Assembly (NCBI GenBank): GCA_964255285.1
Contig: CAXUUL010000002.1
Coordinates: 62,001-126,000 of the forward strand
DNA: 64,000 bases
Direction: 5' to 3'
DNA from: Ionaspis alba
Taxonomy: Eukaryota
Positions within the stretch are counted from its first letter, which is position 1. The number at the start of each line of letters is the position of its first letter. Shown here in pieces: positions 1-64,000 of this stretch. The notes under the pieces are model-generated. The model was not told the origin of the DNA and did no database searches. It saw only the letters and a list, made by a program, of their open reading frames with translations. The position numbers and the translations under genes are program-made.

Positions 1-3000
1 GTTGCAAGACGCGACGAGGCTCAGGTGAATGAAGGGAATGGTGCAGGTCTGTTGAATCGACGGGCAAACCAGTGATGGCACTGAAACAGAAGATGTTGTG
101 ATGAATGGTAAGGACTGTTGTTGACGTTCATATATTATGGAAATGCCAACCCAACTGGATGGCTCACATAAACCATTTTCCGCAGGACTATATGACTCCA
201 ATCATGGAATAGCCGGGTTCCCACTCTCAGGTTGTTCAGGCCAGAACACAACAATGTATTTCACAGCTTGGATGGTTCCCCAAGACCGTTTACTCATGTA
301 TGAGGACTGCAGAGTACCTGCACTAGGAAGCCTCTTATCTGCAAATGCTAGCACTGAGTACCGGGCCATTTCTAGCTAGTGATTGGCGATCAGAATAGAG
401 GACCGGACAGCCACCAACATGTGATTCAAGGGGGTTTCCCAAGATACAGCCGCAAGCCAGGCACATATCGAGCAGTTGTCAAAGGTTCGAAAAGACCGGG
501 AGCGTTGTTACGTAGGGTACGAAAGTCATCGATTGGGAAAGGCCAGATGGAAAGAGGATGAGTCGCTCCAATGGGAGGAGGTTTCGCAGGCATAGTGGGA
601 TATCAAAATAGGTTTGCGCAACAAGGACCGGGATTCCAACAGTTTGAAGGCTTCGAGGTAGCGTGAGCCTCAAGGGGGTTTGGCCGTCTCAGAGCTCGAA
701 AGACTGTTGTGTGGGGGAGGGAGCCTGGGCCTGTAGCTTCCACGCCAGAAGGCAGTGTATAGGGCAGGCCGTGACGGACTGACAGCCGTGGCGGGGCAGC
801 AAAGGGGGGGAGGGGGGAAAGAGCCGAGAGAAAGGAGCGAAAGCAGGAGGGAGAACCCGACTCAGCAGCAGCGGTCCTCGATTCGGATGAACCGAGCCGT
901 CTAGTGGACCAATCGGGAGGTTCTCGCCCTCGCATCCTGCTCGCCGTTGGAACAAGGCCGCACTCGACTGAGAGGATGAGTGTCAGTCAGGGTATGACGA
1001 CGAAGGACCAATGAATGCGACCGATGCGATATGAGGGAAGGAGGGAAACGAAGAATGGCATCACTGCCAGCTTGGTTGAACCGTAAGCCGGCCTAACCAT
1101 GAACCCTCGCTTCCAATCAGCGTGCGCGATTGGCCGTTGCAAGCCAATCACGCTTCCCTTCAGCCCCATCTCGCTTGCCTCGGAACCCTGACGACCACGT
1201 TGCGGACCCAGCAGGCAGGGTTGCCAGGAGCCACTACCAGCGCCTGCCACAGGCATCGATTTCATCGCGCTAGACGGACAGAGTCACGACCATGAAAGGA
1301 CGTCACATTCGACGCGCTTCTTCGTGTCTCAGAGAATGGCATCAGGCCTTTCAGGGCGACATTTCGGTCGTGCCGGAGCTCAAACTCGAAGACCAGCTAG
1401 CCATGGAAGGTTCGGTCTCTAGTGCCCTTGGGAATCAAGCGTCGATCGATTGGTCGACGAGGTTGAATTAAACTATCGGGGGGCTGCGTTAGCGAGGCTG
1501 AGCCCCATTGGCATGGGGGCTGATTTCCCGCAACGAACCCCCCCCAGTGGCCCCCCGTGGTCCCCAATCACCCTCAGTAATCCCCCAGGCCGTCGAAGTG
1601 CCTTCCCCATCCTCCCCGAAACAGCCAGAGAGGTGAGATCGGAGTGCTTCCCCAGCGTCATGACCACCACCATAACATCGCAACATCACAACACCCTCAC
1701 CTCCGTCGCCATACTCTTCGCCCAACATGCTACCGCCCCTCTGCTGTACAAGCACGTGGTGGCCCAGAAGGCTGGATATCCTGAAACGTTCCAAAAATAG
1801 CCTTCCATCTCCACCCTCCTCTGTATCATCTTGGCCAAGGAGATGTGCCACAACATAAGCCGTACGAACAAACATAAGCCACGGCCTTCTTCCCATTCTC
1901 GACAGCAATCTCGCACGATCACGATAACATAAGCCAGTTTCTCAAACCTCGACAGGTGCGGCTATCTTACGCCACGCCACGCCCGGATATCCCCACTCCG
2001 CCCTGCTAATCGATCTAGTATTGGCCGCTAGGAGATCACAGAAGTGCGATGAGTGTCATGCATGGTCAGCACTCTAGTCTTCCCTTGAAGATGCGAACCT
2101 TTGTCGCGTCCCGGCCGGCCAACTCTCCCTTCCACTGGCTCGCACTCGGCCTCGTATGCCGTCATTATTGATCGTAAATGGGAATCTATGCCTGCTCCGG
2201 GCTACGTACAGTACACGGTCGACTGTTTGCGTGCCTCGAATTAGTATGTTTGCTTAGTAATTCGACCTTCGTCCACGCTAATATCCCAAGGGTGGCTACA
2301 CTACGAAGATTAATCCGAAGGTCGTGGATCCCTGGCGCGGGGAGTTCTTCCTATCGATCATCAGTGCGCGTACACTCCTCTTTCTTTGAAGCGATGAAGA
2401 GTCACACAACAAGTGTCCTTGTACAGCTGGCATACTATGTGTGCGTCGTGGATCTTCTTGTCGTGTGCCTAGTCTGTGTGATCGTACCCTTGACACGAGA
2501 ATCTAACCATGTTGTGCCTCAGGTGGAAGTCACGTTGGAGATTGGTCATTGGCATGAATATTGCATTGCTGGCCTGAACTCCATATCAACATCATTTCCG
2601 GTTGCCTGAAGCGTCCGTCGCATCCACTGGTAACGGTCGAACTTGCTTTCAATGTGTCTGAGCCTCGTATCCTCCAATCCCGTGACATCAAACCTGTTTT
2701 GACTTGAGCTGAGAATGACAAAAACTTATTCCTCACGCGATTCATTCTACTTGTTGTCAATTCTGGTGTCGCTGCCGCCAAAGCTGCAGTCACATGCCCT
2801 AGTTTCTGGTTCAGTCGCGATGATGAACCCCATAAGGCTGGGCTAACCCCTCCGCCCTGAATCGGGTCATCTTTCTCGAAAACTTGCGAGACCACCACCT
2901 CTATTTTCAGGCACAAAACCCCTCAACAGTCGCGTCGCAAATGTCCGGAGAATCTCAACCACAACTACTTCAGCCCCGATCTTGCAATTGAGCTACAGGC

Positions 3001-6000
3001 AGACAACGTTGGTGCAATCCATTGCCAGTTTGACCACGACGACCCAGCCTCCACAGCGAACGTCTATTCTTGATCCAAGAGAGGAAGAGGGACAGGCAGA
3101 CGGTGGATCTCTATGCCGACTGACTCACTGCGTTGGTATCTGTCAAGAAGCGCCGTGGTCAGAGGGGTGACAATTTTCTTGCGAGACTCATACTTCAACG
3201 CCGCTCCTGTGTTCCTCAGCTTGTGTTGGAGAAAAGCTCGAGAACGTCTGTTGTGGAACCTCCATCCTCTGGCACAGCGGGTGTGGCACGTTTTCGAATC
3301 CTCCTTCCCCACGTTTACCACGCATAGATGGATCGTCAGCCGACCGATGGAAGGTTACACGAAGAGCACGGGCAAATCCTGAGGTTGCGCGGATGATGGA
3401 GAAACCATCCATCCTGAAAGATTTGTTCGTGCCTCGAACTGGTGGCCGTGACTGTTGCTTCCACGCAAGTAGCCTGATATACTACTCCTTGGACACGTTG
3501 TTTCATCCTTTTGGAAATGATTTTAGCAGTTCCAGGCCGGCTTCCCAAACAAGGGCACAACACGTTCATGCAAAGTGAGGTCTGTTTCGATGGGACAAGC
3601 CGTAGATATCTATTTTTATGCCACGCAAGGCGGCGCCATTATGCCCTACGCAAAATCCTCCTTTACATTTTCGAACAAGTTTGAACCTAGCTATTTTCGC
3701 ACGCTAGCTGATAGAGTCTACGTGACAGGCCGTGTGTGCATGTTCTTCGCTTCTCCCACAGCGCTTCGGCCCACCCAGCGGACCACGAACCCACCGAACG
3801 GAGTACGAGTATTCAATGCAGTCGATACTCATATTGGTCATTTTCATTTGACTGTTTGAGAAGCTGACATGTCAACGTCGGTGCTACAGATTTGTTTCTA
3901 AAGCTTTTCCGAGGATGACCTCCATGAGCTACAAGGTCGCGATCAACTCTATCCTCGTGCATCAAGTATACTCATCACGAAATTTGATGGTTCACGAATC
4001 TCTGTCTGGCGGTGCTACCTCTGCCACAGAAGGAGGGGAAGGAATGTCAATCTCGTTGACAATGTGATAGATATGAGAAGGAGCCTCATGCGAGAATTGA
4101 AAGAACGCTTAGATCTTAACCCGATGTTGTGCCTTTTACCCATACCTTCTGCCATTCTCGTCCGAATACGACTGACTGGTTTCCACAACTTACCTCTCCA
4201 TGTGACTTCTTGACTATCATCAACTTCCCGTGCTCAACCTCATCTTCTCTCCCTGCACGTCCAGCTCCATCCCAATCCCACCTTCAACTCAAACTCATCC
4301 TAAAACGATTCGCCTTTTGCATCATTTTCTTTATCACCCTTGTGGTATCATTCCCCGCACCTTCCAAAGCAGTAACTTTCTTCCCACACCCAGTTAACGT
4401 ACCTTCCTCCCCATCACACATTCCGACTAGCAAGAGCACCTCAAAGCACGGCCATCAACGACAAGTCAATTTTCCAGCCCTCTCATTTCCTCCTCTCTCT
4501 GAACCTCCTCATCCTTTCATTCACAGACCAGAAGCTCTTAAATGGCGTAGGAAGGCAATTCCCTGCCCATCCCGTCATGCAGAATCTCGAGAATGCCCCC
4601 GTACGTCTGTATACTCGAGCCTTCCGAGCTACACATATGTTTTCATGCCGTGCACGGCGACTAGCCATTGGCAACTGCCAGCGCCGTAACATTCGCATGC
4701 ACATGAAACCTCCCTAATACAACATGCACACGAGTTCCTCCTCATAGAAATGCTCCTCATAGAAATGCACATGATTTGACTGCTGCAGTACTGGACTTGA
4801 TGACGGAAGAGCATATGTCGATGATGGGCTGGAAAAGTGGAAGAGCCTCAGACAAATGGAAGCAAAGTGGTGGCATATTGCGGACAAGGATACACGGCCT
4901 GAGTTACCAGCACAATCATTCTGGTGCTTGTTATTTAGCTAACAAGGCGGGTACGCGAATCGAATCGAGAGTTTCCCAGAGTGATATATCGGGAATAAAA
5001 AACGTGTTTCCGAACTTGAGTGGCTGCTATAGAGGTGTCAATGTGGGAGGTACTCTGCGGATTGATAGCCTAATGTCGGCTGGGAAGGGGTGATGTGGCA
5101 CCAAGGCTCCGATTCGTTCGAAGTAAGCTTGTGGGTTGTTCCACTAAACCAACGATTCATGGTTGGCGTTCCTTATCGCCGGGGCTCGTCGAGATTTCGG
5201 AATTGCTTGAGCTTTACAGTAGCCGGTGCGCGAATTTGCGGTGCTGGGATGGTGGGAATGCTGCAGGAAGGTCGTGGGAACGGATATGACCGGGACGTTG
5301 GATAGTCTGTCGCAGGACGAGACGAAGCATAGATGGGATAGAAAAGACGTAGGGATGGGAGCGGGTTGCAAGACTCGGTTGAATATAGTCGTTGTCTTGA
5401 GTAATGAGACTAATGAAGATCGGTCTTGCCTTAATGGCAGGTCGGGAAGACAAGGGAAGCGAATGAAGGAGTACGAGGGAACTCACGCATCCTCGAACAA
5501 GCCAACGTGGAACACAGCCTGTTCTGATACGTCTTTCCAGAGTCTAACATAGCGATAACCATACCAAATAGAGACACGGCATGCTCAAATATGTCTTCTT
5601 GGAGCCTCACATAGCGATAGCAGCTATCGTACACAAGCCATCACCGAGCTCACCCGAAAAAGGAAAAAATTCTCAACAAGCGATTCCTTAGAATACAAGA
5701 CATGAGAACACAAAGTAGCCCGCCCCCCAATAATAATTCTCCCCCCTCTACCCAAGCCACCAACGTGAGCTAGGCGGCTTATGAATGGATGGATTAGACA
5801 ATTCGTCCGGGACGTTTTGCACAAGGGCATCGTCACTCGTTTTGCCTTCAATCCTTCCTTGCTTTGTTTCTTGCTCCCTGTAGTCCCAGTGCTGAGAGCA
5901 GATCGAGCGGAATCAGAAATTGGAAACCAGCTTGTTGCTTACCGCTGGGCGGTCGTCCTGACATATACGTGGACTCCCTAAGCTTTGATCGGTCCGTGAT

Positions 6001-6383
6001 GATGATGATGATGATCTTAGTAGCGAAGAACTCCATCCGCCTAATCTCCGTGCCTGACCGCTGCTGCTGCCGCTGCTGCCTTTCCCAACCCGCGATTTTT
6101 GCTGCCCGGCCCGTTGCTTGCCGTCGTGAATATTTGTGAATGGAATAAGTGAACATGAAAATGGGAGAGCGCAGAGGTGGAAGGTATTTTGGTGATTTGG
6201 AAAAATTGGAAAATGGGAAGAGGGAATAAGGACGTAGTGTACAGATAATGGACGTGTTGGTAGTTGCAAAAGAAGATGAACGAATCTAGTGACATGATCG
6301 CTTTTTCGTGATCCAAGTATCGACTGGAATTTGGGGTCATGACTGGTGGATACAGTAGGTGCCAATGAGAACGAGCGTTTCGT

Positions 6384-8474
6384 TCAACGATGCTGTGGTG
6401 TCGCACTCAGCTGCCCTCTCAAACTAGTCACTTCGTCCTGCAACCGATCCACCTTCGCTTCCAGACCCCTCACGATTGCCCATATCCGGTCGTCACCTTG
6501 AGGATACGGCAGGTTCGCCCTATCACCACTACCGTGGCCGCTGCCATGGCCAGGCGTACCGTGGCTAGAAAGACTATTGCTGGTAGAAGACAGGCCACCC
6601 TGGTGGGAATGATAGCTCGATGCTGTTGGTCCACTCAACGAATGAGAAGGACCGGGATGGCTGGACTGTGGCATGCCATGAGATGGCCCAGAAGCCTGAC
6701 TGTGTAGAGTGTACCTGGGATCCGGCGGTGTGAGACCGGGAAGCGAAGGCAGATGAGGGGCGTGAGGATGTGGACCACTGGTCATTGGCGGCGGGGGCAG
6801 ACCTAGGGGAGGTGGTGGAGGTGACCCGCGCGGGTGTGCTCGACGGCCGTATTGCTGTTGTTGAAGCTGCTGGGTCAAACTAGACGATCTGTTTCTGTGC
6901 GCGTTCGATTCAGTATGGCCAAGCTGGTGCGCATTCATGCCGGCTGGTGAGAGAGGCTTCGGACTTTCCGTCATCCCGCTAGTCTGGAAGACATTCGACC
7001 CACTAATCTGATAAGGTGACGAGGTAGCTGAACCAGGAGGGTACGATGATCCGGGAGAAGTCACTGCGCTTGATCGACCTGCATGGCTAGCGTTTGGTGG
7101 ATACAAGCCACCGATCGTTGACTGCCTTGCAGCTACGGGAGGATAGGTACTTGGCTGACGAGCCAGATATTCAGATTGAGCTTGTTCGCCGGATCTGTAA
7201 TGGGGATCGGGAGGAGCGTCATGTCTGCGGATACTAGGCAGACTTTGCCCTCTGTCATCGACGCCTTCGACATCGTCGTCCATATTCTCTGGCTCGTGAG
7301 ATGTTTCGCCGGTATACATGACACCCACCATGGGGCCGTCATCTTGACCCTGGCCTTCGCCGGCATAACTGCCGACACTGGATCTACGCCCCGTGCTTGC
7401 ACATCCGCCTTGACCCTTGTTGTGCCTGGCCAGCGCATCTCCACGCGCAAAGCTCCGCTTACACTTTGGACACACATGGGGCCGTTCACCAGTGTGTAAC
7501 TTTGTATGTCTTTTGAGGTCGTGCAAGCGACGGAATCGCGAATCGCACGTTTCGCACAAATAAGGTTTCTCGTGGCTGTGCGTGAGGAGGTGGCTTTTCA
7601 GATTATGATGTCGCGTGAACTCGGTCGCGCAATAGTTACACTTGTGCTTTTTGGTCTGGGACGAAGGTGACCTCGAGTCTTCGCGACGCAACCCAGACCC
7701 TGGAAGACTCATACCTCGACGTGTCTCATTGTTCTGTGGGCTCAACAAGGGGCCAGGATATGTTACGGCTCGGTTTGCGCTGCTTTCTTCCACTTCAAGT
7801 CTCGTGGCATCACCGTGCCCACCTGCTTCTTCATCCTGCTGGTCATCGCCAGCTATGTGGCTTGGGCTCGCCACCTGCGGTCCGTTGGCTGTCAAGGTTG
7901 TCGCGGCAGTACTATCGACCGTAGCAAAACTGGCGGTGCTGGCGGGACTTGTTTGCATACTGTTCTCGCCTCGGGTTTTGGAGGGAATTGAAAGAGCCGG
8001 AGCGACTGCCGCGACTGCCTCGTTCAAGGTGGTAGCTGCACTGGGTGCATCTGCAATTCTGCTCATTCCCCGAGACTCCCCGCCCAAGAGCGCTCCTAGC
8101 GCTTTCATCTGTGGATTCGGACTTTGCAACCTTGCTTCTTTCTTCTCTTTCTCCACCTTTCGTCTCTTCTGATCGGCCAATTCCGCAGCCGCCGTGAGGG
8201 GCTTCGGAGAAGCTCTTGGTGACGTCGTTGGCTTTGTGGGCGTCGAGAGGCTCGACTTAGTAACAAGATTTGAGATGGATCTTGTAGATGGAGACTCCAT
8301 AGACCTCCGACGTTTACCAAGGCTAGCTGGCTTCAAGGAGTTCCCACCCTCGGCTATTGCGGAGGTAGTTGTCGAAGAAACTATCGAGGTAGGTGTATCA
8401 GGAAGCGTGGTTGCAACCACAGAATCAGCTGCTAGTAACAATGGCGCAGGAACCACAGGCTCAGGCTCTGCCAT
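6384..8474 (-). CDS. C2H2 zinc-finger transcription factor (three fingers, Crz1/Prz1-related finger block), 696 aa
   Basis: Single long ORF. Fingers HKCNYCATEFTRHHNLKSHLLTH, YLCETCDSRFRRLHDLKRHTKLH and HVCPKCKRSFARGDALARH with HEKP/TGERP linkers; S/P/Q-rich flanks; C-terminal coiled coil (IVRGLEAKVDRLQDEVTSLRGQL). Confidence 0.92.
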   Translation of the reverse strand: MAEPEPVVPAPLLLAADSVVATTLPDTPTSIVSSTTTSAIAEGGNSLKPASLGKRRRSMESPSTRSISNLVTKSSLSTPTKPTTSPRASPKPLTAAAELADQKRRKVEKEKKEARLQSPNPQMKALGALLGGESRGMSRIADAPSAATTLNEAVAAVAPALSIPSKTRGENSMQTSPASTASFATVDSTAATTLTANGPQVASPSHIAGDDQQDEEAGGHGDATRLEVEESSANRAVTYPGPLLSPQNNETRRGMSLPGSGLRREDSRSPSSQTKKHKCNYCATEFTRHHNLKSHLLTHSHEKPYLCETCDSRFRRLHDLKRHTKLHTGERPHVCPKCKRSFARGDALARHNKGQGGCASTGRRSSVGSYAGEGQGQDDGPMVGVMYTGETSHEPENMDDDVEGVDDRGQSLPSIRRHDAPPDPHYRSGEQAQSEYLARQPSTYPPVAARQSTIGGLYPPNASHAGRSSAVTSPGSSYPPGSATSSPYQISGSNVFQTSGMTESPKPLSPAGMNAHQLGHTESNAHRNRSSSLTQQLQQQQYGRRAHPRGSPPPPPLGLPPPPMTSGPHPHAPHLPSLPGLTPPDPRYTLHSQASGPSHGMPQSSHPGPSHSLSGPTASSYHSHQGGLSSTSNSLSSHGTPGHGSGHGSGDRANLPYPQGDDRIWAIVRGLEAKVDRLQDEVTSLRGQLSATPQHR

Positions 8475-9480
8475 GTAGGTAATGAGTGTGGTGAATAGTC
8501 TTGATGTTGTGTTGGGCTCTTAAGCCCGACTGGTCGTTTGGCGAAGTGAAGGGAGCAGTAGATGATAGCCCTGCTTGGATGAGAATGAGGTCAGCTACCA
8601 TGGACGAGCCTAGAATGGGTGGCGATCGCAAGTAGAATAGATACATATGATGTTGCTGACAAAAGTGAGAATTAATGGTAGAGCGGATTCGGCGTTGTGG
8701 ATCTTTGGTGGACGGTGCATCAACGTCAAGAATATGTGCCATGAAGTGGACAGCATGTATCTCACTTGCAGTCATACAAGATTGAGATGGATATATGGAT
8801 ATGCTGCTCTGTCCTTCCACGGCGCGCAGTGAAAGTCATCTGTTCTGCAAGCGCAACATACTTTACTGGTGTGAGCCCAACCTGTTTTGAATACCCAGAT
8901 GCCTTGGAGACAAGATAAAGCGTCGGTGCAGAGAGATGGCTTTGCCTCGTAATGTAATTCTATGCATAAGGGTTCGTCAAGTACATGCAGAAAGGGTCAT
9001 GACCCAGAAAGAAAGCCTTGGTTGAGCGACGCCGTACTGAAGAAGCCGAAGAAGAGAGCTTTGGGATGTTTTTTTTTTCGTTTTTTCGACCGATCGTGTA
9101 CTGGTCTCTTCGTTGCAAGAGAAAGGTCCGTTCTAAGTCGGCATGTCTGCGAAGAATGGCAGCTGTATGTATGCACCTATGTTCTGCGCGCAGAGTTGTC
9201 AGCCTCAAGCACGCCGATTGGGGAAATGCGCCGAGGAACGCACCTATATGTGAACGATTGTGGCTGTAGTCCAGCCGGGAGTGGCAGTCAGCGCGTCGAG
9301 TCTGAGAGTGGTATTGGATGAGAAATGGGCAAGATCATATTGAGGGTCGATGAATGGCGAAGGGAGAAGGAGAAGATGTTCGGAGCGTCATAGTTGGACT
9401 AAGTTCGTATTTACTGGATTACTGGGTCACTGGGCGGGACTCCCTTGAGAGGGACGAAGGGGGAAAGAAGCAGAAGAAGC
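8475..9480 (-). promoter_or_regulatory. Long 5' leader of the C2H2 TF with three predicted UTR introns (8571-8861, 8960-9243, 9264-9414)
   Basis: Minus-strand donor/branch/acceptor sets: GTATGT..GCTGAC..CAG; GTGCGT..CTTGAC..TAG; GTAAAT..GCTGAC..CAG. A pyrimidine-rich tract lies upstream on the minus strand (about 9450-9620). Confidence 0.5.
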
Positions 9481-12026
9481 TGGTAACGAGCCTTAACAAC
9501 AGTAGCAGGCTGTCGTCCCCCAGTTAGCCGTGACGATCAGTTGTGGCTGGCATGACCAGCACGAAGCATTGGAGGGGACAAGAGGGACAGAAGGGGCAGA
9601 AGGGGGGAAGAAGGGCGGCGCAGGAGGCTAAGCAGCCACTAAAGTCGACGAGAGAGAACCGCCAACGACAGGGCTTTAGTGGGGACAGACAGCGGACAGG
9701 CTGGCAGCTAATGGTGCAAAAGCATAAAGCCGAAAGCCGGACCGGCAAAAGACGTCTACCGTGCAATCAACAATGGTAACAATACCAGGCAAATTCATGC
9801 TATACCAATGGTTGTTATCTGATCAACCGTCAAATCGCGCTCAAGTACCATTGATCTGTGTTCTCGCCCCTGCCAACAGTCATGGCCTGCCTGTACAAAG
9901 TCACAAATCCATTGCAAATCATCTTCCCTTCACGACCTCGATTTGTATCTTTTATCCCAGCCACCCCTGTGGCACCCGTGGCCAGCCCTGTGGATCCGCG
10001 AGAATCTCGATGTTCTTACGAGTCTTCATTCCTCTTCATGACAAGTTTCTCGGAAGGGTATCCGGAGCAGCCTCGACCTACGATTGTATCCGAGGGACGG
10101 CATGGATCCAAAGCTGCATGGAAGCTCTCGAGGATGCGCTGCCCCAGGCACAACAAAGAAAACGAGGGACGATCTCGAAGTCAATCCAAGTTTTCTGGTA
10201 GGGTTCTGCTACTCTATTGCCCGACGATCACCATGGCTCTGACTGTCTCAGCCTGGCCGCACGTTTTTGCCTTCCATTGTCCTTACTGCACCGTCAAAGG
10301 CCCACCGACGATCCCATTCCAAACACCCACACCATGGCGTGGAGAGGAAAACTCGGCCTGAGGATCTCGGTTGCGTACTCAATCCCCAGCCATTGGCCAC
10401 AAAAAGAGGCGTTTGACTCTCTCGCAGCAGCACTTGCTTCGTTCGGATCCTTGAGGTCTCCTGTGTGGCACACAACACGCACCAACATCACAAGCAGGTC
10501 GGGCCAATGAACAGCCATCGCTCCTTGCGATAGGTTCAGAAGCAACTGGGATTCCTGTGGCGTTGCAGGTGTTTCGGCCCCGATGCGGGTCGGAATGGCA
10601 AGCCCCCAGTCGGCAGCTGCTTTCAGCCATCATGTGCGCCTCAGTCGCACGCTTCTGCTCAGAGCATGTGCCTCATGCTACTCCCTCTTCATTGGTCTGA
10701 CACCATTGTCTCTTTTCAGCTAAATAGCCTCAGCTGACTCAGAGCGAACTGGAAAAAATTCAACACTCCTCCGTCCGCTCATGGTGGCGGTGGCGGCAGC
10801 GGCGGCGGCTGAACAGAGCAAGCACGCACGCAACCCGGTCGACGGAACAATGGGTAAACGGCTAATGAACAACCTCCGGATCACGGGCCATACAACAATC
10901 AATGTCGTGGTTTTCCGCTTCCATTATCCAGCTCTACAAAATATTGTCCATCTGACTGGTGGAGAGTTGCCCGGACCTGACTCCGTCCGTCACTCGTTCC
11001 CAGCTACCCGTTCCACAATATGATCGTCGCAGGAGGTGGATGCGCTCCGGAAAGCGCAATCCTAGTCCTACGTGCATTCCCGGCCGAGGACGCCAATCTG
11101 TGTTGTGGCGAGCCTGGAGAATGGAGGGAGGGAGGGGCCGCGAGACACATTGCCAAGACGCCTAATGACGTCTCAGAATCCTGCTTTTCTTTGGGACCAA
11201 CAGGTCATATTTTCCATGTGCTGTCCGTGTACTTGTTACGGAAGTATGTACGAGGCACGGGGTATGGCGGTATCAATCTTGTGGCTGTCCATACGTGTGG
11301 GCAACCAGCACAAGCAGGAGGGTAAGTAGATGTGATAGGTATGGCAGAAATCCTCGACTGCTACGCGGCGAACAATTGGGACCAGAACCATCTTCACAAC
11401 AGACCACGAGATGCCTCTATAGTTCATCTGAATGGCGGGTACTCCAACAGTCTCCTCGCAGAGACACCGACTTCCATTACCGTCCCAGAGCTTCGGCATG
11501 TCTCTCGAAGGCGGGGGATCGGGGACAGCCCTCGCTTCGACGGGCATCAAGCTAGAGTGACGTGGCTGAACACCTGCCGAGACGGGGCTGGTTTTGGTGG
11601 GGCTTGGACCCCCGTCGATTAGCGAGCTTAAGGGTCGGCGCCACTAACCTTGGGCGCACTACGAACTGCAGGGACAACCAGATGAATAACAGAGGCATCA
11701 GAGCCCGGCTGATGTCCTCACCCATCACGACCTAGTATGCCGGGGAGAGTATAGCATCCTTCCTGTAGAGAAGTCTTCTATATTATAATCTCATCATTAT
11801 ATCGCTAACCAAGAGTAACTGATATATGTACACAAGACTCGCAAAGGTTCCCAGGTCCGCACTGACTGACAACAAGAACGGGATCCAAGGTTTCCTGAAG
11901 CTCGACGGTCGTAAATCGTACCCATATGTCCCATTACCAAACATACTCCAAACACCTCGCTTTGAGATCCTCAAAACAAATCTCCTGCCGTCAATATTTC
12001 TACTCTGTACAAAGTGCCACCCACTC

Positions 12027-15000
12027 TCAAACAACCCCTCCTCCTCCTCCTCCTGCTCCTGCTCCACCGCCACCACCACCCACCAGATCCCCATTCCTTC
12101 TCTTCGCCTCCTCCAATGCCCTCTTCAACCTCGCCTCCCTCTCCCGATCCACCACGCCCTCCCTCCCCTCAAGACTCTCCCCGCCTGTGGGCCCACCCAC
12201 CAGCGACAACAACATCCAAATCTCATCATGCGTCCGACTCGAATCGCCCCTGATCAGACTCATGCGATGTTCTAGATCCTTCACGAGCTTCTGATCCTCC
12301 TTTCCCTTCGCCTCCCTCAACCGCTTGAACGCCGCCGCATCCGCATTCGCCAGCTTGGCGTTCGCGACCGAGACCTCGTAGTCGGCGGCATTGAGCAACA
12401 TATCGGCGACATGGAACGTCTGCACGATCTGCTCCGACGAGCGGGCCAGCGCCGTGGTAATGGTCTTGGCTTTGAGGATCTCGTCCGTCGAGATGGCGGC
12501 ATCATCGTCGACGCCGCCGAGAGCCACATCCATGGCGATCTTGCGCACCGCTTGCATGACGGATTCCATATAATCCTGGTTCGAGCCGACCCCTCGGAGG
12601 GTGTTCTGATCGAGGACGTCCATGAGGAGGTTGGCCCGCTCGTCGCGCTGGCGGCAGAACTCGAGAATGGCCTTCTTTTCGGCGTCCTCGAAGCGCTTTT
12701 CCAGTTTCTTGACCTTGGCGATGTTGCCCAGCGCGTACCAGGGGGCGACTTCGGTTTTCTTGAGACGCCGGTCGCGCTCGACGACCGCCTCGAAGGCTTT
12801 CTGGTGGCGGATGCCCAGTTTCTGGTAGAGGATGAGCAGGCAGTCCATGGCGGGGGCAATAGGGACGCGGTCGATGGTTTCTTCGAACATTTCTTTGCCG
12901 GCGGAAGCGTTGACGACCATTTGGGTGCAGGTGTCGTAGAGGGGGGTGAGTTGGTCCATCTCGTAGTGGAGGCGGGCCCAGACAACATCGAAGACTTTGG
13001 AGACAAAGGACTGGAATTCGGCGCGGTCTTCTTCGGCTTTTTTGGAAGCTTCGGATCTCTTGAACTCGGCTTCGAGCTCGGAGATGTCGCCGTAGCCGAT
13101 CTCGTTGTCGTTGAAAAGAGCATCGATCCTTTGCTCGGATTCGGTTTGACGAACGTGTCGCTCCTTCTCGTATCGCTCCCGATTCTTCTTTGCCTCGGCA
13201 TCCCAGGCTACGACGGTCTTGTGGATGAAGCCAAAATCATCCGGGACCGCGTCCATTTCTCGTCGAAGCTGTATGACATTTTGAGGTTCCGGACGCAAGA
13301 CACTGGTAGAAGGAACGACCACGAGGAGAGGCTCGAGTATTGTGTACCGATAGTTTCGTTTTGTGGGTACAATATCAGGAGTAGCTATTGGCGAAGGGAA
13401 TTTCATCACTCCGTTTCCAAAGCCCAATACCCTCGAAGCATCATTGGAACCGGCTGCTGGATCATTGCCGATTCCTTCTTCGACTGCTTGTTCGGTAAGC
13501 TTGATGTCCCCTGCATCCATTGAGGTATGCCTTTGAGAGCCTTGTCTGAGCAACTCCGAGAATGGTTGATATATACTTTGGCGATTGCTTGCCTTGTCTC
13601 CTTCGTAGGCGCGTCCTTCGTTGTACCTGAAAGGTACATAGGCTGGTTTCTCCGGCACCTTCGACGTGGTATTGCCGGCGGTTCCAACATCATTTACTAT
13701 GGGTACCGAGTTAGATCGTCCGGGTTCTGCAAGTTTCATATCATGAACTTCGTTCGTCGCCGCTCTGGCTGGTGCTTCCGGCCGTCTAGACTTATTGTCT
13801 GACGCAATTCCGCTACCTGCTACGATATCCAGAGCCTTACGCAAAGAGGTCAACGACGGCGTCATTTTTAGAGGATTTGATGTGTTATTCGTCACTGGTC
13901 TGCCTCCAGGTGTGTATTGCTCGGTGCTGGGCGAATCGACCAAGACATAGGATTCTTCCGACGATCCTTGGGGTACGAAGCCTTGTTCTTGCGAAGGTGT
14001 CGTTGTAGCTATTGGTTTGGATCTGTCCTCTGTCTTTCGCAGAGAAGGTGTATCAATCTTGCCTGGCGATCTGGAAGCCGTTTCAAGCCTGATCGGTGGC
14101 TCTTTTGACTTACCCGTCCTACGTTGGCTTGCGTCCGTAGGCAAAGCTGGCAAGGCCTTCGATCTTATACTAGGACGTAGGGTGAGGATGCTTTGAGAAC
14201 CTTTCAGAGGTTTATGCTTCGTAGACTGCTCTGGTAGTTCTGAGTCATCTTCGATATCGTACAGTACAGCTCTGAGCTTAGTCTCCCTTTGAATAAAATT
14301 CATAAAAATCATATACTTGTCCTCGTCTCTCTCCGCCTGTGACTCTTCGTGTAGCATTTTCACATATCGATTCAGCGATGCTTTCGCCCATGGGTCAAGA
14401 TTTGCATATGGGTCATCCATCTCAATTGATTTTGGGAATATGCTTCGCCTCTCCGGTCGGCCGGCCTCTAAAGAGTCTTGTCTTGTCGGATCCAGATGAG
14501 CCGACTGGGGCGTGGAGGCCGAAAGAGGCCCTTTCATAGGTCTGGCTTCTTCTGGCTGGTGTGGTTCGGCGAGAGGCGCTGATGGCTCTGTTTCGGGAAT
14601 TTGTAAAGATATGATGATATCCTCGGCTCCGTCATCCACACTACCTCGATGTCCGGATCCAGGATTGTGTCCCTCGCTCACATCCACATTAGGGCTTTCT
14701 GCACCAACATTTCCAGTCGGAGCAACTGGCTCCATTGGCTCATCCTGAGTCTCGTAACTTTCGTGTTTTTCATGGAATCGGGGCAATTCATTGTGACGAG
14801 GTTGGGTAATCTCACTCTTACCATGTGCGACATCGGGGTTAATGTCTGCATCCTCGTGATGAACATCCCTCGTCTGCATCTGATGTTCATTATTAACCAC
14901 GCTGCGAACCTCTCTTGGCTTAGAGTCTAAGTGTTGATGATAGATAGCTGAAATAAGCTGCTCCTCGGTGACGGGCTTTGACTGGGTGTCAGCATTCAAA

Positions 15001-16871
15001 TCCTCTTTCGAAGTCGTCTGAGACTTGGTGAGCCCCGTTCGACCTGAGTCACTTCCATCATCCGTGTGTAGTACTGTGGCTGGGCTTTCAGCTGGCGGAG
15101 GATAATGCTCGCTTCTTGGTGAATCGTGAGTGTCACTGATCGTTGTGAAGTCCTCAGGAATTTCAGCTTCAGCATCTCCATCTATTGGCTTGTATGCCTC
15201 TAGCTGTCCCTCTTGCTCCGGCTCATCTTCAGTAGACTGCATTGGTGGTTTGACAAGATCATGTGGAACGCCTATGCCTCCAAGCTGTTTGTGAGGAGTC
15301 TCGAGCGGTGACGTTGTGGCCGGCAGTTCCGCGGTCTTTGGTTTAGAGGAGGTGTAAAGATCTTCATCGTCTATCTCTTCCGCATCGTAATCACCAAAAT
15401 GCTCCCAGTCCGACGGTCCCCCGAATCCAAGTGCGGAAGCACTGGAGAGACTAAAGTTAGCCTCGACCAGATTTGAAGATTTTTGAGGCGGTGCTATATC
15501 CTCATCTGTACCGTCCTGGGTGGTACCAGTCGACGATTGAGGCGAGTGCCAATAGAATGATGCGTTAGAATCTTCGACTGCTCCTTCCGGTGGTCCAACC
15601 TGCTCATCAGGCGTATGGGTCAATCCTTCTTGCCGGTGATTTGGAGAAGAGCCCGATACTCCAAGAGTTTCTGTGGAATTGTTCTCTGAACGTGGTCCAG
15701 TGGGGATGGAAATACTTGGCCTGGATGGTGAAACACGACCCGGCTTTGGATCACTTTGAGCACTTAATGAGCCAGAGTCTCCAGGAAGAGTTAAGATCGG
15801 GTTTGAAGTATTGTGAATATTCGAAGTGGTCTGTGGAGTTCGGTTTGAAGTTTGTACGGATTTAGAGACCGTCTGAGCAGATTGAGAGTCGTAGGGCTGC
15901 TGGTAAGCAAAATCGTGCTGCTGAATTTGAGGCTGAGAATCGAAATTGATAGGGGGTAACTGGAATAGTGGAGGCAATTGTGGTGCAAGACGTGATTTCT
16001 CAGGTCCTTCAGACCGCTGAGTTGTCGGTATCTTTGGTGGCTTCGGGGGCGCTTGCGCCGAAGGACTGGAAACCATGGACTCAGAGTCGTCGCCCTCTTG
16101 CCATGATTGTCGTGGGTCTTCAAATTCTTCGTTGTCATCATCTGGGGGATTTGGGTTGTATGCAACAGGTTTGAGCTTGTAGCCTCCACTGCTTTGGGAC
16201 CCTGAGGCCGACAATGTCTGCGATTGACCGGATTTTACTTGCGTTAAGATGTTCGGTCTAGGCTATAGTAACGTGTTGGTCAGTAGCTCAGGAACTTAGA
16301 CGAACGTATCAGACATCCTCTGGAAATGTAGACTTACCGGTAGAGAAGGCTTCTCCCTTTCATCTTGTGACCTTGAATGCGCATGGTTGTACTTGACTCC
16401 CCATTTTGACGTGTCCGGTAATCGTCCAAGGGTTGTACCATGGCTTTGTGGGGAACCTAGGTTCAGATTTGGAGAGCTATCCTTGGAAGCATGATTTTGA
16501 GGATTGTAGGACATGAGATTGGAGTTGGGAGACAGGCCTGCTGAGGGAGGACCCTGTCGAGTCGGCGCGTACCCTGGCGAGGACGAGTTCTCGTGCGACC
16601 ATGTTGTGATGGAAGGGCTTGGATTCCGGCGCGGTGGCAACGCGGGTAAGGACTCTGTGCTGCTGTCAGGACCAGCATCGCCTAGTGCAGACATAAAATC
16701 AGCGGCCAGACTCTGTTCGGGGCAGAGAGGCATACCTTGAATAGCTGGCGGATGCCCGGATGAAGTCCAAGCAGGAGCTGGCTTCTGGAAGAACTTGCTC
16801 ATCGGCGGCGACTTAGCACCCAGTCGCGTAGCGCCAGCTGCTTGTGAGGACTGAGGATGACCGGTCTGCAT
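12027..16871 (-). CDS. Large uncharacterised protein (about 1590 aa): disordered N-terminal part, helical/coiled-coil C-terminal domain
   Basis: Exons 16871-16338 and 16262-12027 joined by intron 16263-16337 (GTAAGT..ACTGAC..TAG), giving ...KPSLP|PRPNIL... in frame with the 1395-aa ORF. Ordered-looking motifs include FGGPSDWEHF and DPWAKASLNRYVKML. Confidence 0.85.
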
Positions 16872-17586
16872 ATTGAGCGAGTATTATGTAGGACGACACA
16901 TTAACGACTACGGCATATCAAAAGCGCAAGGACCGCTGCGACCTTGTCGACGGTATACAACAATTGACAAGAAGGAATAATATACAATTGAACAGGTACT
17001 ATAAGCCAGACGCTGAAGAAGCAGACAACTGGGAATTTGGGACGGTATAAGGTCGCGGCTTTTGCCGTAATGAGGACTTACGTTAGTTAATCCGCCCTTT
17101 TCCCACAACGCCGGGCGGGAAGATAGACCGGCTCGTGGGGCTGAAATCTGCCCTGTCCTCCGCGCTAACCAGAAAGAATATCTTCGAGACCGTTTAAGCG
17201 CTGTCAAGGAGGGAAAGGGACAAGGAGGTCGGGCAAAAGTTTGACCGCCAGTAGCTTAAACCAGATAGTACTTCTTACCCTTTAGGTACTTAGAAAATAC
17301 ACATCTTGCACCTCATCGCTGGCTACCTAGTTTTCTCAGCGCTTAGTTACTCCAACATAGGTGGAGCGTTGGTGTCAGTTGAAAAAGTAATATATACTTA
17401 TGAGTGGTAGCACAGACGCGAAGAAGTGAAGCAATACCGTCTTAAGAGACTTACCCCAACATTGCGATGAGGAGGCATCGAACCGTCCATACAGGCTCTG
17501 CCCAATTCCAATGTCTATCATTATGGCCTAACCCTAGCTGCTGCGGCATCAGAACAACGCCAATTCCATTCCTCCAATACCCCAAA

Positions 17587-18803
17587 TTAGTTCAAGGCAT
17601 CAACCCGATTCTGCTCCGTCCATTTCATAAATAACCCTACGTCCTTTACTATGGCCCCTGGGAGACCCAGCTTCTGCATCCACATCGGCAACCAGCCTTT
17701 CGTATCGCTTGCAACAGCCATAAGCCATTCCACGTCCATGTTCTCCCTCACAAAGCAACGTTCAACACTCGTGTAGACACTTGATCACAAATCAGCAATC
17801 TCTGCCCCAAGAGAGAACAACGGGTTAGGGAACAATGTAACAAACCCAAGAACCGGCATCTTCCGCTTCTGAGCACTATCACCCTCTTGAATATTTCGCC
17901 CATTGCTGTAGAAGGCTTCTGCGAGGCCTCGGATGTCGATGGGGATTTGCATGTCAATTGACGCTTGAGCACCTGTCTTGGCTGTAATGACCAGGACAGG
18001 AAATACTCTTGGGTTGAGCGGAAAAGGCAGTTTGTGGCACATCTCGTAGACTGAGGATACAAACTGTCAACACAAGATACGCGTGCTTTGATTTATGTCA
18101 CTTGAGTAGCAGCGGAAGGAGAAGACACACTTCTCATATCAACCTCGTCATATCGGTTCCCAAGCTGAAGTCCTCTGGTCTCACCATCCCAGTCCAGCAC
18201 TTTGTAGCTATCAAACAGGTCGGGCGTGTAACTCCTCTCCTTGTCGCAATGGTTAACCCTCAACCCACTATCGAATTCCGCCCAACTGGCAGAGCTCTCG
18301 TGGCCACTATGGTTGGCATGCCGACTCCTTCGTGCGAACCAAGCTTCTCCCGACTTTATTGTCTTGGGTATCGATCTTTCCCTTGAGACAGTCGGTTGCT
18401 CTCTGAGGCTGTTGTGTACTTCGGCCGGGGTGATTGAACGTGTGAGTACTTCGACTCTTGCAGTGGCGGGTGGTGAGGACTTCGTAGACTTCTGGCGGAA
18501 GGTGTCAGGGACGGTTTTATCAATGAAATAGACAGCTTCGTTAAGGATTGTTGTGAGAAAATCGGACAGCGGAGGTCGTCCAGATCCTGCCCTCGAAGAC
18601 ATCTGCCCATCAACATCCGTGTTTCTGTGGTCTGAGTGGTCACTCGATGTGGAAGTGTCAATACTGCCATCATTTCTCTGGATGGCTGGTTTCAGTTTCG
18701 AGCTTGCAAGAGGAGGTAGTGCAGGATGAGCAGGTAGGTCTTCAAGAGAGAGGGGGATGAGACGTAAGAAATTGCCCAATGTTGGCACGGATTGAGTCGC
18801 CAT
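17587..18803 (-). CDS. DUF3074-like (START/SRPBCC-like) protein
   Basis: Three exons; introns 18051-18130 (GTGTGT..CAG) and 17780-17845 (GTTTGT..AAG). Spliced motifs AWFARRSRH, WAEFDSGL, YEMCHKLPFPLNPRVFPVLV, GVYTSVER, EWLMAVASDTKGWLPMWMQK, IVKDVGLFMKW; TAA at 17587-17589. Confidence 0.85.
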
Positions 18804-19275
18804 GATTGAGTTGGGAAACAACGAAGCTTTGCGTATATAATATTTCGAGAATAGTATTACAATAAGAGAGAAGAAAAGAATGCAGTGGCCAATTATATAA
18901 GTCTACCTCGAAATACTTAGAGAAATCAGTGAGTCGTTCAGTAATGCATGATGAGCAGAGAAAAAATGTTGATGACGAAGTGCATGGAGCTGTTTAGAGT
19001 TGATGCACTTTCCGCTAGTCTGCGACAGCCACAAAGCTCCAGGTCTCGGGTAGTTGCATATCCCCCGGTTTTAGCGGGCACTAATCGTAAGCCGCCAGGA
19101 GCTTCAGCCCCTATAACTAGCTGTGTCTCGAGTATGCCCTGATGAGATGTTGTTGCGCTGACTATTTCATGACATGCTACGGCCAGCTCCAATGAATTTC
19201 CCCAAGCTTCTGAAGAGCTATCGCTATGCACTAAGCTCACCATGAGAAGCTCTGAAAATCAGGCTCTCCAAATCC

Positions 19276-21185
19276 TCACCACACAATCCCTCTCCAATCA
19301 AAATCCCCATCCACATTCCGCCAACCCTTTTGCAAAATCCCCTTCTCCCATCCCATCATCACAGCCAACAGCCTACATGCAATACTACTAACGGCACAAA
19401 CAATCCCATCCGCTTTCCCCACAACAGCCAGATCAAGTAGGTACGACCTTCCTACGAGCGTACGCAACTGCATCGTCAACTCCGAAGGCGGCTTGCGACG
19501 TTGGCTCTCCAGGAGCTCGTCGCGCTCTTGTAGCGAATGTGATGATCTGGACGGGGATCCCAGGCCCCAGAAGACGTCCTTGAAGAAGCCGCCTTCCCAG
19601 CCGAGATTTTCGTCCTGGAACTGGGTGCCCGATGGCGGACCTTGTGCGGCGTCAGCGTGCGACTTGCTGGCTAGCATGATCATTTCCTGTGCACGAAGGG
19701 GCTGTGAGAAGGCGGTCGAGTTGTAGACTTCTGGGTCGTCGGATGCTAGCACTATTTTTGATGCTATAACTGATGAGAGAGCTTCCGAACCATTTTTCGG
19801 GGGTTGGGCGTTGGAAATGAAACCTTTTGCGGCGTCTGCGTAGTGCTCTAGAGGAATGTATGAGTTCTGGTATTGGAATTCCAATGGATGTCGATCTCCG
19901 TGGCGGACGTGTACACCGACCATCAACCCGCCCTCGTTTCTGATCATGGAGTCAAACTCGTTCACTCGCTTGTCCACGTAATCTGCGTCGGAGTCTGCTA
20001 GATGAAAAAGTTCTTCGTATCCTGTTCGGAGCAGTGCAAATATGTTGACCTGGCGCATCACCTCCATTCCTCTGGGGTCTTCATACTCCTCTACAAATTG
20101 ATGTCCAAATGTCCATGAGGTTGTCGCTGCCGACACAAGTAGGTGCTGGGCCTGGTGAGGGCATGGGAGACGGTGATGCTCTGGAGGTGGTAGACATGAA
20201 GGCAGAGGAACAGGACGGAAGTAGTCGGAGTATTTGCCGTACGCCCTATGATTTTGCTGTAAGTCGCTGTGGACAGACGAAGCACAGAGCAGTCTTACCA
20301 GTATCTATCATCAATAAAGAAATCACGATCTTCCTCCTGAGCTAAACCGTATGCCATCCATAGTCCCATCAAAGTGCTTCCAAATCCAGCGTTGCCTGTC
20401 TCCAATACATAGGTGAGACTTCGTTCACAAACTTTGTCCTTGCTTTCATCTTGCCGGATGGTGTCCAGATCTTCACTCATAGAATCTTCTTCAGGTTGAC
20501 CAATTGCAGATTTCCAGCTCCAAGACAGTCCTTTGGTTTTGTGATTTGGAAGTAGACCTTGATCCTCGGCTTCTTCAATGTCTATGAAGTTCTCGTCATC
20601 CTGGTAGTAGCCCATATGCCGCTTGCGCAAGCGCCCAGGGCCATGAGGTTTGTTGAGCTTCATGAGGTGCTTCGCAACACCGTCGGCCTGCGAACAGATG
20701 TTGGCGTACACGCTCGGTTTTAATGGAAATTCTGACGCGTCAGGTATTGATACAGTCCACCTGGTCTTCCCTTGCTTGTCCGTTATAACCACAGGAACGG
20801 GGTCTTTGGGTAAGGTGTCGTTGCCAACCAACACAGAGTCTTCGCCTGCATGTGATAGATAGCTGATTTCGAAATGCTGCTTTTGTCTGTGTAAGCCCCT
20901 CAAAATTATGCCAAGAGCAAGCCCGAGGCCCACAAGAGATAGCAATGTCTTGACCAATAGTCTTATAGTGAGTCGACGACGTAAGGAATGAGACTTTTGA
21001 CCATGGTATGGCAGGAGGGATGGCAGCGATGGTGAAAGTATAGGTGGATCAAGCAAGCCCTGGAAGCTGCGTCTAGAGGATGGCTCTGAGTCTGACAAGG
21101 AAGAAGTGACTGAAGCGATTGAGGATCTGGAAGAACGCTTTCGTCTTGTCGACATGTTCGGAATCTTTTTGCCTAACTCTTCCAT
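19276..21185 (-). CDS. Type II membrane protein with fucosyltransferase-superfamily (GT23/GT11/O-FucT-like) motifs
   Basis: Intron 20246-20298 (GTAAGA..TAG) joins ...IDDRYW|AYGKYSDYF... One N-terminal TM segment (LLVKTLLSLVGLGLALGIIL); motifs GNAGFGSTL, VGVHVRHGDR, IVLASDDP, LLDLAVVGKADGIVCAVSS. Gene structure is solid; function is inferred. Confidence 0.75.
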
Positions 21186-22309
21186 ACTGGATTATCAACA
21201 ATCCTAGAGAGCTTGGACGTTCTCAGCGAGTGGTGGTATCGCGAGCTATTTCTGGACTGAAATGCTACCGTTGATCTAGCCGAGAAAAGCGTATACGTAT
21301 TCACGAAATGGTATTGCTGATCTAGGTGCACGATAAACCGGGCTTAATCCGATCGTTGGGTAGATCCTAGCGCCTCGAGCCGGCCATGAAATGCGTCTAG
21401 CTTGTAAATCCCAGGCTTAAAAGTACAAGATTGTAAGACTTCAAGAGAAGGAAAGAAGAACGAATCGCGAGGACTGTGGAATGAGAGCGGAGACTCGTGA
21501 GGAAGAGAGCCAGTATCTAGAGGATCTGTTATACAATGAGGGGCGGAAAGCGTTTGCTTTACCGGGAAAGAGATGGGTGGTCGAATGAAGATGGGTTCGA
21601 ATTGGAGGTCGAACACTCTGATGACCTGGAATGGGTGGTCTGCAGCAAAACAGCGGTAGATACCATAATATCTTCGGCCTACGAAGAACAGAGAAGCAGA
21701 TTTCGGAAGGAAAGGAGAGAGTGAAGGTCGATTGGGACCCAGGGCTAAAGAGAGTGTGGAAAACCCACGCACCACAGTCCAGACAACTTGGAAGCATAAG
21801 ATCCGACAATCTTGGTGCCTCAGAGGGTGCAGAGGACGAGTTGCCCCGGACGTCATGCGTCACAGCTTGCCTCTCCTGAAACGATGAAACGTCAAGCAAT
21901 AGCTCCCCCTGTGTGTTCCTGACCAATAAGACAACTCCTCCCCTCCCCTGGACGACTCGCTTCTTAGCGTTGCCGATGGCATCTCAAACCTGCCAGGGCC
22001 ACTATTCCGTGCCGATTCATGCATCCAGAGAGGGATTCCGATAATGCTACAACGTTACCGTGATCGCTTTGGAGGATGGAAAGTGGATGTATGCACCGCC
22101 TGCTCGCCAATGGTCGAAAGAGTAACAAATTACATGGGCAGCAGCATTCGCGATAATAGATTGGTTCTACAACTGATGAATGCGCACCACCTTACACGCA
22201 TCCCAGCCAGGCCATCATCCGGTCTCCAGGTCGTTATGTTGGTCAGCCTATACAGCCCTCTTCTTCTCCGTTGACGAGGTCGTCAACCTGAATGGAATCG
22301 AGTAAGAAG

Positions 22310-24410
<2,101 letters not shown>

Positions 24411-25015
24411 TCACCAATGTTATAGAACGAGTCAATCACAACAAACCCCGCATCTAATCACAGAATGGAGTTCGTTGGACTTGAAAGCGACCGGCTAACG
24501 ATTCAAGATACTCTGCATGACTTATAAGAGTGAGAAAGCGCAGATGGAAGTGTGACGACCTTGGACTGTGGGCAATGAGGATTAGATATTTGTAGCTTTG
24601 CGAGGAAGCTGTTCGCATGGACGCTGGCCAGTGATGCGACGACTACCCAGGTTCCCCGCCACTGTCGTGATTAGTACGATTTCTACATCGACGCTCGAGA
24701 ATTGGCCATCCGGGTAGTTCGGGAAGGAAACGAATTCCATGTGCAACATTAACGATACTGGAAGCCATCAATCGCACGAACATTGCACATGGTTTCTGGA
24801 ATCCTATCCGCAAGGTTACCTGAGGACTGAAAACTTTGTCTCCAATACTTTAGTCTATGTAGATTGCTCGTAACAGCCATTAGAGACAAATTCTCATGCT
24901 TAATGCTCATCTTGATTCATATTCACCTCAGACATGATACTCGTGCATCCATAACAGAGCAACCGACAGTCTATGAAGCGAACAGCTCCCAATTGACCAT
25001 TCCTTCGGCTTCGGA

Positions 25016-26677
25016 TCAATCGATACTTGGTTCAAGGGTGTTGCCACTGCAAAACCATATTAGCACCGCGAAACAAGGTCGAGAAGCATAACTGTACTTA
25101 CGCTACGATGTTTGCCCATCCAATCAACCGCCAATGCTTGTCAATTCTCCTGCTCAGAGCAATCTTCTCCCCAATCTCCGTACAAGCCGGACTAGTCAAG
25201 CTCAGCTTGGCAGCATCGGCCTTTACCCCCATAACCTTTGCCCCCGTAGCCGTCGATCCAATGTTGACCATCAGCACCTCATTCTTCGCCAGTTTCGCGA
25301 CTTTGGCCTGTTTTCCGTCCGCAGTCTTGACCCCCAGCAACCGGCGAAGCAAGAAATAATTGACTTCGAGTTCGGTGTAGATGGCAGGTAGTCTGCCCTT
25401 GAGACCAAGCACGAAGCCAACGAGACGATCTGCACGACACAGGGTCGGGTCGACACGAGTACCAACCCCGATCAATCCTCCGGGCACAGCGAATTTCAGA
25501 TCGTTGTGCTCCGCAAACAGCGACACGACTCTGCTAAAGATGGGCCGACATTTGATTTGGCCCTTGTCGTCCTTGGTGACCAGACCTGGTCGAATCTCGA
25601 TCTCATCGCCGAGCTTCAGGACTCCGGTGAGGATGCTTCCACCGGCTACACCACCCTTTAGGTCCTCGATCTCGGCACCCGGTTTGTTGACATCGAAGGA
25701 TCGAATGACGATCATGTGGGGTGCAGCAGTGAAGTCTCGGATGGGTACGGGTATCCTGATGACAAGATATTCGTTGATGGCATCGATATTGTATTTGAGC
25801 TGGGCGGAAATGGGGATGATCGGGGAACCGTCTGCTACTGTGCCGCGAATGAATTTCAGAATGGATTGATAGTGTTGCTCGGCGCCCTCTTCGCGCATCA
25901 GGTCGACTTTATTTTGTAGGATAATGATGTGATTGAGCTTCATGATTTCAATGGCGGCGAGATGCTCCGACGTCTGTGGTTGTGGGCATGTCTCGTTGCC
26001 AGCTATCAGGAGAAGAGCTGCGTCCATGACTGCGGCACCAGACAGCATGGTGCTCATGAGGATATCGTGACCAGGACAGTCAACAAATCTAGACGTCTGA
26101 TCAGCTTCGACTTTGTGGGAGCCATGTATCTCAGACGAGGAACTCACGACACATGTCTCTCCAAACGATATCTCCCATTACATCCTTCCCTCTCGCACGG
26201 CGGATATACCTCCTTCTCACTCTTATAACTTCTGTAACATCCGGGACGTGGACACTCCTCGTTATCACACTTGTAGATCTTCGCATTCGCATATCCCAAT
26301 TTGATGGTAATATTTCTCTCCAACTCATTCTTGAATCTGACAGTTTGTACCCCCGATATTGCCTTTACCACCGTCGATTTTCCGTGCGCCACATGCCCTA
26401 TAGTACCGATGTTGATAGTTGCCTGCCTCGCGATGATCACGGGGGAGAGAGGGTTAAGTCCGGAGACATCGAGGGTCTTTGGATCTGGCTGCTCCGGAAG
26501 CTCGGGTCGTGCGATCTGAGGTGTTGGTTCCAGTCGTGAAGTCTGTTTCATCGCCGACCTTGGCTTCTGCGCTAGATCTTCCACTTCTACCTCGTCGTCG
26601 TGACCATTCGCTGCTTCGAAAGGTGGAGACCCAGGTAAGGAATCCTCGTCGGATGGCATATCACCGTTCGTTGCCAT
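25016..26677 (-). CDS. GCD11: Translation initiation factor eIF2 gamma subunit
   Basis: Introns 26089-26147 and 25047-25101. GTPase motifs [18 protein letters not shown] and ISAQ; C-terminus [26 protein letters not shown]. Confidence 0.97.
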
Positions 26678-27290
26678 ACTTGGGAAGCTTTATCGGGTGT
26701 GAGGCTATTTGAATCAAAATTCCACCCTCCGCCTGGGCTATAGTAGCTGTCCTGCTGAAACTTGGATTTCAGAATTTCGGACTAGTTCTAAGGGAAATTT
26801 GACGACGTCTGGCAGCCCAGCAAGTTGGAGGCCAATCTGCACTTTTGTCACAGCAGTCTGAGGGGGGTCAAATGACGATCGCGAGGGTAGGAAGGACTTC
26901 GGCTCAGAAATACCTTTCGAAGGAATGCAAATTTCAGTGTCTCCTGAAACTCCGTGACGTGCAAAAGAAGATCAGGGGTACTAAAATCGTGGCCGAAGCA
27001 TGATTACCACAATAATTGTTGCGCCTTCCCATGATTGCGTAGCCGAGTCAATAATGTCTACGGCGGGGATGCTCCTGAGGCGGGAGTACTAAAATCGCTG
27101 CCGAAGCAGGAATTAGTGGAATGCCCCCGGAGCCAGCCGTCTCGCCAACTATTGTCCCATACTGTTCGGGACAGTAGTCCACGGCTCAAACAAACTGACA
27201 ACCATCATTGCGCAGGCAGGGGCTGGTACACTTCCAGAATTTTGGATTGACAGATCTATGTATTCCAAACCACACGACCGTTCATCTGAG

Positions 27291-29125
27291 CTAAGCTTCG
27301 GCAATTAAGTGCACTTTCTCGCCGCTGGCACTACCGCGCACCTTCGTGCCTTTTCCAAGCAGGGGAGTTTTAGGTATCGTGATCTCGACACCAGACAACT
27401 CGTAATTAATACTGATGCTATTGCCGAGGATGTCAGCTTTGGGTGCCTTCGAACATTTGATCGTGCAGCTGGACTCTTTGCTGCACTTGATACGCTTCTC
27501 AAAGAGTTCAGATCCTTCAGACTGTAACATTTGGGTTTAGCACGAATCTGATCCGCCGGGGATATTGGACCACCTACTAACGTGACCAAGTCGTCAAGTA
27601 TAGTCGAGCCGGTCTTCAGCGCCAACGTACAACCCGTGAAATCGTACCATTTCCGAATCTCATGCACCAGACCCATGGCGACCTCCATGCGACTTCGAAA
27701 ACATCAGCCCAGGCCTACTACTCCACACTGATTCTCAGTGGAAGGGAGGAGGATGTGAATGCTCTTACGGATCTTTGGATTGGAGAACAGCAGCTGCTCG
27801 GACGAAAGCGTTGGCGCTGGACGTTTTCCATTGCTGGACAGCTCTCAAAAAGAGGGCTGACGACCCTAATCCACCTGCCACTGTAATATGACTCTGTCAC
27901 AGTATCAGTCAGGCCAATGCAGGCTGAAGGATAGTTCCCACAACGTGTGCCAATTCGGCACGGCCTTTCGTTTCAAGAGTCTGCCGCAGCTTATTCTCAA
28001 TGTCCTTCACGAAAAGATCAATACATTCGCTGATCTCTTGACTAATGAACAGTCTGCCCGTCAGAAGCTTGTGCATCAAAAGCTACTTACTCACGGTGCT
28101 ACTTACGGAGAGAGCGTTATACAACTCCGCCGAATGCCAGCGGCAACATCATCCGGAAACATGCCAAGATCTCGAAAGATGACTGTACATTCAGATGGCG
28201 ATTCTTCTAGTAATTGAACTGTCGTATCTTCCTCCCGAAGATGCTGCCTCACGCGCGGCCGCAGCAGCGACCACGGCAAGGCTGATCTTGTGGTATCAGA
28301 GCCACGGAGTAGCTTGCGCTCGAAGGACTGCTCTAGTCGCATCAAGTAATTGGTACCGCCAAGAGTGGTAATGCTGCCTATGGATTGCGTCGAGGTGAAA
28401 CTAGTAACTCCGTTGAAGACACGAGCAATACAGAGAGCGATGTCCACGGTACTTCCCCCGGCATCTATCACAATGACCTGCTGGCGATCGGTGCAGAAAA
28501 GACCTGCCTCAGTCTTGTTAAAGTATGACGCTGCCGCTGCTGCTTCGCTCTCCATCAGCACTCGATGGCCCGGCCCGTCGCCACCAAAGCCAGCATCTTT
28601 GATACACGCACTGTAGTCGCTGATAGCGTCTCTGTCTTCCAGTACCCACCGGTCTGGCACGGCAAAGGCAAAGACGATTTCAATGTCAGCCCAGTCCGTC
28701 CTAGCGGATTGGGGTCTAGCGCTGCTTTTGATCCAGGCATGGAGGCACGTCAGATAATCAGTGATCCACCTTTTCACATCTTGATGGCGAACTTCCTGCT
28801 CTCGAGCTTGGTACAGCTTGAAGTAGCCATTGTGTAGGAAGATCTTGAACCAATCACGTGTGACAAGGACTGGATCCTCGAGTTTGGCGGCTGTTACTGC
28901 GGCACTCGCGGGGCGATCGGCAGCCCCATCGCCCCAGCCAACTAGCTCCTCTTGGCCATCCTGCTTGCGGTACACAACAGCAGTTGGAAACTTAAGTGGC
29001 TTACTTTCTTGGCCCTGATAATAAAATGCTACGGCTAGACAAGTCAGCCTTGTCTCTCATGATCTGCCATTGCACATACCTGTGGCTGTCATTCCAAAAT
29101 CGATGCCGACGATCAGATCCGGCAT
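27291..29125 (-). CDS. Atypical Hsp70-like / actin-fold ATPase (HSPA12-like fungal type)
   Basis: Predicted introns 29035-29079, 28054-28106, 27894-27941 (weak GTGGGA donor), 27693-27768 and 27522-27577 (or 27581). Motifs IVGIDFGMTAT (phosphate 1), KFPT, FAVPDRW, ESEAAA, VIDAGGSTVDI (phosphate 2), VAGGLGSS (adenosine), VAMGLV. The 3' end is ambiguous (27291 or 27305). Confidence 0.8.
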
Positions 29126-29465
29126 GCGGGGCTGCAGATGAATTTCCTTCATTTGTGGGAAGGTAAAGCATGAATCGGTTTAGGAGGCTAGGGCAGTAGC
29201 TCCGTGATATGATATCTTCTCCCTTCACCGCTCCAGCTCTTGTCTCTCTAGGGTCACGGGGGAGGAAAATCCTGGGACGGCCCTGTACACTCCCGTGTCT
29301 TGTGTCAAACGACGTCCGTTTGCGTGCTCCCACATTCCCCAGACGTGAAATGCGCATTCTTTGTCTTTAATTGGTCTATAAATCCCCCTGCACTACATGT
29401 TATCCGCTCTACTTGATTTCCTGCATCGGATACGTGCTACGTCGGCTTTTCTTCGTGTCATTATC

Positions 29466-30519
29466 ATGGTGGAGCAATGCCTCATGGCTGGTGCCGTCGT
29501 TGGGGGTATTTGCGGATTCTTCCTACTCGCATTGGCACTCTTCGTTTACTATCTTTACTCTCGACCTCCCCGCCTCTCACGCCCAATACCGAGGAGTCGT
29601 CTTGAGGACCTCTCACAACCAGCACCGACGAGTTATTATGAGTACCTCGCTGCAATCGTGCCGAGACGATATCCCGATCCCCCACCACTTCGAGAACCCA
29701 GATCACCAATCACATTGGATAGGCCATTCTATGAACTGGGTGGGAGTACGGGCTGGCTTCTCGAACAAGCCGAGAACTTGAGTAAGGCGGTGCAAATCTC
29801 AGATTCTTGGGTCCTAGATGAGCCATTATCATCCGTGGATGCTGCTCGGATCACCAAGACCATAAGGGAATTTGGACCTGTACCGGGACAGCTACCCACG
29901 GAGAGGTTGCTGGAGCTTCTTCAACAAGACCGAAATCGACTCAACGCTATGGATCATTTTATCTCAACAACCCTGATCAGCTCTATTATATTGGAGTCAC
30001 AGCACCTGCAGCTTCTGGCAGCCCCTGTGGCGTACTTCCTTCGCTACGTGAACCTTGAATATCCTATGTTTCGTGAGTCTAGACATGGACGCCGGGACGT
30101 ATAGATCTAATTTCTATGTAGGCCAAGATCTCGTGGTCGGCACCGCCAAGCTCCGGAAACTCTTACGCGAAGTCCTTCCTCTACCCAATACCGAGGAGGA
30201 ACGAAACAAGATGAAAGCTTACCTTCTGGACGTTCTTCGATCGTTCTTGAAGGAGGAACACATGTCCGTAGTGCATGAGAGACTTGACCGCTGGTTGCTT
30301 CGCTTCTCGGATTTTGGCAACTGCTTGCTGTTAGAACCAACGAGCTGGTCATGGGTCTATAGCACAGAGAACCCCATCCCCGAAGGCTGCATCTTTGGTT
30401 TCCCTGGCTTCCGGCAGATAACTGACAGTGATGGGAAACCTGAGGCGAATCCGAAAAGTTTCGACGTGACGACTTGGCATCTCAATCCCGCCGCGGAACC
30501 TGCGCACGAAACTGAATGA
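29466..30519 (+). CDS. Uncharacterised single-pass membrane protein, head-to-head with the Hsp70-like gene
   Basis: Intron 30073-30121 (GTGAGT..CTAAT..TAG) joins two ORFs in frame (...YPMF|RQDLVVG...). N-terminal TM AVVGGICGFFLLALALFVYYLY followed by SRPPR; C-terminal LLLEPTSWSW...IFGFPGFRQITDSDG. Confidence 0.75.
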
Positions 30520-30701
30520 CAAGGGCGAGTTGGTCATTGGTAGGCAGAAGTTATGCTAGAAAGCGCGTTCTAAAAACGGAACAGAGTCTCCTGCTCTCCT
30601 TCCATACACTGTTGCTCTATAGTCCCTTATTATACATTAATACCAAAAGCTGGGTGTCACAGCTTCCCGCCCGCCTCTCTACTTTCCCTTGTCTCTCCAA
30701 T

Positions 30702-31245
30702 CTAGCTTTCATTTGTCGCGGCTAGAATCTCCGCATGCTGCCGATCGAATTCGTCGTATGTGAGCGGCAACTTAATCGATGCAGACCTTACAAGCTGCCT
30801 CTGACTAACAATATTCGGTCAGTATGCACAGGATGCGATCAGAGATTGTTGTTACCTTCGCGTGGTCTGCAGTAGCTGCGCAAAAGCAATAAAAGAAATC
30901 AATTGCTTCTCCAAGTCCTTGCTGAGTTTTGCCGGGTCGGTGAATTTCCATTTGATTCTGGCAAAGAAAGCCCCAAACGCCTTTTGATTGTACAGCAGCT
31001 TGAGCTTGCAGAAACCGCTTTGTTTCGTTGATGCTTTCCTGGCACTGTCGCCACCAATTTTGAATATCTACTTCCTCGTCGCTAGTCAAGCCTTGATTGG
31101 TCATCCACGATAGGAGCATCGCGACTGATTGCAAGGTGTTTTGGAGGCTGTTGAACTCTCGAGGGGCTTCGTTGGCATCCTGCAGAAGGCGGATGATTAC
31201 CGTGGCAACGTTGAGCATTTCTATTGGGGATATGGGGAGCGCCAT
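30702..31245 (-). pseudogene. Small SesA/HeLo-like (fungal STAND N-terminal-type) helical protein with an apparent +1 frameshift
   Basis: MALPISPIEMLNVATVIIRLLQDANEAPREFNSLQNTLQSVAMLL...CQESINETKRFL. Removing one T near 30963-30965 continues the protein as GFLARIKWKFTDPAKLSKDLEKQLISF, matching the AP.EF..L...C...W..L pattern of this domain group. Intron 30805-30855 (GTAACA..ACTGAC..TAG). The 3' end is approximate. Confidence 0.55.
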
Positions 31246-32344
31246 CGCTGTTCTGCAGGGTTTCGTGGAGGGATATGGGTTAATTAACGTGGATGATATC
31301 AAATTGAAGGGGTGCGAATGTAGTCGAGTCAAACTCGGGGAGCTGATTGTTAACCTAGATGTCCATCGAGGTGCTATATACATATCTAATGACACAATGC
31401 CCATGGCCCCTGAGCTTGAATTGTTCTTGCGATACCCAGTCCGGTGCTCGCAAGTATCATTGTGTCTAAGGAGATCTTAATTCTCAAAGAGAGCATGCAA
31501 CATTGACTCAACCTCATACAGTATTGTTGTATGGTGGAAGCGCCTAGGCTATGTCTTCACCAAATTGAACAGCGAGACTATTTGCAAGTCTCGAGTCCGC
31601 TACGTACGTTCCGTGATCGAAGGGACAAGCCAAAGCTTACTGCTGTCACGAGTGTACAAGGGACATAGAACGGTTTTCGCTTAACCCGAATCAAAACACC
31701 CTTTCATTCACTGGAAGTAGCCCTCGCGTCCGTCGACCAATACACCAACTTAGATTTGCAATCCTGGGATGAGACATCCAGTAATGGTGTCGAGCTGAAT
31801 TACTGGATGGCCAATGTCTGTTGCCGAGACAAAATTGATACCTTCCTACAGACTCAATCGCTGGCCTGGAACGCACGCTTGTGCGCGACAAAGAAAATCA
31901 ACGTGGATATCAGATGCGCTTGGAGAACAAGCGTTGTTGAGAATGTCTCGGGGCATAGATGAGACGATAGTCTTGCGGTGTTTTGACTTTGTCGGGTCTT
32001 CCGTTCTCCTCCAGGCACTCCACTTCCGTATCTTTATGCGGGCCCGTGGGCCCCTAAAAGCTATCTCTGTCTCAAATAGACATGAAACCCCGGGATTTGG
32101 AAGACTCGTCAGCTGTTAGTGGAGTGATTTCATTACTGCGACACGCCGAGCTTGAAAGCCTCGTTATGGCAGAAATAGATAACGTCCTCCGTCTTGAGTC
32201 GGAAAGTGTCCCCAACACTCATGTAGACAAGGAAACCGCTGCTGGAGGAGTAAGAGAAGATAGTGTGATGCGATGCCACCAGGGCTGTACCATCGCCGTC
32301 TTTCATGCCGCAATCCGCACATATTGAGGTGCTAGTCCGCTTGA

Positions 32345-34000
32345 CTAACAAACGCTCTGTGAGACTTTGCTGCTATTATCACTATTACTATCAGTTTCGG
32401 CAAAGCCCACGAACTCCTCGTCAGATCCACCTTCCCCATCTACTTCACCTGAGCTGACCGGCTGCTGTAGAACGAATGCTTTGAGGCATGTGATCCGGTG
32501 ACCAGTCTCGTAGGTGCCTAGAAGTTCCCCTACTCGGTGTATTGGAGACCCATTCTTGCTGTCCACCGCACCATTCTGGCCATTGAGAAACCTCTTGGCT
32601 TCGCTGGCACCCTCGGTCTGTGTGGCCCCATTTTGGTGCTCGATCGCATCGGGTAGTTCCGACTCAAGCAATCTCCACAGACGAGTTGAGCCATCGCTAC
32701 AGCCAGTGATAAGAATCATAGTGGATAGACCCACCTCGCCACGAACTTTCAGAATCTCGAAGTCTTTGATGCGGCTTGTCACTCCTACAGTCATGCCGCC
32801 CAGCTGAGCAATAGGGACGCAAGTGGGAACAAATGTCTTGGATTCTTGTTTGCCTCCTCTTTGAGCTCCCAAAGCCTCGGTCGAGTAGAATAACATTCGT
32901 CCATCTTCAGTCGACATGACTAGGACGTTCGACTTTGTGTTTTCAGTCGTAATGTGCGAGATGTATCGCATTTGGTGAAGCTTCGTAGCAGGCGAAGGCA
33001 AGATACGGCACTTCGGCATTGAATCCTATTACATGTTAGTGGTGGTCTTGTCGTGGTTACTTGGACGTATAAGCCCTACCATCCCGAAAACGACGGCACC
33101 TTGTTCAAAAGCCACGGCAAACTCATCTCCCGCTGCATTCCATGCAACCTTTCGTCCTTCCCCGCTAGCCCATTTGCCCTCCCCAATGCCTTGTAATGCT
33201 TCCCTCTCGAAGCTCAGGACACCGGCTTTCTTGCCTGTGACGAGGTTCCACAACCGCATGCACTTCTCTCCTTTCCCAACACTGATCATGAGCTTCATAC
33301 TCGGATGTACCGCAAAGTCGTTGATACCGGCAGGAGTGCCACCAAGAGGGGCAGTATCCCCGCTAGGTCGTCCACCAGCCTTAGGAATGGGTGCCTTGAT
33401 AGTAGAGAGAACGGTCCAATCGCGAGTCCGTGATACAGCAATAGTGTTGTCTTCCGCTGCAGACAGAAGTTTTGATCGAGTAGGAAAATACAAGACGTTA
33501 ATACTAGAAGAGTGATGTAGGAGGGAGCCGAGCTCTCGATTTTCTGGATTCTCATTCACCCTTGTGCCATTCGATAACGGTAGCGAGAGTTTTTTGCCAA
33601 CACAAACAGAAGGAGTAGAAGCAGAGATTTGATAGAGATTGATTCGCTCATCTGTACCACCGCTCGCTAAAATCATCTTCTGCTCTTGGGAAGCCTTCTC
33701 CGATGTAGAAGGGGGAGATAGAGCCAGACATCGGATTGCTGAACTATGGGCATTGAATAGAAAGGTATCAGAAAACGAAACAGCTTCCAGTGCTTCATCT
33801 TGACCTTCTTGCGCATTCAAGATTCTTGCAGAAATACCATGCAAAACTCTATCGTACGATCCCACGATGATCAGAATGCTGGTTGATTGGGTTGATACTG
33901 AGATCGCTGTGGCAGAGTCAGGCACCCTGGCAGTCTCCTTTGACTTGTCCTTAGCAGGTCGTTGACTTCCAGGCTCTGCAACTCTCTTTCTTTTGCCCAT
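32345..34000 (-). CDS. MAK11: 60S biogenesis WD40 protein Mak11/PAK1IP1
   Basis: Intron 33026-33079 (GTAGGG..ACTAAC..TAG). Motifs IIVGSYDRVLHG, FLFNAHSSAIRCLA, LASGGTDERI, NDFAVHPSMKLMISVG, LWNLVTGKK, RIKDF, RITCL. Confidence 0.92.
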
Positions 34001-34300
34001 AGTAGTAGCAATAATTAGGTGTAATAGACAACTTGAGACAATAGATTACATATTCAATTCCAGAACAAAAATTGGTTCGCGTGTCTGCGTAGCGTAAGCG
34101 AGCTTTCGTATAACGCCTGCGAAGCGGACATCGCAATCGCAGGTTCTGAATGACTAGCAACACGGATCCCATCAAGAAATTACGACTCCCATCGCTATTC
34201 ATCAATTTTGACGATCATCACGACTCATTCTATGACCTAAAGAAAGCTAGTACCATCGCTTTCAGCGATTTTTTCGGATGTCGCAATCCAGATCAATTCA

Positions 34301-37300
34301 ATGCTCCGCGATAGGATCTTGAAGACAAAACGCGACGAACTTGCGTGAGTCCTTACAGTGTTTCGAGTCTTGTCAAATTACTCAATCGAGTTATGAGATT
34401 ATCAGGTAGCTAATAGAGTGGCAGGACATGTATAACCAGTCGCAAACGCAAACTTCAAGAGCTGTACAGTGCGACCGTGGTTTTTGCGACCGAGCCGCGC
34501 TTCCTGCAAGATCGCAAAAATGGAGCCAAATGGCTTCAGCACTACAGTGAACCTGATTTCTTGGAAGCAAACAATATTGTGCAGTGAGCACGATCTAAAT
34601 ATCCCCGACGAGTCGTATTTGGTATGCTAAAGTGCTGTCCAGAGGCAGATTTTTCGATACTGCGACCCTGCAACAGCTACCAGGACCATACACCGTCGAT
34701 TATACCGACGAATCTGCATCCTCCGCGAAAGTACTGCCTTCCTACAATCAAGACGCCGCGATTGGGACAAACTCTGGTGATGTTTTGTGGGAGAAACACC
34801 TCCAGTGCTATACCACGAATCCCGGAAGCGTTTCTGCACCTTCTCAACACTCAAGGAAAGAGGATCGCCACCGCTCTGCGTTACAGCAGAAAATATCAAC
34901 AGGAATTCAAGTCGGACGCTCGTTGATCCAGACAGGGACAGACACCGACAATGCGGACCTCAATGAGGACGAGGGTGCGAAGATCCTTGCCTCTCCATCC
35001 CTCAATGCCCAGCTTCCTGAAGAGGTAACTTCGACTCCTAAACTCACACGCATAGATGACTACCGAGCTACCGAGCCGACAGGGAGTGCTAGACGAGCCG
35101 TTGATAATCCTGCTGGTATATCGCACGATCATAATATCAATGGAGGCCGGGGAAGCCCGAACGACACCTCTCTATCCTCTGAGGCAGGAGGTGTCGACCA
35201 AGCACACCAGCAAGACCAGGGCAACAGCGAATCAGTGGTCTCGAGCGGAGCTGGAATTTCGAAGCCCCAGGGTGCCGAACGGCAGGACCATGATAATAGC
35301 ATCGGTCTCGACAATGGGACAAGAATCGACACTAAGTCACCGAAACCACAATCACAACCCGATGTGTTTTCTGAGCCTCAGCTAGACCTTGCGAACTCTG
35401 TTTCCCTCAAATGTACTCCATCAACGCCGGATGAACAATTAAGGCTCGAGGAAGCTCAATTCATGAAGCCTTCACAGCGATTCTCCTATGCACTACGCAA
35501 AGAAAGCCAAATTCCGCAGGAAGCGTCTTCTCCGACTAATGTTGTGGACATGACAGGTGACTACGAGCGGAACAGTCAATTGTGCCGTGATGCGGATGAC
35601 TCGAGTCTTATTAGTAGACGAAATCTACCACCAAGAGACCAGAGAATTCCTGGTATGACAAGAGATATATCCAAAGATCTTATGCTTAGCCAAAGGCCTC
35701 CGATGCGTATCGATACTGGAGTCACCACGCAAAGTCCGGCTAACCGAGAGGAGAGTGCTCGTATACAAAATCAGGTGGACATACGAACGCCTTCAAGTGC
35801 ATCGACTCCTCTCAAACCCACACCCACTGCAACTTACCAATCTCCGCCAGAGAGGATGACCACGAGAGTGTCCTCTGGAGCTCTACGCCATAAATCCGTC
35901 TCTGAAATTCTTGGTGAAACTCCCAAAATCGTGACACATCAAGGGGACAGGAGCCCTTCGGATAGAGCGACTTCTGAAATCCAGAAGGAGGAAACTGGTT
36001 TACCTACTCCTAGATATGGACAAGTGGTTACTTCTCCTGACACCCTCAATTTCAGGTCTCGCCTGAGCGAGTTGAAGGAAAGAGAGAAGGAACGCAGCAA
36101 GCTCTCGACCGTGGTTTTTGCACGTCAGCAGCCTTTTGATGGTAGCCGTAGCACGGATTCCACATCAAGAAGTTTACCGGCGCATATAGGACCTTCGGAC
36201 GAAAGCAAGGACTACCTTGTTCCATTATTCACTGCCCAAGCATCTGCACAGCAACCATCCCTGAGCGCGCTAATGGGCTCGGCTCACAAGACTTTGACTA
36301 CACCAAACCAATATCTGGAGTTCCATGAGCAACAGGACTGTCGGATCCTGAAAAGGATATACCACCTGCAAAACTCGAATCGCTGGTCCCTCCGGCAGCT
36401 AGAGCGGGCAGCGGAGTCAGAGCGACCGATCTCACATTGGGATGTGTTACTTTCTCACATGAAATGGATGAGAACAGACTTTCGTGAAGAGAGAAAGTGG
36501 AAGATCACGGTTGCAAAGAATCTTGCAGATTGGTGTTCCGAATGGGTATCCAGCCCCCAAGCTAGACGTGCATTGTTACAGGTGAAGGTCACAGAGAACA
36601 GAGAGAAAGCACATGCTTCTCAAAGTCATGCGACACCAGTTTCAATACAGAATAACGGTGAGACCTTACGCTCGGAAAACACCCCTGAGCTGGTTCCTTC
36701 CACAGAGGATGACTTGAGTGACACCATGGACGAAGAATCGAACTTTGTGGCCATAAACAGGAGCATAGCTCCAGCAGCGATTTTCTCCCTCGCGTCTGAG
36801 GACGTCTACTTTGGTCTTGAGAAGACGTCGGCATCCGACAAACTCCTGAGTGAACTGCCAATGTACGAGCCCTGTGGGGATATGCAGGAGTTGTCCTCCC
36901 AAATCAACGATGCTTCGATCGATAGTGCTTGGAAAGCATCCATCGTCCCAATTTCAAAGTTTGTAATAGGAAAAATGGTCATTAAAGAGCAAGGCTCCCT
37001 GCGGAAGAGAAGCCGATATGAATACGAAGACGACTTCATTGCGGCGCATGATCTATCAGGTCGGCTAGCGCCGAATTCCATTCAACCACAACAGAATATG
37101 GGACCCGAGAATGAAGATGTCGCGTTATTCAACCCAGAAAATCAACACATCATCGATCGCCTGCACGCCGCACATGCCTTCAGGCCGCCGTCTGAATTCA
37201 ATATGCCATCCCAGACCTTTTTTGAGTCTCGTTCATCATCACAATGGACGTTTATGGAAGATGATGAGCTACGAAAGCTGGTGAGGGAATATGCATATAA

Positions 37301-39012
37301 CTGGTCCTTGATATCTAATCGTTTGTCCTCCCCATCGCTCTTCACGTCTGGCGCAGAAAGGAGAACCCCCTGGGAATGCTTTGAGAGGTGGGTCGGATTT
37401 GAGGGACTCCCTGGTGACATGAGTCGCACACAATATTTCCGCACCTGGAATGCCAGACGTGACGCTGCAAGGCATCATCTGAATCAGCAATTTGTCGCCC
37501 ATCAACAAGCTCACCATACCTCACAATCCCAGTTGAGACGCAAGAACACGGAGCCCATGAGAGTTGAAAGAAGAAGAAACAGCAAGCATCTGGCTTTGGT
37601 GCATGCTATGCAGAAGGTAGCCAAAAAGAAGGAAACAACGATTCAAAAGCAACAGCATGGTGAGTAGACTTGCATTTGGTCACCGTCGGGAATCGTCAGA
37701 CCTCGTGCTTGTAACAACCAATATTGCCTCTATAGGTCTCCTTTGCTAATTACCCTATACTGTAGTCGCATCCTTAGCTGCAATGCGAAAGGCTGCCGAA
37801 GCCTCGCAGCCACGGCAGCGCATGCAGACCCCTCAAGAATTCAGCCGTTTCAAGTATGAACGCGAGCTTAAGATTCAAGAGAAGCAAGAACAGTACCGGG
37901 CGCAGATGCTCCTTCAACAAAGGGTATTGTTCACTAGTGACCGGACAGACAACAGCACGACTGACACAGAGCAGAACGCCATTGCTCAGCAGAAAGCAAT
38001 GCAGCAGGCAGGTCAGCAACACGCTGGAGCGAGCCTCACGCAGCCTGCCCGAAGCGCACTCTCAGGGTCGAGCAATAACACTAGCCCTCATCTTGCTTCA
38101 TCTTTGCCTAGCACTTCTCTACCAAACAGACAGAACAGCCAGGGTCGACCTTTGCCTCCATCTCAAACCATGGTGAATGGAGGTGCCTCTGGTGCGGGCC
38201 ATCCATCAAGTGGTCAATCAGGAACAAGGGTAGGGGGTGCTCCTCAAGCACCAATGCAATCGTTCCCGCAAGGACAGCCACGACTGCCACTCCAGATGGT
38301 TGGTGCTGACAATTTGCGCATTTTCCAGGAGGCGAATCGCCTCCAGGCAGAGCAGCAGCAATACTTACAACAGCAGCGTCAGCAACGCTACCCACAAGCA
38401 AATAGTCTAAATGGTATATCGTCGTCTCCTCACACCGGGAGTCTCCACCTTCAGCATCAGAACAATGCTGGCGTGCTCTCAAATTTGCCGAACGCGAATG
38501 GTGCTCCGATCCCTTCCACCAACGGCGTCTCAGGTCCCTCAAGACAGTCTCCTTCGCCGGGGACTTCTCACGGTCACCAGTTATCTAATGGTTCTGTTCC
38601 AGTAATAAATCAATTCTCTGATTCGCTGAGACTTCGTCATCCACAAGCAAGTCCGGAGCAAATCAAGCAATTGACATCTGAGGCTTTGAATCGTTATCGG
38701 CAGCATTCGCAGGCTACTGGTTATATCGGCACAGCGAATATGGCTGGATCAAATGGCGGCCTTGGTGTTCTAGGTGTAAATCAGCCACAAACTGGAGCAA
38801 ACTACAATAGCGGAATGCTCAACCCTCAAATTTATGCTCAATACATGCATTCTCAGCAACCAACGCAGCAAAACCGCAATATACCTAACGGAGTTAATGG
38901 TGCTAGGCCACTAAGTCGAGACGCCACGCCCCAGATGAGAAATGGCAACGGCCAAGCTGGAACGAGCCAGAGTCCTCGTCCAGCACAGGCGCAGATAGCC
39001 GGTGCGGAATGA
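34301..39012 (+). CDS. EAF1: NuA4 complex scaffold Eaf1/Vid21 (HSA and SANT/Myb domains, Q-rich tail)
   Basis: Start MLRDRILKTKRDEL at 34301; introns 34345-34424, 34584-34642, 37660-37765 and probably 37924-37974. Motifs SRKRKLQELY, RWSLRQ, HWDVLLSHMKWMRTDFREERKWK, WTFMEDDELRKLVREYAYNWSLI, RTPWECFERW. Confidence 0.93.
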
Positions 39013-39427
39013 ATGTGGGACTGTTGGGAATCCTGCTCTTCTGTGTACATAACTCTTCTGTTAGGAGTGACATCTGGGGTGCTACAGGCATATGTCAGGA
39101 CATCGACTTTCGACATGCCTGTGCAAGCACTGCTATTCATGTAAATAGTCGAATTTCTGGATCGGTACTTGACTTCTATGCTGTGATCTATGCCTATGAC
39201 ATCGATCGTTCGACCTTGCGATACGGGTTCAAAGTCACAGAAGGAAGACTGTTCAAGCGATTGTAAGCAGTTGAATGTTGCATCAAACGTGGACGTGTTG
39301 ACGGCGAATGAAACCACGTGACTGCAAAGTATCGCCAAGAATGATTCCCACTAGCCGCGGCATCTTCCGTAAGCCTCTCTACATGATGAACAACTGCTCA
39401 TCACCCATTCCCCTAAGTCCCACAACC

Positions 39428-40864
39428 ATGCCTTCTGCCGACTCTCTTCTACCTACTAACGCCTCCACTGCCATCTCCGCTACCTCGCTATCCTCATCGC
39501 CCTTCTCTATCTCGTTGGCCAAAACAAAACCATCGAAAGCAGTAGCTAACCCGCGAAAGCGGCCACGCTCCTCTTTGGCAGATGAGTCGGACTCAGATTA
39601 CGACACCAACTATCCTGGCACTCAGTCTGTCTCTAGTTTCGATCGTTCAGCGGGAGGTGCGATCGGTTTCGACTCTAAGAAGCGCGATGCAAATACACCA
39701 CTTGTCATCACAGCGCAGAAAAATCGTGATTGGAGGGCCGAAAGTAGTCGGAAGAAAGGACGGAACCTACTGCCTGCGGAAGAAATAGCGAGACGAGAGA
39801 GGCAGACGACAGGAGAGCTTGGGGATACCGGTCCGAAGCCTCAGATATATGGGCTGACGATCCTGAAGAAGGAGGACGCAGAGCCAGACATAGACTGGGA
39901 CGGTGGGATGAGGGAACCTACAAATAACGAAGTGGCAAACGAGGAGCCTATGACAGCAGATGAAGAGGCTGTTGCGGCGCTGATGGGAGCTCAAAGGCGG
40001 AAAGAACTCGTAGTACCCGCTGTCAACAGTGAAACAGAGGAGAACGGTCGCTTTACAGGACGAGCAGGCGGGACAGGTGCCTACGAAGAGGATGCCTTCA
40101 AATCCGATGTGGCCTCTCGTCCAGATTCGGCGAGCTTGGACGACTATGCTGCAGTGCCAATAGAAGAATTCGGCGCTGCGTTACTACGGGGCATGGGCTG
40201 GAAAGAGGGCGATGTGGTCGGCAAGCGGAAAGACCGGGTGATCAGGCCTCGGGTGCTGGAGCGCCGGCCGCAGCTACTAGGATTGGGAGCCAAAGAGGTA
40301 CCCGAAGGACTGGAGGAGATCGGAGGAGCGTGGGGAAAGGCGGCAAAGGGCAAGAAGATGTCTAACAAAGGTTTTACCCAGATGCTGCTGAAGAATACCA
40401 AGACTGGTGAACTGCTGAGCGAGGAGGAGTTGAAGGCGAAGAAGGAACAACAGGCTGTTATTGTCGATGGTTGGAGAGAACGAAGAGATCGGAATTTGGC
40501 GGTCGATGAGAGCCGGAAGGTGGACAGGAAAGAGCGGAAGAGTGAGAGAGAGAGGCATGGCGAGGGAAATCGGCACAATTATTCGAGACGGGATAGGAGT
40601 CGATCTTGGGGTCGGAAAGGAGACCGAAGGCGGGATCACACAGATGATCTTGATAGTGATCGACAGGATCGAGACAGGGAGCGGAGGCGTAGAGAGATGG
40701 AAGCAGAAAATGATAGAGATGGAGAGCGGTCATCGAAGCATGAGCACAGGGGTCGGCGGGACTACGATTATGAGAGGAGCAGCTATCGCTCGTCCGCGGG
40801 CAGGCATGGTAAGAGGGATGAACGCGATGAGCACCGTTCACGGCGAGGGCAAGAGGTCTATTAA
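39428..40864 (+). CDS. SPP2: Pre-mRNA splicing factor Spp2/MOS2-type G-patch protein
   Basis: Long ORF with DYAAVPIEEFGAALLRGMGWKEG and RRPQLLGLGA (Spp2-type G-patch) and an R/D/E-rich tail. Start taken at ATG 39428; upstream in-frame ATGs exist. Confidence 0.85.
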   Translation: MPSADSLLPTNASTAISATSLSSSPFSISLAKTKPSKAVANPRKRPRSSLADESDSDYDTNYPGTQSVSSFDRSAGGAIGFDSKKRDANTPLVITAQKNRDWRAESSRKKGRNLLPAEEIARRERQTTGELGDTGPKPQIYGLTILKKEDAEPDIDWDGGMREPTNNEVANEEPMTADEEAVAALMGAQRRKELVVPAVNSETEENGRFTGRAGGTGAYEEDAFKSDVASRPDSASLDDYAAVPIEEFGAALLRGMGWKEGDVVGKRKDRVIRPRVLERRPQLLGLGAKEVPEGLEEIGGAWGKAAKGKKMSNKGFTQMLLKNTKTGELLSEEELKAKKEQQAVIVDGWRERRDRNLAVDESRKVDRKERKSERERHGEGNRHNYSRRDRSRSWGRKGDRRRDHTDDLDSDRQDRDRERRRREMEAENDRDGERSSKHEHRGRRDYDYERSSYRSSAGRHGKRDERDEHRSRRGQEVY

Positions 40865-41279
40865 GGGCATTTGGAAGCACAGCCATAGGCCGTAGGCAAT
40901 ATGAGGCATCCAGCCAGATCCCATAGAAGACTCGGCCATCAACGTATGTTTGACAGTCGAAACAGATATGCAGTGACTGGAAATGAAGCCTGAGCGGGCA
41001 GTGTGCGTCGATCAGTTGCCAGCAACCTCAATGATAGCGGTGCATCAGAACTCTCGAGGGCACTCGGGAGGCGGGACGTGGGGTACGCAAAGGATTACCT
41101 GCTCTTAGGGACGGTCCCCGCTTCCTACGGATCGTAGCTAATGACGATTTTTGCCTATCCGCCTCAACATTAGTCCATGGCTAAGCCCATGTCCCATATT
41201 TTTTGCCCTGTCTCCCCTAACTGATAGACCTTCTCACTTTGAACAGCTACCGACCCTCGAAATCTGACACCTTCTTATA

Positions 41280-42269
41280 ATGTCACCGACAAGAATCATC
41301 GTCCTCATTTCAGTAAACTTGCCTACTAAGTCCCCGCTTCTAGTATCAAGAACTGTCTAACGCTAGCTAGGGCAACGGCACAAACCTCCAAGCCCTGATT
41401 GACGCCTGCAAAGACGGCAGCATCCCTGACGCTCAGATCGTACTGGTAGTCTGCAACCGCAAGGACGCCTACGGGCTGAAACGTGCAGAACGAGCCGGTA
41501 TCCCCACATTCTACCATAGCTTTCCCAAGTACAAGAAAGAGCACGCCGGAGAGGTGACTGAGGCGGAGCAGAAGTCGGGATATGATCGTGTATTGGCGGA
41601 GAAGTGTCTCGAGCAGCAGCCCCATCTGGTCGTGTGTGCAGGCTGGATGAGGGTGTTGTTTCCGAGCTTCCTGCTGGCTTTGGAGAAGGCTGCGGTCAGG
41701 ATCATTGTCAGTTCACCATTGGGGGGCTAGCCTTGGGATCTCGATTCTCATTGGGTCCGTTCTGTTGTCTATGGTTAGTAGCTCACTACTTTTGTTGCGA
41801 TAGAACCTACATCCCGCCCTGGCAGGGCAGTATCCCGGCGCCAGTGAGTCACAACGGGAAGAGACCGAAGTATGGCTTTGTTACAATGCTAATATATTGC
41901 AGATGCTATCTTGTCTGCCTTTAGCGACTTCCAAGAAGGAAAGCTTGATAAAGAGGGCAAGAAGATTCAGAAGACGGGCGTTATGATACATGTATTTCTC
42001 TTCGCTCACCCTCCTTGCTTGAACCAATTGCAGAGCCTTACTAGTGTGTCCCACAGTATGTCATATCCGAAGTCGATGCTGGCGAGCCAATACTACAAAG
42101 GGAGGTGGACATGAAAGAAGGAGAGACCTTGGATGAGCTGGAGCAGAAGATCCATTATATTGAGTGGGAAGCTATTGTTGAGGGAACCAACATTGCAATC
42201 CAGCGTCTCAAACACCAGCAGCCCTTGCTCGAGTCAGCCCCGCTCTGTAACGAAAGTCCGACGAAATGA
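41280..42269 (+). CDS. ADE8: Phosphoribosylglycinamide formyltransferase (GAR transformylase)
   Basis: Not visible in the ORF track. Five exons; introns 41313-41370, 41707-41803, 41844-41902, 41992-42056. Spliced: MSPTRIIVLIS|GNGTNLQALIDA...VVCAGWMRV...II|NLHPALAGQYPG...TGVMIH|YVISEVDAGEPI, with the catalytic N, H and D present. Confidence 0.93.
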
Positions 42270-43330
42270 ATTTCCTGAGAAAGAACGATCACGCCCTCGC
42301 GATCCAGCCTACAGTCAAACTCGGAAAAAAAAACCATTCTATAGCCGCAAATACAGATTTGCACAAAAGCGCTCCAAATTTCGTGGAAAAGATTCGTCCC
42401 TATGGAAGATGTGGTCTCGGAAATCTCCTATGCGGCCCCTCGAACCCCGTTCAGCCCACGTCACCTACCGTGCGATCATTAATCCACGACCCGACTCTTC
42501 ATGATAGTAGGTGGAGTGGGACAATCGCAATCGACCTCACAATGCCTCAGCATCGGGTACCGGCCGCCGATCGGCGCAGAACATCTGACAATGAGATACA
42601 CCGCTCGAGAGAATTCGCAGTGATTGTAGCACTAGCTCCTCCGGCCGTTGTCTTGGTTCTCGAAGTCGTGGCGAGAGAGCCCGTTGGGCTGGCTGGTAGA
42701 ACGGGGAAGGGAGGTAGTGGAGGAAGTGGGTGTTAGGAGAATGGATCGTTGGACGAATGGGCCTGGTGGAGGGTCCTGGAAGCAGTTGGCGCAGAAGGCG
42801 GAAGGGAGCGAGGCAATGCTGTCGTCAGCTTCTTTGGAGAAGGTGGGATCGAGGAGTACGAGGATGAGGATGGCCTTACGGATAAGAGGTGGATGTCTTA
42901 CGAAGGCGGGACAACTGGAACGGCTCTTTTTCGAAGTCAACGATCAGGTTACGGAGCATCGGACCGTGATAGTGACCCGAGAAAGCTCAGAAGCCATCTC
43001 CTGAGCGTCCTAGCACGACGAAACCCCGCAGTCGTTTTGTTGGAGCGAGCACGAAACCGGACGTACATGTCAGCTGATGGTCGCATACGACGAGTTCATG
43101 AAGGGGTTCCACTCTGTTTATGTGTGCCAGGTCGGAATCTGCTCGGGGTCCGGAAGTTCTGGAATTCCGCCGGATGAAACGCAGGAAATTTACTCCACTT
43201 GGCAAGTTGAAAGCGTGGAGGGCTTGGATATATGTTCTCGACGAAGTGGTGACAGATCGCTCCGTATGTGAGAGATTCATCTGGACGCATACAATTGGCT
43301 TAATTTCCTTTGGATAGTTGTCGGTCTTGT

Positions 43331-46202
43331 CTAGACCATCACCGTAGCTTTACCATTGACCTCAATGGTGCAGTCGACGAAGCCGATTTCTTCCATTTCT
43401 CGTAGTGTGTAGTCCACCAGGTAGCTCTCATCCACAAGTTCTTCCATTCGCTTATAATGTCTTTCAGTATATGCTTTCAAGCCCTCTAATACTTCCTTCA
43501 AACCACTTCCTTTACCCTTCCTTCTCAATCCTATCAATCGGCTTGCAGGGTAGCACTTGACGAGGACCCATAGTATTCTCTGTGCCACCGGTGCAGTCCT
43601 GGCATTCGTGTTCCAATCCCTAATACGTAGCAACAGTGTGAACAACTGCTCGTCGCCAAGGTGTTGTAGCACTTCATCCACTGCTTTGAGGCCAGACAAA
43701 GATCCTTCTTCTGGAGGACTCGTATTCATTACGTTGGTGAACAAAGCCAGCAAGCGAGCTGGATGGTTCATTTGCAAAGCAAGCGTAATTGCTTCTCGGT
43801 AGCTCCTTTTATGGATGTAGTTCTGAAGTGCTTGTTCCTGTTCCACTCGAGCCGTTGAAGCCGCAGCAGTCGCTGCAGCAGTTGAGGAAGTGGTATTTTT
43901 CCAGAAAGTGATGACACTGTCACTGCCTCCGGAGACCAGAGTATTATCCTCGGTATTTACAGTCAATGCCCAAACCCGATCGGTGTGGTTATCGAGAGTG
44001 CAGTTGCATTCACCAGTCTCGGCATCCCAGATTTTGACCAGCCCATCTCCTCCTGAGCTTGCGAGCTGCACTCTACGTTTTCGGCTCGAGTGCGAAGTTT
44101 CTGCGTCATTGACTTGCTGGACGAATGGCATCCAAAGTGCTCTTAGAACGCTATTGGTGTGTCCTTCCATAGTGCGGAGACAGCTGTAGTCGGCAAGATT
44201 CCATATCTTGATCGCCTTGTCACCGCTCCCGGTAAGTACCATACCTCGACTACCACTATTTGGGCCGCTCTCCCCAGTAATTTGTGACACATCCTTTGCG
44301 GAAAATTGAACGGACCAGACACCCCGTTTGTGTCCGCGAAGGACGCCTTGGACTTCGCCATCTTCAACAGACCATATCTTGACAGTCCGATCCTGGGACG
44401 CGGAAGCGAATAGCGTAGAGGTATGGTTGAGGGCAATAGCGTTGATATCTTTATCATGAGCCTTGCGAGTGTAGATAGCTCGCGGGGTCTTCTTATCAGA
44501 TTGGGATGACTGCTTTGGCAAAATATCCCAGCGTTTGACAGTGCGGTCTTGTGATCCGGTCAGGAGGAACGCCGGTGGATGCAACAAAGGATCACTGCGA
44601 GCTGCTGAATCATGAGAAGGAGGATTGTTTGGCAGAGAAAGCGCGCCGAGTGATTCAGCATGTCCAGTGAAAGTTGCGAAGCTCTCGTACGAGCCACTCG
44701 CGTGGTCGATTCGCCATAGTCTCGCAGTATTGTCCTTGGCTCCTGTAGCAAGCCAGCAACCCGACCAGTCCACAGCTAAGCAAATGACGATGTCTTCATG
44801 ACCTTGCAAGAGCGCAACGTTTGCGCCGAAATATTGCCCTTCCCTAGGATGATCTGCTGCAGAGCCGATCGTTGCTAGGGATACTAACCGAACATCTTCG
44901 GAATTTGTTGCCAAAGCCAAGAGCTCTCTGTTGGGGGTGACATAGGAAACATCGATAATCTCGTCGTGAGTCCCAGAAATGCGGCGGAGAACAGGTAGTG
45001 GCCCAGTTTTTCCTTCAATTCCTACCATTAAAGAAGAGAGAGAATGTAGAACTAGGCTCTGGTCTGCATGAACGCATATCAAGAAGTTCAGGCGTGCGTA
45101 GTAGAGTATGTGTATGATGCCATCAGCCTCTCCCCTTGCTTCTTGCTCTTGTGTGATCTCCCTCCCGGATTGAGTATTCCATATGCGAAGCAATCCGTTC
45201 TCACCTCCTGTGTATATGAGGGCACCGTTTTCTAGAAATCCCACACTCTCCAGCCCTTCGAGGACGGGGATGACTTTCTTGACTTTCCAACTTCTGGCAT
45301 CCCATATGATCGTGGTCTTGTCGCGGCTTGCAGACACAAGTGCATTTTCCTCTAGTGAGAAACTCAAGCCACGGACAACTGAAACGTGTGAGTCTAGAGT
45401 TGACGTAGCTTTACGATTGACGAGGTCCCAGATCCTGATTTTCCCATCCTCACTCCCCGATGCCAATCGTAAGACATTCCGATCATTGCGCTTTGCTTCC
45501 GAGCCGTCGTACATCTCATCATTAACGCTTCCACTACTGGATCTTCTCTCCTTGCGCCTATTCTTGCTCGATCTAATAGCCCGATCGTTCGGCTCAGACG
45601 CCTCAAAGAACAGCAGGGCAGAGATGACTCCGGCATGCCCTCGAAAAGTATGAGTTGAGAAGCTACCACGGATATCCCAGACCTTGACGACCCCCTCAGC
45701 TCCACCTGTTGCCAGCAAAGTACCTGTAGCATCGACCGCAACTGTGACGACCGGACTTGTGTGCGGCCGCAACGTTCGTTGCAATGTTTTGTGTATTTGA
45801 AGAGGGGTGTCGTCGATTATCTGCAACGAGTAAACTCTCATAGACAACGATCGCGAGCAAGTAATAAGATGAGAGGCGGAGGGAGTAACTATAATTGAAA
45901 TTAGTAGGAACGAAGTGTACTATTCAGGACTACTTACTCGCCAGAGTGGTTAGGATTTCCCCATCCTAATAAGAATTCAGTCATCGAGCATGATGGGTCT
46001 GCTGTCAAGGCTCAGGACTTACCCCTTCCACTCGCACAAGTAGCTGGCCACTGTTGAGGTCAGTAAGTACGGCATCTTCGCCTAAACACGTCACTAGGAT
46101 CTGCCCGTTGCGATCAAGGGCAACATCGCCGCCTGTGTATATTGGCTGAATGACTTTGTCCGGCTCAAACGTTGTGGTGACAGCCGGTTTAGTAGTCATC
46201 AT
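43331..46202 (-). CDS. UTP13: U3 snoRNP/SSU processome WD40 protein Utp13
   Basis: Introns 45966-46022 and 45889-45937 around a 28-nt exon. N-terminal PIYTGG, many WD repeats (AHDKDIN, GHKRGVW, GHTNSV, HTDRVWAL) and a Utp13 tail (EQEQALQNY, RDWNTNAR, YTERHYKR). Confidence 0.95.
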
Positions 46203-46473
46203 ACCATTATGGGCTTTATTCCGAGTAGCCAATGGCAAATGACAGAACAATACCTGTGATATTGTGAACCGCTCAAAAGAACGGCCAAGCTCTATCAAAT
46301 AAAATATTAAGCTTATTTCTTAGCGTGTTTGTAGGGGCTAGTGATCTGCGACTGGGGTCCGTGAATAGATGGCATCCAAGCGGCAGGATTGACATGGATT
46401 CTCCATGGCAACCTACCATGACCATTCACTGTGCCACGACAACACACGCTGAGCATTGTATTCTAGTTGAAAA

Positions 46474-48889
46474 ATGGTCCGATCAACGTACACGACGCGA
46501 CTAGCTTTGGTAAGTTCGAAGCGCTCACAATAGTGATGATTCTCTGCTTTGATGTCCACTCCATGAAGGTTCATGTCTGTGATAGAATGCTAGTCTTACA
46601 GTTTGTCGTTGTTGTATCATGATCGAGTGTTTAGAGAATAGACCCTCCCCCATATTTTCTGCACCCACCATCACTGTACGTCGGAATATCCTTCGTTTAG
46701 AATAAAGAAACTCAGGAGCATGCCTGTTATGCTAGACTGCTCCTATACTTACCTGTGAATCTCCAGGGTAGATCAGCATACGAGCTACCAGAATGGCAAG
46801 ATGGAGAACGGCCACCAGATCCCACTCCTGATCAAGATCGACACGAAGGCGCGGAGAGTTCGGGAGAGCGAGCTGGCAATTCTTCGGGATACGTTCAGCA
46901 ATATGATATTCGTGGTCACCCCGCAAACCCTGGGTCAAGGGCGAACGCTCGACAAGCGAGAAGAGCCCAAAACGACGTCCTTGCCACTGTTGGCGTTTGT
47001 ATCAGTACCGACAAGTGTGGCAGGTTAGCACCAGCGTCCAGCACGAGCTTGGCGAATGACTCCGCGGAGTCTCAGAAGATCCGACAGATAATTAGAGAAA
47101 ACGAGTTTGGACATTGGCTCTCGATGTCTGATGATATAGCGTTTTATCTACTGAATAGTTGGCTGAATTGCATTTGGGGAAGGCTACAGGTATGTTGAGG
47201 TCGGAACGGACGTTGAGATAGAGGTATTAACATGGGAATTAGGTGTTCAATTTCTATATAGGAATCCCTCTGGTCGATATTATACGAGTTGAATGGAATC
47301 ACTTGGGTCCGTTCCATTTTTTGCTGGCCGGCCTGCCTGCCTCAATTGCTTTCGAATTCCTCGTGGCAACTCAACGACTTTTCATTGATGAGGCTGGCGA
47401 CGCCTTGATCTCATACGTTAGGTCTCGCACACAGAACCAGGCGAGAAGAGATCGGGATACAAAGATCATTAAGGGATTGGGGCACATGTAGGTAATTGCA
47501 ATTCTCGACCTCCGTGAAATCCTATTCACTTCATGAAAAGATTCGGAAGCCTATCTTTCCTTACCATTCTCCCACTCGAGTTCTATCACCATCTACAGCA
47601 ACTTGGCTTAGCCTCTGCTCAACCACTTCTACCGAACCCTTTCCGGCTCTCTCTAGTGACTTTCTGGAGGTCACTAATACCTACAGCTCCAAACGGCTGG
47701 ACTTTAGAATCCTTGACCTCTTTCACTATATCTCTTTTTCTGTCTCCAATTTCTCTGTATTTTTGTATGAGACCTATCGAATATGTCTTCGAGACAGTCT
47801 TGCCAAAGTATGCTCGTGTTGCGATTCCACGGCCAGATAATCCGGATCAGTTCTCGGAGCGTGGCGCAACAGATGAGGACTTCCCAATCAGTAGCGTTGG
47901 CGGACCTGTGTCAAAGGAGGGTAGGTATTCTAGAACGGTGATTGGAGAAATCACTCAGGATGTCAGAATCATTTTCAAAGCCGCTCACGACTACTGTTCG
48001 TCTGTGGGCAGTGGTCTTTTTAGGATTCCCTTATTCCACTTATTCAAATTTAAACCACAGCTCTCATCTCAGCCATTCCCTCATTCCCACCATTCCGATA
48101 GCCACTGCAGAAGGCGCCCAGGTACTGATGACAACCCATGGCCTTCCGAAAGCCATGTGGAAACCACCCGATCTGGCGCCGAACGCGAGGTCGACGCCAC
48201 CTCAGCGCCAGACCAACCATCTGCAGCCACTCCCTCTCCCCGGCTCTCCCTCTCCTCAACCGATTCGGAAAACCCACAAGCAGACAACGCAGTGCAAGTG
48301 ACCACACGAGCCGGCTCCACCGACACCTTACACATGAACGTGGAAGTCAACGGGACCGCAGCCGGCGCGCCAGTCTACACAAACAGTTTCTCTGCCTCGC
48401 CCCGACCAACGTTTACCGAGACGGTGGTGATGGAGCAGGTCGATGGTGCAGTCATCCCCAGTTGCCCATCTCTTGCTTGCGACTGCATGTGCTAACGTCA
48501 TGACAGAACCTCACTACCGCGTCACAGCTCTAACCACCCATCCCGCCGAAGCCTTAGCCCAGCATCTCGTCGACAGCGTTATCACGGTCATCCGACTACC
48601 GCTTTCAGCACTCTTCCTACGGTCGCTTGCGCATAGTTTCCTTGCCAGTGCGGGACCTTCGAGCGAAGCTCGGGCTATTGCTGTCAGGCTTAAAGGGGAC
48701 GTCTATCCATTAGAGACTTGGTTTGGCGGTGGATTCCGCGCTGGTGGTTGGAGAGGTGTGGGTGATTACGCGGGGAAGATGGCGCTTGTGCTTGGGTTGG
48801 AAATGGCGATCGGGCAGGTGGTGTGGCAGCTTGGGTTCGGAGCGGCATGGTGGGCAGGGAGGAGATGGTTTCTATGGGGGAGGCTGTAA
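46474..48889 (+). CDS. Uncharacterised multi-exon putative membrane protein
   Basis: Introns 46510-46766, 47190-47242, 47488-47540 and 48446-48506 join four ORFs in frame: MVRSTYTTRLAL|GRSAYE...YDIRGHPANP..RRAQNDVLATVGV...RLQ|VFNFY...PRPDNPD...D|EPHYRVTAL...RRWFLWGRL*. Several hydrophobic stretches. Confidence 0.75.
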
Positions 48890-49454
48890 AAGTGTTATTT
48901 TGGATGAGAGGCGCTCGGCGTTCAGATACCCCAGGCATTTTGCTTTATTGCTACAAGTGTGATTTAGTTGTGGATTTTTTACGGGTGCGAAGTCAAGGAG
49001 TAACGGCAGAGTGTGTAACATACAAGTTGGATTAGTTGTGACGAAAGCCCTACCTAGTTATCTGCCAGCATGCTCATTAATTACCTGGATGACCACAGCC
49101 TGATACGCCGGGCCTTCCATCCAAGCAAACGCCTTGCATTAAACCCCAGCGCCATGCATCCGAGGAGTTACAATTCACCCAGGCTCAGAGGGACTTCGAT
49201 TAGGTAGGTTTACGGCCTCTGTCCTCGAATCTCTCGATATCTTACCGCGATGGTGTTCCGACACTTTCAATCGTCTGTCACCTGATCACACGACCCTGCA
49301 GGCAACAGTCGAAAAAGAAGGCGTCTCCCCAGGGTGGCAAATGATGTGTCAATACAGTCGTTTGCCAATTCATGCTATCTTCGAATTCTTCCTTCTTGGT
49401 CACCGGCGACACAGCCGGGTTGAACTATCCAGTATCTGCTCTGCCGTGAGCGGT

Positions 49455-50198
49455 CTAGGATTTCTTGGCTCCAGCTTGTTCCTCGAATGCGTCGCGAGAT
49501 TCCTGGAAAAGACGCACCTGAATTTGCTCCAGAGTCTCCATCGGCCACGAAGGATTGAATACTCTACCATAGCCACGAGGTAGCAGAGCTGCAGGCGGAT
49601 TTTTGGAGGACTCATCGGCTTCTCCTGATCCGGACGCTGATAGAGGTGTTGCACATTGAGGGGAGGCCCCGCTTTTGCGAGATTTCGTAACCTTGGAAGA
49701 AGTCCGTGAGTTTTGAGCAGTAGAAGTGACTAGAGTGCTGTCGTGACGCACAGCGTCCACTTCTTGCTCGTTGGCGAGTTTGTTTCGGACCAGTTCCTTC
49801 AGGATGACGATTGCGGCGTCCACGGCAGCTTTATCGATCATTGACTCAGTCCATGGTATGACATATGTCTCGGCGATGATACGGCGCACAGCTTTTGCGT
49901 AATGATCGTTAATTTCCCACCAGGACTCGCTTTTCTCGAAGTACTTCGCGCGATGTTTCTTAAGACGACTTAGGACGGAAATGCTCGTAAGCCGGCGCTT
50001 GGGTAAAGCGACGCCGCTATCTTCATGGGCTTGCTCTCGCAGCTTACGGTCTGGCTGGATGAAGTTCTCGAAAAGCTCATCGACTATGGATAGTACCTTT
50101 GGATATGTCGAATGGTTCTCCAGGTATTTGAGAGGATCGAAGCCAATTTGACGGGCTCGAAGAGCGTCGATCGTAGGAGGCGTAACACCGTGATTCAT
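49455..50198 (-). CDS. Hypothetical protein, 247 aa
   Basis: Intact ORF with a good start context (CCAATC ATG) and helical, protein-like composition; no recognised family. Confidence 0.6.
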   Translation of the reverse strand: MNHGVTPPTIDALRARQIGFDPLKYLENHSTYPKVLSIVDELFENFIQPDRKLREQAHEDSGVALPKRRLTSISVLSRLKKHRAKYFEKSESWWEINDHYAKAVRRIIAETYVIPWTESMIDKAAVDAAIVILKELVRNKLANEQEVDAVRHDSTLVTSTAQNSRTSSKVTKSRKSGASPQCATPLSASGSGEADESSKNPPAALLPRGYGRVFNPSWPMETLEQIQVRLFQESRDAFEEQAGAKKS

Positions 50199-50351
50199 GA
50201 TTGGTTGGCAGCTTTTGACGAATGTGAATGTTTTATGAGAAAATAGGATAATTCGTCCAGCTTAAATACTTGAGGGTCTGGATAGTGAATGATCGTCTGA
50301 TTGCTCGTGACTCAAGTCCATATTCATCTTTTCTTTTACCGAAGTCAAGTC

Positions 50352-50506
50352 ATTGTTATGGACAATGACGAAACAACAAGATAGAACAATAGCTCGAAGT
50401 TATTGTTATGAACAATGATGAAACAATGGAAGAGAACAATTGCTCACCAAATTGTTGTGATGGACTATGACGAGACAACAAGATAGAGTAAAAGCTCGTC
50501 GATATT
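50352..50506. repeat. Three degenerate tandem copies of a ~50-bp unit
   Basis: ATTGTTATGGACAATGACGAAACAACAAGATAGAACAATAGCTCG / ATTGTTATGAACAATGATGAAACAATGGAAGAGAACAATTGCTC / TTGTGATGGACTATGACGAGACAACAAGATAGAGTAAAAGCTCG. Confidence 0.85.
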
Positions 50507-50873
50507 AGGATCCTGAAATCACGGGACTTGGTGAGGGCACACCGGTTTTTGAGCACTTTTTATTTCCAGAAAAAGCAGTCGTGTTCAAAACAAAACTCAC
50601 AAAACTGGGCATCATCACAATATGTAATAGTTGCGGCTGACGCGCTCGGCAAGCTATGGCTATACGCACAGGCATAACAGACTGAGTACCAGGACTGTTC
50701 ATGTGGTATGAAGCGAAGACAGGTCCAAAGCTCTTTGAGCAAGGACAGCTGCAACAATACTGCAAGTATACTGAACGACAGATCTTAAGATTGAGATGAT
50801 ACTTCTCTCGACAATTGATGAGCTCTCAGGAGCTCAGAAGCTGCAGATCATGCCGTGGCCCGAGCAAGGCCCA

Positions 50874-52511
50874 TCACACCCCATTCTTCTTCTTGACATC
50901 CTTCCTCCGCTCCCATACCATCAAATAGCTTTCCTTTGTAAACAGCGTTTCCGTAGCAACTTTCTCCACATAAAGATCTTGAATTTCCAACCACTCATCT
51001 CTAGCTCGATCTCGCACCTGAGCTCGCCACACCTTCTTCTCTGCCTCCCCTTCCACGCTGTCGTCTCGGATCCTGACAGCTTCGTGAGTCACGTTGGCAA
51101 CAAGGTCGTACCATATTGGCTCGCCTGGTGGGTGGAGGGACGGATTGGGCTCGACGTATGGTGACATGTCGAGTGATCTTACAGGGAAAGTGACGATTGT
51201 GGGATTTCGTTCAGACACGAACTTGTTCTTGGAAAAGCGCTTGATATGGAAGAGGAGATAGGGTGGGAGGGGATGTAATAAACGGTAGCGTTTCCGCGTG
51301 TTGAGATGTTCTTGAGATTTCAGGCCGTCGTATTTAGAAAGGATGGAAGTTAAGGGCACCTGTACTGGTCAGTGTTGTTAGCGCTAAAACAAGAGATGTG
51401 GCTTACTTGTGGAATGATATTCTTATCCAGCTCATCCTGGAACAGAGGTGCAGCAGGGAGATCGAGAGTAAGCATGAGATATCTACTAGTATCTACCAAG
51501 ACCTCGGCAGCTTCTTCAAACCGAAGTCGATCGCCAGCATCTGCCTTTGCGGTGATTTGCTGGCTCTCCACCTTTAGCTTCCCCTGAAACACTTTGTGAA
51601 TGATGCTAGTACCTGGCTTTGTCTTGCTGCCACCCAAAGCGAGATGCAGATTGTTCAGAAACCAGCTCAGGAACTCGACCGGATCTGACTGGTGTAGGAG
51701 GTCAAATCGCTTCTGTGACTGTCTGGAAACCTGCTGGAGAAGTTCGTGCGGGGAGACGTGGGATTTGAAGGCTCGGGTGTTCCAAATCTTCCGGACGAGG
51801 ACGGAGAACCTCTGCACAAGCTCACGTGATGTTGAAAAATCCTCGAGCATAAGAAAGTTTCGAAGAGGAGGAATGTGCGACAGTGCTTGGACAACGACAT
51901 TGAAGTAATCGTTGGCCTTGATATTATTCATACCGACGAACCCTATAGGAACCGAATCAGTCAAATGCCCGTCAACAGAATGGTACCAACATACCAGGCC
52001 TATATGTCTTCCCCGCCAAGTCCCATGCGTCCTTCACCTCCTTATCCAGTCTCGTGACTTCCTCCTTCGAAAGTCGAGGATCAACCACAAACTTGATGTC
52101 GTCCAAGCTTTTGCTCTTTACCTCGTAGCCCTCTGGAAGAACATAGACCTTCTTCGTCTCCATATTAACGTGTACATGGTGACCAACTTCAAGGGCGTGG
52201 AAATATGCATGCGACTTGGGCCCCCTGCCCTGAAAGTATTTTCCGCACACCAAGCAGGCGTAGACATTGATGTTAGAGAGAGTCACGGAGCATAGTTTTT
52301 CGAAGTCGAAGTCGAGGACGGAGCGATCGATTGTATCTAGATATAGGTCTGCGTAACCTTCGAGAGGAGCAGCTGGGGTTGGTCGTGAGGGAGCTATGGC
52401 TGGTTGATCTTCCTCATCAATTTCAGGTGGATTCATGCGGATCTTCTTGTTAGATGGAGAGCCATTAGTTATAGAGGTTTCTAGCAGCACTTCTGCTGGT
52501 CGTTTCGTCAT
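50874..52511 (-). CDS. SAD1: U4/U6.U5 tri-snRNP protein Sad1/USP39 (ZnF-UBP plus inactive USP domain)
   Basis: Introns 51943-51994 and 51360-51406. Motifs LDFDFEKLCSVTLSNINVYACLVCGKYFQGRG, GMNNIKANDY (Asp in place of the catalytic Cys), FKSHVSPHE, ERNPTIVTF, WLEIQDL. Confidence 0.95.
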
Positions 52512-53074
52512 TCTGTTGGTCGGAACAGCTTTGATACTTTGCGGTTCTGAACGTCCACTGATCGTTAATCAGGCGTGTCCCGCGGGCAATATGCTTGACG
52601 GCCCGACAGTTTCTCCTTCATCCTTACTTCTCATAGCCCTGTCATGGACCGACGTTGTCTTCAACCACCCTCTCTAAGTGCATGATGCATTATCTAGATC
52701 CGGGATGAGTCACAGGCTCGATCAGCACAATTCCTTTTCATGATTGGCGAGACTTAGTAGAACAGTCGAAGATTCCGTAAGGCCATTGAGGTGATACCTT
52801 ACAGTATGCAACGAACCCCGTGGACCATAATGTGGATGATATTGAAGTTTTATAGGAAGGAACCACTCATAGCATAGCCAAAGACCTAATATAGAGGATA
52901 TAGCTTTTGTGATTACTATTATAACAGACTAACAGAGTGGTATCTAGCTACAGAGCCACAACGCCGTGATTCAATGGTCATTAACTATTAATGTCGTATA
53001 ATCTTGTGACTCATTGGACATTCATACATGACCGGAAAACACCCCTCGGTCGTACATCATTAAGAACTGTAGAC

Positions 53075-54929
53075 TCATACAAGAGCACTGATAATTATTA
53101 GCTACTTTCCGGGTACTAGAACAATAAATATCACTCACCCATTAGGTCGGGAAGGCGGAGAAGTATTCGCGCCAGTCAGATTCAGGAAATTCTTGGTATT
53201 GCCTGCAGCATTGCCCTTAGTTGGGATACCCTGAGCTTTGCAGATCCTGAGATGTTGATCAGGGATCTTCTGCGTGTCTTGCAAGATCAAAGGAGATTCG
53301 ATGAAGGTGGCTGTGAGACCGGCTTCGACGTGCCATTCGATGTGACAGTGGAACAGGAACACGCGTGAGCAAAGAAGTCAGCGGAGTGCATTTATTCAAC
53401 AGCAGACAGGGAGACTTATCAGGATTGTCGGCTTTGAACCTAAGAACCACATGGCCAGATCCCTCCGTCTTGACGACATCGCGCCGTATGGGGGTACGAG
53501 GGAATCCACCTTTCCGTCCAGGGTACGGACCTGCACCTTTCTCGGATCTGGCAATGACCTGAAACTGATGCCCGTGGAGATGCATTGGGTGTCCACCGCC
53601 ATCGGCGTTGTTGATAACTAACTCAATGATCTCGTTCGGTTTGAGCACGAAGGCGTTCGAGTTCACTCCGTAGACAAGAGGGTTGGCGGCGTCCTTGCCT
53701 GTTGTCATAGCCGTGTAGAGTGTTGGTACCTTTTGTTCAAGGTAGGTTACACCGTTAAATACCGCCCTGAAGAATGCGTTAATTGACAGTTTCAATGGAA
53801 TTAGATCTCTTGAGTTGTACTAACCTGTTTGATCCCTCGATGGTTTCGAAATCAAGATTTAGAGTAACAGTGCGATCGACAGGTCCAAGCAATTTTTGAC
53901 CGTCTTCAGGTTTCAGAAGGAAGTCATCAAAACCACTCTTTGGCGCGATCTCGGGAGGGCTGCGTGGAAGTGGCGCATAGTCATCATAGACAAGATAGCC
54001 TGTCACGTTGGGTTTCAAGTCGGTGGGTATAGAGTCGAACATGTCCTGGTCAAAAGCACCCAGGAATGCATAGTTCTTCTTTGGATTCCCCTTTGCTTCG
54101 ATAATGACACTATATCGCTGCGCAGTGGTGACATAGATTGTATCGGTCTTTTGTTTCTCGGTGTACACTCCATCGACCTCGACGATTGTCATAGGATGGT
54201 CATCAAAGTGGACGTATTGCGCAGCAAACGCGGCCATGTTGATAATTCTGACGAGATATTTCCGGCCCGGCTTAAGGTGGAACTTGATGTTTTGGGCATC
54301 GTTCATGAGAGCAGTCTTTGGTACAGGCTCGCCTCCCTCTGGATTTGCAGTGTTCGAGACATAGAAGTTGATGAGGCCAGGCATTTGTTCATGGTACCAG
54401 TCCGAAAGTGTCAAGACGAGCTCCTCGTCATAGTCATGCCTATACGGAGATTGAGGATCGTGGATGATGAGAGGCCCTCGAAGGCCATCAGGATACTGGC
54501 CCTTATTATGAGAATGATACCAGTATGTACCTGATTGATTTACCTGGCCCAACTCGTCAGCATCCGCTGGTCAAATGTAAAAGTGGAGGTACTACTTACC
54601 ACGAAATCATAGGTGAATTTCGATCCTGGCGGGATGGGGCACTGGGTGACACCACTCGGTCCATCCATAGCATTCGAGCCTTGTTGGAAAAGGCCATGGA
54701 AGTGGAGACTGGTGCTCTCATTTCCCAGGCTGTTTGTGACATCGATAACAACGCGGTCGCCAACCGACGCCTCGATAGCGGGACAAGGCCACTTTCCGTT
54801 GATACCAATGACAGGTCTTTCCAGCAGACCATCCGGGTTAGCCTTGACCCACGAGATGTCCCAGTTGTACCTAACGACGTCCGCCACAGCCAAGTGCAGG
54901 AACAGAAGGGAGTATAGTATAATATTCAT
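53075..54929 (-). CDS. Secreted Fet3-like multicopper oxidase (ferroxidase/laccase family), no C-terminal TM anchor
   Basis: Signal peptide and all four Cu motifs: [24 protein letters not shown]...L. Introns 54544-54599, 53767-53824, 53365-53419 (AT-AC) and 53088-53138; ends ...PNGALV*. Confidence 0.92.
53365..53419 (-). other. Non-canonical AT-AC spliceosomal intron (55 nt, U2-type signals)
   Basis: Minus strand: AAT CCT G|ATAAGTctcc...ccGCTGACttctttgctcAC|GC GTG TTC CTG TTC CAC TGT CAC. Removal restores [16 protein letters not shown]. Confidence 0.85.
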
Positions 54930-57900
54930 GGTGAGGAAGGGAGGCAGAGCAGGAATGAGGGAGTTTCAAAGGGGCATGCACGGTGAAAGCCAAGGAACTG
55001 GCCATGATTATATAGTGTCACTTCACGATCACCAGAACGGTATTCACCATGTCAGACCGTCACCGTGACTGCGGATTCAATATTCAGCCTCCTCGCCAGC
55101 TGAGGACATCGCCCGCTGCAGAAGCATATTGCACCAACAGTAGATAGTACCAATGCCAGGCTGCAACAGCGAATGAGCATTGCCGGATCAATAAACTGGG
55201 GATTCGCGCACGAGACCTAGAGAGCCTCTCGTATTCTCTAGACCCGCCCAGCTGAGTGTAGTAACACATTTCGCAAAAGCAGAAAAAAGCGAAGGAAGCG
55301 AATCTGACGAGAAGATACACGACAAGGACTTGGCCCGACTGGCTGGGCCCGTTCCTACATGAGTTCAGGTGTCAGCCAACGCGAGAAGGCGTTGCCGAGA
55401 CTGGAGGCGCGACGCGGGAGAGAGGGCAGAGAGTGACCGCCAGGGTCCCACTTTTGGCCAGTAAGGAAATGAAAAAGTGTTCGGAGCACCGCAGCAGCGG
55501 ATTCGGTGAATTACCTCCGGTAGATGAATGTAGCATGCATCTCTCGTGGTCGGCTGCGCGTGGGAGAGAGCCAGAAATATCTTTCGTGTTACCACGGTCA
55601 GCCATCCGAAAGTGAGACGTAGGATTCGAGTCCGTAGTCGCACGGGTGAGACCTGAGAGGCTCTGTCGGCGTCCGCAAAATTTGATCCAGACAATCCGAT
55701 GTCGTGATAGGCTGCCTGGAATAATAGAATGCTCAGGATAGTCTAAGCCAAGGCTTCCGCCTTTGCTACGCCTTTCTTTCCCCCATTCGTAGACCGAAAA
55801 TACCAAAACATCAGGCTCAGATACCAACGCCGGGCTAAATTCTGGTTAACACGTTGGCTTCCCCGCAGTCGTTAGCAAAGCTGAATAAAGGCTTCATCAA
55901 TCTTACCTGTTCCAATACTATGAATGTCCGGAACGCTTTCTTTTTTTGCCTTTCCAGATTCCTCACGCTGAGATCTATCGCTGTTTTCGTTGAACTTTGT
56001 CGAAAGGTGTCCAACTAGACAAGCCCCCTTCTTGGCTGCGGCTGTCCAGTGGTGCCTCGATTCCATTTTCGTCTCGGCCCATCCCATCGTGGTTGTGCGC
56101 AACTGGCTGATCGGGGTCCTCGTGGGGGCGGGTCGCAAGATGGCATGCCATATTGGAGGTCGCCAGAAAGCTGGACAGAAAACTTGGAGTCTCGCTTCTC
56201 TGCGTCCGCCTTGAGGCCTTGGCATGGCTCAAGACTTCCTGGTGCAACGTTGAGTAGATAGTCTACATGCACCAAAAGCAGAAAGGATCGGAGCCAGGTC
56301 CCGTTATTATCTCCATCCTTTGTATTGGCTTGTGGACAACTTGCAATTTCCATTCATGTACAGTACGTCGGCTGATGCAAATGCAACAGAAGAATCTGGT
56401 CTATAATATGCCGTCATATCGCACACGGTCCCTTCGAGTGCCTGCTCGTTTCCATTATCAATCTACGCGCAAGATATTTCTACCGTCCTTCACCACGGTG
56501 TAGACTCGGTCAAAGTCCCTTCTAGACTCGCATACTTTTAAGTTTAGTAGTATGTAGTGTTGCCTAGCTCATCTTGTTCTAGACAACTACTATCTACACA
56601 CTGTCCGTTCCCTTCGGAGCAGCCAGATCCCCGCGACCAACTTCTGGTATGGGAGATCATTAGCAATAGCAAGCACTTCGTTCGTCAAAAGCTGGCCTCG
56701 AAGCTTGCTGGCTTATGCCAAGCCGTGATGCAGCCTCTCTTTCGGCGAGCTGGATGCTTAGTTCGACCTCGTGTCCGGGCCAGTTCCCAGGTGCCAAGTA
56801 ACTGCTGTGGTAGAGAGAATCCGAAAGTCTCTCGACAGATTAGGTAGACTACTCTACTTGCACACTTTGTTGATCTGGAACTTCCTAAATGTGCGGGGAG
56901 GATCTCTTTCGGAAGTGCGGCTGAAGGACAGTGGCCTCTGATTAGATCCTGGCAAGGTTGTCCCTTGTTCCCTGTCAAGTGCGATCTGAAATGGCGATGT
57001 TCTTCCACTTGCCGATGATGTCCTGAGTGCTGCAAACAAAGATTCTTTCAATGATTGAGAGATTATTGGCTGCACGACAAACAGCATGAAGAGACTGCCC
57101 GCTAACTACCCTATTATGGTTTTGAATGCCCAATGATAGACATGCACTCCGAATGTGAAGGGTGTCCAGCGATCGCCTGGCTTTCTTGTACCTTTAGGCC
57201 ATTTTGAATTCAAGACGTGCGTGCAATATCATACTTCTTCTGCTCTCCTAGATAGCTGGCTTTTAGACATCAAGGCTGCGCTAGTTGCATCGTGTTTCTA
57301 CACCGTCACTCATGTTCATTTGCACACGTCCACCCCCTATTGAAGCATTTCGATTCCACGTAAAAGTATCCCATTTACGACCCATACCGCTGCCTCAACC
57401 ACATTCTCCCAATCTCTCCTATGCAGTTCTCAGATTTCCATGTCGGTTACTTTGACGGTCAGAAATGCGCCTCTGTTGCAACATCCCCACTGCACTTCTC
57501 ACCTCAATCTCTTCCACGACTCTGGGGAGCCAATAACTGTATTGCTGTTCTACGTCGGCCTCAAAAGGGGAATCGAAAAATGAAATGGCGTCCCGGAGTG
57601 CTACCAAATACGCATTAGTAGTGTTGTCGAAGGATTTGGCACCGATGCCGCCCTCGCAAGCATCAACTACATATAGGAAGAGTTGGCGAACCAATTTGAT
57701 TGAAGGCTCTAGGGCTCTGAAGCAGAAACAAGACTTTGCACGGGGTCGGGGGCATATCCGTATGTAACCTCACCGGCTCCATTCAACGCTCTTGTGACCG
57801 TGTTCTACTTGGTTAGCGTACTCTGGGATCGATCCTTCCGGGCGCCTGTATCAAGGTCTGAGCGATTGCTGATCTGAAGGTGATCCCCCTGGCGCTATCC

Positions 57901-58371
57901 GCTGTAGAGAGTCTTTCCCGGTGGAGCTGAAAAATTCTTTGAGATTGCTCCAATACCCTGCTACCTCCGAGGCGGTCTCATAATTGCCTCGATAGTTTCG
58001 AGATCCATATTCGGCGCACGGTGAGGTCAAGACGAAGAATTTCTGAACCACGCGGTGAGGTCGATGCCAGGTTCTGTAGCGTGTGTAGGTTGCAAAGGCG
58101 GATGAAGTTGGTGATCTTCTGCAAAAGACACTGCTAGTAAGCTTTAAGTTGTCCAGGTGGCCGAGGGGGTCTGGAGACCACTGACAGGAGTTAGGAACGC
58201 TCAAAAGGCACGATACGGTCACATCGGCAACGTGGTCCCAGACTTCTAAATTCTCCACCGTGAATCGATGCGTTGTTGAGAATTTGACCAGGTCGAAGCT
58301 CCACCTACTGGAATTGCTGTATGCTTGCTAGGCTGCTTTGTTTTTGGGAAGTCAAGCTAACTCATCTCTAG

Positions 58372-58830
58372 ACAAGCGGCGGTAAGAGTATCGTGCCCCA
58401 ATTGTTTGTTTTATGGCCTGCTTACCATGTTGGTAGTCGAGACACCTGTATGCAATACGCACTGTACAAAAGTTCGTTCAACAAGCCTACAATACGTACC
58501 CTACGACATCTCTTCTAGGCTTTGAAACCTAGACGGCCGTGAGAACATCGAGCTTCATTTGCTTTACAGCCTGCTTACAATATTGGTAGTCGGAACACCT
58601 GGCAACATCTACTCTAGGATATCTCTCCGAGCTTTTGAGTTTAGACGCCGGTAAGAACATCGAGCCCCATTTGTTCTGCGACTTACTTACAAGATTGGTA
58701 GTCGCAACACCCGCCTACACTACATACTCTACGAAATCTTCTTTGAGCCTTCGAGTTCAGACGCCGGTAAGAACATCGAGCCCCAATTGCTCTGTGGCCT
58801 GCTCACAAGATTGGAAGTCGCAACACCTTT
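58372..58830 (+). repeat. Four degenerate tandem units (112-157 bp spacing), each containing a 51-55 nt intron-like segment
   Basis: Shared core GACGCCG GTAAGAACATCGAGCCCCA.TTG...GCCTGCTTACAAGATTGGTAG TCG.AACACC. Intron-like segments at 58382-58436, 58539-58589, 58651-58701 and 58767-58817. Confidence 0.9.
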
Positions 58831-58839
58831 TTTGCAACA

Positions 58840-59689
58840 CACAAAACCACGACGCTATAGACCCTACTGATCCTCGATACGAGGTCTTTCGTGGAGGGAC
58901 GGATCCATCTACACCAGCATGGTATGTCAACGAAGAAAAGCCATTAAGCAATTAAACGAACGCGGACTTCTACTTCAGGTTCGATACACTAGAGCACAAT
59001 CCATCGAGGCCGACAATTATTTGAAGTCGTTGATGCCCGACGAACTTCATAAACTCCCGTGGAAGCCTTACAGCACGCGCATCAAAACGTATCCCGTCTA
59101 CAACAGCATACGCAAGCACTTTCCTTCCCTTACAAACCCTGCTGTCCCGGGTTGGTGGGGAGAAGATGCTCTTTACGGCTGGATACGAATAATAGCCGAG
59201 TGGATGTGCAACAACGAAGATGCTTTAGAAGAAGAATCCCCCCAAAAAAAGACCAAGTGGCAAGCGTTCGGCAATACCTCAGCGAAGCGCAACCCTGGAA
59301 TTACGATCCCCCTTCAGCATTGCTTTTTCAAGGTTGAGGTAGACACGGATGCGGAGCGCAACGCTCTCGTTCTTTTGGTCGATTTGGCTCCCGACGATCG
59401 CGATACTACGACAGATCTCGACGAAAGGACATTGCGCCTACGAACGTTGGAAGAAATCCTGGTGGAAGATCTACAGCTGAACAAAGATTGAGAGCAAATC
59501 TGCGACGGTGCGAAAGTCTTGGAAGACAACGACTTCTTGGTGATCGTTGACGATGCGCGCAAGCTGCGATCGGCAATAATGACATTGCGCAAATCGGACG
59601 AGGCGGAGATGGCATTGACAGTGCTACGCCTTCCCGATATCTGGCCGATCCATGTTCTAGTGGATCCGCCAAGACGCAACGACAGTTGA
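58840..59689 (+). pseudogene. Disrupted orphan gene
   Basis: 190-aa ORF 58919-59491. A protein-like frame continues past TGA 59489-59491 for 65 codons (EQICDGAKVLEDNDFLVIVDDARKLRSAIMTL...) to TGA 59687-59689. A probable 1-nt deletion in GAAGAAAAGCC (about 58935-58940) separates an upstream piece DPTDPRYEVFRGG...WYVNEE. Confidence 0.55.
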
Positions 59690-60111
59690 CCGTGGGACAG
59701 TACAATGGGAACTAATCTGCGAGAACGTTTATAGGCGCCTAAATTACGCAAACCTCGTCAAGATGAGGAGGAATATCCGGCAGATCGGAGTTTACGTCCA
59801 TGGAAGAGTGAAGACACAAATGTAGTGGACAATGTGACATCCACTCCATCATTTATGGAACAGCTCCATCCCACTCACCATCCTTGATAGGACTCTGTGG
59901 GGAAATACGGAGATGATAGAGAATAGGTCGGTCGAGCATGTCAAGGGCAGGGTTACAGCGACTAGCCGGAGTATTGTCCCCGGGCTCTATGGGAGGCCCG
60001 GTAGGATGGATAGCGATTTTAGGGAGTGTGGGATGTATGTAAGGATGCGCAGGCTCATGTACTACACAGAACGACACACAATATCGTGTAGAAGCTTTAT
60101 TCGAGAAAGCC

Positions 60112-61698
60112 TCAGTCATTATCAAGAGATATACCTCCTATTCGCCGGTCAATAGCTTCCATTGATTGAGCTCCTTGACCTCGTTGCTTCCACGGCAAAC
60201 TGTCCATGTGTTTCCGAGCACTGAGACTTATGCACAAAGTAGGATCAAGGCTCTTGAGTCCAGGTTCCTTCATTATTGCCAGAGCGGCAAGGCCAAAATA
60301 CGAGTGCAGTATGTCTGACCGAGAAGAGTCAGTGGCCAGTCAAGGTTCTGTGGGACAAGGCGGTCGATGAAATCCATGAGACATACCAGGAGGATCTCCG
60401 GGTAATTTTCCAAACCCGCCGATCACATGCTGCGTTTTGTCCAGCAGGAACCGTCGGTTTGCATTGAAATCAAGGAGGTGGACTTTCTTCAGGATCTATG
60501 AACCGTTAAAAGGACGCCTGTGATATAGCTAAATGCAGTGTTCTTACAGCAAGAGTCCCTCCTACCCAGAAGGAGTAACACGTGTCCGCGACTTTGTTGC
60601 ATCGGCCATTGAAACCAGCCCATTGTATATCCTCGGATGGGTGGTTCAGAGATATAGTATCCGAGCTAGCAGGAGCTCTTGAGCCTAAGTCAAGATAGTG
60701 GTGCTCATCGCTGTCATGCCCGTCGACAGAATTTCCCTCTTCCTCAGGCTCATTGTCCTCCTCATCCTCACACAGCACCGAGGTTTGCCTCGATACTAAC
60801 CAGTGCAAGGTCTCATGCACAAAACTCGGACTCGTGGCTGGTTTTGGATTTGAAGCCGCATCAGGGTCGGGTAACCTTCCTAACAACGATAATGCCCCAA
60901 GGCCGCAGTACGTCCATCCAGCTGCATTTCCACACATGAGTAAGGGCAATTATTTTCACCCTGCAGCACAGGCGACGAGGTGCGTACCGTGGGCTTCGTG
61001 GAAGGGAGCTTTGGCTATGCCGCCCTCAAAGCTCTGATCGCATTAGTACAATTGCCAAATCCTTCCGAAAGTCCACATTGTAGTACCTTAGATGCCGTAA
61101 CGAAACTTGCCAAAGCTTCAACATCAATATCCGGGACATCTGTATCCGAACCCTGCCTCCCATCCCTCAAGATCCACCGAACCAGCGCAGCCAGAAAACA
61201 ATATCTCACATCCTGCCCGCCCTCAATCTTGCCACCTTCTCCCAGAACTTCTCCAAAACTTCCATCCCCACATTGTAGCCTCCTCAACCACTCCAAGCAC
61301 TCCTTCCTCTTCACTCTCTCCCAATCATCCCCCAACACAGCCAACGCCGCCAGCGCAAAATAAGTACCCGCCAAATTCGCCGGATCCCAATGTCGGTTTT
61401 CCTCATTCCTCATCGCATCCCCAAAGTTCGTGCCAGTGAAGCCTCTGAATCCTCCATCGGGGTGCTGACAGAGATAGATCCAGTCGATGAAAGCTGCACG
61501 TTCGGAAGCTGTGCTTTTTTCATGCAGCACGCCGAGGAGATCGAGAGCTGAAACGGTGAAGTAGGCTAGTGTCATGCGATTCGAGTCGTTGGAGGTGTAG
61601 GCAGTTGGGAGGTAGGATTTCAGACAGCGGAGCCAGTATTTGATGTGCCGCTCCTTATTGAAAATTGATTTGTCGGGGGTGGAGGGGATCGATGGCAT
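60112..61698 (-). CDS. CDC43: Geranylgeranyltransferase type I beta subunit
   Basis: Introns 61034-61086, 60922-60987, 60496-60547 and 60315-60386. Motifs HIKYWLRCL, DSNRMTLAYF, DVRYCF, HEAHAGWTYC, FNGRCNKVADTCYSFW (Zn ligands D and C), DILHSY (Zn ligand H). Confidence 0.93.
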
Positions 61699-62298
61699 GT
61701 TGTGGACATTCTCGAGTACGAGCTTAGCACTAATATATTGGTTTCATTCTGCTGGAAGTCAATGAAGGAGCCATTGAAGGATGCTCTAAGGCCAGTCAAA
61801 GATGGTAGAAGAGCACCCACAGCGTGTTACACATAAATAGGGCTGGAGCATTGACCAATCGGCAATACCTCTCCCTGACCAAGCCCTAATTGTTATGGTA
61901 CCTGAAATTGGCGTGAGACCGGAGTCCATTCTCGACAAGATACCTGTGATGAAAGCAGGCAAGACTATGAGAAAGGCAGTATGAGTATAGTTAACTACAA
62001 ATATACGGTACGGTCAGACCGGAGAACCTGAAGCGCCATAAAGGCAACGAAACTGTCTGGGAAGAGCCCCTTATAATATTAACCAATTACTTCACGGCCC
62101 GCAAGGATGCTTCTGTTTGTGCAACGACACCAATATAGCCCTAAATGCTCCTCTACCGTCTACTTCATGGCCGAAGAGCATGCTGGGATGGCCTTTACCC
62201 ATGTCATAGCCATGTTCGCAATTGCATGCCATGATTGGAATCGCATTACAATGATGAAATAGACAGTCTTATTAATTCTAAGCTAATGCTAATATTAC

Positions 62299-62660
62299 AC
62301 ATACAAGCGAATGGGAGGAGATCTCCAATATACAATCTTTAAACAACGACATCGAATTTTGGTAGATTTAGAACATTCGGCGTAATTGAAGATCGATAAA
62401 CATACGAGCGAATAGGAGGAGATCTCCAATATACAATCANNNNNNNNNNNNNNNNNNNNNNNNNNNNNNNNNNNNNNNNNNNNNNNNNNNNNNNNNNNNN
62501 NNNNNNNNNNNNNNNNNNNNNNNNNNNNNNNNNNNNNNNATTGAAGATCGATAAACATACGAGCGAATAGGAGGAGATCTCCAATATACAATCACCAAGC
62601 AACGACATCGAATTTTGATAGATTTAGAATATTCAGCGTAAATAAAGATCCGTAAACATA
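62299..62660. repeat. 101-bp tandem repeat spanning a 100-N assembly gap (62440-62539)
   Basis: Unit ACATACGAGCGAATAGGAGGAGATCTCCAATATACAATC...CAACGACATCGAATTTTG.TAGATTTAGAA.ATTC.GCGTAA...AAGATC..TAA. Unit starts at 62299, 62400, 62555 and 62656 (partial). Confidence 0.92.
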
Positions 62661-64000
62661 TCCCATCGATATGTGCTGTAAATTCACGTCGGTACTGGAA
62701 CTTCTGTCCGCAGTCGGATATCTTGCACATCCTGTACCCACATTGCTTGTGTTTCTCCATATGATCGAGGAAACCGACAGCACTTTTGAACACCACGTCG
62801 CAACCGTACGCCGTGAAAGGAGTGAAAGGATAGGCTACACCTATTGCAACGTAGGCGGTAACCCGCGATAATACTCGATCTTGAGCACTGCGCAATGCGG
62901 CCTTCAAACTGCATTGTTTGACGTGGTGATAGAATTTGGCGGGGGACGGCGGAGTTGCTCCGCAGGTCGAGCACGTAAGCTGGCCCTCCGGATGTAACAA
63001 ACTAGGTAAGTGGCAAGGTGGTGGGCCGGTGACGTAGGCGAAACACACGCATAAGCTCCAGACAGACTTCTACTTCTGACAGATCTCCGGATATATTGCG
63101 TTCGTAGAATCCGTCTGCCAAAGTAGCTCGCATGACAGGGTTGTCGCGACCACCGCCCTGTATCCTCCGTGATGCAAGTTTCCCTGTCCCGTATAGACGG
63201 CAACCACTGTTAAGATGAGATGCCACAGCAGATGACAAGATTGGTGTTGGGGTGTCTTCCTCCTCTGAGACATCCTCATCGGACTCAGAAGTGATCGAGT
63301 TCGGTTTGTTGAAGAGGTTGATCAATTCTTCTAGCTCGTCGCCGGCCCCTTCTGCCTCGGTGAGGGAAGCGTGAACAAACATGCTCTCGGGTACTTCATC
63401 TTCTTTAATGAACAACGACTCGTTCACTTGGAACAGACTCTCCGGATCTTGTGCTGAGGAATGTGAAGGAGGTGAAGCATCTGAAGGATTGAAGGGTATG
63501 AAGGATGTGAAGGACGTGAAGGATGCTCAAATGGTTCAGCATTGTTGCTGGTTGGGGCTGCAGTTCCCGTAGCATTGATCCAAGCCCGAACTTCCCTTTC
63601 ACATCGTTCTCTCACTAGCCTCGCTACCAGAGTACCCTTCTTTGCCTTGATAAACATGTAGCGAGCGTAGAGCTCTAGAGCGTCCCCCTCGGCAAGGTGG
63701 AGCTTCGGAGAATACCGAAGCAGCACGTCCAGCGTATCACACAACTCTTGCTGAAGGGCAATGATGGCTGGGTCGCGAGCACATTGTCCGAATCGAGCAA
63801 TTAATATATATATAGGTCTGGCATAAGTCGAACGAAGCGACACCCCCAACAAGAACGTTACATCCTCCACATCTAGACCCAGCCGTGTAAACTGTAGATG
63901 AAAAATCGAGACTGTTAAACAATGTGCAGAAAAGTTGTCCGAGTCGTTGACATGTCCTATTTGACTCCTTCTCTGGTCTGGGCTGACATGAGTGTCGAGG
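62660..64000 (-). mobile_element. Degenerate DUF3435-type tyrosine recombinase (Starship captain-like), 3' portion with C-terminal zinc fingers; continues beyond the window
   Basis: Frame from 63999: LDTHVSPDQRRSQIGHVNDSDNFSAHCL, resembling the D..VS...R...MGH...S..F..HY catalytic segment. A helical region, an acidic linker, RATLADGFY and Cys/His fingers (CSTC..FYHHVKQC; CDVVF..FLDHMEKH; CKISDCGQKF..FTAH) follow. Frameshifts near 63490 and 63045. Confidence 0.65.

Follow-up and report, generated by a model that had tools for sequence, protein, structure and literature searches.

A recurrent three-gene locus of Ionaspis alba and other fungi with an Hsp70-fold ATPase, a partner of no known family and a putative SesA/HeLo-like protein

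The window analyzed here, a 64,000-nucleotide stretch of contig CAXUUL010000002.1 of Ionaspis alba, contains three genes, referred to as A, B, and C, between the eIF2-gamma gene and a WD40-repeat gene (MAK11-like, and named MAK11 in a preliminary description of this DNA). The eIF2-gamma gene occupies positions 25098 to 26689 of the minus strand (Pfam eIF2_C 1.4e-32, GTP_EFTU 1.7e-16, and GTP_EFTU_D2 1.2e-11, domains that span 25098-26177), and the WD40 gene positions 32345 to 34045 of the same strand (Pfam WD40 6.2e-10, 33029-34045). The preliminary description had three genes packed between eIF2-gamma and the next gene, and all of them were found where it had placed them. Genes A and B diverge from an intergenic region of 313 bp, ATG to ATG (29153 to 29465), which is presumed to be a shared promoter; the divergent pair was described correctly, but its length, first given as about 340 bp, has to be corrected. 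Genes B and C converge, with 182 bp between their stop codons, in agreement with the original estimate of about 180 bp. The domain searches likewise favor the proposal that no STAND NTPase is in play: none lies near the three genes, whose open reading frames (ORFs) match neither NACHT, NB-ARC, nor HET, and these domains were found at E<=1e-5 in none of 78 further ORFs of at least 130 aa from the whole window and the loci L002 to L005 described below. The X2 and X3 contigs are limited to conserved parts of eIF2-gamma and of other genes, and none of them spans the locus.

Gene A (27291 to 29152, minus strand) encodes a divergent Hsp70/actin-fold ATPase of 527 aa, as predicted from six exons (29152-29080, 29034-28107, 28053-27942, 27893-27769, 27692-27578, and 27521-27291, stop included) and five introns of 45-76 nt, all of them GT..AG. 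The boundary of exon 2 is common to two relatives that are 50-51% identical, and the start of exon 5 is backed by similarity to the A-like gene of L002. The protein, which begins MKEIHLQPRMPDLIVGIDFG, opens directly with the phosphate-1 strand of the ATPase. The motifs GIDFG (exon 1), VIDAGGSTVD, and VAGGLGSS, together with the E in ESEAAAAA, place the phosphate-1, phosphate-2, and adenosine motifs and the catalytic Glu in register with the nucleotide-binding domains of Hsp70 proteins. The Pfam HSP70 profile (PF00012) matches exon 2 with 18.6 bits (E 6e-4) over only positions 164-234 of 599, and matches the relative P0002 with 17.0 bits; both values are below the gathering cut-off of 20.6, and the scans of gene A were run exon by exon, which depresses the scores. 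Exons 3-6 gave no HSP70 match in the same Pfam scan. In a profile search of the PDB with alignment A6, at least 53 of the 58 matches at E<=1 were nucleotide-binding domains of Hsp70, DnaK, BiP, or Hsc70, the pattern kDAG...EptAAA...D.GGGT.D being aligned to Hsp70 residues of about 155-221. No Hsp70 substrate-binding domain or lid was detected in the 527 aa. Judged by these motifs and profile matches, gene A is a lidless Hsp70-fold ATPase that retains its catalytic-site motifs. Lidless Hsp70s of the HSPA12 type occur in vertebrates (HSPA12A/B) and, as expanded families, in bivalves and fungi. We take gene A to resemble them in the lack of a canonical substrate-binding domain and lid, the long insertions, and the size (530-650 aa), whereas its phosphate-1 loop has DFGM[TA] where DxGTT is usual.

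Gene B (29466 to 30519, plus strand) consists of two exons (29466-30072 and 30122-30519) separated by a 49-nt intron, and would encode a protein of 334 aa which matches no Pfam family. Its layout comprises an N-terminal transmembrane anchor (residues ~7-29), a Pro/Arg-rich linker, a helical region, and a conserved C-terminal motif, FP..(5)..[ST]D.DG[KR]....PK. The hydropathy plot has one strongly hydrophobic segment (residues 9-27, Kyte-Doolittle mean 2.47), so that the single-pass membrane protein of the preliminary description is retained as a predicted anchor. In a word search of 5.8 billion proteins exon 1 of gene B found no relative, its own ORF being the only true one among 1304 candidates, and exon 2 of gene A found two.

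Gene C (30702 to 31245, minus strand) starts at the ATG at 31245, with exon 1 at 31245-30856, a 51-nt intron at 30855-30805, and exon 2 at 30804-30702. The intact product would be of ~163 aa with the C-terminal tail LPLTYDEFDR, and this two-exon model agrees with the annotated full-length relative P0012 (156 aa). The family is small, with named members in lichen-forming fungi: a HMMER search of 1.84 billion representatives yielded six collinear relatives (E 2.4e-21 to 4.3e-4), and a word-based protein search yielded four candidates, none at E<=0.001. One further candidate, P0010, was discarded as spurious, being a 295-aa proline-rich repeat protein that matched in four short stretches only. 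It is important to note that gene C is not intact in this genome, a point overlooked in the preliminary description. One extra base near 30966 (within 30960 to 30972, minus strand, after ...VQSKGVWGF) shifts the frame relative to all six relatives in alignment A2. In a tblastn search with P0012, residues 1-93 align to 31245-30967 and residues 92-154 to 30971-30732 in another frame, and the out-of-frame reading continues to a stop at 30805-30807. An intron was rejected as the cause of the frame change, as all GT..AG pairs there would give introns shorter than 40 nt and the relatives align free of gaps. An independent assembly of run X1, possibly made from the same reads, has no indels in 22000-38000. 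Given a one-base frameshift that none of the six relatives has, gene C in this genome is probably a pseudogene. The shift would be recent, since it stands alone in a sequence that is otherwise well conserved, with 49-51% identity to the nearest relative on either side.

The preliminary description regarded the C protein as SesA/HeLo-like. This stands in part, on three weak lines (a sub-threshold SesA match, language-model neighbors, and a modeled helical bundle), with scores that fall below the curated thresholds. The N-terminal 85 aa match SesA (PF17107) with 21.7 bits (E 2.4e-4, profile positions 5-81 of 122), and the relatives P0006 and P0007 with 17.5 and 18.7 bits, all below 26.3; at E<=1, SesA was not found in P0005, P0008, P0009, and P0011, and three of the six relatives have neither SesA nor PigL_N. 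The language-model neighbors in the Atlas of the window C protein and of its counterpart in L003 carry SesA, PigL_N (PF17111), or MLKL_N. The AlphaFold model of P0012 is all-helical (pLDDT 74.7), and a Foldseek search with it found no match in the PDB at E<=0.001. In VIA-align, this model matched MLKL (Z 10.2, rmsd 2.5, 100 residues aligned) and the plant coiled-coil domains of MLA13 (CC, 9.0), Rx (CC, 8.5), and NRG1.1 (CC-R, 8.1), and best of all the SNARE-like IncA (Z 11.8, 134 residues aligned), although according to the tool helical bundles can reach a Z of ~13 by their common arrangement alone. MLKL or plant NLR N-terminal helical domains account for 6 of the top 15 rows. The likeness to these structures (4btf, 6ux8, 9fyc, 4m70, and 7l7v; 100-118 residues) goes with an identity of just 5-14% and with scores within the range of unrelated helical bundles and, unlike MLKL and the plant proteins, the C protein stands alone, without a kinase or NLR body. 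In the window C protein and the C-like proteins of L003 and L005, the most hydrophobic 19-residue window starts at residues 1-5 (Kyte-Doolittle 1.36-1.94). Taken together, sequence and model weakly suggest that C, whose N-terminal helix is hydrophobic, is a helical-bundle protein of the SesA/HeLo-like kind. According to excerpts of the literature, such a helix is the membrane-targeting element of HET-S (PMC12881547), and the MLKL bundle is placed in one group with the HeLo-like and SesA domains of fungi (PMC9815663; PMC12881547). The Atlas shows many clusters of SesA-type genes.

A metagenome scan with the A alignment recovered five fungal loci (L001 to L005) out of 164 pattern matches, in which the relatives of A are 26-44% identical (tblastn E 4e-16 to 3e-15 with the window gene). 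Four of the five (L001, L002, L003, and L005) contain a small helical gene on the plus strand, a B-like gene on the minus strand, and an A-like gene on the plus strand, that is, the mirror image of the window. In L004 there is no C-like gene and the 3' part of B is missing, for which reason the alignments of B and C exclude it; L001, 98-100% identical to L002 in protein sequence, was omitted from the alignments as well. A and B stand head-to-head in all five, with 0.8-1.5 kb between their starts. Neither eIF2-gamma nor the WD40 gene is present in these loci, and when L003 and L005 are compared over 20 kb each, all ORF matches at E<=1e-4 fall inside the three-gene block and the flanks are unmatched. 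Between these two locus types the identity is 36-39% for C, 41-53% for B, and 35-50% for A. For L003 against L002 the dN/dS values are 0.49 for C, 0.33 and 0.24 for B, and 0.31 and 0.25 for A; all three genes are under purifying selection in the L002/L003 lineage. In addition, a relative of A (P0002) and one of C (P0006) each lie on a 38210-nt ENA contig, which is probably the same contig of a fourth genome. The trio recurs as a unit with unrelated flanks, and because it recurs in other loci the A-B-C arrangement exceeds chance. Unlinked homologs in other genomes would have refuted the preliminary description, but in distant fungal loci they are linked.

Exon 2 of gene B matches the C-terminus of the B-like proteins of L003 (BLASTP E 4e-5) and L005 (8e-4), alignment A8 contains 17 invariant columns, and an HMM of the L-type C-terminal part ranks B exon 2 first of 1596 window ORFs, with an E-value of just 0.81. 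The N-terminal halves do not align between locus types (BLASTP E 2.6 and 9.8), and the corresponding HMM does not retrieve the window gene from the 1596 ORFs. By hydropathy, the transmembrane helix is missing from the B proteins of L002 and L003; a membrane anchor is predicted in two of the three lineages seen. For C, the window gene matches the small genes of the distant loci only marginally (hhalign E 0.01, probability 4%), and an HMM of the L-type small genes does not retrieve it from the same 1596 ORFs.

These observations bear on a quite unlikely explanation, in which the genes are unrelated lineage-specific neighbors held by leftover microsynteny, and the B and C similarities are partly due to chance or to abundant families. 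The C homology between locus types is not significant by sequence, and ascomycetes have many small genes of the SesA/HeLo-like kind. Few instances are independent, just three diverged lineages (the window, the L001/L002/L003 lineage, and the L005 lineage), and no physical link came from complex prediction, which for the L003 C-like protein and L003 B (as two exon chains) gave a score of 0.00, while the AlphaFold model of L003 B exon 2, from a four-sequence alignment, was unusable (pLDDT 40.1). However, order and orientation are equal in the window, L001-L003, and L005, the other ORFs of the 20-kb loci are unshared, and A and B are head-to-head in the window as in every metagenomic locus. The three genes have also co-diverged to similar degrees, the C-terminal motif of B is significant pairwise, and a fourth genome probably carries relatives of A and C on one 38-kb contig. 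It counts against a functional unit as such that small blocks of synteny may survive without any function.

It is improbable that the entire locus in I. alba is a decaying relic with A and B also non-functional. In favor of decay are the frameshift in C, the loss of part of the unit in the related L004, and the C-terminal extension of A past the nucleotide-binding domain, which at ~95 aa is about half the length found in L-type genes (~190 aa). Against it, the six exons of A are in frame, with canonical GT..AG introns and ATPase motifs, the two-exon frame of B is open, and the shift in C is single and recent in a sequence equally conserved on its two sides.

Clustered effector systems of filamentous fungi include sesA/sesB/het-eN of Nectria haematococca. 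Clustered HeLo or HeLo-like systems have been described in het-S/nwd2 of Podospora anserina, HELLP/PNT1, and the three-gene PP cluster of Chaetomium globosum (excerpts of PMC12881547 and PMC9815663). The locus shares with such clusters a small helical-bundle protein, putatively of the HeLo/HeLo-like/SesA type, with a hydrophobic N-terminal helix, an NTPase in a tight cluster of two to three genes, a patchy distribution, and a rapid turnover. It differs from them in that the NTPase is of the Hsp70/actin fold and not a NACHT/NB-ARC STAND protein, there is no repeat-domain sensor, and the third gene is of no known family and not a SesB-like lipase. Nor do the partners have an amyloid-type motif in common: for motifs common to the C tail and A or B in the window, L002, L003, and L005, between 63 and 951 of 1000 shuffles reached the observed score. 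The amyloid-relay logic of the known clusters is missing here, as no such motif exceeds the shuffled controls. An LP..Y-type motif common to the C tails and B was discarded, being unsupported by shuffles.

In bacteria, an Hsp70 ATPase has been proposed as the NTP-driven, STAND-analogous assembly component of GTPase-centered conflict systems whose components include HSP70 and tubulin (Kaur, Burroughs, Iyer and Aravind 2020; excerpts of PMC7159879). The likeness is an Hsp70-family ATPase in a gene-clustered setting; those systems, in contrast, are prokaryotic and are built around GTPases, tubulin, GrpE, and DnaJ fusions, all of them absent here, and the excerpts of PMC7159879 describe no HeLo-like effector with HSP70. 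Excerpts of PMC3879978 cover only seven yeast-type Hsp70 subfamilies. In a literature search with supplementary files outside its scope, no description of an Hsp70-like/B/HeLo-like trio was found, nor any paper naming HeLo-like together with Hsp70-like.

By analogy with the clustered effector systems of fungi, a role in signaling, non-self recognition, or cell death, with the ATPase in place of a STAND NTPase, may be inferred. The interpretation we tentatively prefer, at less than even confidence, is that filamentous ascomycetes have a rare, rapidly evolving unit of three genes, of which this locus is one copy and in which a HeLo-like effector is under the control of an Hsp70-fold switch; the named relatives belong to lichen-forming Lecanoromycetes. 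The C protein would be a membrane-attacking effector, like those of the clustered HeLo/HeLo-like systems, B an anchor or adaptor, and the Hsp70-fold ATPase A would fill the switch role held by the STAND NTPase in the known clusters, its ATP cycle holding or releasing C. With the effector probably dead in this genome, the unit would be disarmed or decaying. The bolder form of this proposal, that filamentous fungi possess an NLR-independent cell-death or defense module in which a lidless Hsp70-fold ATPase, docked by its own adaptor that is often anchored in a membrane, serves as an ATP-driven switch to arm an MLKL/HeLo-like pore former, is unlikely.

A non-lethal role of a conserved trio, in trafficking, membrane-protein quality control, or organelle tethering, is somewhat unlikely. 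The C protein would in this case be no pore former but a helical, syntaxin/IncA-like adaptor that A remodels as Hsc70 remodels coats, with B as a membrane receptor. Among known structures the C model matches IncA best, Syntaxin_2 is weakly matched by P0011 (E 0.0013), housekeeping genes surround the window locus, and a dN/dS below 1 is compatible with any function. The motif LP.Y[DE]P is conserved in B of the L-type loci, and LP.Y[DE]P-like motifs are ligands of ubiquitin-ligase WW domains. Against such a role, the Atlas neighbors of C carry SesA, PigL_N, or MLKL_N and no syntaxin, the distribution is very patchy (the searches found two relatives for exon 2 of A, none for exon 1 of B, and six for C), divergence is fast, C is frameshifted here, and L004 has neither a C-like gene nor the 3' part of B. 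This patchiness, fast divergence, and loss are better explained by dispensable genes of the conflict type than by core cell biology.

In the known cell-death clusters of fungi, the effector, a HeLo-type protein or a gasdermin, is joined to an NLR or a protease. If the preferred reading of a HeLo-like effector under an Hsp70-fold switch is true, the combination of a HeLo/SesA-like protein, an Hsp70-fold ATPase, and a new partner would be a third kind of control logic. It would give the large and enigmatic family of lidless Hsp70s a testable role. In the bolder form of the proposal, HSPA12-like proteins would gain a first functional context, and the Hsp70-containing conflict systems predicted for bacteria a eukaryotic counterpart. 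The system is small (three genes in ~4 kb) and could be transferred to yeast or Podospora. The frameshifted copy in I. alba and the truncated copy in L004 suggest a presence/absence variation that may be used with population data. Even if its role is non-lethal, the trio would still be an unstudied conserved unit. Being in constant contact with other organisms, lichen-forming fungi would be a natural place to look for such systems.

Three genes lie between an eIF2-gamma gene and a WD40 gene, and the limits that the preliminary description had given for this trio proved exact when the gene models were recovered from stop-to-stop ORFs, raw sequence and three-frame translations. Gene A, the Hsp70-fold ATPase gene, runs on the minus strand from 29152 to 27291 in six exons (527 aa), with five GT..AG introns of 45, 53, 48, 76 and 56 nt. 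Gene B, the partner gene with a transmembrane helix, lies on the plus strand (29466-30072 joined to 30122-30519; 334 aa), its start codon 313 bp from that of A. Gene C, the small helical gene, occupies the minus strand from the ATG at 31245 to the end of its last exon at 30702; its stop codon stands 182 bp from that of B, its frame changes after 96 codons, and a 51-nt intron (30855-30805) precedes the short last exon to 30702. The rest of the window contains housekeeping genes (Utp13, G-patch, ubiquitin hydrolase, prenyltransferase, multicopper oxidase, sulfatase, an HSA-Myb protein and a C2H2 factor). Directly past the WD40 gene, a single open frame of 1022 aa (34599-37664, plus strand) carries HSA and Myb-like domains and probably encodes a subunit of a chromatin-remodelling complex, while an uninterrupted open frame of 1411 aa (12030-16262, minus strand) has no Pfam match at E<=1e-5. 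Sequencing run X2, from the same study but labelled as another organism, contains short contigs identical to the window within 22000-38000, at a depth of about 1-4, together with diverged versions of conserved genes that are its own, at a depth of 18-32; this combination suggests a mixed sample.

To judge from its sequence, gene A encodes an ATPase of the Hsp70 fold that lacks a substrate-binding domain. The product begins MKEIHLQPRMPDLIVGIDFG and includes the motifs ESEAAAAASYF, VIVIDAGGSTVD and ITVAGGLGSS. Its exon 2 stays under the Pfam HSP70 threshold (18.6 against 20.6 bits) and matches one solved Hsp70 with an E-value of 0.0071. The profile built from six A-family members retrieves 58 PDB sequences at E<=1, with E-values that are weak (0.03-1) but consistent: at least 53 of them are nucleotide-binding domains of Hsp70, DnaK, BiP or Hsc70, and the alignments remain in register across the stretch with the catalytic glutamate and the phosphate-2 loop. 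No match to an Hsp70 substrate-binding domain was found for gene A in the Pfam scan, and the product presumably resembles the lidless Hsp70s of the HSPA12 type. In a word-based search of 5.8 billion proteins, 3 of 2141 candidates passed E<=1e-5, the window's own ORF included; the only two other relatives show 50-51% identity, and both break off at the same exon boundary. Elsewhere in the window, positions 55773-55937 give a weak tblastn match (E 0.006) to a piece of the A-like gene of a metagenomic locus (L002), and the ORF there, in the region 55370-56230 (minus strand), ends ...HSIGTGKIDEAFIQLC, resembling the A-family block G..kID.aF. The ORFs around it have no Pfam match, and this region is possibly what remains of a second, degenerate Hsp70-like gene.

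Distant relatives of the trio are found in metagenomic fungal contigs. Scanning these with the A alignment yielded five loci, L001 to L005 (5 of 164 pattern matches confirmed), whose A-like genes are 26-44% identical to that of the window; the tie is clear, with a tblastn E-value of about 1e-15 and DVKRWITD[YF]L among the blocks common to both. Against the refuting condition of unlinked homologues set in the preliminary description, the trio stands together in L001, L002, L003 and L005, in mirror image of the window: the plus strand has a helical ORF of 167-176 aa, and the minus strand a B-like gene, convergent with that ORF and head-to-head with the A-like gene. L001 and L002 are 98-100% identical in protein, and synteny between L003 and L002 runs throughout. 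L003 and L005 have only the three genes in common (36-53% identity), with no match within 6-8 kb on either side of the trio, and both eIF2-gamma and the WD40 gene are absent from the metagenomic loci. An independent hint of A-C linkage comes from an A relative (P0002) and a C relative (P0006), each of which lies on one ENA contig with a length of 38210 nt, very probably one contig for both. That the three genes are mere neighbours is, with this recurrence in view, an unlikely reading. Between L003 and L002, the small gene has a dN/dS of 0.49, the two B exons have 0.33 and 0.24, and two of the A exons have 0.31 and 0.25; all three are thus real, constrained genes under purifying selection, with fairly fast evolution.

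The B protein has a strongly hydrophobic stretch at residues 9-27 (Kyte-Doolittle mean 2.47) with basic residues after it, which indicates an N-terminal membrane anchor, the remaining protein being predicted as cytosolic. The transmembrane helix is present in the B proteins of the window, L004 and L005, and not in those of L002 or L003. The C-terminal parts of the window protein and its metagenomic counterparts are significantly similar in pairwise comparison (E 4e-5 and 8e-4), with 17 invariant columns; the N-terminal halves give no alignment between them. With an HMM of the metagenomic B proteins, exon 2 of window B scores highest among 1596 window ORFs, but with an E-value of only 0.81. Ahead of the helical part, the B-like proteins of L002, L003 and L005 keep a motif, LP[SGR]Y[DE]P, at about residues 55 and 142, the window counterpart at residue 65 being VPRRYPD. 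C-family tails contain LP[LE][ST]Y.EFDR, and the likeness between the two motifs is not significant. LPxY and PPxY motifs are ligands of WW-domain ubiquitin ligases.

One of the metagenomic copies is decayed, and another may be disrupted. From mid-B onward the DNA of L004 and L005 is 94-98% identical, and upstream of the shared part the two are completely different (L004:1-1376 against L005:6500-8112). L005 carries the 3' exon of B as well as the small helical gene; in L004 unrelated sequence reaches the contig end, so that both are missing there. Either a presence/absence polymorphism or truncation of the unit by a repeat insertion may lie behind the difference; B and C are decayed in L004. 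The B-like gene of L005 (8050-8640, minus strand) is either disrupted or interrupted by one or two additional short introns: an in-frame TAG ends its first coding block, another TAG follows ...LQLKDVE, and the frame changes. The gene would be rescued by a different donor, GTTAGG, together with a possible intron of 64 nt.

The preliminary description had called C SesA/HeLo-like. Three weak but agreeing lines (Pfam, language-model neighbours and an AlphaFold model) favour this assignment, with the Pfam match under its cut-off (21.7 against 26.3 bits) and nothing significant from a Foldseek search of the model. HMMER over 1.84 billion representatives gave seven matches at E<=0.001. One, a repeat protein, was left out of the family; the other six are small, collinear and 130-173 aa long (E 2.4e-21 to 4.3e-4). 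By their source names, three of the six come from Acarospora and Xylographa, which are lichen-forming Lecanoromycetes. Two of the six have weaker SesA or PigL_N matches and one has a stray Syntaxin_2 match. The language-model neighbours of C are small ascomycete proteins, in some clusters with MLKL_N, SesA or PigL_N on 13-29% of members. The model of the annotated relative P0012 (pLDDT 74.7) has five to six helices, and among its best matches in a structure search independent of Foldseek are MLKL (Z 10.2 and 8.9), the N-terminal domains of MLA13, Rx and Sw-5b, and the NRG1.1 CC-R, MLKL and the plant N-terminal helical domains making up 6 of the 15 top rows, with the SNARE-like IncA ranked first (Z 11.8) and all scores within the range that helical bundles reach through arrangement alone. 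The sequence evidence for a relation between C and the metagenomic small genes is marginal (hhalign E 0.01, probability 4%), and an HMM of the latter does not pick up window C. The neighbours of the small L003 protein are of the kind seen for C (scores 0.91-0.94; PigL_N and SesA on 13-24% of members), and the protein is like C in size, all-helical nature, N-terminal hydrophobic segment, position and orientation.

P0012 (156 aa) confirms the two-exon structure of C; its conserved tail is SISLPLSYEEFDR, and the window equivalent is SIKLPLTYDEFDR. The first 96 codons of C lie in one frame and the continuation ...FARIKWKFTDPAKLSKDLEKQLISFIAFAQLLQTTR in another. In the family alignment, window C tracks its relatives to ...VQSKGVWGF and then, gap-free, in the next frame from FARIKWKF..., and tblastn shows the same change, which one extra base near 30966 accounts for. 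An intron was considered as the cause, and no workable length fits. An independent assembly of run X1 (about 130-fold deep), which may come from the source reads, is free of indels. Taken together, the frame change, the want of a fitting intron and the agreement of X1 make window C most likely a recent pseudogene, which at best gives a shortened protein ending in a foreign tail. Whether the damage extends to the locus as a whole, leaving a wholly dead relic, is a question that we would answer in the affirmative with very little probability.

No NLR gene was found among 78 further ORFs, and no signalling motif is common to the trio partners. That the trio is a conserved unit whose role, in membranes or proteostasis, is non-lethal is possible, if doubtful. 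Fungal HeLo, HeLo-like and SesA domains are classed together with the MLKL bundle; where tested, they are membrane-targeting death effectors, controlled by a clustered NLR via amyloid templating or by direct fusion (PMC12881547, PMC9815663). Predicted bacterial conflict systems have HSP70 and tubulin in place of STAND NTPases (PMC7159879). Known systems resemble the trio in clustering helical-bundle effectors with an NTPase, and differ from it in the NTPase class, the third partner and the amyloid relay, which the trio lacks. As the preliminary description supposed, full-text literature searches gave no description of a fungal cluster in which an Hsp70-fold gene stands with one of HeLo-like or SesA-like type. 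The most economical reading, which we put forward tentatively by analogy, is that A would act as an ATP-driven switch, B as its anchor or adaptor and C as the effector, the copy in this genome being a disarmed one.

What the first reader, a model, noticed from the sequence alone, without database searches (positions are those of the whole stretch)
53365..53419. AT-AC intron with major-spliceosome signals is needed to build the copper site of a multicopper oxidase
Seen: the third intron of the Fet3-like gene reads ATAAGT...GCTGAC...CTCAC, a normal fungal GTAAGT/CTRAC/YAG intron with G1 changed to A and the last G changed to C. Its length (55 nt) matches the other introns of the gene (51-58 nt). 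Exact removal restores [16 protein letters not shown]. No AG lies between the branch point and the HCH codons, so no GT-AG solution keeps the T1/T3 ligands, and the rest of the gene is intact. Established: ascomycetes lack the U12 spliceosome; U12 donors read ATATCC; in yeast genetics a first-base G-to-A change is partly suppressed by a last-base G-to-C change. Inference: a natural U2-type AT-AC intron, probably spliced inefficiently and so a possible control point. Standard gene finders would mis-model this gene.
Basis: partly seen in the sequence, partly recalled or inferred. Interest (0 to 1): 0.88.

Follow-up and report, generated by a model that had tools for sequence, protein, structure and literature searches.

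The report
Conserved AT-AC intron in fungal copper oxidases
A fungal copper-oxidase gene carries a rare intron that starts with AT and ends with AC, and the same odd intron sits at the same spot in related genes of many moulds and lichen fungi, where gene-prediction software often fails on it.

Summary
On the minus strand, 53419..53365 is a 55-nt intron, ATAAGT...GCTGAC...CAC. Removing it exactly joins ADNPG to [11 protein letters not shown] in an otherwise intact 541-aa multicopper oxidase. No RNA data exist for this organism, so the support is comparative.

- A DNA pattern that left the intron's 3' end free found 15 metagenome loci, 10 distinct sequences. All 15 end in AC at the frame-required site.
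- Of 253 database homologues, 55 read NPD instead of NPG at this junction. This is the signature of an unspliced G|AT... intron.
- Back-translation of 13 of 13 frame-shifted read-throughs excludes G as the last intron base.
- Four Aspergillus fumigatus abr1 strain models read through the site. The Af293 reference protein reads NNPG|VWLIHCH across it.
- A 719-aa ORF on a 2,523-nt contig, 96% identical to a model of A. ruber that reads through, is joined exactly.

The signals are U2-type, and Ascomycota lack minor introns (PMC10639083). Verdict: a real type-II (U2-dependent) AT-AC intron, old and shared by Fet3-like and Abr1 oxidases of Pezizomycotina. The proposed role as a splicing control point is untested.

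The parts
53135..54929 (-). CDS of a Fet3-like multicopper oxidase (541 aa, signal-peptide-like N-terminus, no C-terminal membrane helix)
   Evidence: Cu-oxidase_3, Cu-oxidase and Cu-oxidase_2 domains, and all four copper motifs present after splicing; 56-61% identity to Fet3-like proteins and 41-50% to Abr1 proteins.
54600..54929 (-). exon 1 (ATG at 54929)
54544..54599 (-). intron 1, GTAAGT...GCTGAC...CAG, 56 nt
53825..54543 (-). exon 2
53767..53824 (-). intron 2, GTTAGT...TTCAG, 58 nt
53420..53766 (-). exon 3; it ends ...RFKADNP plus the first base (G) of the split Gly codon
   Evidence: Cu-oxidase_2 profile positions 3-110.
53365..53419 (-). intron 3, the AT-AC intron (55 nt, phase 1)
   Evidence: The homologous AT-AC intron is present in 15 of 15 metagenome loci.
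53414..53419 (-). 5' splice site ATAAGT (U2-type consensus GTAAGT with A at +1)
   Evidence: Passages of PMC5029451 and PMC1557818 give /ATAAGT as the consensus of U2-type AT-AC introns.
53377..53382 (-). branch site GCTGAC; branch A at 53378, 13 nt from the 3' end
   Evidence: The same CTRAY-type motif lies 10-13 nt from the 3' end in 14 of the 15 metagenome loci; L014 is unclear.
53365..53367 (-). 3' splice site CAC (the counterpart of YAG)
   Evidence: CAC in 10 and AAC in 1 of 11 distinct sequences.
53135..53364 (-). exon 4: GC completes Gly, then [16 protein letters not shown]...PSRPNG and TGA
   Evidence: HCHIEWH is encoded at 53350..53330.

Best explanation
53419..53365 (minus strand) is a genuine spliceosomal intron of the rare type-II kind: AT-AC ends, removed by the major (U2-dependent) spliceosome.

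How it most likely works, inferred from established splicing knowledge:
- U1 and U6 recognise ATAAGT, which matches the fungal GTAAGT consensus at every position except +1.
- The branch site GCTGAC pairs with U2.
- The 3' site is the first suitable YAC, 13 nt downstream of the branch A.
- The non-Watson-Crick contact between the first and last intron bases that is needed for the second catalytic step is kept, because A(+1) pairs with C(last) in place of G with G.

Exact removal restores the Gly codon of DNPG and the frame of HCHIEWH, that is, the T1/T3 copper ligands.

The intron is not a peculiarity of this genome. It is an old, phase-1 intron shared by Fet3-like, membrane-helix-less Fet3-like and Abr1 (conidial pigment) oxidases across Pezizomycotina. 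It has stayed AT-AC in many lineages and became GT-AG in a few. One likely reason is that each single-base reversion (GT-AC or AT-AG) would cripple splicing of a junction the enzyme cannot do without.

Shown here: the anatomy, the A-with-C co-occurrence, the conservation, the intact flanking frames and the exact join in relatives' proteins. Inferred: excision in this organism, use of the major spliceosome, and the 'trapped state' reason for persistence.
For: 1. Anatomy of the window intron.

2. DNA of relatives. The pattern GATAWGT N{48,78} TTYCAYTGYCAYNTNGARTGGCAY leaves the intron's 3' end free. It found 15 metagenome loci, 10 distinct sequences.
- In 15 of 15 the two bases before the frame-required exon start are AC.
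- The split codon is G|G[C/T/G] = Gly, and the introns are 49-58 nt.
- The ORFs are open for 59-168 codons upstream and 76-101 downstream.
- 7 of 11 distinct sequences, counting the window, have no AG between the branch site and HCH.

3. Database proteins. 55 of 253 homologues read NPD at the junction: 14/120, 6/18 and 35/115 in the three sets. The next residue is K in 46, M in 5, N in 2, E in 1 and absent in 1, which fits G|ATAAG, G|ATATG and the like.

4. In-frame read-throughs at the junction. Seven start with D and end with R (C|GN). Two start with G and end with G. None is D..G or G..R.

5. Back-translation of 13 frame-shifted read-throughs (10 genes). Each fits exactly one intron length. 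The penultimate base is A in 13 of 13. The last base is C (3 cases) or C/T (10 cases), never G.

6. A. fumigatus. Strain models P0142, P0144, P0146 and P0147 read NNPDKLPSALGEMHTDLSY..., a 47-nt intron with a possible CTGAC. The Af293 reference Abr1 (P0148) reads NNPG|VWLIHCHIEWH.

7. Transcript-like ORF. P0153 is 719 aa on a 2,523-nt contig and is 96% identical over residues 1-475 to the A. ruber model P0151, which ends ...NPDKFSNA. P0153 reads NPG|IWLLHCH.

8. Spread. The named taxa with NPD span Eurotiomycetes, Sordariomycetes, Leotiomycetes, Lecanoromycetes, Candelariomycetes, Geoglossomycetes and Xylobotryomycetes. AT rows fall in four deep clades of a 127-row tree, and the minimum number of state changes among 34 scored rows is 2.

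9. Literature, passages read.
- U2-type AT-AC introns have a strong /ATAAGT consensus, and an engineered AT-AC intron splices in yeast (PMC5029451).
- 24 such introns were found among about 610,000 introns of five species (PMC1557818).
- No convincing minor introns or snRNAs are found in Ascomycota (PMC10639083).
- Two AT-AC introns were seen by RNA-seq in Fusarium graminearum (PMC3577648, text and supplementary file 4).
Against: - There is no RNA evidence for this gene in this organism. No listed run is on record as RNA. The only run that covers the intron is probably the window's own source.
- No whole genome is held, so the absence of U11, U12, U4atac and U6atac could not be checked for this organism. 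It rests on the literature for Ascomycota. The 64-kb window has no Rfam hit at all.
- The transcript status of P0153 and of similar Logan ORFs is inferred from ORF length against contig length. It is not on record.
- Most protein-level inferences give the last base only as 'C or T' or 'C or A'.
- In 4 of 11 distinct DNA sequences an AG lies 3 nt upstream of the AC. An AT-AG alternative that inserts one codon cannot be excluded for those four. The window has no such AG.
- The 15 loci are related to one another, so they are not 15 independent trials.
- The DNA pattern required ATAWGT, so it cannot say how common other AT starts are.
Confidence: 0.88

Rival explanations
1. The AT-AC intron is spliced, but slowly or conditionally. 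The gene's output would then be throttled at this step (for example by copper, iron or pigment-stage control), and the retained form would be a decoy that ends in an early stop. It is compatible with the best explanation and says more about function.
For: The A1/C-last combination is described as splicing in vivo in engineered yeast introns, and the endogenous yeast AT-AC isoform is 1-2% of RPL30 mRNA (PMC5029451, passages). Retention gives a stop after 53 codons in the window. In L010, whose intron is a multiple of 3, my own reading of the sequence printed finds an in-frame TAA. The state is kept in several paralogues and classes.
Against: Nothing here measures efficiency. Persistence is equally explained by the two-mutation barrier to reversion. 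Several lineages (Teloschistales, Alternaria) carry GT-AG at the same site and their proteins look normal, so the AT-AC state is dispensable. The complete joined ORFs of relatives show that a productive mRNA is made.
Confidence: 0.12
2. The gene is a pseudogene or a decaying copy. Two point mutations destroyed a GT-AG intron, the 55 nt are never removed, and only a truncated protein without the T1 site could be made.
For: No RNA evidence exists for this organism. Read-through gives an early stop.
Against: The downstream exon is intact in the frame defined by AT-AC splicing, and all copper motifs are kept. The same AT-AC pair occurs in 15 of 15 loci with open frames on both sides and in many named species. 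Independent decay would not produce the same two compensating changes again and again.
Confidence: 0.04
3. It is a U12-type AT-AC intron removed by a minor spliceosome.
For: The ends are AT-AC. The branch site lies close to the 3' end (13 nt), as in U12-type introns.
Against: The 5' site is ATAAGT, not ATATCCTT. No TCCTTAAC-like branch site is present. All 11 distinct sequences have ATAAGT or ATATGT, but the search pattern imposed ATAWGT. The protein read-throughs, which were not so constrained, give D-K, D-M, D-N or D-E and never the D-I expected from G|ATATCC. Ascomycota lack convincing minor introns and most minor snRNAs (PMC10639083, passage).
Confidence: 0.02
4. It is a sequencing or assembly error at both intron ends, and the real intron is GT-AG.
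For: Only one assembly-level record covers the intron, and it may be the window's own source.
Against: That contig has word depth 127 and no differing letters. Two specific compensating errors 54 nt apart are very unlikely. The same state is seen in unrelated assemblies.
Confidence: 0.01

Closest known systems
U2-dependent (type II) AT-AC introns, e.g. in human SCN4A/SCN5A; 24 catalogued in five species by Sheth et al. 2006 (PMC1557818)
   Same: AT-AC ends. The 5' site equals the U2 consensus with A at +1 (/ATAAGT). An ordinary branch site is present. The ends are conserved between distant species.
   Different: This is a short fungal intron (49-58 nt) in an organism group without a minor spliceosome. 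It is conserved across several classes and across paralogous subfamilies of one enzyme family. It sits inside the codon before the copper-ligand motif.
Engineered A1 / C-last double mutant of the yeast actin intron (Parker and Siliciano 1993, as cited in PMC5029451; the original was not read)
   Same: The same compensating pair of first and last intron bases, spliced by the major spliceosome.
   Different: The window's intron is natural and evolutionarily stable, not a laboratory suppressor. Its efficiency is unknown.
AT-AC introns seen by RNA-seq in Fusarium graminearum (FGSG_08743, 347 nt; FGSG_10073, 52 nt; PMC3577648, supplementary file 4), and the AT-AC II introns hypothesised in xylanase genes of filamentous fungi (mentioned in PMC1557818)
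   Same: Natural AT-AC introns in Pezizomycotina. One of them is of similar length.
   Different: They lie in different genes; I could not see what those genes encode. No family-wide conservation was described in the passages read.
Aspergillus fumigatus abr1 ('brown 1') multicopper oxidase gene
   Same: A homologous intron at the same phase-1 site. It starts with A and ends A[C/T] by back-translation. The Af293 reference protein is joined exactly across it.
   Different: The window protein is only 41% identical to Abr1 and is closer to Fet3-like proteins at 56-61%. The genomic DNA of abr1 was not available to me.
U12-type AT-AC introns
   Same: The terminal dinucleotides. A short distance from branch site to 3' end.
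   Different: There is no ATATCCTT donor and no TCCTTAAC branch site. The host group lacks the minor spliceosome.

Membership tests
U2-dependent (type II) AT-AC intron | Intron begins AT and ends AC at the boundaries required by the reading frame | tested here: met
   Only the 53419..53365 boundaries give DNPG and keep HCHIEWH in frame.
U2-dependent (type II) AT-AC intron | 5' splice site matches the U2-type consensus except at +1 (/ATAAGT) | tested here: met
   ATAAGT. The consensus is taken from PMC5029451 and PMC1557818 (passages).
U2-dependent (type II) AT-AC intron | Ordinary U2-type branch site and no U12-type donor or branch motifs | tested here: met
   GCTGAC with its A 13 nt from the 3' end; no ATATCC and no TCCTTAAC.
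U2-dependent (type II) AT-AC intron | The intron is actually excised at these ends in RNA | not testable with these tools
   No RNA run is listed for this organism. Indirect support comes from relatives: the Af293 Abr1 protein, and the 719-aa ORF P0153 on a 2,523-nt contig.
U2-dependent (type II) AT-AC intron | Splicing depends on the major, not the minor, spliceosome | not testable with these tools
   No genome is held. The window has no Rfam hit. The literature says Ascomycota lack minor introns and snRNAs (PMC10639083, passage).
U12-type AT-AC intron | Donor /ATATCCTT and branch site TCCTTAAC 10-15 nt from the 3' end | tested here: not met
   (window); the residues after NPD are K, M, N or E, never the I expected from ATATCC.
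Three-domain multicopper oxidase (Fet3/laccase superfamily) | Cu-oxidase_3, Cu-oxidase and Cu-oxidase_2 domains, and the four copper motifs HxHG, HxH, HxxHxH and HCHxxxHxxxxL | tested here: met
   HFHG at 76, HSH at 119, HPMHLHGH at 408, [12 protein letters not shown] at 470. The last motif is present only after AT-AC splicing.
Fet3 ferroxidase proper | C-terminal membrane helix and a neighbouring FTR1 permease gene | tested here: not met
   The protein ends ...[12 protein letters not shown] with no hydrophobic tail. No FTR1 domain was found in 29 ORFs of 110 aa or more between 39.3 and 64 kb. It is best called Fet3-like.
Pseudogene | Frame disruptions or stops in the homologous frame; loss of catalytic motifs | tested here: not met
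   an open 541-codon CDS with all motifs once the three introns are removed.

The most novel reading that the evidence does not exclude
The intron is a living fossil. It would be a phase-1 AT-AC intron already present in the ancestor of the Pezizomycotina Fet3/Abr1 oxidases, perhaps descended from a U12-type AT-AC intron of early fungi. It would have survived the loss of the minor spliceosome in Dikarya by converting its donor and branch site to U2-type while keeping its AT-AC ends. Since then it would have been locked in by the two-mutation barrier, with only occasional escapes to GT-AG (Teloschistales, Pleosporales). What supports an old origin: the AT state occurs in four deep clades and in Abr1, with a minimum of 2 state changes among 34 scored rows. 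The U12 ancestry itself is untested.
Probability: 0.12. Interest if true: 0.8.

Novelty: new member of a known kind. Interest (0 to 1): 0.6.

Why it matters
- U2-type AT-AC introns are extremely rare: 24 among about 610,000 introns in five model species (PMC1557818).
- Here one is conserved over several classes of ascomycetes and across paralogues, in a group that has no minor spliceosome. It sits exactly where the enzyme's copper ligands are encoded.
- This gives a natural, genetically tractable case of the first-base/last-base pairing rule of the major spliceosome. It is also an example of a sequence state held in place by epistasis.
- On the practical side, it is a systematic annotation trap. 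55 of the 253 database homologues examined (22%) read through it and so lose or corrupt the HCH copper site. These include four strain-level models of the A. fumigatus pigment gene abr1 and many lichen-fungus genomes.
- Allowing AT-AC at this one junction would repair these models.

Tried and rejected
- RNA evidence. The look-up of sequencing runs listed no RNA holder. In read laying, X1 has one identical 15.4-kb contig that is probably the source, the X2 pieces do not cover 53347..53621, and X3 has only fragments from other organisms. So the intron ends have no independent read support and there is no expression data.
- Whole genome. None is held. A genome-wide search for minor snRNAs or for other ATAAGT..YAC introns was therefore impossible. 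Rfam on the window gave 0 matches.
- Records behind the metagenome loci cannot be searched. I could therefore not fetch GT-AG paralogues as DNA for a full 2x2 table. The GT-AG side rests on protein read-throughs only: P0005, P0011, P0024 and P0060.
- The read-through query returned only 18 proteins and missed known read-throughs such as P0001, so it is no census.
- Logan full-length ORFs P0049, P0058 and P0078 (Parmeliaceae; P0078 is 94% identical to Usnea P0096) read NPG|IWFFHCH. Their longest contigs are 2.5-4.9 kb and the gene caller is not documented, so I count them only as suggestive. P0153 is the clearest case.
- My first regex for in-frame read-throughs returned 29 rows, of which 18 were upstream NP motifs; these were dropped. 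The first motif scan of the Abr1 set failed on a wrong regex and was redone.
- Earlier findings of this scan: three look-ups returned nothing.
- Literature. Searches combining AT-AC with multicopper oxidase, ferroxidase or laccase and with abr1 brought up no paper on this intron. For one of the two abr1 hits, PMC11580375, I checked the passage and 'AT-AC' there is 'AT-acyl transferase'. The other, PMC4663511, I saw only in the listing. The Botrytis bcfet1 paper says only 'four introns'. The Rhizophagus MCO preprint gives no splice-site detail in its text, and its supplements are closed.
- Considered and rejected: the putative fourth intron after ...RPNG. The homologues L001, L009 and L011 also end ...WG-stop, and the Xylographa proteins end nearby, so the TGA at 53137..53135 is taken as the stop.
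Full report
**The feature.** The gene lies on the minus strand. Exon 3 ends ...GCC GAC AAT CCT G at 53420. The next 55 bases (53419..53365) read ATAAGTCTCC...CCGCTGACTTCTTTGCTCAC. The sequence then continues GC GTG TTC CTG TTC CAC TGT CAC ATC GAA TGG CAC.
- Pfam places Cu-oxidase_2 profile positions 3-110 on exon 3 and 112-135 on exon 4. The two pieces are therefore the two sides of one domain with a single split codon between them.
- Reading through gives ADNPDKSPC... and a stop after 53 codons, without the HCH motif.
- With intron 1 (54599..54544, GTAAGT..CAG, 56 nt), intron 2 (53824..53767, GTTAGT..CAG, 58 nt) and this intron removed, the CDS is open for 541 codons. It carries [15 protein letters not shown] and [12 protein letters not shown].
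- No AG lies between the branch site and the HCH codons. The first AG downstream would put an acceptor 42 nt into the exon, beyond HCHIEWH.
- A pattern describing the junction hits the window once and hits none of 100 shuffles.

**What the gene is.** The protein is 56-61% identical to Fet3-like oxidases and 41-50% identical to Abr1-type oxidases.
- It ends ...[12 protein letters not shown] without the membrane helix of Fet3.
- No FTR1 permease domain was found in 29 ORFs of 110 aa or more between 39.3 and 64 kb.
- In a FastTree of 127 rows it falls in a supported clade of 19 rows (support 96). That clade also holds helix-less relatives from Pleopsidium, Glutinoglossum and Xylographa, and environmental sequences.

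I call it a Fet3-like multicopper oxidase, not a Fet3 ferroxidase proper.

**No direct RNA test was possible.**
- No whole genome is held.
- Three runs were listed, none on record as RNA.
- One run holds the stretch in an identical 15.4-kb contig at word depth 127, and this is probably the window's own source.
- A second run has identical low-depth pieces that do not cover 53347..53621. The third has only fragments of other organisms.

Everything below is comparative evidence.

**DNA of relatives.** I searched JGI metagenome contigs with GATAWGT N{48,78} TTYCAYTGYCAYNTNGARTGGCAY. This pattern demands an A-start donor after an exon-final G and the FHCH[ILV]EWH exon downstream, but says nothing about the intron's 3' end. 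It returned 15 loci, which are 10 distinct sequences.
- All 15 have ...LRF/Y-x-[AV]-D-[NH]-P codons upstream.
- In all 15 the two bases immediately before the exon start required by the frame are AC.
- All 15 have a split Gly codon G|G[C/T/G] and an intron of 49-58 nt.
- ORFs are open for 59-168 codons upstream and 76-101 codons downstream.
- In 14 of 15 a CTGAC, CTAAC, CTAAT or TTAAC branch motif has its A 10-13 nt from the 3' end; L014 is unclear.
- The position before the AC is C in 10 and A in 1 of the 11 distinct sequences, counting the window. This is the counterpart of YAG.
- Seven of the 11 have no AG between the branch site and HCH. Four (L001/L003, L009/L015, L011, L014) have an AG 3 nt upstream of the AC, so an AT-AG alternative that adds one codon cannot be excluded for those four.
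- The loci belong to at least three subfamilies, with HVEAGL, HV[AS]SGL and HMVSGL after the HCH motif.

**Database proteins as a read-out of genomic DNA.** An unspliced G|ATAAG or G|ATATG translates as Asp-Lys or Asp-Met, where a G|GTAAG would give Gly-Lys. I examined three sets: the best 120 Fet3-like hits, 18 hits to a read-through query and 115 further Abr1-family hits.
- NPD stands at the junction in 14, 6 and 35 of them, that is 55 of 253. The next residue is K in 46, M in 5, N in 2, E in 1 and absent in 1.
- The rest are 170 with NPG followed directly by xxx-HCH, 7 with NPG followed by something else, 18 without a recognisable junction, and 3 odd cases.
- Named sources of NPD models include Aspergillus fumigatus, A. 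ambiguus, A. ruber, A. chevalieri, A. clavatus, Paecilomyces and Monascus (Eurotiomycetes), Ophiocordyceps (Sordariomycetes) and Claussenomyces (Leotiomycetes).
- They also include Pleopsidium, Alectoria, Peltigera and Lasallia (Lecanoromycetes), Candelaria and Candelina (Candelariomycetes), Glutinoglossum, Trichoglossum and Geoglossum (Geoglossomycetes), Cirrosporium (Xylobotryomycetes), and Thelocarpon and Vezdaea. The class names of genera that I did not look up are from my own knowledge.

**The 3' end can also be read from these models.**
- In read-throughs that stay in frame, the codon spanning the 3' junction is the last intron base plus the two exon bases GN.
- Seven models that start with D end with R (C|GN, or A|GR) before [VI]W..HCH: P0051, P0057, P0095, P0121, P0139, P0208 and P0247.
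- Two that start with G end with G (P0024 Seirophora, P0060 Caloplaca). No model is D..G or G..R.
- P0143 (D..C) and P0023 (A..G) are partial or odd models. The other 18 rows of that regex were upstream NP motifs and were dropped.
- I back-translated 13 frame-shifted read-throughs (10 genes; four are A. fumigatus strain models) against the expected exon. Each fits exactly one intron length (47-68 nt).
- In 13 of 13 the penultimate intron base must be A. The last base is C in 3 cases and C or T in 10. It is never G.
- The Usnea florida and Cornicularia models skip the RFRADNPG codons and keep an intron tail ...TTSSPR|IWFFHCH, again with R.

**Evidence that the intron is removed exactly.**
- In A. 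fumigatus, four strain-level models (P0142, P0144, P0146, P0147) read RFRANNPDKLPSALGEMHTDLSYEFGSSTAISNG. This is a 47-nt intron followed by frame-shifted WLIHCHIEW.
- The Af293 reference Abr1 protein (P0148, 664 aa) reads RFRANNPG|VWLIHCHIEWH.
- P0153 is a 719-aa ORF from a Logan contig of 2,523 nt, which leaves no room for introns. Over residues 1-475 it is 96% identical to the A. ruber genome model P0151, which ends ...RFRADNPDKFSNA. P0153 continues ...RFRADNPG|IWLLHCHIEWH.
- Other Logan and ENA ORFs stop at NPDK or run in frame through the intron (P0121, P0123, P0126-P0128). This suggests that these are plain ORF calls, so a complete joined ORF comes from spliced RNA. That last step is an inference; the library type is not on record.

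**Which spliceosome.**
- The donor ATAAGT is the fungal GTAAGT consensus with A at +1, and it equals the /ATAAGT consensus reported for U2-type AT-AC introns.
- U12-type donors read /ATATCCTT (PMC5029451 and PMC1557818, passages). No such donor or TCCTTAAC branch site is present.
- None of the 55 read-throughs has the Asp-Ile expected from G|ATATCC.
- A survey of over 3,000 eukaryotic genomes found no convincing minor introns in Ascomycota or Basidiomycota, and loss of most minor snRNAs (PMC10639083, passage).
- An engineered AT-AC intron splices in yeast (Parker and Siliciano 1993, as cited in PMC5029451; the original was not read).

The mechanism I propose is ordinary U1/U6/U2 recognition, with the A(+1)-C(last) pair replacing G-G at the second step. 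It follows from this established knowledge and was not tested here.

**Evolution.**
- On the 127-row tree the 30 rows scored A (DNA or NPD) fall in four deep clades.
- These are the helix-less clade with the window, an HCHIDWH clade with Alectoria P0089, L010/L013 next to Pezizomycetes Fet3, and the canonical Fet3 of Lecanoromycetes, Geoglossomycetes and others.
- The 4 rows scored G (two Teloschistales, two Alternaria) need a minimum of 2 changes.
- The Abr1 family, which is not in that tree, has the A state too.
- The tree is a FastTree with many partial rows, and most rows have unknown state. The parsimonious reading, AT-AC old with GT-AG derived at least twice, is therefore tentative.
- A plausible reason for persistence is that each single-step reversion (GT-AC or AT-AG) would be defective at a junction the enzyme needs. 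This is an inference.

**Comparison with what is known.**
- U2-type AT-AC introns are a known but very rare kind: 15 in human, 6 in mouse, 3 in Drosophila, and 0 in C. elegans and Arabidopsis (PMC1557818, table).
- AT-AC is rare in fungal annotations (PMC7072748, passages).
- Two AT-AC introns were found by RNA-seq in Fusarium graminearum (PMC3577648, text and supplementary file 4).
- AT-AC II introns were hypothesised in fungal xylanase genes (PMC1557818, passage).
- My searches combining AT-AC with multicopper oxidase, ferroxidase, laccase or abr1 brought up no paper on this intron. One of the two abr1 hits was checked and is a false match; the other was seen only in the listing. The library covers open-access papers only.
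- The Af293 reference protein reads straight across the junction, so that gene model presumably already splices the intron out. I did not see the CDS coordinates.

I therefore file the window's intron as a new member of a known kind. The added observation is that it is one copy of a widely conserved AT-AC intron of the Fet3-like/Abr1 family.

**Verdict.** The intron is real and correctly read by the first stage. It is very probably a spliced U2-type AT-AC intron (0.88). The 'inefficient splicing as a control point' idea remains a speculation (about 0.12). Interest is moderate to high (0.6). It is a rare intron class with unusually deep conservation and a clear practical consequence for annotation, but it is not a new mechanism.

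Noticed in passing
window 53326-53432 (run X3, record 15): A 968-nt contig of run X3 (depth 4.2) aligns to 53326..53353 and then jumps to 53409, a skip of exactly 55 nt with a side of only 24 letters. The skip has the intron's length but is displaced by 11 nt. It may be an intron-less or spliced homologue from another organism that was aligned loosely, or it may be chance.
   Followed up: no
L001/L003, L009/L015, L011, L014 (intron 3' ends): Four of the 11 distinct AT-AC introns end ...CAG|CAC or ...TAG|AAC, that is, with an AG 3 nt upstream of the AC. An AT-AG alternative would replace Gly by two residues. All four belong to the IQLFHCH sub-clade.
   Followed up: partly
window 50877-52568 (-): The gene directly downstream has zf-UBP and UCH domains, the architecture of the SAD1/USP39 tri-snRNP protein (that name is recalled, not tested). 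It is split by introns.
   Followed up: no
window 39302-40861 (+), 43334-45919 (-), 60509-61743 (-): Other recognisable genes in the window: a G-patch_2 protein, a Utp13-type WD40 protein and a prenyltransferase alpha-alpha-toroid protein. No FTR1 permease lies near the oxidase.
   Followed up: no
database proteins P0096 (Usnea florida), P0088 (Cornicularia normoerica): These gene models avoid the AT-AC intron by inventing a GT-AG intron. That deletes the RFRADNPG codons and keeps part of the real intron as ...PNTTSSPR.
   Followed up: partly
database protein P0023 (Teloschistes flavicans): The junction reads DNP-APHYPNPGKTIALTPKK-GIWLFHCH. The start (Ala, GCN) fits neither G|GT nor G|AT. It may be a GC-AG or otherwise odd model.
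   Followed up: no
window 53767-53824 (-): Intron 2 has the less common donor GTTAGT. Its best branch-like motif is ATTAAC rather than CTRAC.
   Followed up: no
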